A stretch of DNA of 63,960 nucleotides, filler included, from Dimargaris cristalligena (GCA_003614675.1; 2 parts of 2 records of this genome joined end to end with filler, not necessarily neighbours in it), one strand, 5' to 3'. Shown: positions 1-63,960, counted from the first letter of the whole stretch. Notes: generated by a model from the sequence alone, not told the origin. Program-made: numbers and translations.

Positions 1-1490
1 AAAGGGAGAGAAGGTCCCAGAAAATTAGATAACTAAGCAGAGGGAAAGGGAGGGGAGTTCCCAGATAATAATATTAGTTATCACAAAGGATAGGTAATAC
101 TCAGGTAACCAATAAATTCAATGTGAAATAATAGAAGGGAAAAATAGAAAGGGAGAAAACTATTTTTAACTGTGCTTTGAATAGGGGTACAATCAGGCCA
201 GGGGCAGTGTGAATGCAGGGGTACAGTATGGTCAGGGGCAGGGGTGCATCATAGTCAAGGGTATAAAAATATACCAATAGAAAAAATACTATACTAATGG
301 AAATGGAGGAAAAATGACTATACTCATCAGGGGCATACTTCCGATAAGTGCAAAAAATAGATAAAAAATGAAAGCAGTTAAAAATGTGGTAAGTTTACTA
401 CATAAGGGAAGGGAAAAAAACTGGATATACTAGACAAAAAAGCTGCTTCATACCTTGTATATAAATATAATAATTAAATATTAATAGTCTGTATGTGTGG
501 CAATTAAGGGGACACCCCACCCTGCCATAGTGTCTTTGGGTTACATATCTACAGTCCTTTGTGGGTTGATAGCTTAGTCATCTATGGTCCTTTATGGGTA
601 GGGGTCCATTCCTTCCACAGTGCCTTATAGTCCTTTGTAAGGTGTGGGTGGGTCTATGGATGGTAGGGGTACAGAGGCTTTCCTTTGAGGGACCATTCAG
701 TTTAGCCCTCCCCCAGTGTCACCCAGGTTTACTACTCTTAGTCCATCAAGAGTCCTAGGGATAGGCTTCTAATGGTAGGTGGGGCTTAGACTTAGCCAAG
801 TGGGCTACTAGCATTAGGTATGGGGCACAGTACTAACCAATAAAAGCCTAAGTGATCAGTTATGCAAGGGATTTGCAGTGGGCACACTTACTGGTCAGTA
901 CAAAGGGGTAAGCATATATAGAGTTTATTGGGGTAAACTAGGGGGTAAGAATAAGCTGAGGAATTGAACTGATCCCAATGGGGCCAGTTATATATATGTG
1001 GGGGATGACTCCAAAGGGAGGTCCCCAGGGGAAGGTACTACTAAGACTAATGGTATGATAAATAAGCCAGCCAGATGGCCATGAGGACTTGGAAGACTTT
1101 ATTAGGAACTGGAAGCATTATTAGATCAGTATAGGAGTGATTAGTGTGAATTATGGAGTCTGGTAGGGGAACAGTTATACAATATAGGATGATCCCATAG
1201 TGCTGGGGGTGACCATGGGAAGGTTAATATGGTACCTATAAGGCATAATAAGGGCAGGCAATTGTTATGTCCAAATTAAGTTGGATTAGGAGGGCCAATA
1301 CTCCCAATTACAATATATAATTAGGCTAACCCCACACTTACCCTGGGCCATTTTATGCATCTTCTATTCACAGATTAGTATCTGTGCCCTAGCTTGGCTA
1401 TTCAGCTAGTGTAACTAACCATGTACCACATAGGGGGAAGTCACAATAAAGAATATTATGGATGTACAGGTATACTTTAAAGGTCCAAAA
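1..1490. repeat. CpG-depleted degenerate region, probable mutated repeat or transposon relic
   Basis: By eye only one CpG (342-343) in the first ~1490 nt despite abundant G and C. No ORF >=60 aa in the track. Short diverged direct repeats (547-566, 580-599, ~622-641). Element family not identifiable. Confidence 0.55.
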
Positions 1491-1975
1491 CTCGTGCAGC
1501 TATTGTAACTTTTAGTGACTGCCAAATTTTCAACTGACAGGTGAGGCTGTAGGGGGCTATACTGCTCCGGCATATTACCCACATGTGCCCATTGAATCCA
1601 TCAATTGTTAACCCTGGAGCTATAATACCGACGATTGTATTTCCTAACCTATCCTTGACTTAACTACACTGCCCCAACTACCCATGGATGTGGCAAAAGC
1701 ATCTGCATGATAATGCTGGTATAAAACCACAGTACCAGGGACTTTTTCCTGTACTAAGAGTATATAGGTAGCTAAATTGGTTGTTGTTATTTTATTAAAA
1801 TACGCAAAATAATTCCCAACAAACTAGGCACTGTAATAAATAGCATGGAGGAAGCCAAGTAGCCACGTGCTATTTGGCTGGTAAAGAAGTGTGCACTAAA
1901 ATTCTATATAAAGTAAAGGTGGGCTGGGCTAAGAGGCATCTCGGGGAAAAATGTGGTTAGAGGTTTACCCCATAT

Positions 1976-3457
1976 TTACAGGGCAGCCAACAGGCCCGAG
2001 GTCAGAAGGGTGGCGCCAAGGACAGTGTAACCAGTGGCATACACCCCCTTCAGGGTGAGAGCACTGGCGGTATCCCAGATCTATGTATTAGACAGACCAT
2101 TACAGGGCAGGGGTTGGATTGGATTGGACATAGTGCACAAATAGGAATAACACGCAATGAGTGAGTTAGCAACGGAGGCCAAACAATGGCGATGTATTAC
2201 CGTTACCAAGAATAACAACTGCCTATGACTGAGGTGTATCTAGGGCATGAATCCGCGGTAGAGGGAGGGAGGGAGGTGGTATGTTTGGGTGTTTTCCTGT
2301 GACATTAAATAGTAACCCACACACTCTCCCTTCCCCGCTATTCGGTTGACAGTTATCAATTACTTACCAGATGACGGATGCCGTTGTAGGCATGGAAGGT
2401 GAAGGGCAGGGTGATGAGGAGTTTGGCGGAGAACTTGGCGGCAGCCGGCAGAGCAGCGAAGGTGGAGATGATGGAGGCCGAGTCAAAGGGCATGCCCAGG
2501 ACGATAGGGGAGGCCACGTAGGCGATGGCACCACCATAGAGGCCTTTGAGCGGAACAGGGGGAAAGAGGGGACAAGGATAAAAAAAAATATATAAATATA
2601 TATATTATTACCTAGAATGCATCGCTGTTTCGTAGGGGAAATGGCCAAAACAGCCAAAATTGGAGGTCTATTAATAACCAGTGATGTTACAGCCGTATGC
2701 CAATAGGACAATGGATAGGGCATTGTGGGTGTGGAGTATTGATTCTAAAAAATACTTACCAGCAGCCAAAGCGGCGCCGGTGATACGGTGGAGGGACGAC
2801 AGATACCAGGTCAATTGAGGCTGGTAAATGGTAAGATCGGGGGAGAGGGGACGGTTGGCTCGGGCACGCTGGGCGATTTCAACCTGGCCTACAGCTTCGG
2901 AACTCGGGGCGGACTGTGAGCGCACGGCGGAGGTGGACATCACACTGTATTTCAATCCAATCGTAATAATAATAATAACCATTCAATTGTAGATTCATAG
3001 CCCGGACTTTTAGTAACCTGGTATTGCGGACATGCCAATTGACTTTGCAAGAAATCTATTCGGCGACCTAAATGTACGTTATCTAGGCAATTGCATGGAT
3101 GTTGGACTTACCGGGCAATTGATGTGGTGGAGGCGAAGAAGCTCTTGCGGGCCAGGGGAGAGTAGACGAGGAAACCTATCAATAGCAAGGATAATAATAT
3201 GGTTGCGGTGTTCACCGACCCAATAAGGGCAAATTATATATTGTATATAGGGGGGTTTGGAACGGGGGCAGGTTAGAAAACGGTAACTTTGCGTAGGTTG
3301 GCATGAGACCAGACTAGGCAACCAACTGGGGAGGGGGTGGGGGTCTAATCAACCCGACTGGCAGCCATTTCGACAGGCTCCGTAGTACATGGACAGTCAG
3401 TTAGTAGGACTTGGCCAACCGCCTACCTCGCTTAGTGGCAATGTTGAGGGCGCTCAT
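1976..3457 (-). CDS. SDH3: Succinate dehydrogenase cytochrome b560 subunit (SdhC), 5 exons, ~186 aa
   Basis: Exons 3457-3427, 3175-3112, 2944-2760, 2543-2368, 2080-1976, all GT..AG and phase-consistent. Motifs RPLSPDLTIYQPQLTWYLSSLHRITG and FHAYNGIRHL|IWD. Basic/Ser-rich presequence. Confidence 0.95.
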
Positions 3458-3767
3458 GGTGGGGTTGATAGTGTGGATCTTTGGTGACTGTGGGATACTA
3501 AAGGAATAGAGTTAAAGTATGCCTTTGGTTTAGCACGGCCTGAAAAACAAAAAGTAGAGATGCTAAAAGAATTGAAGGATATATAATATTCAGAGTGAAC
3601 ACACGAGTGGAATTAAGGCAATGTGAGTGGGTTTGTATTCTGGCAATAATGGTTTGGCCAGACTGCTTTATGGGGCTTATCTCTAACCATGTCTGGCGGA
3701 CTGACAACTGATACCCTCCTCCCCCCAGTTATTAAACCTTGGGGTGTTAGCGACCAGATTAGATGGT

Positions 3768-3780
3768 TCACGTGACCAAT
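3768..3780. promoter_or_regulatory. Palindromic E-box TCACGTGA directly followed by CCAAT in the divergent SDH3 / 4156-ORF intergenic region
   Basis: Sequence tcacgtgaccaat, motif match only. CCAAT boxes are typical of fungal respiratory genes. Confidence 0.3.
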
Positions 3781-4155
3781 AACAGCTGGGGTAGATAAGA
3801 GGGTGAGAAGCGGGGTTGGTTGTGTGTCATTTTAGGAGGGGAAGGAACAGACTAGACACATGGGAAAAATCTAAAGCAACATCGAGCAGGAATATCCCCA
3901 AGGCGGTCGGGCTTTGGGTGGACCAATAGGAAACGGCTTTACCATTATTGTTGTGACGGTCTCCATTTCCATCGCCAGGTCTGCCCATTGGCCATTGGAT
4001 CCGTGAAGGGAAACCACACCGATATTTTCAAATGCCAAATCCGGCAATAATGGTGATGGCTGATCAATAGTGGTGGGGAATAATAATGTCCAATTTCTCA
4101 CTCTGAACGACACCACCAAAGCACCTGAAGGAGGAAGGGGAAAGACCCGGACCAA

Positions 4156-5349
4156 ATGGCCCTTTCTGACCCTCATTCCACCTCTCACATTAGCCCAGCT
4201 TTATTATTATTTACAATACCCTCCTCCCTCTCATACGCTCTTTTCGGCATGCAGAAGACCCCGACTGTCGACCACTCCGACCTACTCCGCGTACCGGTGG
4301 ACTACGGCTCCACCTCGTTCGACGAAGCCGACAGCGCCGACGAATTCCACAGCGCTATGGGTGACTTGGACGACCGCGAGACCGAATACAGTTATTCCCC
4401 ACGTATCCAAAGCCCAATAACGGCCGCCTCGCCGTTCTGGTCTCCGACCCTTACCGTTCCGGTGGACGATATCCCGTACATCAACGCTCTCCACTCCACC
4501 AGCGTAAGCCCTAACCTTAGAGTACACCCAGGCCCCGAACCAGACCCTGAACCCGAACTCGAACTCGACCTGGGCCTAGACTTAGACCTGGACCTGGACC
4601 GGGACCGGGACTTTGACCATTCCTGCGTGGCGGCGGCTCCCGCGCCTCCCCGAACGCATTCGGGGCTTACTGCGGCCGCCCCCATGGCGGTTCCCCCCTT
4701 CTACCATTATCTCCGCGAGCGACTCCACCAATTATCCGAATGTGTCCACACCACCCAAAATCTCGTCGCCTCCCTCGAACATAACCTGGACTCCTCCCGA
4801 TTAACCACCACCACCACCGCTGTCCCTCACCCGTTCTATTCCAACCTCAACCCGGCCAATTGGTCCCCCCAGCGCATGTCCCGCATCATTCATTTAACCT
4901 CAGGGCCAACCGCCGCTGGCCCAGCATTTACCAAGACGACCTCGTCTTTCTCTGTAGCGGCGTGGTTCAACTACACCGCTTCCCCTCGCTCGTCCAAGAT
5001 CATACCCCTGACGCGCCCCACCAACGACCGCTGGCACCTGATTCCCGGCGGCCATTTGTGGCGCTGGCTCATTGCCCTGCCGACTCTACTGGCCACCCAA
5101 CGACAGCAAATTGCCGACCAGTTTGAGATTTTGAGCCCGCCTTTCCTGTTTGCCTTTTGTCAGTCCCTGGCGCGTTTGTTGATCAAAACAGCTACTAAAC
5201 TATGGAACCGGCTGGTCCAGTCCCGGTTTTGGTGGCTTCGGAGGATCCGCTGGCCTACCTTGGTGTACTGGCTGTTTATCTCCGCGTATTGGCAACTTAA
5301 TCTCGCCCAGATGTTTATCGACTTTGGCGCTCCGCTGGTCCTCAAATAG
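4156..5349 (+). CDS. Hypothetical protein with acidic FFAT-like N-terminus, short coiled coil and Trp-rich hydrophobic C-terminus (start may be ATG 4249)
   Basis: 397-codon intronless ORF with C-ending codon bias like neighbouring genes. No family recognised. Confidence 0.75.
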   Translation: MALSDPHSTSHISPALLLFTIPSSLSYALFGMQKTPTVDHSDLLRVPVDYGSTSFDEADSADEFHSAMGDLDDRETEYSYSPRIQSPITAASPFWSPTLTVPVDDIPYINALHSTSVSPNLRVHPGPEPDPEPELELDLGLDLDLDLDRDRDFDHSCVAAAPAPPRTHSGLTAAAPMAVPPFYHYLRERLHQLSECVHTTQNLVASLEHNLDSSRLTTTTTAVPHPFYSNLNPANWSPQRMSRIIHLTSGPTAAGPAFTKTTSSFSVAAWFNYTASPRSSKIIPLTRPTNDRWHLIPGGHLWRWLIALPTLLATQRQQIADQFEILSPPFLFAFCQSLARLLIKTATKLWNRLVQSRFWWLRRIRWPTLVYWLFISAYWQLNLAQMFIDFGAPLVLK

Positions 5350-6441
5350 ACCCGCTGTTCTTTCAATCGGCCAGACCACACACATAGAGCAACCCATTGG
5401 CCCGTTTCAAGGACTTTGTCCGATTAATAGTTTAAAAACAAATACATATATGTATATAGTACCCATAACTTGCCCATTTATCCTTCCGGTAATCACGGTA
5501 TATCTGCATATCGGTTGTATACCTGTTTTATGTTTGTTTGATATCTTTGCTTGGGAGGGGGGGGTGCTAGCCTTGCCATGGCCGCCTTCCCTTGCTTTGA
5601 ACCAAACAAATCCATCACCATGTGTCCATTTAGGACTCCATCATTTTTCTAGATATGGTGGCCCTCATGCACACTGGTTTATCTGTATATTTATATTTAA
5701 TAAAAGCTACCAGGACGGTCGATTTGTCGCCCTTCTACTGCCATCTATCCCGATTCTTATGAAACCCTCCTAATTAGGCAAATCAAAGTATATCCACTGT
5801 CAAAAAAAAATACCTCGTCGATTGTTAATCGATTACGGCTTTGCATGACCAAGTCAATGTGGATCGGTTGCCGTGGGGATGGGTAAATTGGGGTACTATT
5901 CCCTAGCGCTGCCCGCTCTATCTCAGGCGTGTGGTGGAAGTAGCCCAGCGCTTGATAAAATGGGACAGTTCTTCCGAGAGGTACCCACGTCCTTTTAAAC
6001 ATCGGGCGGGGTGGGAAGGCTTTTGTAGGTTCACCGTGTCTGATTAAATTGGCGATTAAATCCGCAAATGGGACAGCATGATGGTGTTTTACCGTGGTTC
6101 AGCTACTCTTCCCAACACGTTGTCATTGGCGTCTAGGGGAACCACGGCGGCTTCAACGATTCAGGGAATTTTCCCCTCTAAGTATATATAAACCCAGACG
6201 GTTTGCCGTCATTCTATGTTTTGACTTGCCGCTGGCTTCTCATGGCCAATGTGTCCCATTGACCCGCACTTGTTGATTATTTTACATATCCATTATCTAT
6301 ATAGTTCATCTAGCTAGCCTTATACCGATATACCCCTAACATTTTACCCTGTTCCTCACTATATTTTATAATCGTATCCTTTTAACCCCTCCCCCTCCCT
6401 TCCATTACCATTACCACTACCAATACCACTATTAACTTACC

Positions 6442-8902
6442 ATGGCCAATCGCACCCACCGCCTTAGTACCGACCTGGAGATTGTCAAGCGCAATGAGCT
6501 GGGCTGCCTTATCTACCCCTCCGTGGTCGATAATATATTCACCGCCTGCGCCGAACACCTGTCACCCAGCACCGCTCCGGGGTCTGGCGGAGGTGAAGGC
6601 TGGCCGATTCACATCACGCGTCTGTTCGGTCCTCTGCAGCGGCTCAACCCCCGCCGCATCAACCGAACCTTCGAACCCTTCGCCGGTCATTTCCACTACC
6701 TCGTGGACAGTCTCCAGGGCACCGTCGCACTCCTCCTCCTGCTGCTACCGGAAATGATCCACGTCATGACGAGCATGGTTCTCTTTGGTTCGAGTGCCCG
6801 CTTATCAGTGGCGGCGCGGCGCACCATTGACATGAAATTTCCGCAACTGCTCCACGGTTTATTGGCTTTGGCCATTTTGTGGAAGGAAATCTTTAGCTTG
6901 TGTGCCGTGGTAGTGCCTTCGGAACTGCATCGGTTGGTGCCTAAAGTGAATCAGCAGTTGGTCCACCTGCATCGTCAGGGGTTTGCCACACTGAATCAGG
7001 TCGGGCACGAATTTACTTTGTTGTGGTGCCGTTGGAGGTACCTCAACGACCCTCGTCAAATGGTGTCTATGGAACGCATGACTGAGAATCAGGTAAATGG
7101 CGAACTTCCGTATATTCAATTGGTGCCATTGTATAATGATGGCAATATATAATCATGGTATAATTTACATTGCGGAATATCACAACCCCAAGGCCAAAGT
7201 GTAGATAGCTAACCTATGTTTGTTTATTTTGACGATGCGGTGCGGTACGCCTAATTCGGCATCTATTCACTGGCGTAGACGACGTATCTAGGCATTTACA
7301 CCAAGTTGGAATCTGTCCTTAAGATCTTTATTCTTTCAATTAAAGCGGTTGATAGTGCCCGCTGTATCGGTAGGTATTAATGGCATCGTCTATTTAGAGT
7401 AAATACGATAAACACCGTGCCCACCCAATCTCATATAAGAAGATTGGTGGTCATTCTTATATGGGCGTACCAGTAATGGTTATGCCCATACTCCTTAATT
7501 TGACATCATTTGACCCGTTCTTTTACTGAATATATTTAATATTGGCCCAACTCGTTACCTTACAAAATATAGAGCAATGTCCGCCTCTGGTAAGTGAACT
7601 CTACTATAGGGGTATCCGCCGCCCCGCGCCTTCTACAAAGCCCGTCGCATAAACAAAACCAATAGGCTGGTTAGTTTACACTACTATGGTACCATTATTC
7701 GGCGTCTCCAGGCATAGGTCTCTAATACAAAATATAATATTGATATATTGAATTTTCATCTAATGGGGCGGTATTTATTTTTTTAAACAAAAAAAAACGT
7801 AAAGGCATTGGATTTGTTCATCCCCTTCGAAACCAACCCGCTGCTAAAGGACGGTACCCCGCTAGCTGCGAGTAGTCCCCAGCTACCCATCAGCCGGGAC
7901 CAATCGCACCCTTCGGTCAGTTTTGCGCCTAACCACCCGCACTACCGCCCCCCACCCCGAACGGCCCTATTTCCTGCCAAGCCCGCCTTGGAGCAGAGCA
8001 GCGGTACTGCGTCGCTCCGGGAGCTGATTCGTACGGCCAGTGTCCACCGCGGACCCAAAAACATGGGGTCCCATAAACTGACGCGCAAACGGCATATTTC
8101 TTTGCCGTTTTTAGGCCAGCATTTTCATACGCAGAGCGGGGGACCGCCGGTGGTGACGGCTGCAGCAGCAACGGCCGCTGGGGTGGCGGGGGTGACCCAG
8201 GGTTCGGCCCTGGGTATTACTTCCCTGGATTATCAGCACCCTAACGCCAGTACCGAAACTAATTTGTTCTCGAGTACCCAGGTCCAGCTTAGACAACGTA
8301 AAACGGCTACGGGGGGCAAGGTGGAACTAGGCGAGACGGCTAAAGCGGGGATCGCCAGTATTTTGATACCCACCTCACCGGGGTCCGAGCCCAAACGCAA
8401 GGCCTCCGTAGGTCACTTAAAGGCGGAAAGTAAAAAGGTCAGCGACCCTAGTGGTGGTGGTAATGGTGGTAGCACAACCGCCACGGTCAAGCCTTGGGTT
8501 CGCTTTAAGTCGTATTTACTGAAATGGACCCGCCGCAACCGCGATCCAGTCACTCCCCCGTCTACGCCACTCCCCGCGCAAAGGACAGGAATAGACGAGG
8601 ACCGGGAGGAAAATAGGATTACTGACGAAGTATACCCCACGACTGCCACTACGACCATCTCGACCTCCACCTCCTCCCCTTGCCCCTCGGGGTCCCCCAC
8701 CATTCCCGTCTTATCCAACTCCCCGCTGCTAGCACCCCTCCCGGTTCCTCCCCCCATTGGTTCGCTCACCACTGCCAGCGAGACGGAATGGGCCATTGTA
8801 AACCGCCCCGCGGAATCCAGCATGGCGAATTTATTGGCCCCCTACCACTCGGCGTTTGAATACCAAGCCCGACTGTTTAACGTGGGGGGGAAATCACCCT
8901 AA
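6442..8902 (+). CDS. Hypothetical protein, 4 exons, ~618 aa (helical N-terminal domain, disordered S/T/P-rich C-terminus)
   Basis: Exons 6442-7092, 7279-7369, 7573-7589, 7805-8902 join track ORFs 6442 and 7808 in frame with canonical splice sites. TATA-like tatatataaa at ~6183. Confidence 0.7.
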
Positions 8903-11900
8903 TCCGGATATCGGATGGCGACTGTCGGAGGTGACGGGATTTTTTTTCCGCAACCGCCCAATTTTTCTCCGGGACCAGCCACTTGTCCCTCCCTCCTGGC
9001 CCTCGCTCCATACAGGTTCGTTCGTCCTTATCTATTTTCTTGCGGAACAGAAGTAAAAAGAATACGCCATTCATGATCGAGGTATTTTAATGTGTATCAT
9101 CTCATTTGGATGAGGAGAGCGCATCGCCGATTTATTGGATACCCACGAAACTTACCATAGCATCCCCCTTTTTAGCCCACTCTTCCTCCGAAACGGCTTC
9201 GCCGATTGCAAATGACACTAACCACTTTAACAACCACTGTGAACCTACGCTTACACGTTGATATCCGCTTACTAAATGGTTGTTTTTTACGATGCTTTAT
9301 CGAGTTTTCTCCTCCTTTACGCCAATTACCACACGACATCTGTATTTTACCTGTTTCGCTTTATGGAGGGCGGCGTTACATCCCAACTTGGCTCTTGAAT
9401 TCCTTTTTTGCTTACTCTCTTGCAAATCTCGCCGAGTCTTGGCATTCTAATATTTTCTATTGGGATTGGGATTGCCATGTCCCCGCCGTATTCCACTTTC
9501 CGCCTTCACTCATATATTTTTTTTCAGCTTATTGCCTAAACCCGGTTTCTAAACCTGTACCGCAGTTTAGATAAAATACCTCACCGATCAGTGTAAGGAA
9601 CAGAATACTCTTCGTATACTATGGCGTGTTCACTGGCATTCACCACCGTTGCAGGTATTACTATATCAATAAAGTGGCATTATACAGTGACTATCTGCTG
9701 ACCTGGCCACCTTTCAGCAACTGTTGGCTAATCACCGGGTGAGTGGTGGGGGAGGAACGATAGGGATTTTCCTGAAATAATGGAGATGGTAACACAAAAG
9801 AATCAACCAACGGATTGGCCCAAATAAGAACCTTTTTGGTCACAGAAACTAATCGATATATTAGTAAGCACCTACCCTAGTTTGACCACGCTTCATGATT
9901 TTATTATTTTTTATTATCTGGTCCTGATTGCTGATTTGGGAGGGGTAAAAAGTACATGAACCGAGCCTACTGTCGCGGAGGGAAAAAATTGACTATGGTA
10001 ATGGAAAAGATTTCAATGGGAAAGCGATCTATGCAAAGGCTAGGGGCGGTCACGGAAGTCCACGGGGTTTGTGTTTCGGCGGCGACCGTCTGGAGGGAGG
10101 GTTGGGGGGAAAGGGTAGGGGTAGGGGGGGTAACATTTGGTAGTTGAACCATAATACCAAAAGTATACGTCACTGAGAAAAAGCGCGCATCCTCGACGAC
10201 TAACTATAACCGGTCTTTATAATCAGTAGCTTAAAAAAACCTGGCACTGTGTCAATCTCCGGCTTCACTGGTTTTCGACGTGGCTACAATAAGTAAATAT
10301 ATATATATGTTTAAAAAATTAGAGTACCCTGATGGTAGTAGTGCAACCAACAGGACGGGGCCAGCCACTGGGAGCTTAAGGCTGAAACCTGATTCCACCA
10401 ATGGGAGTGTCCCGCTACGTTCGTCACTTGCCAGATTAAAGGGTGATTGTCGAATGTGAATAGTTCCAAAACCCGTCCAATCAAGCGACTAAACGCACAA
10501 TAGTCAAGTAAAATCATTGGAATGATAGAAAGTGACCCTTAAAAGCCCATAATGTTTAGGTCGCGATAACATAATGTTGAGACTCTTGAAGAGTCCCCCC
10601 CTCACTCGACATCATACGTATGCGATATGGTTCTTACAGTTGGCCTGTAAGTTACAGTGGTAAGGGCCTAATCCCCAATTTACCCATCTACTGGATTGGC
10701 TTCAACAAAATGGGCAACTTTTATTCTAGGCTATGCGAGGACTATGGTCCGGGTTCTAGGAGTATGGAGGTGGATGATAAGTTATAATTACAATGAAGAG
10801 GCCTCACACGGTCGCAAGGGGCCACGAGAAAAATAAATAAAAAATGGTTCAAGACCCAAAGATGAGAAATGATGGATGGGGGGAAGGGGTGGTGAATAGG
10901 GGGGAAATAAATCCTGATCATGATGGTAGAATGCAGATATACAAAACAAACTAATGGATACTAGGAGAGGTTGGTAAAGTGATATTATAAAGCCACTCCC
11001 GCGGAAGGCAATCGCCCGACCCAAAGAAGGTGGAAATTGGTCACAGGCGCCCTAGTGGTCTTGGGGGAGGCATGGAAGACAACGTGGTGATGGTAGGGGG
11101 AAGGGGATCCCTTGCCTAGGCGGAGGAAGTGCGTAGGTGGGAACTGAAAGAGATACCCTCCCGCAGATATCCAGCAATATAAAATGGCCTAATAATGATA
11201 TGCCAAAAGGCAATACATACAAACAATGGCCGAGGTTTTTCTAAATAATAATATCCTGGGAGGAAGGTGAGAAAACACCTCCTCCACCCATTCCAAGGCC
11301 AATCAATCACAACAAAAAGCGGTAGAATGGCCCACAAGGGCAGTCGAAAACAGGTTATTGAGAGGATTAACCCCCTCTCACTTCACCCCCGTCTATCAAG
11401 TCAGAGTGAGACGAATAAAGAGAGGGAGGTGTAACTTGATTGGGATTAGTGTACGAACAAGGGATATTGAGTTTCAACAACCCCAAATGGTTAGTTAGTG
11501 GGTGTGGCCATATCAGCACCTCCCGGGCCACAGTGGGCGGGTCAGAGATCCGGACGGAGGGGCGCTTCATTCACTCTCCAGCGACTTCCTCCTAACTTCG
11601 CGACCCGCTGATGAATAGAGTAAGAGTAGTAGTGTGGAGCCTATCGCTGGCCGCGATTGGCGTATATTCCCCCAAACAATCGCGCGGCTGAGTCCAATGT
11701 CCGAACCAATAATCAGGGGTGACCTGGCCTAAAAAGTACAAGTTTGAGAAATAAAGGGAGTGAACCTAATAATTCCCAATAAAGCTAAGCCCACTAACTA
11801 CTATTCTCTGCCACCGAGTGGGTTGAAGTGGAGGGAGGGTGGGGGATACGCCCCGACTGAGTAGATGGGTGAGTAGTGGATGGAAAAGCAGCGCCCACTG

Positions 11901-11916
11901 CTGTTGTGGCCTTGAC

Positions 11917-13304
11917 TTAGGGAAACAGGTTCCCGTACGATTGCGAGCCGTCGGACAGGCCGGGATCCGAATCGAAGGAGTTGGCGGGAGCATTGCCGCT
12001 TATTTGTCCCGCCGAACCCGGAGTAATCCCTAGATGGATTGATTCGAAATTGTCGTACAAATTAGGGGATAAATGAGCGTTGGCCATAGGGTGGTGGTGA
12101 TGGTGTTGATGCTGGCCTGGGTTCGCGGCCGCGGCCGCCATAGCGGCAGCAAATCCTACTGAATGACTCGACCAGTCGAAATTAAACCCCGTGGTCGGAA
12201 CAAAAGTAAGTGGGGCCGTCGTCGCAACGGGTACCCCATTTCCGCCCACGACCACATTATGGTTGGTAGTAGTCGCCGTAAACGCATGGCTGGGTTGGGA
12301 TGTGAGAAGGTTCATGGAGGTAGGGGTGGATGCGGAAGACAGGCCCGGCCAAAGATGGAGGTTCGCCGGGCTCAGGGAGTGGGCGGGTAGTCCAGCCAAG
12401 GCAGCCTGGATCGTTGCGGCGGGGTGCGCGGAATTGGGCACAAACAAGTGGGCTGCTGGGGTGGTGGTAGTGGTGGTGGTGGTGATAGCTCCTCCCCCGG
12501 TGGATATTAGACCCGTGGCCGGGGTGGTGGGCAGGGAAGGGGTAGTAGGGGTTGGTACGGGGGACAGATTGATGGGCGAGCCCTGGAGTGACCGCAGGAA
12601 AGAAGGGCCTCCGTTACTAGCAGTGCTACCATTTATCGTGTGAGGGGTTATTGGAACCAGTAGCGGGAAAGAGTGCGAGTGACTGTGGGCATGGGTATGT
12701 GAATGGCCCTGGGGGAGGGTGGTGGTACTGCGGGAGTGTCCGCCACTCTGCTGGGCAGCGAGACGCTGTTGCATTTCCTCAATACAATTATCCCTTTCGA
12801 GGAGCTGTTGTTTAAGGGCTCTGACCTGTTCCTCGAGGGCCTTGGTCTTGCATTCTTTACGCTGCCGGTAATTGCGCTGGGCGGTGCGGTTCTTCTCCTT
12901 GCGGATGTTAATGGCATTGGGGTGGGCCTTGCGCCCGGGCTTCTTGCGGAATTTGGCCTCGGGGTGGTCAGTCCCGCTGGTATCAGGTTCCGTCGAGAAG
13001 GCACGCTTGGAACCGGTGGACTCAACTGCTAGTGAAAATAAGCCAGAGAGAGACCAAGGGCAGCGAAGGAGGGAGGTATACAAAAATACACACCAAGGAT
13101 AGTATGCCAAGCACTGTGCGTTAGATAAGGTACAAACAGGATAGCGGGCAAGGGTACTGCCGTTAACGGACTAATGAACGGCGGCTGCCCTGGTAGGTTT
13201 ATGAAGGCTATCTTGGCAATCATTCCGGAATAAGATAGATGAAGCAGCAACTTACAGTCCGGACTTGGGGAAGGATGCGATAGGCGGTCCTGGTGCGAAG
13301 TCAT
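11917..13304 (-). CDS. AP-1/Yap-like bZIP transcription factor, 2 exons, ~386 aa
   Basis: Basic region RKKPGRK...RKEKNRTAQRNYRQRK followed by a leucine zipper. Exon 1 13304-13256 (MTSHQDRL..., GTAAGT donor), exon 2 from 13028. The 3' end could be further spliced. Confidence 0.85.
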
Positions 13305-16300
13305 GCTGCTGAAATTGTAATCCCAATGGGTGGAAAAGGCAAGGACAGACATAGGACAGGTAGGGGGACCTGACACTGCGTAGGGCAAATGTTTGAGCAA
13401 TCAGAGAGAGATATAAGTGACTAAAAAAAGTCGATGGGGCGGCTTGTAGGGCGCTTCTTATACAAACAGTAAGGGATTGACGTGGTCCGAGTAACTATAA
13501 ATAATGAAGTGGCGATGGGCGTGTAGGTAGAGAGATGCAGATATACTGCGACGCTATTGTGGTAAGGCAAACAAAAGCCACAATGAGCCGATGAAATTAT
13601 GCGCAGGCGAGGTCCAGAGGGGGAAGGAGAAGCAGTGGGGGGTCGAGAATAAATTATTTTTAAAAACTATAATAACTGTTCTGGTGAAGGTAGATACGAC
13701 AGTGCGTCCACACAATGACGACGTGAAATAATTAAACCGGATGACCGAATCAACCACACAGAGTCTCTCGGGACAATAAGCGAAGGGGCTTTGGAAAAAA
13801 TACGACTGTATGTTATACTATACTACCACCTAAGTAATAGTAAAAAGGGCCACACTCGATGGACAAAAGAGGCAGAGAAGGCAAATGTTTTAGTTGTGGG
13901 GCTATAGCTAGTCAAAATGAATAAGACTGAAATGGAGAGACTATGGTGTGCGCAGACTATTTTTAAAAGCAATTAGTCGAGGAGGGCGAGCAAGGGACAA
14001 GCGTAAAGGTAAGGAGATGTTACAAATGGGTGAAGCCAGATGATAACGATAATGACGAACAACATGTATATTGACGATTTATTCGTTGGGAGAGTGGGCG
14101 GCCGGTGCCCTTTATATAACAAATTTCCAGGCGGTCTGATCCCACAGTCCGTCCCGATAGGGGTAGTTGGATCACGACAGTAGTGGAGGTGGATGGATAC
14201 GGGGAACAGCACCACCCCCCGACTACACCGAACGCGAGCGCGGGGGGAAATATTACGCAAGGACGGCAAATTAAATATCCCATGTCTTCCCTCCCTTTCT
14301 CTTTCGCTCTTCCTGTGTGTTTCTCTTCCATACACCCGTTGCGGCCGTGCGTGCCTCCCCCCCCATCAGGCTAAGTGTAGTAGTGGTAGTGGGAGGGGGA
14401 TGGGGGGAGGTCACTGCAAAGAAATCCAAAATGGGGAGTAAGAAACTGGTTGAATGAAAACGAACCTGCAGTGCACTACCCCTTTCAGACTCCTGGATCC
14501 TTGCGGCTCGGCCGTTCACTCATTCTGCTATTTCCAATTTTAATTAAATGGCCACGACGGCTAATAATGGGCGGAGGGGGGTGGGGGGATAGGAAAAGGG
14601 GGGGGGTGGAAGGTCCACTCGTTTCAAGCTGTCCACCCCCTTTTTCTTCCCTCCCCCCTCCAGTGACTAAATACTATCTGCCCCACCGGCTTATCCCGTA
14701 TACCCTAGACCACTTTCCTGGCAATAGGACATTGGGTTGCAGACCATGTCGAAGCGTGCGTAGCCCAGAAACTGCGGTTCTTCTCCGCAACTTGACCAAC
14801 CCGAAACCCATCCAGCGGAGCCCTACGGACCACGGCCCTGGTCTCGGGCGCGGGTTCGGGCTCGGGAAAAACAGGCACATCCAATTGTAAACAACCCAAC
14901 TAACCTGCCAAACCCCAAATTGCGGTGGGCCGAAAATCGGCAAATGACGTCGGGGGCGAAACGAGTGTGGCGATGGGAGGACTTGAAGGAGATGACGGGG
15001 GAAGACCACGTAAACGCCTTTGTTTTGGCATGGGCTGCTATGTTTACCTCTTCTCATTATTATTTTCCGTACCTGGAAGGTTAGCAAAGAAGAACCGGAA
15101 TAATGTGTGATGTAGGTCAGAAAGGGGAGGCGAGCAAAGAGTATTCCGCTCCTTCTATACCTAGTAGTAACCACTGCCAATCGGTTGGACAGGCTGAAGA
15201 ATAAGGAGGGCAAGATTGGCCCCTCCCTCCCCTCTCCTCCCCTTCCCCTCGCCTGTCCAAAAAAGGGAAGTTTGTCGGTGTGACCAGTGTAGGGTGGTAG
15301 TAGCCTTCCGGCCGGGAACCACCCGAGCCGAGGGAATAATAAGCCGGTGAAGAGGCTGAGGTAATATAAACCGTACAGGAGCATGAGGCACGTACCACGG
15401 GGCTGCTGGGTGGTATAATGGGAATGTCTCCGAACATTGCGACGGTGCAGCGAAACTGCAACCGGGGTATGTTGCGGGCATATCAGCCATCTCATTGACA
15501 ACCTGATGTGTCGGTGGGTTAATACTTTAAAATTAGTTTCCGTGTAAGCAGCCCTGAGGGGAAAAGAAGCAGGTCCCACCGTCACACTTCCCCGCGAATG
15601 AATGGCCATCGAGACTCATGTCGGGTAAGTGATATACACCCGGTTTTCCTTTAAAATCGACCACGTTATGGCATTTTATTATATATTTTTGGTTTTAGCC
15701 GGGATGCTTTCTACAGTCCGAGGGGCTTGAGATACCTGCAGGGGAGAGGGTGTGATGGAGGAGAACAGGGTACAATTCTCGTCGACGTGATAAAAATTAC
15801 CATTTATAAACGTTCTTCTCATGGAAGTCGGCGGCGGCCCGGCATAAATACAGCAGCCAGCAATACGAATACACCGTATGTATGACTCAAGGACTTCCGA
15901 CTTGCCAATAACATAAATTGGCATTTTGGATGTATTGCATATCGACCTGGTCAGACGGTAGGACCGCCTCTTGTTTTGTGGTATCCCATCGCCCTATCTT
16001 CCCCGCCCCCCTCCACAATAGGACCTTTCAATACGCCCCACTAGCCCTTACGGAATAATCGGGATGCTGTTTACATCACTTGGCCTAACATGCCCGTGGT
16101 CAACCAAGATGAGGAATTTTCAACATGAGCCACGCAGTTATCTACAGAAGTGCCGAGATTCAAAAAATTACCCACCTATCTGGTCAGAAGATGGCTGAAC
16201 TGACAGAGGTTCCACGCGAGTTGCGAGAAGTATAATTCGATTGTGCCGGTCTATCAAGAGCTCATCTGTATATAAAAACCGCCCCTATATACCACATATT

Positions 16301-19300
16301 CACCATAAGAGAGTGTGGGTGTGAAACACGGGCGATATGGTCTTGATTTGTCCACGGGAATTCCTCCGATATATCCTTTTAATTAGGACTAGTATGTCCC
16401 TCAGGACTACTCCTTCACCTTCGTGTATTTTATTTATTTTTTGCCGCACGTTGTTAACCCACTGTCCTATGTTGGCGGCGGAGATGGTCCGTGTATGGAT
16501 GCAGTGTCAGTCAACAAGTGACTCAATTTGTATTCACCCAGATTGAGGCTGTATACTACGTGGGCACACTATTCCATATTAAACCTTATCATCGAAAACC
16601 GTCTAGTGCCGACACCTCAGGTGGTGCAAATCCCATTATGTGGGTTGTGTTTGTGTCTCTGTCTCTGTCATTCTGGAAGGATAAGGATTAAACAGTGCGT
16701 GCTGTGGCCAATCAAGAAGGAACTTAGTTGGGGGGGATAGGGCCGGTGAATTGACCGCCGTTTCATTGGAACCACAGGCGGGGAAGGACCGGCCGAAAGT
16801 CCTGTGGCCTAAATTGCCTAATTTGATCATGGTTGGGGAGGGGAGGGAGGAAGGAAGGAACGTACACAGCCATGGGTACATCCCCCTCTCCCTCCCACGC
16901 AGGCCCACTGATATATGCCTTAGGCTGCCAAGTGAATGGAGTATTCATTATTTTGGTTTCTTTATATACTCGAACCTCTCAGTTTCTTGTTCACCTCTAT
17001 GAGAGACTATACGGAGATCTACCTATCGCCCCTTATCGGGAACATCACCTCCATTTGCCATCCCTCCGCCTTCCACTCCGCCCTAAAATGATTGCTGAAA
17101 CAAGGTAGTATGTTGTCTCATACAAATATCGGTCAACATTGAAATGGAAAAAGTCGGAAAGGGGAGAAAATACGCCTGTGACCCACTTGCTATTCGGAAG
17201 GGACCTGCGCGAACATTCTGGTCATTATGTAGTTCTCACTCGTCATTCAGATACTTACCAAACATCAGACATTGAAACCTAGGTGGGGATGGGAGGAGAG
17301 GAGTGGTTAGGAGAGGGAAGTTACGTCCCCAAGTATACTCTGGACAAGACTTCCCTGGAAGGATCGTCCGTCCATTTATCGGAATAGGTGTGAGAAGGGG
17401 CCAGGAAGGCGGGAACCCACCCGTTAGACATGTGCAAATACATACCATATCCTGACTATTGTGTAAACTTAGATTCGCACTACAGAAACGACGGAACACC
17501 CCGTGTGTATTGCTCTATACGACTACGCATGCGGCGTGAAGTACGCGGCTTATCAGTCGCTAGCTGCACACCCAAGAAATAATAGGACAAACAATTCCAC
17601 AAGCGTACCCACACCCAAAAATTACTCACCGACCAACCAACCAGCCATCTAAACAGAACCAAACAAGTTGTATCATATCGGTTATGGTAGGGACTGTGGG
17701 GGTTGCCCCAGTGGCTTATGTTTCCAGAAATGGTGTTTTTGGCCATACTTCCGTCGATCTCCCAATTGTCACACCCACACCCATACCCACATCTACCACT
17801 ACCACACCTACCACCATGAGTGATCGTTTTCCATCCACGCACTGATCTTTCATATTCTAGAAATTTTAACAGTCACTCCGTAGTTTTAGACTCCGGTCAC
17901 GTCAACCTTAGCGGTAGAAATTGAACCAAAAAGAGTCGAAGAAACAAACCGAGCGATTCCAAATCCGTCACATTTACGGGTGCGTGATCGGATTTCGAAT
18001 CTAGAAGCATGGCTAATCAGACAATTAACGAACGTTAGGCACCGGGTCATATTCATAATACATAAACGAAATGTGTGTATGAATGAGTGTGTGCGTACGG
18101 GAAGGAGGGGGTGGCTTCACATGCATGGCGACCCTACTATACATCCAAACCAAAGAATCATGCCAGGGGCAGAGGGCCCCGAGTGCTGGGGACAACCTCA
18201 TTTTTCCATAATAAAGAAGTGGAGATTATGGCACATGCAATCGAAACAAAAGAAAAAAGGGATGGGAGGGCGGGCGGTTTGGAGCACCCCCTCTCCCCTT
18301 TAGTTTTGTGTTTGGGGTCCATTGGATTCCGAAGTCGATATATCCCTGGTATCGGAGAACATCCCAAAAGGTTTGGCCATCTCTAAATATACATCGAATC
18401 TAGGTTCTTCTTACGAGCAATAGGGTCCCCACCCAATGACGTCGATAATTAATGGCCAATTATGACATATACTATTCACTCGAGCGTGTGTACCTTAATG
18501 CTTGGAGCTACACCCGAGGTGGGGACCCCAAAGCCGAGTCATTCGTCCCCCTCTTATTGGCTCCTATATTTAGGTTTTTGAGGCATTTCCTCATAAATTT
18601 GCCCAAAGGAATAGATTGCGCTATTATATGACAATCCGTGCTACTGTAGTATCAGACTATTCCATAACAAAATCTTGAAGATTTTTACACTGAAGCGGGA
18701 AAAATCCACTGACATCCCATGTCAATTAAATTGGGGACTCATATTGTTATTATTATTTTTTACACTCTCTTCTTTATAGAATTTCCATATATATTTTTTG
18801 CTTCCCACTCTACTCAGAATACTATACCCCTTAAATAATGGTTTTCTGTAGAAAAGTGAAAAAGACATGTGCCTCGAGTGGGCGCCACATTTTTTGAAGA
18901 AGCTGGAGGTTGTGAGACTGCAATGTAAACCGTTCAAGGCATTGTGTCTAGAATGCCCAATTTGGTCCCCAGGTTTACAATCAACGATACCATGCATCGG
19001 CAACGTAATGTAATTACTCAATTGTGGTTGGCACATTAAACACTTGTCATACGGGAGGTATATAGGCGAACATAGTGGAGATTATATGAAACCAAACTAG
19101 GGGGAGGAGGCAGAAGTGTCTAACCTGTCGAAGTGATATCAGATGAGATCATCTGTTGGTGATGGAGTGCGTTGAAAAAATGCTCCCGGACGTATAGTTA
19201 TTGAAAGGGGCAAAAATAATATATATATATATAAAATACTGCGGTGTTGGACACCAACCAACCCATTCGGAAATCTTGGAAGGAACTGCCCCGTAACTCA

Positions 19301-21761
19301 CTAAACCGTGGTAGTCCAAGGTTGAATGACCCGCAAAATATCATCAGATATGCAGTTGGTGGGCGAGGGGGGCTGGGTTAAATGCAAGGCATTGTCACAA
19401 CGAAGCTGGGGGAGGATTGGCCTGGACCATTGCAAACTATAGTATTTTCCAATTCCTTGGGCATGCACGTAATACCTATAGATAATGGAGAGGATATGGG
19501 CCCATTACTACATCCCAAATCCACCACCGCGCCTATGTACACTCTGAAGAGAATATCGTGATCCAACATGGCCCTATTTGATTTTAACCAAAGTACAGTT
19601 GGCCCAGCCTAATTTACCCGATACTTTCTCAACGGGGTTATATTGAGTTGAGAACCCCTTAAAAGTCGAGTAAGGAGGGGAAGGGGGGGATGTATCAATT
19701 AATTGTTACACAACCTAGTACGTGTGGCATGCGGGTCGATGGGTAGCGAAGAGGGGTCAGAAAGGGTGAATGTTTTTCATCGGGCTAATTCGGTATAAAA
19801 AAAATCAGAGGCTGACGTAAAGAAGGTGTTGACGTTGGGGAGTGAGTAAGGGGTATATGACTATAATCAGGGGGCCCACTTTGTATAGTATGCTGCACCT
19901 GGATAACACACGTCTGTACACTACTTCGGACTACCTTTTTTGGACATGCAAAGTAGATGCCGACATCACCTGCTTCTCCCCTGAAGGAAGATTTAGACTA
20001 ACCCGGGTGACTGAGTAAAATCCTCCTACATTCCCCATCTCCTCCGGGTTGGTTGAACACATTCGTGTTCACTTGCCATTCACGAAATATTGACGCATAG
20101 TTGATTACATCGCCTGCGGTTTCCCAAAATGATGTTGGGCATCCTGCGACCATGGGCCTCCTACTTTGGCTTAACAATAGGTTTCTGCAAGTAGAGAAAG
20201 GGGAATGGATTAGGGATCGCCCAGCGGATTCCTCTACTGCCATAGTTGGCCAGACCTAACCAGCTACCCCTATTTCCACAAAAAAATGCCCTTATCTGCC
20301 ACACGCTTAAACACACACACACACACATCAGATTCCCAGCCCCTTGGCGGCCATAATTGGAGTTGGGTAGGGAGTTGAAGGGCCTAGGATTGATTGACGC
20401 ATGCCTTTGGTGTGTCGGTCCCGGTGCGACATGTCATAGTTCCGGCTGTATTGCTTAAAGTCGAAATACCCCCTGGGCCTTGGGGTAAACACTATCATGT
20501 CTCGGTGCCCCAATACCATGTCGACCTGTAGCCATGACGCGAGTGGAGACCTCTATCTGTAATAGAGTTCGACTACATAAAGGTGAGTCAAGCTGGTCAA
20601 AGAATCGGATTGTAGTCCCAATGAATGAACCGGAGTCCGAGTCTAAGAGAGTACATATATGAGGTGTTCGGAGGGAGAAAAAGTGGGGCCATACTTATTG
20701 CACAACATACCTGCCATGCCATAAGAGGTCCCTAGAATACCCAAATCAGATACCTTGTGAACAAATCTACTCGCAGTTGATTAGGGATTAGTGGTGTGGC
20801 CATCAGCGTATTCATCGACAATCGATTCTTCTAATATCACGATCAAATATTCTAAATTATGCAAGCCGTTGAACACAGACACCCTCACCCAGAGTAGGGT
20901 GGGTTCGGACTCCAGGGACAATGTACGAAATTAGAGACACGCCTACCTATTAATGGACTTAGAGAAATCGACGTGTATTCATATATGGGACATGGCCGTA
21001 ATACTAACGTGGCTACCGAGATTGCCAATGGATGGGGGACGACAGATCTAAGTTAAGTCTTACCTACTTCGACATATTGCCTATAGTATATAGAGACAGT
21101 GTCCATTGCATAGGTAGCAAAGACACCGCCATATAGTTCAATGTATGCCAGCACCAAACGCCTATAGGGAGAAAATGTAACCCAATTGTACAATATTTTC
21201 AATAATATATTGCGGATGTATATATGAGGAAATAGGCGGGACACTTATCTTCAATCAGTATTGCCAGTTTCAGGAAGCCGAGGTTTCGATTAACAGCCCA
21301 ATTGAGCCCCACCCAAATCAGTTTACCTACTGAAACGAAGGTGGACGAGTGGGGGCCGAAGATCCGCCTCGAAGGCGACAGATTAAAGCAGTATCCAAGT
21401 CAATAAATATAATAAAAGGTCAAAAAAAACCTAATAGAGTTCAGAATATATATATTTATTGCTGAGGAGGTCAAACTAGTGGCCAATTTGAAAGCAGATA
21501 AATGAGTTACATAAAAGGGAGGGGGGATATGGGTGACTTTTTAAAAAGGGAAATGGCGGCCAGGTGCACCTATTTATATAAAAACGAGGTCTGATACTAC
21601 TGACTTAGTATACTGCCCTTATTTGATATCACAGAGGTTCTTTAGTTGCCCATGCGTAATGTGTAATACCAGGGAGGCCAGAGGATTCCCCCAGTTTTAA
21701 CGTAGTACCTAAGGCCAGCGTTCATTCGAAACTAGCCGCCGTGCTAACCGGGGCCTTTCAT

Positions 21762-22925
21762 TTACAATGACAAACGCCATTCCAGGGTGTGACCAGCCCA
21801 GAAGGGCACAACCTCACCTCCCCGGGGGCGTGACTGCTGCTTCCCACTGCTTACTTCCGCCGATTCTGCTGCATAGCTCGGTTTACCCGAATAGGGATAG
21901 GCAGTGGGGACAACGTATGTCGCATTATTCACTGAATCAGTGGGGTCTTGAATGGCGGGTCTGCGGGCGAGCTGAATGGACGGGTAATCGAGGGGTAAGT
22001 CTATGGGATGGGGTGGGAGCCCATAAAACTGCCGACCAAAGTCACAGGCGAAACCCCGCAGGCGGTCGAGGGCCCCGAAGGAATCTAGAATCGTGGCCAG
22101 ATAGGGCATGACCAGCGGGGTCGTGAAGACACCCGCGCAGGTTTGGGCATTTTCCTTGGCGTGGCGGGGGTGGGGGGCCGAATCAGAGCCTAAGAAAAAG
22201 CGGGGGTGGCCTTCCCGGATGACCTCCCGCAGGGCGGCCCGGTCGTGGGGGAACTTGGCCACGGGTTTGCAGAAATGGTGGTGGAAACCGGCCCAGTCGT
22301 CGACCACGAGCTCGAGGTGGTGGACGGTGATGGTACATCCCACGGTGGGGCCCAATGATTTGACCATGTCCACGGCCTCGCGGGTGGTGGCATGCTCCAA
22401 CACGATCCATAGGTCGGGAAACGCTTGGTGAATGGCCTGGAGGTGGGTGAGGAACTTGGCTTCCGCATTCAGGACGCAAATATCGTGGTCGCGATCGCTC
22501 GGCACTTCACCGTGCAGGTTCAGAACCATGCCGACTTCCTGCATCGCCGCAAACACCGGGTAATAGGTGGTGTAACTCTCGATACCGGCCTCGCTGTTCG
22601 TGGTAACACCCCGGGGATATGACTTGACGCCGACAATACCCGCTTGCGCGGCGAGGCGGATTTCGTCAGGGGTGAGCTCGGGACACAAGTACAGGGACAT
22701 GAGGAAGGTCACTTCGGGGGCTAGGGTCTCGAGTTTTTCTTGGTAGGCAAGGGCCTGCTGGACGGAGGTGATGGGGGGCTGGAGATTGGGCATCACGAAA
22801 ACGGTGCTGATGCCACCTTGTACGATTTTAGGGGTGACCATTTCCATGAGGTCACCTTGGCGTAAATGGACGTGCATATCGCTGCCGTAGGGCAGGCGGA
22901 GGGTGATGGGAGTCGTTGAGGCCAT
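21762..22925 (-). CDS. URA4: Dihydroorotase (homodimeric, URA4 type), intronless
   Basis: Motifs DMHVHLRQG, VMPNL.PP, GVKSYPRGVTTNS, LHGE, VLEHATT, CKPVAK, FFLGSDSAPH. First ATG at 22925. Confidence 0.96.
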   Translation of the reverse strand: MASTTPITLRLPYGSDMHVHLRQGDLMEMVTPKIVQGGISTVFVMPNLQPPITSVQQALAYQEKLETLAPEVTFLMSLYLCPELTPDEIRLAAQAGIVGVKSYPRGVTTNSEAGIESYTTYYPVFAAMQEVGMVLNLHGEVPSDRDHDICVLNAEAKFLTHLQAIHQAFPDLWIVLEHATTREAVDMVKSLGPTVGCTITVHHLELVVDDWAGFHHHFCKPVAKFPHDRAALREVIREGHPRFFLGSDSAPHPRHAKENAQTCAGVFTTPLVMPYLATILDSFGALDRLRGFACDFGRQFYGLPPHPIDLPLDYPSIQLARRPAIQDPTDSVNNATYVVPTAYPYSGKPSYAAESAEVSSGKQQSRPRGGEVVPFWAGHTLEWRLSL

Positions 22926-23625
22926 GTGGGAATATGGAATGAGGGTGGTTGGAGGCACGTACACGCTTAATTGGTCTAAGAATGGTTAAGGCTGTCGCTT
23001 TACGGTATGAGGGGAATGGGCAAAGTAAAACAATAATGAAATGGGGAGAGAGAGGTCCTGTCTGTAATGAAAAGGAGTTGGAGCCGGCTTATCATTATCA
23101 GTGGGCTCTATACAGCGTTGCTATTCTATGTCGTATATGCGCATATACGGTTAACGGGAGAAGGAAGGGTATTTGCCCCAACAACGAGTCACAACTGGCT
23201 GAACAAAAAGCTTTCAACAAGGCGGGACACACCTAATTGGAGATGGCGGTGGTTGGCTGGGTTCTTCAGTATCGAGGCAAGGATTGGTGTGCATATATCT
23301 GCCGGGCTGTTTTCCCATACTGATACACTCATTGGTTAGTAGTGGCTTGGGAACGGCTAAACTTGTGTAGCAGCATACCCATTCGGGGTTCCCATTCCCC
23401 TATTACCAAATGAGTATGAAACCTCCCTCCCTATTTTAAGCAGTTCCAACCATACCCATTTCCCCACTTATTCGCCTCACCATAACTCCGCCCAAGACTT
23501 AGGGCTTTCCTTATTATCGTATCCAGCCGTTTCCCTATTTGCATTTCACTAATTCCTGTAATTATCCGAGACTCCCTCTCGGCCCATCTCCTTCGACCCA
23601 ACCCAGCCCTCCTACTTCAGTCGCC

Positions 23626-25051
23626 ATGAATCCCAACGAAGACACCGAATGGAATGATATCCTGCGCGCCAAGGGCATTTTACCCCCGAAAGAAGGTCCC
23701 ACCGAAGACGAAATCTTCGAGGACCACGATCGTGCTGTGCGGGAGGCCCAGGAGAAGAACCTGAGTGATAAGGATCTCGATTCGCTTGACGAATTGGAGG
23801 ACGAGGAGGACGAGGCGGTGCTGCGCATGTACCGGTGTGTAGATTTATCAATTAACCATGGCTGCTAAGAAGGACCACTACATCGGCCTGGTAGATGCCA
23901 TTTATTATTTTCTCGTCCACCCCCCTTTACCGAGGACTGGTAACAGGGTGCCATCGCTCTGAAAATTGATCCATAGGATTTCCTCCTGTCCCATACGTGA
24001 AACTAACCTACCCCCGACCCCGTCTCTTGGGCACCCCCCCTTATATGATAAATGCAATGGCGCGATCCCGACTCCAGGCAAAAGCGGATGGACGAAATAA
24101 AGGCCTTGGCCGACAAATCCCACTACGGCGAACTAGTACAGATTTCGGAACCCGATTATAAGAAGCAGGTCACCGAAGCCAGTAAAGAAGTTTCTGTGGT
24201 GGTTCACCTGTTTCGCGACAGGTAGGTGCAGCTATATATACTGATTACTATCCTCGGATCTTCTATTTGGCGACTGATTCGCCCGATTGACCCCGCTGAG
24301 TTGTGCCACCACACGAACTTGTCATGCCATGAGCTACGGGGATCAATTTCTCCCACAGCCCTATTGCTAATATGTTTAATATATACATCTATCCTTTATT
24401 TGATCTACACTACTCATGGCATATTGCAGTATCCCGGCCTGCAAGCTGATGAATTCTCACCTTGCGCTACTGGCACACCAATACCCGACGGTGAAGTTTA
24501 TCAAAATCATTTCAACTGATTGCATTCACAACTATCCCGATCGGAACCTCCCAACCCTTTTGCTCTACAATCACGGTGATATGCAACACCAGTTGGTGGG
24601 TATTGCTCAATTAGGAGGGCTGAAAATGACCGTCAAAGGTAAGTATACTACAATTTCCTTTGGTAATGAGTGGGCTTGCATCGAACTCGGCTCTATGGTT
24701 ATAAGGCAAGAATGGGTGCCAATATTTAGATTCGTCCACTCCATTAGCCCCAAACACCGTAGTTTGGGTACCGAATGGTTAAATACCCTTTCTTACTGTC
24801 CATCACAGCATTGGGATGGTAGAAATCAGACTTTAGACAAGTCCTTCTTATTTTTTCTATTCTAATAATCTTTATTTGTGTGTATGGGTGTGCTACATAT
24901 ATACAACAACAACACACGCTTGATATTAGACTTGGAGCGGTATTTGGTATCGGCAGGCTCCCTCCCTGACCAAGGTCCTAAAAAAGGCCGCTCGAGTGAC
25001 GGCGACGACTCGGATAACCACAACCACGATGACTCCGACTCCGACTATTGA
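23626..25051 (+). CDS. PLP2: Phosducin-like protein (PhLP2/PDCL3 family), 4 exons, ~227 aa
   Basis: MNPNEDTEWNDILRAKGILPPK, VTEAS..VVVHLF, CIHNYPDRNLPTLL. Exons 23626-23834, 24078-24221, 24430-24638, 24930-25051. Confidence 0.93.
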
Positions 25052-26120
25052 TTATGGTAATAAAAACCAATCCTCCAGTATCCCGCTTCCAAGGGGCTGG
25101 ATACCACACCTACAGTCCTATTACTTGAATCCTACCTTATACGTATGCTCTAGGGGTTTTCCTAGCTCAAAAACTATTTAACGGACTCGCTTGGGTATGG
25201 GGTGATGAAAATTCGGTGAGACTACATTAAAGCTAAAGGGGATATGGTAGCACAGTGCTATCCAGGGGATTGGCTAAACTAATATACTGAACTTGAATGG
25301 CATCCCCGCGAATTTTACACAGCACTCTCTCTCACACATCATTTTTACTATTACAAACCCGCGTATTTGACCTTAACTAAAAACTCGTTTAGTTGACACA
25401 CTCTCCCCTAAGCAGGAATGGAACTAAAACGTGTTTGGTTTGGTTGCTTAAAAAAAGCATGTCCAATTCATTTCTTGACTGCAACACAATGCCAATTTGC
25501 ATTTCCGAATAAAACGTGTCAACAGGGGCAGGGTAACTCCATCCCACCCCTTTTATTTTTTAAAAAATACACTATAACCAAGCACCCATTAGAAAGTCCA
25601 TCCTAATCCGCCAAGTGGGAGTGACAAAATATAACTAAAAATATCCCATGCAACAATAACTCCAAAACCAGTACAGCACTAGCTCTGAATCCAATTAAAC
25701 CTGATCTAAAGAAGGGGCGGTCTGAGGTTTATAAAACCCCCATTAGGGGTCATCACACCCTGTTGCACTTTAAGTGCCCTTAATGCCGATATACCTTCTT
25801 AAAGCCAACCCCTTCCCCACAAATGAGCTCCCATTATTGAAACAAGTAGGCTATTTCCCAATAGGCAAAGCTCCTAATAAGCCTTTTCTGAAATTGTGAT
25901 ATGCTGACATCTTTGATTAGAAATGGTAAACAAGTTTAGGTCGCGCGGACCCTTAGGTAGCTTCGTTCTTGATCGCAAGAGTATATAAATCAACCCGAGC
26001 TCCCTCAATATTTAGGAATCATCCAGTTTCATCTGCCCTCACCAGCCCGCCATCTTCCTTTGATCCTCACCCCCTCCATTTCCACCTCCGCCCTACACCA
26101 CCGTTACGTTTTTTTTCAAC

Positions 26121-26444
26121 ATGAAGTTCACTGCCACCCTCTTCACCGTCGCCGCTCTCGCTGCCGTATCCACCATCCAGGTCCAGGCCAACTTCGAGGG
26201 AACCAACACGTTCGATAGATATACCCAGGATCTCAAGAAAGCCTACACTCTCAAGCCCTTGGCCGACGCCTACCGTCATCTCGGCTTTGGTTGGGTGGTG
26301 CCCACTGAGCTTAGCGGCGACTGGCATTTTGGTGGCCATGGCGATAAGTTCGGCTCGCGTGGCGAGGAGTATCGCCGTCCCAGCTACGTGGACGCCAAAG
26401 GTGCCGATAGTTACCGTAAGGGAGCTGTCAAGCCCACTTACTAA
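26121..26444 (+). CDS. Small secreted Cys-free protein, 107 aa
   Basis: Classic signal peptide MKFTATLFTVAALAAVSTIQVQA, strong codon bias, TATATAAA at ~25982 and a pyrimidine-rich leader. Confidence 0.85.
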   Translation: MKFTATLFTVAALAAVSTIQVQANFEGTNTFDRYTQDLKKAYTLKPLADAYRHLGFGWVVPTELSGDWHFGGHGDKFGSRGEEYRRPSYVDAKGADSYRKGAVKPTY

Positions 26445-26777
26445 AAGTGTGCCCACTATAGGGCTTGGTTAGGGTTATAGCCTCCGACATGTGCGCACAG
26501 TCGGAACCACGGGGCCACACGTACCCAGTTATTGTCATACAGCCACATCTAAATTAACCTAGTAAATTCAATGATAACTTGTGATATCGGTTAACGTGTT
26601 CGAGTTAAGGTGGCTATGGACCAGGAGAGAACTATCAAAGAGACCGATGTAATCAGGGCCCCCCAGTAGTCTTCGTTTTGCTAATTGGCCTAAAAAAAGC
26701 GAGGGGAGGTAGTTGGATTTATTATTACAAGGTCGAGTCATTGTTGGCCATACATTAGATATAACGAATCCTGGCTC

Positions 26778-29706
26778 TTATTTCCACAAACGGAATTCCC
26801 AGGAGTACTTGTGTTCGACGCAGTGAATACGGGTTACCAGGCCCTGGTCCACGACGGTGGCTGGGGCCGGCTGGTCTAAGTGGTCATGCATCGAAATAAG
26901 TGAGTGGGAAATAGGGGTAGGTTGTCCCCCCGCTGGTTCTTTAGGGGCCATGGTCTGATTGAGCCAAGCCAGCGGAGAGTGGGGGGTAAAGTCCTTGGGT
27001 AAAAGGGCGGTTAGTTGACCCCTTTGGGCTTGGACCAATAACCCCAGCAAATTAGTCCATTGGGAAGGCAGTATCCATCCTCGAATTTCCAGGCTATACC
27101 GGGATTCCGATTTCGGGGGATGCTGTTGCTGGCGGTTATTATTATCATTATTATTATTACTATTGATGATTTTCCTATAGCTGTTGGCGATGTTGCTCAC
27201 CGGAGGTGCCCCGTTCATGGACCGTTGCGAGGGAAGATGCTGTCCGTTTTGAATGGTTTGAATGGCATGTACGTTGGCCCAGGCCATTTCGGCGTGGTGG
27301 AAGGGAAATGGTGCGACCAACTGGGCGCTTTTCCGAACCCGGCGTTCCGTGCGGGGATCCTCCCAGGCCAGTAGAAAAGTTAGCAGGGCTTGGCAATGCT
27401 TCAAGCCATGAACATAGACACTGGATTGTGGAGTATGATCGGTTTTCTTGATGGCCAGGGCCTGGAGGGCCGCGTCCATACCACCGGTGGCACGTATGGC
27501 TTCCGCTTGGTCGACGGCAACGGAGGTGAACACCACCCCGGCTTCGGTCAGGCGTCGGCGTAAACCCACGGTGGAATGGGAAATCCGCGCATCATAATAA
27601 GGGGTAACAGTACTACTACTACCGGTTTTGGTGAATAGAATATTGAATTCGTCGTGGAGGAAATAGAAATAGCCCCCTAGGGGGCGATGGATTAGGGTGG
27701 AAAAAGCGGATCGCAGGGCAGCGCCCCATCGTTCTTTTTGGGCTTGTAGCCGACTAACTTCTGCTTGTTCGTCCGCATTCGGGGACTTCATTTGGCTTAG
27801 AACTTTGGTGAGTAATTTAGCGTACAGTTCGGTGTGAGGAGGGGACTGGTAAGACCAGTGGTATAGACACGATAGCACCTATATATTAGTTGGTTAGGAG
27901 AAGTAGAAAACCAAGTAGGTGGGTTAATACTTTTTTTTTAAAGAAAAATCATAATAGTAAGATCGATTTAGATTTAGAGGAGTCGATAGTTCGTTACTTT
28001 CTGTCAAGGGACGGCCGTTAGAATGGTAGGCTTAGTATTAACTAATGTGTGACACTTACTTGACTTGTTAGGCTAAGTTTCAAGCTGGTCGATAGTTGGG
28101 GCTGGGTGAAATTCAGAATGGCTAAGGTGTAGTCCTCACTGCTTTTGTTCTGGGTATTGCCCGTGGCGGACCGGAGCCAATCAAACGAATTGCCCGACAT
28201 AAATAGGGCCCCTGTACGTAGTGTCCAATCGATCGGCGGAGTGCCCGATTGTTGCTGGGGTATGGGTGCTACTACTTCAGCTGGCCAAACCGGTTTCTTA
28301 AAGTCGGCCTTCGCCTGGATAGCCGTACGCTCAACCAGGCGCTGGATTTGATCGGCGGATAGATCGGATCGAGTTTCGCGCTGTAGTTCGAAGATGCGGG
28401 TTAACCGAGGCCGCGTTTCCTTGGGTTTATCACCGCTCGATGATACCAGTTGGCTGGCAGCCCGCATAAGACGGTGATCAGTTCGTGAAGTTGGGGTTTG
28501 GGTGGAATTAGCCGAACAGACGTATAGGCTAGGATCCGTGGTAGCTTCATCGACGATTGATGACTGGGCCGGAGCAACATAGTCGTCTAGGTCCGGATCG
28601 GCTCGGTGGGCCGGTACAATGAAAAGGGATTGGCTTCGCAGTAATAAATTCCGATCATCCGAGTCCGGGTGTGCGTAGTTGTCTTCATCGTCATCCGACG
28701 ATAGGGCGGTCGGACTGCCGGTTAGCTGGTCGGCCGATATGAATGAATGGCCATGGTTATAATGGCCGTCTTGCTTGTCATCCTCGCTTTTAAAGTGCCG
28801 CATGTCCAAATGTTCGTCTTCCTCGAAGTTCGACAAATGGGACAGGGTTAGGCGACTTAAAGACTGGGTGCCGAGATCGGGCGTAGTGTTGGCGGATAGA
28901 ATAGGTGGCTCCGACCGACTTGCCGTGGAGCCCGGAAAAACATTGACACTGGATAAGGCAACGGGAAACGAAAAGGCCCGACCTGAGAGGAGCTGGGGCA
29001 ACGTAGGCGCGGATACAGGCGGATGGTCGTCATCCACAACACATCGATACGCTGAGCCCTTTTCGGCTGAACCATCCCGGAGACCTAGTACGCGATTGAC
29101 GGTATGGAAGGGATTGGCTTCAGCTGGACCATGCACAACGGCACTGCAAAAGACGTTAACGGGAGGAGGGGGTCGACGAGCGGCGTGAAGCCGTTGCTGG
29201 CCATTGGGTAACGGGTAGGCACTGGCCGTCCGCTGTAAATGGGCCCCTTTGGATTTGGGCGGCCGGTTAGAGGATGGTGGTGGAAGTGGTTTGCCCCCCT
29301 TGGGTAATGGGGCGGGATAGGGCGTGAATCGCGTGACGGGGCCAGTAGGGGTGGTACATATACCTCCGGCGGGCGGGTGTTTCGCGGTCTGTGGGGAAGT
29401 AGTGATACTCGATTGTCGGGATAATTGCCTCCGCTATAGGGATACGCGAGTAAGGGACCGAAACGTCCGGGGTCGAATGGGGTTGGTGTATGATGGTATT
29501 CGTTTAGTAAAAGACAAACCCAAGCGGTTAGTGCCTGGGCGTATGGCTTGCAAGTTAGAAAGATGGTCGCGAGGGTGGGCCATTGAAGAAGTAGCACAAT
29601 TGCCAGCGATTGGGCCGGTAAACATGATGGACATATACTGGATGGTCGGACTTACTTTGAGCTCCGCGGGGGTTAGGAATCGTTTCGGTTTCGAGGTAGA
29701 GTCCAT
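26778..29706 (-). CDS. DONSON: DONSON (downstream neighbor of SON) ortholog, 3 exons, ~841 aa
   Basis: Exons 29706-29656, 29433-28060, 27878-26778, phase 0. Family blocks in order: PIDWTLRT..F.S..SFDW, LYHWSY, W...LRS....YFYF....F.ILF, ARISHSTVGLRRRL..AGVVF, DHTPQS..V.G, LVAPFPF..A, YSLEIRGWILP. Confidence 0.85.
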
Positions 29707-30064
29707 GGCCGGCAAATGGGCCTAGCAAGCGTCAATAGCTGCGATTGGGGTGACTTTTGGTTGACGGGGCGCTGGTTCAACTTGGTGAAGGTGATTTATA
29801 AGCAATTCTTAAAGATGGATTATGACTAAGCGTAAGCAGTCCCCATTGCCTAGTCCTAAAGTGGCCTACTGTCAAATCACCACTATACTCTTCCTCAGCC
29901 ACAGCTTTCCCCATCAGGTTGTCGTGGTATTCGGCCTTACTTATTTTTTTGGCCCTTGACTTCGAGGGGTTTGGGGATTTTCGACTCCCAATGAAGAAAG
30001 TGGCCCAGTTCGTTATATAGGTAGCACAGTTGGGGAAAATTCCGATGGGATTTTTCTCGAAGAG

Positions 30065-30162
30065 CTCCCGCCACCAATCAAATGGTCGGAAAAGGATCTT
30101 TGTTTACAGGAGGGTAAAATGTAAACACACACACTCCCCATCCCTTTCCTTTACTCCTTGAA
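30065..30162. promoter_or_regulatory. Motif cluster in DONSON/UBE2C bidirectional promoter
   Basis: CTCCCGCC (E2F-like, 30065-30072), CCAAT (30074-30078), inverted forkhead pair TGTTTAC (30101-30107) and GTAAACA (30121-30127), CTTGAA (CHR-like, 30157-30162). Motif matches only. Confidence 0.4.
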
Positions 30163-30372
30163 ACAGCGGGGGAGGGGCTAAGGGAGCTTCAAGCTCACCA
30201 ATACCTCAAGTGTTGAAAGCCTTCCTTGCGGACTTATCCCTCTATCCTACAAGTTCTTTCACCTCTTCACTCGCTTTCTGGTCCTCCTAACTCAACTTTT
30301 GTTTGGCAGCTTCTACTCATTTACCCGGCCCTCAAACCTACTCGTTACCTTTACCCCAGTTTCCTATTCAAC

Positions 30373-31121
30373 ATGAGTGCCACCGCCTCTTCCCAATCCG
30401 CCAACGATGGCGTCAACGTTACCAAGAGGTAAGATCTTATTACACCACTGTGTTTAAATCGAAGGCGGCCACCTCTAGAGTCACTCATTTGATCGCCCTC
30501 GGAACAACGAAGGAGGTGTACTTTAACGACCCAGGGAATTTAATATAGGTTGGGCGGGTTGTCGTTACTCATTGATTAATATAAACCGGACGGGTGCGTG
30601 CCAACTGGCCCTTAGTAAGCCCGATCCATAACTAACCTTTAATCTTGCATTTACTTATCGACGAATACTATATTTACCCCCATTGATGTAGACTCCGGAG
30701 CGAACTGATGTCCCTCATGATGGCCAATATCACCGGCGTCTCCGCCTTCCCCGAATCCGACAACATGTACAACTGGGTCGGCACCATCGAAGGCGCCTCG
30801 GGCACGGTGTACGAAGGCCTCAAGTTCAAGCTCTCCATGAAATTTCCCAACGACTATCCCTATTCCGCCCCCACCATCAAATTCGACACCCCCTGCTACC
30901 ACCCCAATGTGGATACCGCCGGTAACATTTGCCTCGACATTCTCAAGGAAAAATGGTCGGCGGTCTATAACGTGCAGACCATTCTCCTGTCACTACAAAG
31001 CCTGCTTGGTGAACCTAATAATGATAGTCCGCTGAACGGCCAGGCCGCCCAATTGTGGGCTAATCAGGAGGAGTTTAAGAAGCAGCTTATGGCCCACTAC
31101 AACGAGCACGCCAAGGTTTAA
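30373..31121 (+). CDS. UBC11: Ubiquitin-conjugating enzyme E2-C (UBE2C/Ubc11, APC/C E2), 2 exons, ~161 aa
   Basis: [64 protein letters not shown]. Exons 30373-30428, 30692-31121. Confidence 0.93.
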
Positions 31122-31994
31122 GTCGTCTGTGGTTTAGGACACTCGGACTATATTTTTTTTACCTTCCGTTTAATTATTTTTTTGCCCACTCCATAGGCAA
31201 CCGAATGTTCGACACCCTCACTTTATGTATTGTTATATTTCCCTTAACTTATGCGATTATTTCCAGCCTAGACTTAGCTATTAAATAGTTCATATTCCCC
31301 ACGACTCGATGTTAATGCCTTAAGATTGGGAAGGTCTAATTTGATAAAAATAGCTGTCATTAACAGATGTCTAATAAGTAGACATTAACGTTGATTAGAC
31401 TGTGAAGCACACCACACTGGAATGTATAGGCGACCATTCCCAAGGTGATCGCTCGAGTAACGAGGTTAGCATTATCTTCTCTTATTTTATTTTTTTTGGC
31501 CATTTTAAGAGAAATAGCGAGTAACTGCGAAGAGTATTAGAACTTTTTCATTTCCAGTCAGGAATGGCTCGAAAAAATAATACTCAGCAAGCGGATTTGC
31601 GGCTATTGGTGGGAAAATATTTCTTTTTATTTTAAATAAATATAGTACCAAGAGTTTTCTGTTGTGATATAGCTAAACGGCTATAGTAGTATTGGGCATT
31701 GCCCTATTTATTTTTACCCTTTCTATTGAAACCACCGTCCATATTTAGGTGATTAGTCAAGGAATTGGCGCTGCTAGCCTAAGTATTCCCTTTTTATAGT
31801 TGTTATTGTTATACAACGTCTATATATTTATTGTTGATTGGATAATTTTCCCGAGTATTACATTTATACCCTTGCTGTACTCTTTCAACGAGTACCAGCC
31901 ATTCCTTTAACCTATTATAAGTTCGTTTATACCTTTTTTTACCCTTGTTTTTGTTATACCAACGAGTATAACCATTTTTATTCATCCAATGATT

Positions 31995-32094
31995 NNNNNN
32001 NNNNNNNNNNNNNNNNNNNNNNNNNNNNNNNNNNNNNNTTAATTAATTAANNNNNNNNNNNNNNNNNNNNNNNNNNNNNNNNNNNNNNNNNNNN
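31995..32094. other. Artificial contig linker / assembly gap
   Basis: 44 N + TTAATTAATTAA (stop codons in all six frames) + 44 N, exactly 100 bp. Confidence 0.97.
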
Positions 32095-34659
32095 AATAAC
32101 TTTTGACCAGTAATATTTACCTCATCAAATGGATGTTTCGTTATACAGCCTGGGTGAACTTCTGCCATATATACATACATCTATATATTTATTCCTGTAT
32201 TGGTATGTGATCTCCTTAATAAAATTGGAGAGTTTTATTAAACACCATGGTCATTTCAGCTTATAGTCATGGACTGAGCGAGGTTAGCCTTAAATGCGGC
32301 GTTTAAATGTTAGTAAAAATAAACGACCACCATGAGCAATTATCGGGCGAGATATACCGAGGCCGGAGGCACAGCCAGATGAAATTAAGTCCCCTCCAAA
32401 AAATATATTAAATGTGTAGGGTAAGCTTACACCAAGCCCTAATTAATTATTTGGCTGAAATACTGTCGAGATGACCAAGATTGCCGTCAATAAAAATGGC
32501 GTATTGTGCTTGATAGGGCAAGGCCGGGCATGCATATGTTTGGAGTTGATGTAACTCTACATGTTAAGCGCCCGGTTAGGGTTTGGTATAGAGCGGCATA
32601 TAAACCTGTGTAAATAAAGTAACGTTGAAGATAGCCACCATCACCAAATGCGCCGCGCAATCACCTTAAAAATCGTCTCTATATGATAGTTGGCTGCACC
32701 ATTTAAAGCCATGCACCCCAAAGTTCATGATAATTAGTCAGCCTGGAGATGGTGGACCCCAAAACTAAGTGTGGGGGTGGAATAGTAGGCGGAGTTTTAA
32801 AGAAGAATAGACAAGAATTAGGGACCCCTCAAACCATCTGCAATTTCTCTGGGGAGAGTGTGGATATCCCCCCCCCCATCTCCGCCCACCCAGACCAAGC
32901 CGATAGCCACTAATAGTGGAGCCAATCTTGGCGGAGGAGGGAGAGGGGAACTCGTGACCCCATGTATCCAACATAGGCAGTGTGAAAGCGATAAGGGAGA
33001 TCTGAAAGAGAGAGTCGGGTCGGAGGACCAAGAGAAACCCGCTGATCTGGATTAGGGTGGACAAAGGTTTGCCTTTGATACATATATACATATTCTATGG
33101 CCACAGCACTTCTATATGGCCGGCAGGAGATACCCTTATCAACCCGTCGGTCCGGAAATGATTGCCATTGGGCGGGAAGGCCCCGGCGGATTAGAACCAT
33201 TCCTTCGGTCAATGTGTATTATATTTTTTACTAAGTTTATTCTACCGTTATTGGGCAGGTTGGTTGGTGGGATGCGTGGGCAATGGCCCAATCTCGTTTA
33301 GCGCGGGAGGGAGACAGTTGGTTTGAAAAGCAGACAGACAGACATGGCTGGCGGATGTCGTGTGGTAGTTGATTTTTCGGATCAGCGCGGGGTCATTGGA
33401 GCACACGGCATGGTTGGAGAGGCCGCCCAGAGAATAAGAATAAACCTAGCTGTTCCGGGTGGACAAAGCCAGTAGTCGACTCCCCCCCTTCCTTACCTCC
33501 CCCGAAGACTGTCACTCAGGACAGAGGTGGGTATTGGTCCCGGTTCGACTTGATGGTCAGAGAGGCCGATGAACTGGACTTTCCGGCCGCCTAATGAGCC
33601 CGTTGCAATCATTTAAAACCACAGTAAAGGTCGGAAAACTATGTGTTAGTGTGCATGCGATAAGGCCCGCGCCAATAGAACCTTAAGTAATACCTACCGG
33701 GTCGATATCAGGATAGAAATCCGACTACTAGTATCCCTTGTATTGAAGGGAATCTAATCTGGTTATTAACCTCGCTGCTTTAATATCCAATAGGTACAAA
33801 GACTACGCGGCTTTTGCGGGTTGACAAGAGAGGAAGGTGAGGGGAGGCATCAATACAATGTTCGAATATTGCACCCAACACTTGGCGTGCCGACATTGCT
33901 ATATCGCTTTCGCTAAATGAATATTATTGGGCTTCCTTCGTGGTATTGTATAGTGACGAAAGGTGGGTCTCTCCTCCCTTCTCTGTTCACAATAATGATG
34001 CGAGAGACCACAGTAGAGAATGTGGTGGGGGCTTATTGAAACCCCCCTCCTTCCTCGAGCATACTTTGAAGATGGAGATCCTGTGTAGTTGGGATGGTTT
34101 AGTCTATCGACAAAGAACTTAGAGTCGAGTCCGTAAGCATGGGCGGAAGTGTAATCTTGTAAGGATGTGGATGGGTATGCGAATCCATTTTCTTGTTATC
34201 TTTCCCGCTAATCCAGCCCTTGCTCCTCCTTCGATACTAACAGGCGCGAGCGCAGTCGAATTTAGTACAAGAGGGTGTAGGTAGGCAGTCATCACACGGA
34301 GAGGCGGCATTCCTCCCCTCCCTCTCTTTGTTTCAAAGTGCTTAAGAGCGCGGACAACGGGGATATACATTCCGGAGGGCGGAAAGGGAGAAGAATGGAT
34401 AGTGAAAAGCGCCAAACGAAGATAAACCGCTGGTCATCTGTCATTATAATATATATATATATCCAGCCATTTCCTCATTGGTTAAAGTATTCAAACCATT
34501 AAATCACACTTTCACCTCAGTACCATTGGCATTGTCCACATTTGCACCCCCCCCCCCTCATTTTTACATTATCAGCGCATTATATTCCATTTCTTTGAGC
34601 CCTCCCATACTACCACTTCATCACGATTAAGCCACCCAACATCCCCCTTCAGCCACACC

Positions 34660-35292
34660 ATGTATATTAACTTCCCGGTCACTTTACTCGTCCTTGCCCT
34701 GGCGACCCAAACTTTCGCCGCAATTAACGCTCTTTCCGGTAAACCCACAGGAACTTCACAAACGCACCAAAATTAAGCTAACCGAATTCAGAGAAATTTG
34801 ACGTTCCATATGAAGGATATGGATCGGACCGCCAAGCCCACGACTAGCCAGTCCGAAAAAAATACCAGCCCTAATCAGCCGTCGACCCCGAAAGGAAGCA
34901 ATAGCACCAAGCCCAACTTAGCATCTGGGCCGAACAAATCGCCCGGTACGGCCAAGCCTGCGACTAGCCAGTCCGGCAAAACGTCCCGCCCCAAGCCGCT
35001 GCTGTCGACTCCGCAGAGAAGCACTAGCTCCCCGTCGACACTCCCGACCGGGTCAAAAAAACCACCGGCTACTAAACCGACCGCCCCGACTAGCAACGGC
35101 GCCGGAAAGGTCAACCTTGTATTCCAAAATAAACCCAGACCCGGCGGCACCAACAAAAACATGGCTGGCAGTGGTGGTGGTGGTGCTCTGGCCCAAAAAC
35201 CAATCTGGAAAGGCGCTAACAGCCCCGCCAAAGGGAATGCGCCCACTCCTTATGTTAACCCCAAGGCCCTCAAGCCCCAGAAAGTCAAGTAA
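34660..35292 (+). pseudogene. Secreted Lys/Pro/Ser/Thr-rich repeat protein interrupted by in-frame TAA (pseudogene, base error or recoding)
   Basis: Signal-peptide ORF MYINFPVTLLVLALATQTFA from 34660 is in frame with track ORF 34798-35292 apart from TAA at 34774-34776. ~40-aa repeats start TAKP(T/A)TSQS. Confidence 0.6.
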
Positions 35293-36059
35293 CTCCGTCC
35301 GTTTGAAGTTTTCCGTGAAACCAGCCACTTCGAGGAGGGGCGTATCAGTAAGATATTCATGGATTCTATTCTCCGGCGTTCGCTTTTCTCTGCAACCACA
35401 ACATATTTTCCTATAGATTTTCCCTTCATCGTGCATTTTGCTGGCATCCCCTCTAGTTTCAAATGCCACTTCAGGATACCGTGGCTCCTTATTTTACCAC
35501 AGTTAGGGAAAGTTTAGTTCATCACATCCACTCTTGAAAGAGAAGTTATCGGCCATAAAAATAAATTTGGAGCTCAATTTGAGTTTAGTGGAAAGCAGTT
35601 GATTTTAACCAATATTTGAGAATCAAGTTTATATGGGCTTTCATTGGTATGTCACTCTACTGGTATAATTACCAGTACCTGAATAAGCCAGGATGCGTGG
35701 GCGCCCAATAGAGTTGTTTAAGCAGCCTGTTCCTCTATATGCAACACTAAATGACATGGGCATTGCATCTGCTTACTTATTGAGGCCTTTTTGACTGCTT
35801 TAGCCCTGTCCATAGGTCCAAATTTGGGTAAACATTACACACATCAGTACATGCATATTAATAGTTAAGTGCCCATCTATCTAACACGCCGAGTAACCCG
35901 TTATCTATATTTGACTTAGCAGCTACTATCAAAAATAAGATAAAACGGTCACCCTTTGGTCCATGCCACCTGTTCAACACAGTAGGATTTACTGGATAGA
36001 GAGGAGAGTGAATGATATGCTCGGACTTGGCCCAACCAGTTGATGGGGCTATCGTAAAA

Positions 36060-38555
36060 TTAATTAGGAGCATCAGAGTCCACAAATGAGTCCACACCTG
36101 TTTTCACCTTCAACATATCCACAAACCCAATAGGCTCTAATTCGCCGATGCCTTGAATAAACAGTCGCCGCACTAGGATGAATTTACCATCCATTGTGGG
36201 CACAGCCAGAAAGGGATAGGGTTTTTGTTCACGATAATGAATCGTTCCCGGGGAAGGATTGTAAGTTAGGGAGAGTGGCTGGGGTTCCTCGGTCTCGAGC
36301 GGATGTTCCGTGGGGCTAATGGGGTTGGACGGGACCACTTCGTTGTCGGTTGGAATGGCGGGCTCTTTTTCTCCGAGGAGAAACCGGTCCACCACCTCAA
36401 AATCGGTGAGGTGGATTTTGCGGACCCGCTTGCCCCGACCATAGAGAACGTGCAATGATTGAATGTCCCCAAAGGCGCGGCGCATGGCGGAAATTCGTGA
36501 TGCGGAATGGCGGGCCCAGTTAATACGGAATGAAAGGGCGGTGGTCTTCGGGGCTGGGGTAGCTTGGGCGGGGACTTGGGGTTGGGCTTCAGACTGGGTA
36601 TAATAGTTGGATACGGTGGAAGGTTTTGCAAATATAATTGCACACAGTAACGAATAAATGGTGGGCCCAGCTTTGGAATCAGTTTGTAAGAATCATTAAA
36701 ATAATAACAATGTAGAGATAGTTATCTCTTGCTAAAAGCTGACTATTATACGGGGGCCGTCATATTGATCAACTAGTCGTAGATCCGTTGGCTAAATACC
36801 CGAACGCTCGCCCAGTCAGGGTGATTTAAGTGTGTGTAAGGTTTAACTTACCCGATATTTGGGGATGTTCTCTAAAAACTGGCATACCAAAAGTCCGCCT
36901 AGCCTGCTCGCCTTGCTTAGCATAGACGGAGTGGTATCTTCCGGCTGGATTACGAGGCCCCCCTGTAGCAGAATTTTACCTGCATCGATAGTCCGAGGAT
37001 GGAGTTCCTGGATAGTCACACCCGTTTCCGGCTCTTCGTTGAGTAGGGCGGTAGGGATTGGCGTGGAGCCGCGGTATCTGTGGAGTAATAGTCCCGTGTG
37101 GGTCGGTTTAGAGTAGTTGGTGGCATTCGGTTTCGTGAATCTGATTTGAAAATTAAACTTTACTGGGACCACTACGTGTCTATATAGGATATGGTTTCAA
37201 CCCGATCCAATGTGTAGGCTGGGGCCGGGTGCTTGGCGTGGCCGAATAGGTAAATGTATTTTTATAATATGGGGTGTGCGGACTTACTTGGGAAGTAGCG
37301 AGGGGTGGACATTAATCATACCCAACGGGAAAGCCTCTATAATCCGGCGGGGAATAAAGGAACCAAACGATGCCACGATGCCCATATCGTAACGGGTTGG
37401 GTTGCCGGCTGTAGAATCGCTCGGCCTGGGCAACTAAGGGTACATAAGGTAGGCAGGATTAGAGTGCATGTTATTATCGGTTAATCGGATTACTCTCAGG
37501 GTCTTTTTTCTTTTTTATACAGTTCGCACTATTCATTGCAGCGTAAAAAATCATTACAATAATTCCAAAAGCAACATACCTGCCAGGCTTTCATTTTCTT
37601 GTCCGTTATAGGGAGAAAATGGGCCTGAAGTTGATGCTGTTGGGCCTTCAGCTTAACCGCCGACTGGTATAAATTGGTGCGGCCTTTTCCCGTCATATGA
37701 TCGCCAACGGTTAGAACATCGAGAACTTGGATGGTTGGGTTGGGCTGGTTTTGACCCACTGGCGATAAGCAACGAACAGACAACAATGGGTAGGCCAGTG
37801 ATATATTAGTACTATTTTAAAGCAGTAATATGTCTAAGAATCTCTCTCTCTCTCTCTCTCGAAAAGATTGTGTACATTTCCGTATACGAAATCAAAATCA
37901 GGAACCATAAACGAATAGCTCCGGAGACAATATTGGTACATCGGTAGGCCATCCATATTATGCAGGGATGAACTTACCTAACTTATGAACGAGTTGCTCT
38001 AATACCTGACACGAAAATCCATCAGTGCCAAAGAATAAAACACGATATGGAGGCCTGGCGACCCCGTTGGTTTGGACATCCGCTTTGTTGGATGGCGACT
38101 GCTTAAATTAAGGATAAGTTCATTGAAATCGTACGAATATAATAAAGAAGCATGGCGAGAAAACAGTGGTCGTAAAATCCCGAAGGTCCAATGTTATCTT
38201 AACAGCCTGATGAGTAATTGTCTCCGTCAACTAAACCGATTGTCGAAGTTTGTAGTATGCCAACACCAAGCCAGCTACAATCATTTCAGGCTTTGGTGGG
38301 AAATGAGAGATACTCTCCTGGGATAGTTTGACTTACTACTGCTGAGGGGGTTGGTACTGAACCCAGTGCCGTATTAGTGTGGGCCGAGTAAGCCCGCTTC
38401 GAGAGCCTGAATGTTACATGTTGCCCTCCAGGACCTTTGTATTCCGCATTGGAAACGCTACCCAATGGGATTCTGGCTGCATAGCGGAGGGGAGCCCGTA
38501 GCACCAAAGGCCGTTTGGCAAGAACCGCTGGCAGTTGCAGTAACTTCAAATGCAT
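36060..38555 (-). CDS. FMT1: Mitochondrial methionyl-tRNA formyltransferase, 6 exons, ~474 aa
   Basis: RVLFFGTD.FS, GIVASFG.FIP, INVHPSLLPK|YRGSTPI, TGVTIQELHP..IDAGKIL. Exons 38555-38337, 38098-37978, 37758-37580, 37433-37288, 37077-36852, 36593-36060. Confidence 0.92.
37842..37860. repeat. (CT)n microsatellite in FMT1 intron
   Basis: Run tctctctctctctctctc. Confidence 0.8.
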
Positions 38556-39255
38556 GGAATTCAGTACTATGATCAAATGAAGCAAATGGGTCGAGATAAT
38601 AGGGATAAGAACCCAGCGTCCTTGGACATGTAACGGAACTTAAGGGAATGCGAGAAGGTTGGCCAACCCATGAAACATAAGCTAACCTGAGCGTAGAGGC
38701 TTCGTAGAAGTGGCCACTAACTTACTGAACTGGCCTGTCTGTTCCCAAGCAACTTGGTGGACTTTGGGTTGCGGATTCCGCTTGACGAACCAGCACTGGG
38801 TCTTTGGCATTTAGAGGTGGCGCTGGTACTATGGTAAAGGCACTGTGTTCCGCGTACTGTTAATCAACCTCCTTTGCTGCCTTGCCTTTCGTTTATAATA
38901 CCCATTGTTTCTAACCTAGGCGGACAAGCTTCGTAAAACATACTGCTATCACTTCCTGTTCATCCGCCATAGCTCCCTCCTACATTCATTTACTCTGTAT
39001 ATTATAGCTAACTTCCCGCATTCGTCCATTCTCGCTTATATTTCGTCACCCAAGTCCAACTATTCACTGCAGTTTATTCTAACGCGCCCTCGATTCCTTT
39101 CTAGCACATTTGCCAGCTGTGTTCGATTGCTGCATTTAATTCCCTCCGCAGACACCATACTCGACAGAAACCAGCGGCCTTTCCCAAACACTTCAACCAA
39201 CCCACCTCCGCCTCTCTGATCCATAAGGCATCGGCAACTCGGTTTCCCATTCCAC

Positions 39256-40762
39256 ATGGCTGGTCCGGCAAACACTCCCACCCAACCCTCTCGGTTCACG
39301 GCCAAGTCTGTTGCAGGCGTCCGGCGGGGAAATATTTGGGCAACCGACATGTCGGACTATCAATTTATCAAAGCGGTCGGCAAAAAACTTGGCTTGTAAG
39401 TACTGCGGTTGGACAAGTAATTATGCCCGCGATGTCGCTCTATTCATTTACCTAGTCGAATTTCAATACAAAGAGAGGTCTATGTACCATAGGTCATCTG
39501 GATGTGGTCGGTCATATCCGTACATCACTAAAATGGGCTATTTCTATGACTTTCTTATAATTGCCCGGCAACTGTAGCCCCATCCAAACGATCTGTACTG
39601 CACAGCTACTATTGACTAAATTCTATCGCAGACACTTCGACAATGTTTCGTTTTCAAAAATGGTAAGTCGAGCTCATCGGTATAAGTCGGCAAATTACTT
39701 TGACTGGCCCCACTGTACCGAAGGATATGTACACGTTCGTTGATCACCCCGCCAGCCCCACTTCCTGCCACCTGGTCATATAATACTATACACTAACAGG
39801 GCATTGCCCTCGTCAGATATTCGGAACACCGCATCGACTTTCATTTGGGCGTAGAGACTAACCCTCTTGGTATATTTGTGTTTAATTTGGGACTGGGCGT
39901 AATTGGAATCTCTAGGAGGTCAGTATTACCTGTCTATTCGTGGCTTGTAAGGCAGAGGAAACAATCAAAAAGCTACGCGACATCATCCTAGCGGTCTACG
40001 TTGTGGTCCACCCCACTGAGGATTACCTATCCGTCAAGGAGCATGAACTTGAGCAAATCCGGCGTCGGGTCATTTTGTGCGAGTCGGCCTTACTTGAAGT
40101 CCTCCATTTTTACTTCGAGTTTCCCCATCCCCACAAATACCTCATTAAATTCTCGAAATGTCTCCAAGGTAGGTCCGGACATTGATTCACGAATGCCCAT
40201 GGTTTTTATCTCGCGAATCCGGCTTTTTACTCTGTCATGGTACATGCCTACTATGATTATATTAACATTGGACATAGTGTATAATTCTCTCGGCTCCCCT
40301 TTTTAGTGGATAAAGAACTAGCCAGTCGGGCCTGGAAGATCGTTTCAGATTGGTAAGTATTCTTTGGCGTACTGTATAATTATCGAAATATATATATATT
40401 AAAGCGGCGAGTGTTAAGGTGGTGTGACGGCTGACTCATCTTCGAAAAGTATCTAACCCAGCTATTGATTCATTTATTGGTATATGTTCACGGATTCTCG
40501 CCTTAGCTTCCAAACCAACCTACCGCTCCAATTCCCACCCCATACCGTCGCAGCGGGGGCGCTTTATCTGGCCAGTAAAATGGCCGACCAGCCGCTGGTC
40601 CGAGCCCAAGAACAGCACGTCGTGGATCGCCGGCCCTGGTTCGTGAAGCTGGGTTCGCGGCTTGAGGATATCGACCGGTTCAGTAACTACATGATCGATT
40701 TCTACATTGCCAATTCTAAAAAATCCTCATCGTCGATGATCAAACAGGTTTCAGCCCATTAA
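39256..40762 (+). CDS. Transcriptional cyclin (cyclin K/Ctk2-like), 5 exons, ~259 aa
   Basis: FIKAVGKKLGFPIQTICTAQ...FY, CLFVACKAEETIKKLRDII, HPHKYL, LQFPPHTVAAGALYLA. Exons 39256-39395, 39578-39662, 39916-40168, 40307-40352, 40507-40762. Subfamily uncertain. Confidence 0.88.
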
Positions 40763-41017
40763 CATGATCCATTTATTTGATTATTCGACCATTTGCCTCC
40801 ATGAACCCGGGGCCCAGTTAACTGTCGATAATCAGACTCAACTTATGTTTTTTTCGAGAGAACATAAATGCATTACAGTTTGTTTCATACCTTTTTACGG
40901 GAAAGAGCTTTCATATTTGATCAAATTTGGAGTAAAATAGCCATCGTTTCGAATGCCCTTGGGCGAATACTATGGTCAGGCTGAACGGTAAACGGCTCAG
41001 CAATCTATAGGATACTA

Positions 41018-41021
<4 letters not shown>

Positions 41022-41051
<30 letters not shown>
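41022..41051. repeat. (TA)~15 microsatellite just 3' of the TMEM70-like stop
   Basis: Perfect TA run. Confidence 0.9.
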
Positions 41052-41054
<3 letters not shown>

Positions 41055-41057
41055 AAT

Positions 41058-42081
41058 TTACATTTGCGATTTCTGAAGGGCCTGGGCACGTCCCTGAAGA
41101 CTGGCCTCCTTACCCGACACCAAATTGAACACGGAGGTAAGTTCGGGGGTCTGGGCCGCTTCCTCGTGGGCAAAGAAAACGGTACCCACCGGGGCATACG
41201 AGACGGGTGGTTCGGTAGGTGACAGCGAGGCCGGGGGAGGCACCGAATGCCGGGCCACCTTCCAAACGGTAAAGACCCGTTGGCTGCGGGCCAGATCTTT
41301 CACTCGGACGGCCTGGAGTTTAGTGCGACCGAAAAAGTCGAGGGACTCCATGCGAAGAGTGGTTTCGGGGGTAATAGTCATACGGGCGGTAGTGGTGGTG
41401 GGGGAGGCAACGGTTTGGTCGGTATCCGAACTAATGGCAGTGAGCTTGGTAATGTAAGGATGCATGGCCCAGTGGATCAGGGCGGTGGATACCCCGCTGG
41501 TGGCGATAGCTAGAAAAAAAAAGAAGGGATGTATCAATGAAATTCAGAACGACAGTAAAAAGAGTAGGTGTGTGAGTTATAATACGAGTGGTCCTATAAC
41601 ATTAATCAACGGCATAGATTTATTCTGATAATCCTCGAATGCATGGTATACTCCAGGGGAGATCCAACTTACCGGAACTCGCCAGAACCGTCCGAATTTC
41701 CGGGGCCAGTCCCGAATCAATGGTCATAATCAGGGGAGCCAGCACAAACGTGGCGGTCAGCGAAGTCATCGAGAAACGCTTGAGGTATTTGGCCGTTTTA
41801 GCCAAGGGACCCTGGTAGATAACTTTACTCGAGATATTTGATTCGGCCTCGGGTGCGGGGTTGGTGGTTGAGGTAGAGGTGGAGGTTGAGGAAACCTTCG
41901 CGGAGGTAGAAAACAACGACTGGAAGGTTTGGGAACTAGGGGAAAGTTGGACGGCAACGGAAGACAGGGATGAGCGACAAACTAGCCGCTGGCTAAGTTG
42001 TACCCCACCCAACGTGGAGGTTATAACAAAGGTCGGGCGAAGTCGCCGAAGTGCGAATGAGGTGGAGCCCATGGATAGCAT
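41058..42081 (-). CDS. TMEM70-family mitochondrial inner-membrane protein, 2 exons, ~286 aa
   Basis: Presequence, IYQGPLAK...LKRFS, two hydrophobic segments, LIHWAMHPYITKL, RVFTVW. Exons 42081-41673, 41509-41058. Confidence 0.75.
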
Positions 42082-42584
42082 AGTCAATTCGATCGGGGGG
42101 CTAGGTTATTCGGGGCAGGAGGTGGTTTAAAAGGGCAAGGTACCTAAGAATTAGAACTATAGCAAATGGAATCGAATTCGGGGAGTATTACAGAAAAGTT
42201 AAATCCAATAGGCCTGAGCGGGTTTTTGATAGCCTCCTACACCTTTCCCTGATATATTTTTAATATTGGGGGTGAGTAAAAGTAGTAGGAATCCCACAGC
42301 TTTCTGAATGGCATAATGGCATACTTTGAATGTCATTGCTGAGATATCAAGATCACGTTACCTTGGTATTGTTGGCCTCATCCAATTACTTGACAGAAAA
42401 CCAATGGAAACAGTCAGGAGAGAGAAAGAGAGCATCATTTAGTTGCACACACCACACTTCACTATGGAGGTGGAATTCCAAACCCTTTCCAGTACCCTTT
42501 TCCCTAAAGCAACATTTACATATTCCCTACCTTCACTTTCGCTCAACCCCCCTTAAATACATAACCCCCCCCCCCTCATTCGCC

Positions 42585-43079
42585 ATGTCGCACCTCCCTC
42601 GTCCAATGCTCGTCCGTCGCATCGCCTCCCTGAGCGCATGGTCCCACTCCGCTGCCGCTGGGACCGCTCTTCCCTTCCGCAGCCTCCCATCCGGTACGGG
42701 GGCCCACCGTTCTCTATCCGCCTCCTCGTCCTATACGCAACTCCCCCGCCGCCGTCTATCCACCTCCCCCGCCCGCCATTTCTTCATCAGCGGTGACGCC
42801 ATTTCCAAACTCAAGGCCAGTCCGATAATGTTTAAGATCATGCGCCACCCTGACATCATGCAGAAACTCATTGAAATAGTCAAGTACGCCAGTTCCCAAG
42901 GGCTGATCGATCCCGAACAAATGAAGGCGGGCGGCAACGTGGATACCTCGAAATTGATGCAAGACCCCCAGTTGATGAAGAATATGGCTGAGCTCGCCGA
43001 GCTTTGGCAGAAGGCCGGTCTCGATTTGGAGGAAATGCGTAAACTAATGTCGGCTGGCCAACTACCAGGCAGTAAATAA
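42585..43079 (+). CDS. Mitochondrially targeted small protein with Met-rich STI1-like helical domain, 164 aa
   Basis: ATG in gccATG context. Arg/Ser-rich acid-free N-terminus ending RRRLSTSPARHF. C-terminal SP..HP..DP..DP helical pattern. Confidence 0.75.
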   Translation: MSHLPRPMLVRRIASLSAWSHSAAAGTALPFRSLPSGTGAHRSLSASSSYTQLPRRRLSTSPARHFFISGDAISKLKASPIMFKIMRHPDIMQKLIEIVKYASSQGLIDPEQMKAGGNVDTSKLMQDPQLMKNMAELAELWQKAGLDLEEMRKLMSAGQLPGSK

Positions 43080-43527
43080 TAATTGGGGAAGGGCCTAATT
43101 TTTGAAGCCCAGTTACTTTAATTCCGACGATAGTCCACACAAATAATAGTACTGCCATTGAATAACTAGGGTTGTTACCTCGTGTTTAAATATTACTCTA
43201 TTAAAAACAAAATCCTACATCCAACGGTCTAATGCAAGTGATTCCTAAAAGGTAATATCACCCAAACAAGTTGTAATTAAAGTATAGAGGGGACGCCTAT
43301 AATTTGACTCAATGAGCAATAAGGTTCAAGTCCACTGGTGCCAGCAATTGCTCCAATTTGGTTGTGTAAAATAGAAACATAATACGAATACTGCGGCCAA
43401 TACCAGGCCTTTTTTGGCGTAATTTTCGAAAGCAATGCCATCGGGAAATACATAAATACGAATATGGAATGGTTAACTACCCTACAACTTCTAGGAAGAG
43501 AATCCGAGGGGGGGGGGTCTTCTAAAG

Positions 43528-45588
43528 TTAGGTGGGCAGCTTATCCAGGATAGGGAACGGATGTGCCTCAGTGTTGAAAACGTACTCCGTCAAAGGCACG
43601 ACTGAGTCTGGACTGAAAAGCAAATACAAGTACTTGAGGGTTTCCGCCAAAAAGAACGTTTCCATTTTGTCCTCGCGGGGTGGGGGTACGACCGTTACGT
43701 CATGGAGAGAGGTGTAGCCCCCCGACTCCAACCGGGCGAATTTTTCAAAGGCCATAAAAATCTTCCAGCCCATTTCACGGTATTCCACTTTTTTGGTGAT
43801 ACGCCACAAGATAAAGAGGGATTCGATCGTTTCGGGTCGAAGCAGGTTAAAGCCACGGTCAGGTGGGATATCAAAATCACTATGGAGGGCTTCCGAACGC
43901 GGAGGGGAGTGGGACCCGTCACCGGCCATGGGAGCCGACCATTGGGTGCGGGGTAGGCCAATGTATTTTTGGGCCGCGGAAGTACGGGTGAGATAGGGGC
44001 TTCCTTCCCGTTGGTAGCCGCGGAAACGGACCATTTCGGGGGCCAATCCCGTCGCCGTGAAATCGTAGAGTTGCCAGCAACCGTAAGCCAATTTTTCGGC
44101 CAAATCGAGATCCTCCTGGTCCCGGACCTGCATGGTATGAGTGATGGGGGTCCCCTGAGCGGTCCGTCCGGCTTGAATCTCGGCTAGGGAGTAGCCGCGC
44201 GTGGCCCCTAGCGCCAAAAGCCCGGGCAGAAAACAGGACAGGTGCTCAGCCTTGGGGAAGAACTGGGGCTTATAGGGGGACTTGAGGTGGTGGACCTTGA
44301 CATACTGGTCCCAAGTCGAGCGGCCGAGGTAGGGCAGCCATAGGTCCCCCACTAGGGCGATATTAGTGGACACGGTCTGCCGAACCAAATGGCGTTTGAC
44401 GCCCTCCACCGAAGCGTCGTACATGTCGCGGTACACTTTTTGGTCGGCATGGCCCCGGGTTTGGATCCACTGTTTCAGCAAGTACTCGTAGTAGCTATCC
44501 CCGTGGGCCCCCATGGTGATATCCCCCGAGTACGGGGAATTGTTAAAGGGGTCCATAAAAACGGGCCACAGCCCGTCGAGCGGGGTGATTTGCTGGATCG
44601 ATCGCATGACCGCCTGGGCTTTGCGATGGTACTTGGGGTCCTTGGTGAGATGGCTGAGGTACGCAAACTCGAGCTGGAGGGTACCTACTTCGGCTAATGA
44701 AATGAGGGACGTTTTCCAAGATTCCATGTTCTGGTTTTCGGCAATCCGTTCGGGTGATCCTTCGGGTGATAGGGCCAGATACACAAATTTGGATGGGTAG
44801 TCGTTGTTCAAGGTCCAGGCCTTCATCAGACGGTCGGCCAAATCCACGGCTAGGGTCAAATAGATGGGATCCTGTTTACTGAGGTGATGGGCGGACAACA
44901 AGCCACCCAGAGTGCGGATATTCGTTTCAAAGACCGACACCGCATCCCCCTCGATATTAAAGTCAAGGGAATGGGCCACCCAGTCGCGGGCCTCCTTGTA
45001 TTCGGCGTCGAGGTTCATAATCAACATCGTATCAAGGCTGTCGACGATGGTGTAGCCCAGGCCGCGCGAGGATAAATTAAATCCCCGGTGGGCCATAGGG
45101 GCGTACTCGTCACTGCCGAACGCGTCCTGGCGGTAACCCTTCCAAGCGTGACGGAAGGCATCCACCACTTGGTTCCGTCGGGCAGTCCATTGTTCTTCCT
45201 GATTGACGGACAAAGGTGCGGGCGGGGGCTGGGGCTTAGCAGGGGTCGGAGTGCGGAATGTAGTTGGGCGTCGGTAGCCGGCCCATATATTGTCAAACGA
45301 CGTCAATAGGGCGAGGAACACCATGAATATAAAAAGGTACAGGAGAGGGAGCTGCCAGCGGCTCAAGGCAGAGGATCGGGATCGGTCCCTGTCCGGGTCG
45401 TCACCATCCCCCTCCTGAAAAATCAATGGTGAAAGCGAGGGGTTGCCAGCCGAAGGCTGGTTGTAGTCAGACTGGGGGTTCGTCTCGAGATGGTCGATGA
45501 CGGTGGTCTGCGGAGAATTCTGATTGGCGAGACTAGACTGCCGTTGACGATTATGGTAGGCGCCACCACCACGCTGAGCAGCGGCCAT
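43528..45588 (-). CDS. MNS1: Class I alpha-1,2-mannosidase (GH47), type II membrane, intronless, 686 aa
   Basis: VDSLDTM, SVFETNIRTLGGLLSA, LAEVGTLQLEF, GAHGDSYYEYLLKQ, LRPETIESL, METFFLAETLKYLYLLF, VFNTEAHP. N-terminal TM helix. Confidence 0.95.
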   Translation of the reverse strand: MAAAQRGGGAYHNRQRQSSLANQNSPQTTVIDHLETNPQSDYNQPSAGNPSLSPLIFQEGDGDDPDRDRSRSSALSRWQLPLLYLFIFMVFLALLTSFDNIWAGYRRPTTFRTPTPAKPQPPPAPLSVNQEEQWTARRNQVVDAFRHAWKGYRQDAFGSDEYAPMAHRGFNLSSRGLGYTIVDSLDTMLIMNLDAEYKEARDWVAHSLDFNIEGDAVSVFETNIRTLGGLLSAHHLSKQDPIYLTLAVDLADRLMKAWTLNNDYPSKFVYLALSPEGSPERIAENQNMESWKTSLISLAEVGTLQLEFAYLSHLTKDPKYHRKAQAVMRSIQQITPLDGLWPVFMDPFNNSPYSGDITMGAHGDSYYEYLLKQWIQTRGHADQKVYRDMYDASVEGVKRHLVRQTVSTNIALVGDLWLPYLGRSTWDQYVKVHHLKSPYKPQFFPKAEHLSCFLPGLLALGATRGYSLAEIQAGRTAQGTPITHTMQVRDQEDLDLAEKLAYGCWQLYDFTATGLAPEMVRFRGYQREGSPYLTRTSAAQKYIGLPRTQWSAPMAGDGSHSPPRSEALHSDFDIPPDRGFNLLRPETIESLFILWRITKKVEYREMGWKIFMAFEKFARLESGGYTSLHDVTVVPPPREDKMETFFLAETLKYLYLLFSPDSVVPLTEYVFNTEAHPFPILDKLPT

Positions 45589-47500
45589 GATGTTTACTAA
45601 TCAGAAGTGGTTGAGCTAGTAGGGGGCTTGGGGGTAATTATGCAATACAAGGAAGAAACTGTGCAAGGGGAGTATAAAGGCGGTCGGTATCGAAAGTGGC
45701 GCAGGGCAGTTTCTTGGTTCAAAGGGGGCGTATTAGGCCCGGCCAATATATAATAAAGTACAAATAGAAGGATGAGAGCCAAGACAACAAAGGACGACTG
45801 GGGTTACAGTCTTCACTATTGGGTTGAGTTCGAACTTACTGGGCGATACGGAAGCCGATGACTTCATAAACTACCGTACCCACTGGTATTCAATAAGATT
45901 GGGGGACCAGGAGGAGGGGGCTACACTATGGCAGTGATAGATGATAGAGCACACAGAAGTCCACGCTGGGAACTAAAATCATCATATAACACCTCTATCC
46001 CTCATAAAAGTTGCTTTGGTACGAGTGTGAGAGTTGATTGCTCCGAAGTATTTACCAGGTTTTGTTCGGTGGATTTAACACGTACCAACTGTGAGTTCGT
46101 TTAGGCATTATCGATAACATGGGTGCCGCGTTCCTGCTCAGTCCGCTGGTCCGTATTCCGCCAGTGACTGAATTGCATCCGTGACTGACTTCTGCAGATG
46201 ATTGATTCTTGGTGATAACTGTATTACGAGTAGGTCCAGCTGCAATCCCCATTTCTGGGCTGCGCTGGTGCAGGTCCTGACTAGAATTTATGCCTAACCA
46301 CCGGGTCCTCGGGATTGGGGGCATTGTAAATGTTCTTCTATACGAGCCAGGTGTTGCACGACATGAAGGGGACATTAGATCCTTGCAATTCATTTATCGA
46401 AATAGCCATTGAGAAAAGGAAGAATATAAAAATGTATTGTTCGGCAATTATAGCTAGAAGTCCCTTTGTTTATCAAAAATATCAGTTAATAAGCAGTGGT
46501 CTGGCCGTGTGCATGGCAATGATAAAGAAATTAATCAGAATTACCGATTGCATGCTATGAAATATGCCGCGGAGTTAGCTACAAATGATACCCATCGCCT
46601 AGATCAACCGGAAAACTTATAGGACCTCGTGGAGGACCATATTTCAAAGCAGGACCAAGGCCACTGGGCTTAAACACCTAAAAGTGCCTCTACTGGCTTG
46701 AGAAGGATATGGGGAAGATTCAACCAGGCTATATAACGAAAAACTCGTTAGATGAGGCGAATACTACTGGTTAAGCAAGAATATTCCGCCTATCTTCTCG
46801 TACACGTATTATCCATATCCCTTATACAACTGGACCGGATTTTACCCATATCCATAAATGGTGACAATATGGTGACGGCATAATAACCCAGGGTCGTAAC
46901 TTGAAGTCCATAATTAGCCTTGTGGTAACGGGGTCGAACCTGGGCAATACTGTATTTTTATCGGCACTTTGCCTTTGTTTATTATGGTGTTCTTCCTTTA
47001 ACTATTCGACCTATCTCTTATAACTTGACCACTGGCACTGATTTAATTTGATTTTACACGCTAGGGTCCTATTTAAACCGCCATGTCACTACTTCCTTGT
47101 CGGTTTTCCCCCCACCAATAGTAAAATTAATCATTCTAAAACCCACCGAGGATACTAAATTCACGGATAGGTTTTTAATAGAAAGATAAAGGCCCTGTAG
47201 GACCATTCATGGCAATGCGATAGTGTGGGTATTTTATTATGATATTGGTATGTGGTAGGTTTTATTTCCCAGCGTGGGTCCTTTGGATTGGTGGTATATC
47301 CCTCTCACATTATCAGCGAAGCACCCCGCACACTTTATCTTGAGCAGTTGACTTCGTCTTTGTAATGTCCCGCCTTCATTCTCGTTGAACCTTTTTTCCA
47401 ACCAATATTTACTTTCCCTCGTTCTCGCCAACCTGTCTTTAGTGTAATAGGTTTCCAAAATATTTCCTAGAGTTTTCCGTGTTCCCACTCTCCCAACAAC

Positions 47501-48497
47501 ATGAAGGTCACCGGCAAAAAGATTCCCATCCTCCGTCGCGGTTACATTCAGGAAGAGGATGCCGCCAAACTGGTGCTGGGTGACGGTATGTCCATTGAAA
47601 TTCCCACCAAGTCCTGTCATGTTTATTGTAATACTTGGACGCCGCTAAGAGCTAGGCTTTAGTCGACCCGAATGTAGCCCACGATTCTTGCCACCGGTAT
47701 TTACCCGCACACCGCCATTGGGCTGATTAAGGACTCATTTAACACCTCCGCATATATATCCCCGCCGTTCGCGCTTTTCACCGTATCCTCGGCAGACTTC
47801 CAAAACGAACAATGCCTTTTTATATCCGAGGTCAAAATCCTGCTCGACGCGCAGCGTGAAATTAAGGCCGGCGGCGATAAAAATGTCACCGGTGTCTACC
47901 AAAGCGCCGTAGACTACGTCAACCAATTTGCCCGTTTCAAAAACCAGGACACCGTCCGCGAAGTACGCCAGTAAGTTTCCCGGAGGTATATTATCTATGG
48001 GCCTTTGGAATCATTATATTCACGAATAACTACCCCTATTTCAACCGCTGTACTTATGGCTTAACACCGGTGATTTTCTGTATTAATTATTCCCATTTCC
48101 CCTAGATTTCTTGCGGAGGCCAATTTGGAACCCTTCGAAGTAGCCCAACTGGCCAACCTCTGCTGCGAGGAAGCCGAGGAAGCCAAATCACTTATCCCAA
48201 GGTAGGCCCACCTATTTATTTCCGACGTACAGTGACTGAACGAGACACCATCGCACCTGCCCTATCATTCATGGCTCCTGTGGGAGGGCACCTTATCGAC
48301 ACCCAATCTTGCTGTACCAATACCATGGCCCCCATGTCTCTTGCCCATGTATACATACTAATTTACAATGCTCTATACTGCACATGCCTCTTACAACCTC
48401 ATGTATCACACCCATTAGCCTAGAACACAAAAAGGAGGATACCAGCATCCAAGCCATTCTGAACGAAATGCTGACTCTTAAAAAGTTCCAGGCCTAA
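47501..48497 (+). CDS. RPB4: RNA polymerase II subunit Rpb4, 4 exons, ~144 aa
   Basis: EEDAAKL.LG.DF, CLFISEVKILL, DYVNQFARFK, FEVAQLANLCCEEAEEAKSLIPSL. Exons 47501-47585, 47796-47970, 48106-48201, 48419-48497. Confidence 0.95.
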
Positions 48498-50025
48498 CAT
48501 TTTTCTGGCACCACTTCAAATACCATATCATTCTATACCAACATTTGACACTGTATATTCCCTACTTTGGTTTATCACCGACCTTATGATAGTAACAGCC
48601 AAAATTTAAACTATTATTTGAAATTCCCTTGGGTATTATTCCCCAGTGTAGCTAATCGGTACACGATGTTATCCTAAAATACCGGTAGAAAGATGTTTAA
48701 CACGGCCGTTTAATATCTTGAAGGGGATATACAAGGGGAACCCAGCGAAATAACTCTGCAGTTGGTAGCATCTAGTCAAATGTACCAGAAACTATTGGTA
48801 TTGGTAACGGATGGGCGATAAATACCAGAGAAGTTACGGGTCCAATATTACCAATAGGCGGCATCAAAGCGGACCGGCCTCGTTGGGGAATTAGTCGTGT
48901 TGGAAATTCGCTGAAAATATGTTTTCATCTGAATGATGTTCTCAATTTCCTCACCAGTGGCCAAGTGTTATACATGGTTTCTGGATTGCCTATTGGGGAA
49001 GACGAACATCACACGAAAGAAGGTACATGAGCTTACCAATTTCTACTCGAGTATGCTCCAGTGGTAGTTCTATCGACGTAGAAGTGCCATCTATATTTAC
49101 CTAGTATATCCGCACATTGGATTAGTGCCCAAGATATATGGTCGCTTTGCATACCCGATAAATGAATAGCAGCGAGAAGACGCGTATCATTTATCGAATA
49201 GTTAGTCGTAATCACCAAATTTGATTTGCTGACCTAGACAGGGTACGGGATTGGGAAGAGTGATAGGGAGGGCCACTTCCAAAAGCAACATGCTGATACC
49301 AATTTCCACGCCATTGTGAACCAGTCATGAGAATGGTAGGGTTCCACCAACATGTGGGCCCCTTTCTTCATCAGCCCTACTCTTTATCCACCACTGCCAT
49401 TGCCTAAATTACAGTGCCCAACGCATTTCACTTGCTAGTATTGGGTTAGAATGGTTACTAAACGGTACTATTCGGTTGTTTCAACTGAGCAGGTGTTCGA
49501 TGTAATACATAGTACCCCTCGTACACTCTGAACATGTCCATATCAGTCCACTAACCGCATGTTCAACGACTATGCTATACCCCGCAAACGAATTGGGCAT
49601 GTGTTCGTGCATGCTATCGCTCGATTATTTTTTACATGTTCTTATTCTACGTATTATTATTTTTGCTCCGCGTTGAAGTGCGCGAAAAACGAATGTTGAT
49701 ATGAGTGTATACGAGACTTCAGAAATCCAGACATCATAGCCAATGAATTTTGTCCCCAGGCCCTCTTCTCGTGACACAATCCCAAAGGACACTCTCCTCG
49801 AAAGCACCCCCTAGATCATTACGCTATTATAAAAGCAATGCCCCTCGACATTATTCTGGGTCGATGCATACGTTTAAAATCAACATTAATAAGTCTCCAA
49901 TTTCACTTGCTTCCTACTCATGATTATTTTGCTCGGTTTCAAAACCAGTGATTCTTATAGCCCCACCTGGCCTTTAAATTTAACACTTATCACCAATATC
50001 CTTTTATTTTATTTTAAGCTACACA

Positions 50026-51565
50026 ATGAATCTAAAGGACACTATAGTGGCAGGAATAATTGGCTATTTAACCACATCTAGTTCCCCCTTGTATCCCAGC
50101 CACGACCATAACTCATACATTGCGAAACCCACCTGGTTTGAATCTATCCATATATTGCCCCATTTGATAAAGTCGGATATGGTGGAAAGACTGGACCTGT
50201 CGGCTTATCTCTGGTGGGCCCCAGTTCTGTTAAATACCGATTCCACCAATGACCCTAAGGTCCCCGATAAGGTAAAAAATAAATAGACATAAGTCTAGTT
50301 TATATATATTCTATGTATGGGATTTTAATGCGGGAAACGGCCCAATACCACTGATGTGTTTATTTACGCTCACCGACCTGTCAAGTTCTCTTATTGATCG
50401 TGGGCCATTTATCACTCAGATCTCTTAACGCAGTATACTAATGCCAGATCAATATTTTTTACTCCTATCGTTACTATCGACTCCTGTGTTGTAGGTAAGC
50501 CAATTCTTGGCCAAGCTAAATCAAACACTGGCTCTCAATTTGTCCTATCCAGCTGTGACCAGCCAGGTTGCCAATGAACTTTTCAAACAGTTCCCTTTAG
50601 AATCCACGAACGCCGTCTTTGAAAAAATTGTTGGTATCTACCCCAGATTAGCCCAGTTGGCAGAATCGGAAACAGGGTTACTCCATACCCAATCGAATTT
50701 ATTTATTGAAATCGGCTTATTTATCAACCGACATTACAATACGCCAAGACTTCCTCTTTTTACCCGAACTAATTGGAAGTATGTCGATCTGGCCCGGTTG
50801 TCCCCCGAGGAATTCGCCCGGAACTTTCCGGTAGCCCATACCGCCAACATCACAATTTTGAACCAAATGGCCCATCTAGACTCCGCAATCGGGGAATACG
50901 AGGGCCCAGTTGGACTGCCACAGCACCCTAACTTGGACCTGTTGCACTTGGGAATAAACCTGATGGATTCCAGTGAGGTAGTCTTCTATCTGGATCTGGT
51001 CGGTAAGGGTGTTATTCAACAAATGGCCAATGTAGCCATATGGCATTTGTACCGTACGGGCCAGTCGGCCGTCTTGGCGGAATTTATGGACCTCGACAGC
51101 ACATCCGACAATAGTAACCCTTCCCTCATCCCGTACCCTATGCTGTACCCGGCCGTCAATTTACTACTAGCACTAGCGGCAATACAACAGGATGAAGACC
51201 TCATTTGGAAGTTGACCCGCCGTTGGATTGACGATGGGACCCTCAGCTACCAGAACGAGGAGACGGGGGATGCTATTAAAGACCAGCGGGACGTGCTCGT
51301 TTGTCTACGTGCCAATGGAATGCAAGAAGCGGCGTCCTATCTCCAGCAACTCTGGAATGTGCAGTACCAGAGGTTGAAGCCCGCCTCGATTAGTCGTGCA
51401 ACATTGTGTCGGGGTGACCGTTGGCTACGTGTTTTACCCTCCGGAGATATGTGGTTGGCCTATTCGGCCCACCATTTCAAATTCAGTGACGAAGCTATTA
51501 TAACTGAACCCGGCGCTGATCCTGTGAACCCCGCATTCGAAATTATTGATTTGTGGGAGGAATAA
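50026..51565 (+). CDS. Hypothetical lineage-specific protein, 2 exons, ~438 aa, possibly secreted
   Basis: Exon 50026-50271 joins 50495-51565 in phase 0. Weak N-terminal hydrophobic segment. No family recognised. Confidence 0.65.
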
Positions 51566-53031
51566 GAACATTAGACCTCCGATGGTTGGGAAATAAATGA
51601 CCATTTTTTTCATCAACGTATGTAACTTGATTGGGAGGTGGCCGGCTCTCTTTTCTGGTTGCTGTGAAGCCGACGCTGGTTATGCCCTGACTAAGTCCAT
51701 TAGTATGGGGTTGCTTTATTTCAATGACGAAGTTATATAGGTTGTCATTGGAACGGTCAAAGTAGTAGGTACTGAATTCAGGTACAACCTGTGGACGTAG
51801 GTAATGTTTAGGCCATGGAGATGTCACTGGTGCCGGTCGGAGTGTATTTCGTGACTGTGACAAAAACTGGACGCCTTGATCATATTAAATGATAGACGTC
51901 TGCTACGTAGGATACCCGGATTGGTAGCCTAATGGTAGGTGCTGGCTAGTCACTACCTAGTTAAGGTTAGCAATACACCATTTAATATATTGGTGGAGTT
52001 CAATATGCGTTATAACTACCTAACTGCAAAATCACCAAATGAGAAACTTCAAGTTCAGCTAATATCTTGGTCGAAATGGTTCGCGGATGAAAATGACAAT
52101 GATTTTATCAACTTATAATGTGAAGTATTGGGAGATTGCCCATCCAATGGGATAAAGCCACGTTACAGCAGACCTCACCCCCGAAAACCCAAGGAAACCA
52201 GTTCTAGAAAAATTATCTAATGGGTCTGATGATCTGCGTCTGTAAAGAGGTTAAAAAATTAACACGAGGGCACAGTATCCTCATCGTAAAATTGTGGTCT
52301 TGGTCAGACCAAAACCAGGGGCGGCATCACACCTGCTGCGGTCAAATGCAATAGAATAAAGGTTCCTGATTACAAACTCCACTCTTCTAAGATACAGAAG
52401 CGCGCGTGGGTTGAAGGTCCGGGGCGTATTCGATAAAGGACTGGGCCATTCACTTACTGAGGTTTGGTCAATTAGTTTCTGAGGCGTCACGAAGGAATTC
52501 TGCATAACGAAAATGGAGATATGCTGCACCAACGAGGCGGGAAATGAAACCAAATCCACGGGCCCCTATTGAATGGGATCCCGACCAATCAAAAGTGGCC
52601 ACGAGTACGACGGTTGATTTCTGTAGGAATATACCGTTATTGTAGGGTGGCATTGTATATTCGCTAATTGAGTGTATCAAGTTTTCCCCTTGGGAAATCT
52701 TCGACTCCTGAAAAAATAATCCTCCGATCGACAGCCAGCCTGCCACAACCAGGGGTAGCAAAACGACCTCAAAAAATATCACGTCGGAGCATCCAACTAT
52801 CCAGAGAAAAAAACCCCGATGTCCCGGAATAGGTGACCCTTCCAGACAACATAGTCCTATAAAACCCCACTATAATCACTCTCCTTCAGAAAGGAATGTG
52901 CTTCATCTGCATTATATACCCACCCTTGCATACCATTCATCCGCATCCCTAATATATTGAATCATAGCCGAACCTGTCATTTTCCCATCTACCAAAGCGT
53001 ATACCACGTTTCCTACTGTGTCACCTTTTCC

Positions 53032-54789
53032 ATGTTACACACGAGCCTTAACGACGTGCGACCCAGCGACAGCGAGAATAACACCGTTCTTGGCGAAGCA
53101 CTTGACTATTCGGCCGTCGACTTATGCCCGAAAGATAAACCGCTACCAGTTACCGACAGTGATGCCGACCCGACTCCATTAATCGCCAATTCCGATATTT
53201 CCGATGAAAAAGCGCTGGACGACCCACTAAGGGGTCCCCTTGAAGATGGCACCCAAGTCGAGTCCGGGGACCCGCCTCCCATAAGTGCGGCCAAACTCAC
53301 AGTGATTATGATTGGGCTCTGTCTTGGTTCCTTCCTGGCCTTCATCGACATGACCATTGTGGCCACGGCCTTGCCCGAAATCGGTTCCCAGCTGGGTGCA
53401 TTTAACGAAATCACCTGGGTGGCTTCATCGTATATGTTAACCACAACTGCGTTACAGCCCCTGTATGGCAAGTTTTCAGATATTTTCGGCCGGGTGCCCG
53501 CTATTCTTTTTGCCCTCGTTGTATTTCTGGTGGGCTGTGCCATTTGTGGGGCGGCCCAAAATATTATGACCCTTATTATCGCCCGCGGTTTAGCCGGTAT
53601 CGGGGGTGCTGGTTTAATATCTCTTAGTTTGATTGTCGTGTCGGACATTGTACCTCTGAACAAGCGCGCTTTATTTCTGGGGGCCTTTGGCGGCGTATTC
53701 GCCATCTCAAGTGTCATTGGCCCTCTAATCGGCGGGGCTTTCACCGATTATGTATCGTGGCGCTGGGTCTTCTATATCAACTTGCCCATCGGTGCGGTCA
53801 CTCTCCTGGTAATCATTTTCTTCCTGCGTATTCCCCAGCCCAAAGGGTCCATATTGATCAAACTGAGAAAGGTCGACTATTTGGGAACCATTCTTTTAGT
53901 CGCTGGCCTCGTCTTCCTTCTCTTGGCCATCATTTGGGGCGGCAAGGACTATCCCTGGAATGACAAGCGCATCATTTCGTTTTTCTGCGTCGGATTTGCC
54001 CTCATCATCTTATTTATCCTGGCCGAGATCTATGTGGCGACCGAACCCATCGTCCCCATGTCCCTGTTCCGCTACCGCAACATCAGCATTAGCTACATTA
54101 ATGGCGCGTTCCTCGGATTAGCCGCGAACGGCATCATCTTTTATATGCCCATTTACTTTAGTGTCGCCCTGGGTGATTCAGCGACGCAGGCTGGCATCAA
54201 ACTCCTGCCCTTTATGCTCGGTATGGTCGCTGGGATCACCGCGGGAGGTCTTTACATCAACAAAACCGGCCGTTGCCGTGAGATTGTCTGGGTCGGGAGT
54301 ATCATTGCTACAGTTGGCGCAGGTCTTTTAACGTCTTTGAATGTTAATACGACCATTGGCCATGTCGTTGGGTATCTTCTCATCATCGGGGTTGGCTTGG
54401 GGCTGAACCACCAGACCATGTTGGTAATCGCCCAGTCGACTGGCAAAGAATCCGAAGTAGCCATTATCACTGCGTGTCTCAACTTCTTCAACGTTATAGG
54501 GGGTACCCTAGGCGTGGCAATTTTTTCGGCTATCCTGAATAACGTCCTCAATGACCGACTCGCTCACATTCCCGGCCTCGATTTGGGGAAACTCGCCCAA
54601 GACCCCGCCGCTATCAATGATATGGGTGTGTCCGAGGACGCTCGTCACCAATTCACCGAAGCCTACGTGAAGGCCATCAGCTCCCTGTTTATACCCCTGA
54701 TCCCCATGATGGGTATTAAATTCATTCTCGCCCTCGGATACCAACATATCCCCCTGCGAACTGACCTTAAGGATGATGAGGAGGATTAA
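53032..54789 (+). CDS. MFS drug:H+ antiporter (DHA2, 14-TMS), copy 1, 585 aa
   Basis: DMTIVATALP, QPLYGKFSDIFGR, RGLAGIGG, WRWVFYINLPIG. ATG 53032 aligns with paralog starts. Confidence 0.95.
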   Translation: MLHTSLNDVRPSDSENNTVLGEALDYSAVDLCPKDKPLPVTDSDADPTPLIANSDISDEKALDDPLRGPLEDGTQVESGDPPPISAAKLTVIMIGLCLGSFLAFIDMTIVATALPEIGSQLGAFNEITWVASSYMLTTTALQPLYGKFSDIFGRVPAILFALVVFLVGCAICGAAQNIMTLIIARGLAGIGGAGLISLSLIVVSDIVPLNKRALFLGAFGGVFAISSVIGPLIGGAFTDYVSWRWVFYINLPIGAVTLLVIIFFLRIPQPKGSILIKLRKVDYLGTILLVAGLVFLLLAIIWGGKDYPWNDKRIISFFCVGFALIILFILAEIYVATEPIVPMSLFRYRNISISYINGAFLGLAANGIIFYMPIYFSVALGDSATQAGIKLLPFMLGMVAGITAGGLYINKTGRCREIVWVGSIIATVGAGLLTSLNVNTTIGHVVGYLLIIGVGLGLNHQTMLVIAQSTGKESEVAIITACLNFFNVIGGTLGVAIFSAILNNVLNDRLAHIPGLDLGKLAQDPAAINDMGVSEDARHQFTEAYVKAISSLFIPLIPMMGIKFILALGYQHIPLRTDLKDDEED

Positions 54790-56667
54790 ACCTCTACCAT
54801 CGAATCCTATATTTAATAGCAGATTTACCCCTGCATTTCCTTTAGTCTTTGGGCTATTGGATTCCCCTACCCGCCCTTCTTGTTAGGCCATATTCAAGAT
54901 GGTGTTAAATAATGGACCAGCCCTGTTGTTTTTTTCTAAAACAAATTATGCAATCCGGCCCTTTTCCCCATTAAATCCATGACTGGGGTCCCCAAAGTTA
55001 TGGTTTTTCCAATTGAAATATTACCCAATGCGTATTTTACCTCTCATATGTAGCATGTTTATTCAACGGTAACGCTATGTATACAAACCTACATTGAACC
55101 TTGGGAATGCCAAGAATTACGGTTTAATATTATGAGGGGCTATTCTTTCACCAGTTGAGTTGTAACAATTCACAGTCTATTTATTATCAGGTGCACCAGG
55201 GTATTTCAGTTAAAACCGTCCCTGTTTTATTGACAGAGGGAACATGAGAAATATTAGAGGTCTGATGGTTGGCAAGTCGGAATATGCGAAGGTCGAAAGG
55301 TGGACCTGCCAGCCAAACGTGGAGGCTTGGTGGGGAGGGGAATACTCATATGCAGGACTACTGGGTATGGCAAGTAAATTACTCGCCCCTTGTGCAGCGA
55401 ATGTATTAAATATTAGATTTGTACTAATTAATAGGGACCTACTGTCGAGTATCTCAATTACTTGCAATGCAACAGTTAAGCTGATGAATTCTACCGAAAA
55501 ATGAACGACGGGTCGAGCGGCTGTGTTGGCTGCCTGGGCAATTTCCTACGCCTTGCCTTCTCCCGCTCACCCTTGCATTGTAATTAATGATACAGTGGCC
55601 CCGTAAATGGGAGGTGGCCGGACATTTCTTGATGGGCTGCAGAGGCGGAGTGAAAGAACAGGATTCACTCCGCACAATATCCTCCTTTTACCTTTTTCGC
55701 TAATTTAGAAACTGACCAAGTGGCCTGCCTCCGCAGCCATATTGACACTACTTACACACTCCGTAGAAGATGATGGTCGACGACCGATTGGCAGATTCGC
55801 GCCAGAGTTTCACTGCAAATCACCTGGGTCTATATTAGTAAGCAACTGGTATGCCCAGTTTAGAAGAAAAGAAGGTTAGGCTTCTAATGGCTATAGTGTA
55901 TTAGAGGGTATTTATTTTGTTGTTTATCAATAAATCCACACCGGATCCACCAATAAACGGCCTGGCATGACTTCCAGTTCTCCAAATCAGATTGATTCAG
56001 TATTAAGTCTTTGTCACGGGTATCAGGTTTAATATCGGAGATCAATGACCGCGAACTCCTTAGCTCCGCAGTCAAACAAAAACCTTGAAAGAGAAGATCC
56101 ACACTACCGGCCGAGTTCCCGGGTGTTTACCTGTTTGGCTGCACCCCCTGCCCATTGGCTGTCGGCCACGGGTCTGAAAGTGGGTCGCGACGACAGTCAA
56201 TTGATCTGTACGGTACCACTGTTCACAGGTAGCCCAAAGGGCTATAATATTCACACTCACCACTATCCTAGGACGCACCCAGACGGAATCTACCGGATGG
56301 CCGGCAAACACGCACTGGGAAAAATATAGACACCCTCCCACCCCGTTAAGGAATGTGGTGGCCGGCAGTGGCCTGATTAGTCAGCCGAATGTGCTGGTGA
56401 TTAAGTGTGCGGACTTTTGACGGCTACCATCTTCAACGGATTTGGCAGAAAAGGAGGAGCCGTTTGAGCGATTTACATCTTGGTTCAACACATAAATACT
56501 GCCCCTAACCGCCCTCTCAATATAAATATGACTTACTAGATCACTATTTAGACCCTACCTAAAAGCCAGTCGTTCTTCCTTATTTATTTATTTGTAGTAC
56601 CCTAGACCTATTTATTACACCGTGTAAGAATTGTACTGGTCCCATTTTTATCAGCGTTAATCTCACC

Positions 56668-58408
56668 ATGACATACACCGGTCTGGCCAATGCCCGGACC
56701 AGCAACAGCGAGAACAATACCGTTCTCGGGGAAAGCCCGGAGCATGCGGCCTTCAACCTGAATCCGCTAACCCGGTCGCCCACTATCACCAGTACTGACC
56801 CCACCCCCCTATTTAAGGCGGCGGACCCACAGGGTGAAAAGCTCCCGCCGCTGGAGCTTGAGGGCAGTTCGCCCCTCGACGCCGAGGAACCTCCCCCGAT
56901 TAGTATGAAGAAACTAATCGTCATTATGATTGGTCTGTGTCTCGGTACTTTTCTGGCCTTTATCGACCTGACCATTGTGGCCACGGCCTTGCCCGAGATT
57001 GGTACGCAGCTCAATGCCTTTGACGAAATTACCTGGGTGGCTTCATCATATATGTTGACGGCCACTGCCCTGCAGCCCCTGTACGGCAAATTTTCGGATA
57101 TTTTCGGACGGGTGCCCGTTATCCTGTTCGCTCTGGTCGTCTTCATGGTCGGCTGTGCCATCTGCGGGGCGGCCCAGAATATCATGACCCTTATTATCGC
57201 CCGCGGTTTGGCCGGTATCGGCGGCGCCGGTTTAATATCTCTCAGCATGATTATCGTATCTGATATTGTGCCCCTTAATAAGCGCGCGTTGTTCCTGGGT
57301 ATCTTCGGGGGTATATTCGCTATTGCTAGTATCGCCGGGCCCCTACTCGGTGGTGCTTTTACCGACTACGTGTCGTGGCGCTGGGTCTTTTACATCAATC
57401 TGCCCATTGGCGCAGTCACACTTCTAGTGGTTATTTTCTTCCTGCGCATTCCCCATCCCAAAGGCTCTATGCTGGCCAAGTTACGCAAAATTGACTACCT
57501 GGGCACTTTCCTTTTGGTGGCCGGTATTGTTTTCATCCTTTTAGCTATTTTGTGGGGCGGCAAAGACTACCCTTGGGACGATAAGCGCATCATTGCCTTT
57601 TTCTGCGTTGGGTTCATTCTCATCATTTTTTTTGTTTTAGCGGAGATTTACGTTGTACCTGAACCCATCATCCCCATGACCTTGTTCCGTAGCCGGAATG
57701 TCTGCATTAGCTATGTCAACACCCTGCTCCTTGGAATAGCCGTATTGGGTGTCATCTTTTATTTACCTATTTATTTCAGTGTGGTTCGCGGGGATTCCGC
57801 CACCCAGGCCGGTATCAAACTCCTGCCCTTCATGCTCGGGATGGTTGCTGGGATTGCCGTCTCGGGGGTTTATATCAACAAAACCGGTCGGTGTCGGGAG
57901 ATGGTCTGGGTCGGGAGTGTAATCGCCACCGTTGGTGCTGGTCTCATGACTACCCTGAGCGTCGACTTATCCATTGGCCATATTATCGGATATCTGCTTA
58001 TTTTAGGGATAGGCCTAGGGTTCAGTTTCCAAACCATGCTGATGATTGGCCAGTCGGCCGCTGAGGAATCGGAAGTTGCCGTGGTTACGGCCTGCTACAA
58101 TTTCTTCAACGTCATTAGGGGGTACCCTAGGGGTGGCCATTTTCGCCGCCATTATGAACAACGTTCTAAATACCCGCCTGGCCCTCATTCCTGGTCTTGA
58201 TTTAGCCACGTTGGCTGCCTCGCCGTCCGCCATCAACACTATGGACGTGACCGACGATGCCCGTCACCAGTTTATGGAGGCCTACGTGAAGGCCATCAGC
58301 ACCTCATTCATCCCTCTTATTCCGATGATGGGTGTAACGTTTCTCCTCTCACTAGGTTACAAACACGTCCCACTAAGAAAAGACTTGACCGGGGGTGCCC
58401 ACGGCTAA
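56668..58408 (+). pseudogene. MFS DHA2 transporter copy 2 with a 1-nt frameshift near 58115-58117
   Basis: ORFs 56668-58200 and 58046-58408 together match full-length copies 1 and 3. Sequence aacgtcATTAgggggtacc versus copy 1 aacgttATAgggggtacc. Confidence 0.8.
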
Positions 58409-60046
58409 TTCATACCCTACCCATTATCGTATTTACATATTAGAACACCAATAAAATTAATAGACGAAGTGAGGTGCTTGCGGGTTCGAAATGAGAGCCA
58501 AAACTTATGGAATGGAGGGAAAAGATGCCCTAAATAAGTGAATTTGGATGTAATTACATGGTGTATAAAAAATATGGCGGTCGACTCGTTGTAGGAAACG
58601 TACAAGTATTTGGGATAGGGGTGTACAGCCTACTTTTCCCCAATATACAATGCCTGAATTTCATTTTCCTTGAGTATCAATAGGTATTTAGTCATTCCAC
58701 GTCGGCTCGCTACACAGCGGTCATCTTTTTTGTCCTGCATGGCCCATTCGTGTGTAGAAAGGTGCGCCAGTTTTGATGATTATAGTACAAGGAAATACCC
58801 GCTGCTGAATCGCCATTAATATGTATGTGGTTTTTTCAAGAACACTACGTTTGTTGCTCAGGGAGAAAGGACCCGAGTGAGGGAAATAGGGTAGAGTGTA
58901 AAGTTTCGTAAGCTAGGATCCAGCTAACTCTCCGAGTAGTTTGAACCGGTTAATGGGCGTGACTATCGGCTTTATATATGTTATTCGCTATATATTGTGA
59001 GGTTAGAATAAGTGTATACCTGCATAGGAAGGCTTGCTCAACTGTATACAGGGGGATGCTTTGAAGTTCAAGAAAAGCATGTTGTTAAAGACTCGACCCC
59101 TCTCACAATAATGGTTGGTTTTAGTAATCCCACCGCATAAATGACACTTACATATTTGTACTAGCCACGCCGAATCATATATCATCAGATAAATACTCAA
59201 TTGAATTGTATATTTGACGATATAGTAGTGCTGCGCGTTTTATTGTCAAGGGATATCGACATTTTTATTAATGTTTTTACCACCTGAATCACCAGGCCTA
59301 TCTCAAATAACCCCTATTTTAAATCATATAATTTTTAGCCACTGTCTACCAAGCGCTGATGCTTCCAAATGTAATTGTGCGCAACTCTCACACCAGCACG
59401 ACCAGACCCTTCGAATATGACGAATGAAATTATGCCACCTGTCAAAAGATTGTCCACCTTGCTCCGGTTGATTTCCCTCAGCGCTTTGGTCCTACTAATG
59501 ATCACAGCCTACCATTTATAGATACTAGCATATCGAATTGAGCGTATAAAATGTGGTGCACGGTATACATCCTATCTCCCATTGGCTGTATACCCAACCA
59601 ATTAAAAATGACCACGGGTCCAGAAGCAGATATTCCCCAATTTGGCTTGGGTGGCGGGCCTGTTTTGTAAAAATAAATCTTAGTTATAGTACTATTCTGC
59701 CGGCGCGTGCTGTACACTGGTCGAAATAAATCAGGTAATTCACTGCGGTAAAGTGAGGGAAATATTATATCCCTCAAGCCGGGGGGTAGCCCAACAGTCG
59801 GGTCTATTGTGAATTGGAGATGGAGAGAGTCTATCAGTAGAGTCGGCGGACGTATAGTGAGGGGATATAGCCCTAGAGGCCCATTCGCCAACCTGGCCTA
59901 CAAATATAGCTTATCGCCCTGTCCCATGAAAATTAGGGTCCCCTGCATCCACTCCCCTGGTATATAACGGCCATTGTTATATGTGATATTTACCTGCTTA
60001 ATTTATTTTCCCTCCTTTTCTATAACTGTAAGTTCTGGCCAGCGCC

Positions 60047-61756
60047 ATGGCTTACTCCAGCGTCAATAATGTCGAGCCTGGTGACAGCGAGAATAGCACT
60101 GTTCGGACGGGAAGTCCGGCATACCTAGTTACCGACATGAAACTCGAAGCCGATGGTGACCCCACGCGTTTTATCGCCACCCCAGAGGCAACAAGCGAAA
60201 AGCCACCCCCGGATCTCGAGGGCAGCCCGCTCGAAATCCCTCTCAACAACCCCGGTGAACCCCCCCCAATGAGTACCGGCAAGCTCATCATCATTATGAT
60301 TGGACTGTGTTTGGGCACATTTCTGGCTTTTGTGGATATCACCATCGTGGCCACGGCTTTACCTATCATCGGCGCCCAGCTCCGGGCCTTCTATGAAATT
60401 ACGTGGGTCACAACGTCCTATCTGCTAACTTCCACCGCGTTGCGACCACTGTACGGCAAATTCTCGGATATTTTCGGCCGCGTACCCGTAATTCTGTTCG
60501 CCCTCGTCACCTTTTTGGTCGGCTGTGCCATTTGCGGAGCGGCCCAGAATATTATGATGCTCATTATTGCGCGTGGGCTGGCCGGTATCGGTGGGGCTGG
60601 GCTGGTGTCCCTCAGCTACATTATCATTTCCGATATGGTTCCTCTGGACAGGCGGGCACTCTTCTTAGGGGCCTTTAGCGCCATGTTTGCCATCGCTAGT
60701 ATTGCTGGGCCCCTACTCGGAGGGGTCTTCGCTGACTACGTGTCCTGGCGCTGGGTCTTCTATATCAACTTACCCATCGGCGCCGTAACGCTTCTCGTGA
60801 TTCTATTTGCCATACGTATGCCCTACCCCAAAGGATCCATACTAAACAAATTGGGCAAAATCGACTACTTGGGCACGTTCCTCCTAGTGGCGGGCACCAC
60901 CTTCGTCCTCCTGGCTATTCTGTGGGGCGGCAAGGACTATCCCTGGAACGACAAGCGCATCATATCCTTCTTCTGTGTCGGGTTCGCTCTTATAATTTTG
61001 TTTATATTGGCCGAAATGTTCATTGTAGCCGAGCCTGTCGTTCCCATGTCTTTATTTCGCTACCGCAACATCTACATTAGCTTCACCGGCGTGTTCTTCT
61101 TAGGAGTTGCCATCATGGGTACCGTTTTCTACCTGCCCATTTTCTTTAATGTGGTGCACAACGACTCGGCAACAATGGCGGGGGTCAAACTACTTCCCTT
61201 TATGCTTAGTATGGTCGCAGGTAACTTTATCAGCGCCGCCCTCATCCAAAAGTCCGGCCGCTGCCGGGAAATCGTCTGGGTCGGAACGGTTATTGCCACG
61301 GTGGGAGCCGGTTTGCTGACCACCCTGAGCCGAGACTCTAGTGTCGGACACGAAGTCGGTTACACCTTAATTTTCGGACTGGGTATGGGCCTTTATTTCC
61401 AGACGATGCTGATGATTTGCCAGTCCACCGCCGAAGCGTCCGAAGTGGCCATCGTCACCGCTTGCTACAATTTCTTCGAAGCCATCGGTGCGACGCTGGG
61501 TTTGGCGATTATTTCGGCCATTATGAACAACGTTTTGACTACTCGGCTCGCTCTTATTCCAGGCCTCGACCTGGCCGCCCTTAGTGCTTCGCCAGCTGAT
61601 ATTTACACCATGGACGTGTCGGAAGAAACCCGCAGTCAATTCATTGATGCGTATGTCAAGGCCATCAGCACTGCACTCATCCCCGTCATCCCAATGATGG
61701 GTGTTACATTCCTCCTCTCGCTTGCTTATAAGCACATTCCACTGCAAAGCAAATAG
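60047..61756 (+). CDS. MFS drug:H+ antiporter (DHA2, 14-TMS), copy 3, 569 aa
   Basis: Same motifs as copy 1, intact intronless ORF. Confidence 0.95.
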   Translation: MAYSSVNNVEPGDSENSTVRTGSPAYLVTDMKLEADGDPTRFIATPEATSEKPPPDLEGSPLEIPLNNPGEPPPMSTGKLIIIMIGLCLGTFLAFVDITIVATALPIIGAQLRAFYEITWVTTSYLLTSTALRPLYGKFSDIFGRVPVILFALVTFLVGCAICGAAQNIMMLIIARGLAGIGGAGLVSLSYIIISDMVPLDRRALFLGAFSAMFAIASIAGPLLGGVFADYVSWRWVFYINLPIGAVTLLVILFAIRMPYPKGSILNKLGKIDYLGTFLLVAGTTFVLLAILWGGKDYPWNDKRIISFFCVGFALIILFILAEMFIVAEPVVPMSLFRYRNIYISFTGVFFLGVAIMGTVFYLPIFFNVVHNDSATMAGVKLLPFMLSMVAGNFISAALIQKSGRCREIVWVGTVIATVGAGLLTTLSRDSSVGHEVGYTLIFGLGMGLYFQTMLMICQSTAEASEVAIVTACYNFFEAIGATLGLAIISAIMNNVLTTRLALIPGLDLAALSASPADIYTMDVSEETRSQFIDAYVKAISTALIPVIPMMGVTFLLSLAYKHIPLQSK

Positions 61757-62097
61757 AGCGACGGTCCTGGGGCTGTACTGCCGTTTGGTCCACTCTTTTG
61801 CAACGATTTCAATGAGCACTCGCACTTTTATGGGTCAAAGTGCGCATCTTAATTATTATTTAATTTCAATGATCCGGCATTCCCTAACCCTTCGGTGGTC
61901 AGAATGATTAAAGTAAAACAATGTATTTCTTTTTGGATATTTTATAGTGGATTAAGAGAAATTATCATGACATTTTTCCCAGTAAAATAAATTTAGCTGC
62001 AATATCAAGAGTCGCCAGCGATTGAAAAGATGTTTCGCTTTAAAGTATCTTACAATTCACTTAGGGTGAATAAAGTGTAGTCAACAATTCAGTGAAA

Positions 62098-62700
62098 TTA
62101 TATGAGGACAGCCAGGGCCAAAGCCAGGGGGGCAAGGTACATGGGAGTCAAGTGGGAGGCACTGCTACTGCTGTCCTCATTAGTCTCGGTGGCCTGGCCC
62201 CCATCATCGGCACCAGCACTAGCACTGACCCGGGCAGTGGCAGATTGGGTCTTACTCGATCCATTGTACGTTATCGCCTGCGGGGCTTGCACCGAACCGC
62301 CAGCGGACACTATACCAGCTGCCGTAACGGTAGCCTTCGCCGTGGTGGTGGGTGCCGCGGAATCGACGTAATCTTCATCGTAGTGTTTGAAGCTGTAATT
62401 GGAGAGATCGAAGGCCTGGTGGTTGATACTGGCCTTGGTACAGAGGAAGAAGCAGTTGTAACGCTGGTCCTTCTCTAACATGGGCACATTGAACCGGTTA
62501 TCGGGGTAGCAGGTTTTGGCGCAACGGTTGAAGTCATCCGAGTCGATACCGGGGCAGTCTTGCATGCACGTGGCTTTGTCGTCGAGGCAGGTTTGGCTAA
62601 GCATCCGACAACCATCGGCGGCCGAAGCTTCGGACGCCTGGAGGAGAAAATGAGCGGCGATGAGCCCGCAGAAGGAGAGGTTGGCTAGGAAATTTACCAT
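62098..62700 (-). CDS. Cys-rich secreted, probably GPI-anchored surface protein, 200 aa
   Basis: Signal peptide from ATG 62700, 8-Cys domain, Ser/Thr/Ala stalk, small-residue omega region (SSSSAS) and terminal hydrophobic tail YLAPLALALAVLI. Confidence 0.85.
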   Translation of the reverse strand: MVNFLANLSFCGLIAAHFLLQASEASAADGCRMLSQTCLDDKATCMQDCPGIDSDDFNRCAKTCYPDNRFNVPMLEKDQRYNCFFLCTKASINHQAFDLSNYSFKHYDEDYVDSAAPTTTAKATVTAAGIVSAGGSVQAPQAITYNGSSKTQSATARVSASAGADDGGQATETNEDSSSSASHLTPMYLAPLALALAVLI

Positions 62701-63960
62701 ATTGGTTTGGGGGATAAAGCAATAGGGCCGTCTGGTTAGTTGAAAGTGGCGATGAACACGCCTAGAAATAGGGCTTTTAAAATGACCGTTAGAAGGGGCA
62801 AAACAAATAATTGAGCTAATAATGGAAAAGAGGAGTTGGGTTGAAGTCCAGGGAGGGGGTACCCAAATATATATTCGCTGTTCAATAGAGCCGGCTCTAC
62901 TTAGAGCCGAAAACTGTACCTGGCAAGAACTTAGCACGATATCCCCTTATGGGCACTAGGCTAGCTCTGCTAATAGAAGATGTCCTATAGTAAGTATAAT
63001 TCCAGCTACTCCTCCTGCTGTTCAGTTGAGTCGCGAGGATCGGCGTGATGGGAGAATGAGGAGAACCAATCACCAGAAACCGAGTTTTGTGTTTATTAAA
63101 CTGCTTATTGGATAACTTCCAACTTCCGCTGTGATTAACAACAGCAGACCTTCATATTGTTACGTTTGGTTGAGGTGGACTAGTATTTAAGGGAGCCGAG
63201 TAGGGCATGAGGTTTTTAAGATATATATGATCATTTTATTAGAACATAAAGAACCCATGTTATGACGAGTTAACCCTTATTTTATACTCTGGGCACGTTA
63301 GTATTGATGGTAAGTCTTGTAACTGTTCGCTCCCCACTTGGCGGTGCACTCTCACTGAGGGAGTCAGGAGACCCCTCTGGTTCAGGAGGACTGATTCCCT
63401 CTGATGGTTGCAATATGAGGGAGGATCATCCCTCCTCATCCTACTGGGATAGGCTTACCTTGGGTATGCTTCCACTATACATTACTCCAGCATCACATGT
63501 ATGTCGAACTCCAAGGCAAACTATGGGATGCGATAATTTTTTTACAAGGGATACTATTAAGGACCAGAGATGAGAGACATCGACGTATTGTTTTGCCTCA
63601 TTGCAATAAAAATGTGGGAGATAAAATCAGGTAGCGTAACAAATCAATCCGATGGGTGAGACAGGTATTATTGGTTCTGTTACGGCCCGCTCAACCAATG
63701 GTGACATTAGTGTGGCAACCAGTGAGACAGGAGGATTTGCCCGCCGCTAATTATCAAAACTAAGTGCCCCCGCGCCCCCCTTTGCTCTGGGAAGCTCTTT
63801 CCCTTCCCTTTACGTTCTACATAATTAACTATTCCTATACTTATCTATACCTATATTTCGGTCTGCCCATCTAGACTGACTGATACGTAACAGTTCAACA
63901 TATGGGAGAAATTCAAACTAGCTGTATAAGGTTTTACATAATACGTGTATGGGCGAATAT

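Follow-up and report, generated by a model that had tools for sequence, protein, structure and literature searches.

The locus and its gene model

On the minus strand of the analysed stretch of Dimargaris cristalligena DNA (63,960 nucleotides, filler included; GCA_003614675.1; hereafter the window) we found, at 29706..26778, three open reading frame pieces that were joined by their coordinates across two GTAAGT...YAG introns. The gene model has the following parts, together with two segments that the deposited model excises:

29656..29706, minus strand: exon 1, 17 aa, with the ATG at 29706 and the first portion of the KRFLTPAELK motif
29434..29655, minus strand: intron 1, 222 nt, GTAAGT...TATAG
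28060..29433, minus strand: exon 2, 458 aa, with the remaining N-terminal motif, the disordered linker and its short motifs, and the opening part of the globular domain
29389..29433, minus strand: segment excised in the deposited model, 15 codons (RRQLSRQSSITTSPQ), part of the N-terminal basic motif
27879..28059, minus strand: intron 2, 181 nt, GTAAGT...ATATAG
26778..27878, minus strand: exon 3, 366 aa and a TAA stop, with the bulk of the DONSON globular domain and the C-terminus ...FRLWK
27846..27878, minus strand: segment excised in the deposited model, 11 codons (VLSCLYHWSYQ), a conserved L-Y-H-W-x-Y block and predicted beta strand

An earlier note on this DNA, made from the sequence alone, had proposed a spliced protein of ~841 residues with two introns here, and the joined frame bore this out with 841 codons and 0 stops. 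The NCBI protein BJ085DRAFT_40169 of D. cristalligena is a 100% match to it and is deposited as a 'hypothetical protein' of 815 residues. The start of exon 1 matches those of Dimargaritales homologues (MDKDTKAKRFLTPAELK and MDGAPGAKRFLTPAQLK). The acceptor of intron 1 is the first AG past an ACTAAC branch-like site (A at 29528), and that of intron 2 is likewise the first AG, 15 nt past a CCTAAC branch-like site. The pattern L-[KR]-[KRQ]-x-Q, which occurs within the first 70 residues of 16 of 42 homologues, is present in the 841-residue model and absent from the 815-residue one. The columns of VLSCLYHWSYQ are occupied in all homologues compared (36/36), 28 of which have the Trp; the block pairs with Xenopus SLVHWIHP and is a strand (E6-11) in the AF2 model of exon 3. 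The homologues and the branch-site positions thus support both predicted acceptors of the 841-residue model over the annotated ones, and, on this comparison, the deposited model is without two conserved segments and the 841-residue model agrees better with the homologues. A candidate third intron, in frame and 72 nt long, lies at 27200..27129 on the minus strand.

No MCB, E2F or SCB cell-cycle promoter boxes were found in the 794 nt preceding the ATG, an absence that is weak evidence either way. Comparison of 14 long open reading frames elsewhere in the window to Pfam identified a bZIP protein, an amidohydrolase, a GH47 protein and three MFS transporters, and the other 8 frames received no family; none of these 14 was a Sld2/RECQL4, Dpb11/TOPBP1 or Treslin-MTBP.

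Family membership, predicted fold and distribution

A phmmer search with exon 3 against PDB sequences returned a single match, to Xenopus DONSON (8q6o_R; E-value 1.2e-7). The same chain was matched with an E-value of 1.8e-90, over DONSON residues 149-579, by a 37-sequence profile (A1), confirming the DONSON core blocks that the earlier note had read in the protein; C. elegans DNSN-1 (8ouw_F) followed at 2.3e-20, and there was no third match at E<=0.01. An hhalign comparison of a fungal-dominated profile to 24 arthropod DONSONs gave a probability of 100% and an E-value of 2.1e-57 over 351 columns. The precomputed Pfam assignment PF27662.1 is found on the D. cristalligena protein and its Tieghemiomyces relative, and also on 120 of 120 animal DONSON or humpty dumpty proteins among the matches listed; we equated PF27662 with the DONSON / humpty dumpty / DNSN-1 family through these carriers. 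A separate Pfam scan of exon 2, exon 3 and the deposited protein returned 0 families. The D. cristalligena protein, in which the DONSON sequence blocks are far above chance, is long and has diverged: outside the species, even the closest relative shares just 34% identity. The first of the globular domain is found in exon 2:

28060..28239, minus strand: start of the DONSON globular domain (PPIDWTLRT...), a P.DW.LKT block aligned from Xenopus residue 149

Two AF2 models were built, one of the deposited 815-residue protein and one of exon 3 alone. The former has pLDDT values of 70-97 in the core blocks, with strands and helices from residue 396, and values below 50 across most of residues 19-390; the latter has a mean pLDDT of 77.7 and a pTM of 0.75. 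The best three PDB matches by Foldseek were all DONSON/DNSN-1 chains, both for the deposited-protein model (4.1e-16, 4.7e-13 and 2.2e-12, the second of these values being that of DNSN-1) and for the exon-3 model (1.9e-12, 7.6e-8 and 9.6e-8). VIA-align of the predicted model gave a Z of 18.8 to 8q6o_L (rmsd 3.8 over 247 residues) and of 14.9 to 8ouw_F, the runner-up outside DONSON being RPP40 with a Z of 6.9. The ESM Atlas offered no usable feature match, its model having a pLDDT of 0.29 and structure neighbours all with TM <0.3. Both the sequence and the predicted fold show the DONSON globular domain to be complete; it resembles that of Xenopus laevis DONSON (8q6o/8q6p; Cvetkovic 2023, Lim 2023) up to the C-terminus. 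C. elegans DNSN-1 (8ouw; Xia 2023) has the same domain and fold and is more remote in sequence than Xenopus DONSON; its partners have been demonstrated by cryo-EM and genetics, whereas those of the fungal protein are putative. We conclude that the gene at 29706..26778 is a true fungal DONSON orthologue.

DONSON orthologues were found in 27 named non-Dikarya fungi, including Tieghemiomyces, Dispira, Dimargaris xerosporica, Ramicandelaber, Basidiobolus, Calcarisporiella, Bifiguratus and those of 19 chytrid records, e.g., Spizellomyces punctatus (P0020). In every case the source database annotates the protein as hypothetical or uncharacterized. The gene has a wide distribution across chytrids, Zoopagomycota and some Mucoromycota. 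A quick maximum-likelihood tree placed the D. cristalligena protein inside a Dimargaritales clade (SH-aLRT 100) as sister to Tieghemiomyces (97), with animals and Pigoraptor as a separate group (93) and the deep nodes without resolution. That this fungus retains an animal-type factor, as had been proposed, holds by profile, fold and quick tree.

The gene could also be an artefact, i.e., animal contamination, a copy gained by horizontal transfer or a pseudogene in decay. D. cristalligena is a mycoparasite and hard to grow clean, and the source of one chytrid homologue record marks it as UNVERIFIED_CONTAM; however, the 841-codon frame is intact, its introns and branch sites are canonical for fungi, the protein clusters with three other Dimargaritales species at the SH-aLRT of 100 given above, a fungal-type W.DPR..RR block stands in place of the animal one, and the window neighbours are ordinary eukaryotic genes (GH47, MFS transporters, bZIP). 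We regard an artefact as so improbable as to be negligible; the quick tree and the fungal-type sequence blocks speak against animal contamination and horizontal transfer.

The earlier note had allowed that its novelty would drop if DONSON function in early-diverging fungi were already documented. In the available portions of Xia 2023 and Evrin 2023, DONSON is said to be missing from 'many' or 'most' fungi and not from all of them; the existence of fungal DONSONs is already acknowledged in print, and the retention of ancestral genes by non-Dikarya fungi after their loss in Dikarya is a known pattern (PMC10406608). The gene is one of many such ancestral genes kept by non-Dikarya fungi and lost in yeasts. 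Since many early-branching fungi keep DONSON, the find is sound but unsurprising, and in practice it adds a modest amount: the gene model is corrected and a hitherto unnamed protein receives a name. Literature searches on DONSON in fungi and in chytrids brought up, among the papers listed, no genetics or biochemistry on a requirement for a fungal DONSON in GINS recruitment or CMG assembly; the single match for chytrids was irrelevant.

Short motifs of the N-terminal arm

The D. cristalligena protein is longer than Xenopus DONSON (841 residues vs 579) and has a linker of ~400 residues. Two short motifs were located in this arm, in addition to the basic motif at the N-terminus:

29107..29115, minus strand: NPF motif, AAT CCC TTC in frame, residues 124-126 of the 841-residue model, followed by a short predicted helix
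28963..28980, minus strand: RAFSFP, an instance of the fungal-type motif R-x-x-S-x-P in the linker

The N-terminus reads ...KRFLTPAELK|RRQLSR across the junction of exons 1 and 2, and this basic motif is common to fungal homologues. Its resemblance to the metazoan N-terminus, claimed earlier, amounts to a short motif: when the consensus lines are compared by eye, [F/W]-x-x-P-x-E-[L/V] occurs both here and in the arthropod consensus S..WK.P.EVM.LHRLK, whereas a literal F..P.[EPD] was found in just 8 of 120 animal N-termini among the matches listed, the animal consensus having W where the fungus has F. The profile alignments (profile A1 to PDB, and hhalign to arthropod DONSONs) stop short of this motif. 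In the deposited-protein model, residues 13-17 come out as a weak helix with a pLDDT of ~59. The available portions of the animal work describe a Sld5-binding helix at the extreme N-terminus, at Xenopus residues 6-22 including Y8 and at worm residues 4-19; in C. elegans this helix lies near Sld5 and a second helix on the MCM-3 AAA+ domain, and this layout, as far as the available text describes it, resembles the one predicted for the fungal protein. A PGY-like Tyr equivalent to Xenopus Y8 is not evident in the D. cristalligena protein, and no literature pairing 'PGY' with DONSON was found in searchable papers.

The NPF motif, correctly placed in the earlier note, is conserved and no chance tripeptide. 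Upstream of the core, homologues have 42 NPFs where 1.34 are expected (26 of 43 homologues), and an NPF falls in the first 200 residues of 116 of 120 animal DONSONs among the matches listed. There is one copy in D. cristalligena and there are two in many homologues, and in the profile A1 match the column of the fungal NPF falls on Xenopus RRNPFASL (N67). The motif had been assigned to TOPBP1 binding, which the literature contradicts: the available portions of the animal papers give the partner of NPF as POLE2, a non-catalytic subunit of Pol epsilon (from Xenopus N67A and the human peptide 71-88, and also from cryo-EM density for aa 76-83), and place TOPBP1 BRCT3 on the DONSON globular domain, at Xenopus N430 (PMC10801813). 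By analogy, the fungal NPF may serve to dock Dpb2/POLE2, the B subunit of Pol epsilon.

The second motif, R-x-x-S-x-P, was found in 18 of 35 usable homologues (23 instances observed vs 6.3 expected) and in 1 of 119 animal rows (5.4 expected), and the majority columns of the profile A1 consensus read R..S.P. By the general consensus of such sites it may be a kinase or 14-3-3 site; no literature linking DONSON to 14-3-3 was found among the matches listed. Other non-Dikarya orthologues have the same order of elements, namely the N-terminal basic motif, NPF (often two), R-x-x-S-x-P, an acidic Ser-rich stretch, and the core with W.(D/E)PR..RR; D. cristalligena differs in its one NPF and in a low-complexity insertion of its own.

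Interface positions of the core and the proposed role

Within exon 3 we compared the fungal protein to residues with known contacts in animals, as described in the available portions of PMC7615117, PMC10801813, PMC7616792, PMC12808100 and the preprint 10.64898/2026.05.15.725364. The features of this comparison are:

27444..27521, minus strand: loop with two predicted helices (DQAEAIRAT / DAALQALAIK) at the position of the animal D3 loop
27378..27380, minus strand: Thr at the position of Xenopus Asn430, the TOPBP1 BRCT3 contact, by pairwise alignment
27339..27365, minus strand: WEDPRTERR, fungal-type W-x-(D/E)-P-R-x-(E/D)-R-R
27138..27242, minus strand: Asn/Gln-rich low-complexity insertion, a gap in every other aligned row and predicted to be disordered

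The two loop helices fall at H120-130 and H136-145 of the exon-3 model. In Xenopus, D374, E377 and W381 belong to an acidic, Trp-bearing helix of the D3 loop that binds the MCM3 ATPase domain (PMC7616792, in its available portion); the fungal loop is about half as long, weakly acidic and without Trp, the counterpart of W381 being missing. The block WEDPRTERR stands where animals have N-C-K-S...A-G-x-P-P, which bears Xenopus Ser437, an MCM3 N-terminal contact according to the same available text. The position of Xenopus W234 (dimer) is His here, and that of M463 (dimer pocket) is Met, as in Xenopus. The Asn/Gln-rich insertion, absent from Xenopus DONSON as is the R-x-x-S-x-P motif, has a pLDDT below 50 (exon-3 residues 213-247). 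At the column of N430, all 43 anchored animal rows have Asn vs 2 of 26 fungal-type rows, a count that leaves out 78 of 147 rows for their wrong anchor. The absence of this Asn concerns the mode of TOPBP1/Dpb11 coupling and leaves family membership unaffected. With the BRCT3-contact Asn not conserved and an extra R-x-x-S-x-P present, the link to TOPBP1/Dpb11 probably differs from that of animals.

DONSON has been known as a GINS-delivery factor in animal helicase assembly only since 2023, and replication initiation has been reconstituted in yeast, an organism without DONSON. The gene is very probably a vertically inherited DONSON / humpty dumpty / DNSN-1 orthologue with a predicted role in CMG assembly. 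From the animal work we infer that the fungal protein would act in CMG helicase assembly at replication origins, where its N-terminal motif would hold GINS via Sld5 and its NPF would loosely tether Pol epsilon via the B subunit Dpb2/POLE2, while the globular domain and the loop helix would bind Mcm3 and position GINS on loaded Mcm2-7; the protein would probably act as a homodimer that serves two helicases. Fungal DONSONs keep the motifs of the putative GINS and Pol epsilon sides and do not keep the contact Asn of the TOPBP1 side.

The budding yeast route through Sld2, Dpb11 and Sld3-Sld7 serves the same step, bringing GINS and Pol epsilon to Cdc45-Mcm2-7, and is likened here by function only; it has no DONSON, according to the available portions of Xia 2023, Evrin 2023 and PMC13421386. 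The last of these, a 2026 paper, asks in its available portion which yeast factor replaced DONSON, and proposes that Dpb11 has assumed its GINS-recruiting role; DONSON-bearing fungi are a natural setting for studying this replacement. The same text describes DONSON as present in most eukaryotes and ordinarily combined with Sld2/RECQL4 in animals. The earlier note had inferred a hybrid or transitional system from a possible coexistence of DONSON with yeast-type Sld2, which does not follow: because this combination is the ordinary state of animals, its occurrence in a fungus would be ancestral and not hybrid, and the D. cristalligena gene is no evidence of a new hybrid pathway.

A more specific version of this proposal would have DONSON deliver GINS with its Dpb11/TOPBP1 coupling rewired (e.g., through phospho-R-x-x-S-x-P) and yeast-type Sld2 alongside, as a stage towards the DONSON-free yeast pathway. 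The near-absence of the N430 Asn from fungal-type rows (Thr here), the prevalence of R-x-x-S-x-P in fungal-type homologues relative to animals, and the exchange of the Xenopus S437 region for the W.DPR..RR block are consistent with such an intermediate, and the proposed Dpb11 takeover (PMC13421386, in its available portion) makes it conceivable. However, coexistence of DONSON with Sld2/RECQL4 is already the animal state and hence is not by itself transitional, the motif is a putative kinase or 14-3-3 site by general consensus, and the Asn count is without the wrongly anchored rows; we consider an intermediate system of this kind unlikely. We are somewhat more doubtful still that non-Dikarya DONSONs form a distinct functional subtype, in which the GINS and Pol epsilon tethers are kept, the TOPBP1-BRCT3 contact is lost, and coupling goes via a phosphorylatable R-x-x-S-x-P to Dpb11 BRCTs, a checkpoint kinase or 14-3-3. 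Such a subtype, if true, would represent an extant halfway stage linking the DONSON route of animals to the yeast route that does without DONSON.

The altered equivalents of W234, N430, W381 and S437, the length and divergence of the protein, and its lineage-specific low-complexity insertion might instead point to a DONSON fold no longer used in origin firing and kept for replisome or fork stability or for an unrelated role. We think this quite improbable, as the short motifs behind the GINS and Pol epsilon contacts of animals are kept across Dimargaritales and chytrids, which is hard to explain without replisome partners, and the globular domain is conserved end to end. A C-terminal ...WK is common to D. 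cristalligena, Xenopus and a spider.

Gene model and splice acceptors

The DONSON gene of Dimargaris cristalligena (Kickxellomycota, order Dimargaritales, by taxonomy lookup) was read as the following pieces.

29706..29656, minus strand: exon 1, open reading piece
29655..29434, minus strand: intron 1, GTAAGT donor
29433..28060, minus strand: exon 2, open reading piece
29389..29433, minus strand: 15 residues RRQLSRQSSITTSPQ without counterpart in the deposited model (later intron 1 acceptor)
28059..27879, minus strand: intron 2, GTAAGT donor
27878..26778, minus strand: exon 3, open reading piece
27846..27878, minus strand: 11 residues VLSCLYHWSYQ without counterpart in the deposited model (later intron 2 acceptor)
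27138..27242, minus strand: Asn/Gln-rich insertion, absent from all aligned homologues
27129..27200, minus strand: candidate third intron in this insertion, GTGAGC...CCAG, 72 nt, phase 0, in frame

Joined by coordinates, the three exons gave 841 codons and 0 stops, and the 841-residue spliced reading made in an earlier note from the sequence proved accurate to the base. The translation carried the N-terminus KRFLTPAELK|RRQLSR and an in-frame NPF at 29115..29107 that the note had described, and its observations as a whole were confirmed. Exon 3 had 100% identity to the NCBI entry "hypothetical protein BJ085DRAFT_40169" (815 residues, Dimargaris cristalligena), a model that takes a later acceptor at both introns. 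The evidence favours the acceptors of the 841-residue model, which we prefer because the VLSCLYHWSYQ columns were filled in 36/36 aligned homologues (Trp in 28/36), this segment aligned with SLVHWIHP of Xenopus DONSON and formed a core beta strand containing the family L-Y-H-W-x-Y block in the AF2 model of exon 3, the 15 residues at intron 1 brought back an L-[KR]-[KRQ]-x-Q pattern found near the start of 16 of 42 homologues, and both acceptors were the first AG past a consensus-like branch site (ACTAAC, 94 nt away in intron 1; CCTAAC, 15 nt away in intron 2). Removing the 72-nt candidate intron would cost 24 residues, and a clear branch site was absent from it.

Identity and descent

Exon 3 alone had a single match among PDB sequences, Xenopus DONSON (E 1.2e-7). 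An exhaustive phmmer search over 1.84 billion representatives returned 43 hits at E<=1e-3, and a profile of 37 of these matched Xenopus DONSON (E 1.8e-90, residue 149 to the last residue) and C. elegans DNSN-1 (E 2.3e-20) in the PDB, with no other match at E<=0.01. Profile-profile comparison with 24 arthropod DONSONs gave a probability of 100% (E 2.1e-57, 351 columns). Precomputed Pfam PF27662.1 was found on the D. cristalligena protein and on 120/120 animal DONSON or humpty dumpty proteins among the matches listed; exons 2 and 3 and the deposited protein had no match in a local Pfam copy. For each of two AF2 models (deposited protein and exon 3), the top three Foldseek matches were DONSON/DNSN-1 chains, and VIA-align placed the predicted model on Xenopus DONSON (8q6o_L) at Z 18.8 (rmsd 3.8, 247 residues) and on DNSN-1 (8ouw_F) at Z 14.9. 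The claim of a fungal DONSON ortholog is thus supported by PDB match, profiles, Pfam family and predicted fold, and we identify the protein as DONSON on sequence and modelled structure. The nearest solved fold past DONSON was human RPP40 of RNase P (Foldseek E 5.6e-3, VIA Z 6.9, AF2 models), and the DONSON core may be remotely related to it in fold.

Source records were looked up for 32 of the 43 phmmer hits. Fungi accounted for 27 (four Dimargaritales, Ramicandelaber, Basidiobolus, Calcarisporiella, Bifiguratus, and 19 chytrid records including Spizellomyces punctatus), all labelled hypothetical or uncharacterized; the others were the holozoan Pigoraptor (1), a spider "downstream neighbor of Son-like" protein (1) and three without organism name. 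To our knowledge, none of these fungal genera is ascomycete or basidiomycete. A quick ML tree put the D. cristalligena protein within a Dimargaritales clade (SH-aLRT 100) with Tieghemiomyces as sister (97), and animals plus Pigoraptor in a separate group (93), deep nodes being open. Contamination or transfer from animals is therefore disfavoured, and the sequences fit vertical descent.

Passages in Xia 2023 and Evrin 2023 describe DONSON as absent from "many fungi" and "most fungal species", respectively, and both date it to early eukaryotic evolution. In general, hundreds of ancestral families that Dikarya lost are retained by non-Dikarya fungi (Merenyi 2023, PMC10406608, whose main text does not mention DONSON). 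Among the matches listed, we found no main text concerned with DONSON in chytrids or in any other early-branching fungus. The D. cristalligena gene is a new, unnamed family member with a corrected gene model. According to passages in PMC13421386, most eukaryotes have DONSON, and animals combine it with SLD-2 or RECQL4. On that basis, a fungus carrying both DONSON and an Sld2-type protein would represent the ancestral condition and not the hybrid or transitional system that had been suggested.

Motifs compared with animal DONSON

Passages in five papers (Xia 2023, Lim 2023, Cvetkovic 2023, Keskitalo 2025 and a 2026 preprint, 10.64898/2026.05.15.725364) describe an animal N-terminal helix that binds Sld5 (Xenopus residues 6-22 with Y8, worm residues 4-19) and whose deletion abolishes function. 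The D. cristalligena start, KRFLTPAELKRRQ, had a near letter-for-letter match in Dispira and D. xerosporica, and chytrid orthologues had a related N-terminal KKRPLDLAALRQRQ. The D. cristalligena start and the arthropod consensus S..WK.P.EVM.LHRLK both fit [F/W]-x-x-P-x-E-[L/V], a short likeness that lies beyond the reach of both profile alignments (37-hit profile against the PDB, hhalign against arthropod DONSONs).

The NPF falls in the alignment column of Xenopus N67. It was present in 26/43 homologues (42 observed against 1.34 expected) and in 116/120 animal DONSONs among the matches listed; D. cristalligena has one copy, whereas many fungal orthologues (P0005-P0010, P0013, P0017, P0019, the S. 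punctatus orthologue P0020 and others) have two, 14-25 residues apart. The earlier note took NPF as a TOPBP1-binding motif; passages in the same five papers give POLE2 as its animal partner. Of the earlier interpretation, fungal DONSON identity was supported; the NPF-TOPBP1 pairing and hybrid pathway were not.

Two further segments were typical of the fungal proteins.

28963..28980, minus strand: R-x-x-S-x-P instance RAFSFP (within RAFSFPVAL), common to fungal orthologues
27339..27365, minus strand: fungal-type W-x-(D/E)-P-R-x-(E/D)-R-R segment, from segment and homologue alignments

R-x-x-S-x-P lies between NPF and an acidic Ser-rich stretch in fungal orthologues (RSYSCPAGL and similar in chytrids), and was present in 18/35 usable homologues (23 observed, 6.3 expected) against 1/119 animal rows (5.4 expected). 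Its pattern resembles a basophilic-kinase or 14-3-3 mode-1 site, and it may be phospho-regulated; no literature among the matches listed linked DONSON with 14-3-3.

In passages of the five papers, an acidic helix with W381 in the animal D3 loop binds the MCM3 ATPase domain; the D. cristalligena loop at that position is shorter, lacks Trp and is predicted to form two helices. Of the Xenopus dimer residues, M463 is Met and W234 is His. Xenopus N430, which contacts TOPBP1 BRCT3 according to the same passages, is Thr in D. cristalligena; in a segment alignment this column held Asn in 43/43 correctly anchored animal rows against 2/26 fungal-type rows, where Asp was commonest (78/147 rows were wrongly anchored and left out). 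The fungal W-x-(D/E)-P-R-x-(E/D)-R-R stands close by, in place of the animal N-C-K-S...A-G-x-P-P, the stretch with Xenopus Ser437, which contacts Mcm3.

Proposed action and neighbouring genes

The analysis establishes domain, predicted fold, motifs and descent for this protein. By homology, it would carry GINS, held by Sld5 at its N-terminal motif, to Cdc45-Mcm2-7, together with Pol epsilon tied loosely to NPF by Dpb2. It would also dock on Mcm3, and it would probably act as a dimer. Coupling to Dpb11/TOPBP1 probably differs from that in animals, whose contact Asn it does not keep. That fungal DONSONs form a rewired subtype bridging animal and yeast initiation routes seems improbable to us. 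The D. cristalligena protein offers two concrete leads on lineage-specific differences.

Elsewhere in the window, one minus-strand ORF matched glycosyl hydrolase family 47 (mannosidase; 43528..45600, E 5.9e-151), a second was amidohydrolase-like (21762..22985) and a third matched bZIP weakly, under Pfam's cut-off (11917..13170); none is replication-related. Three tandem plus-strand ORFs with MFS_1/TRI12-type transporter domains (52876..54789, E 7.7e-50; 56563..58200, E 1.6e-53; 60032..61756, E 2.7e-50) look like a local gene triplication.
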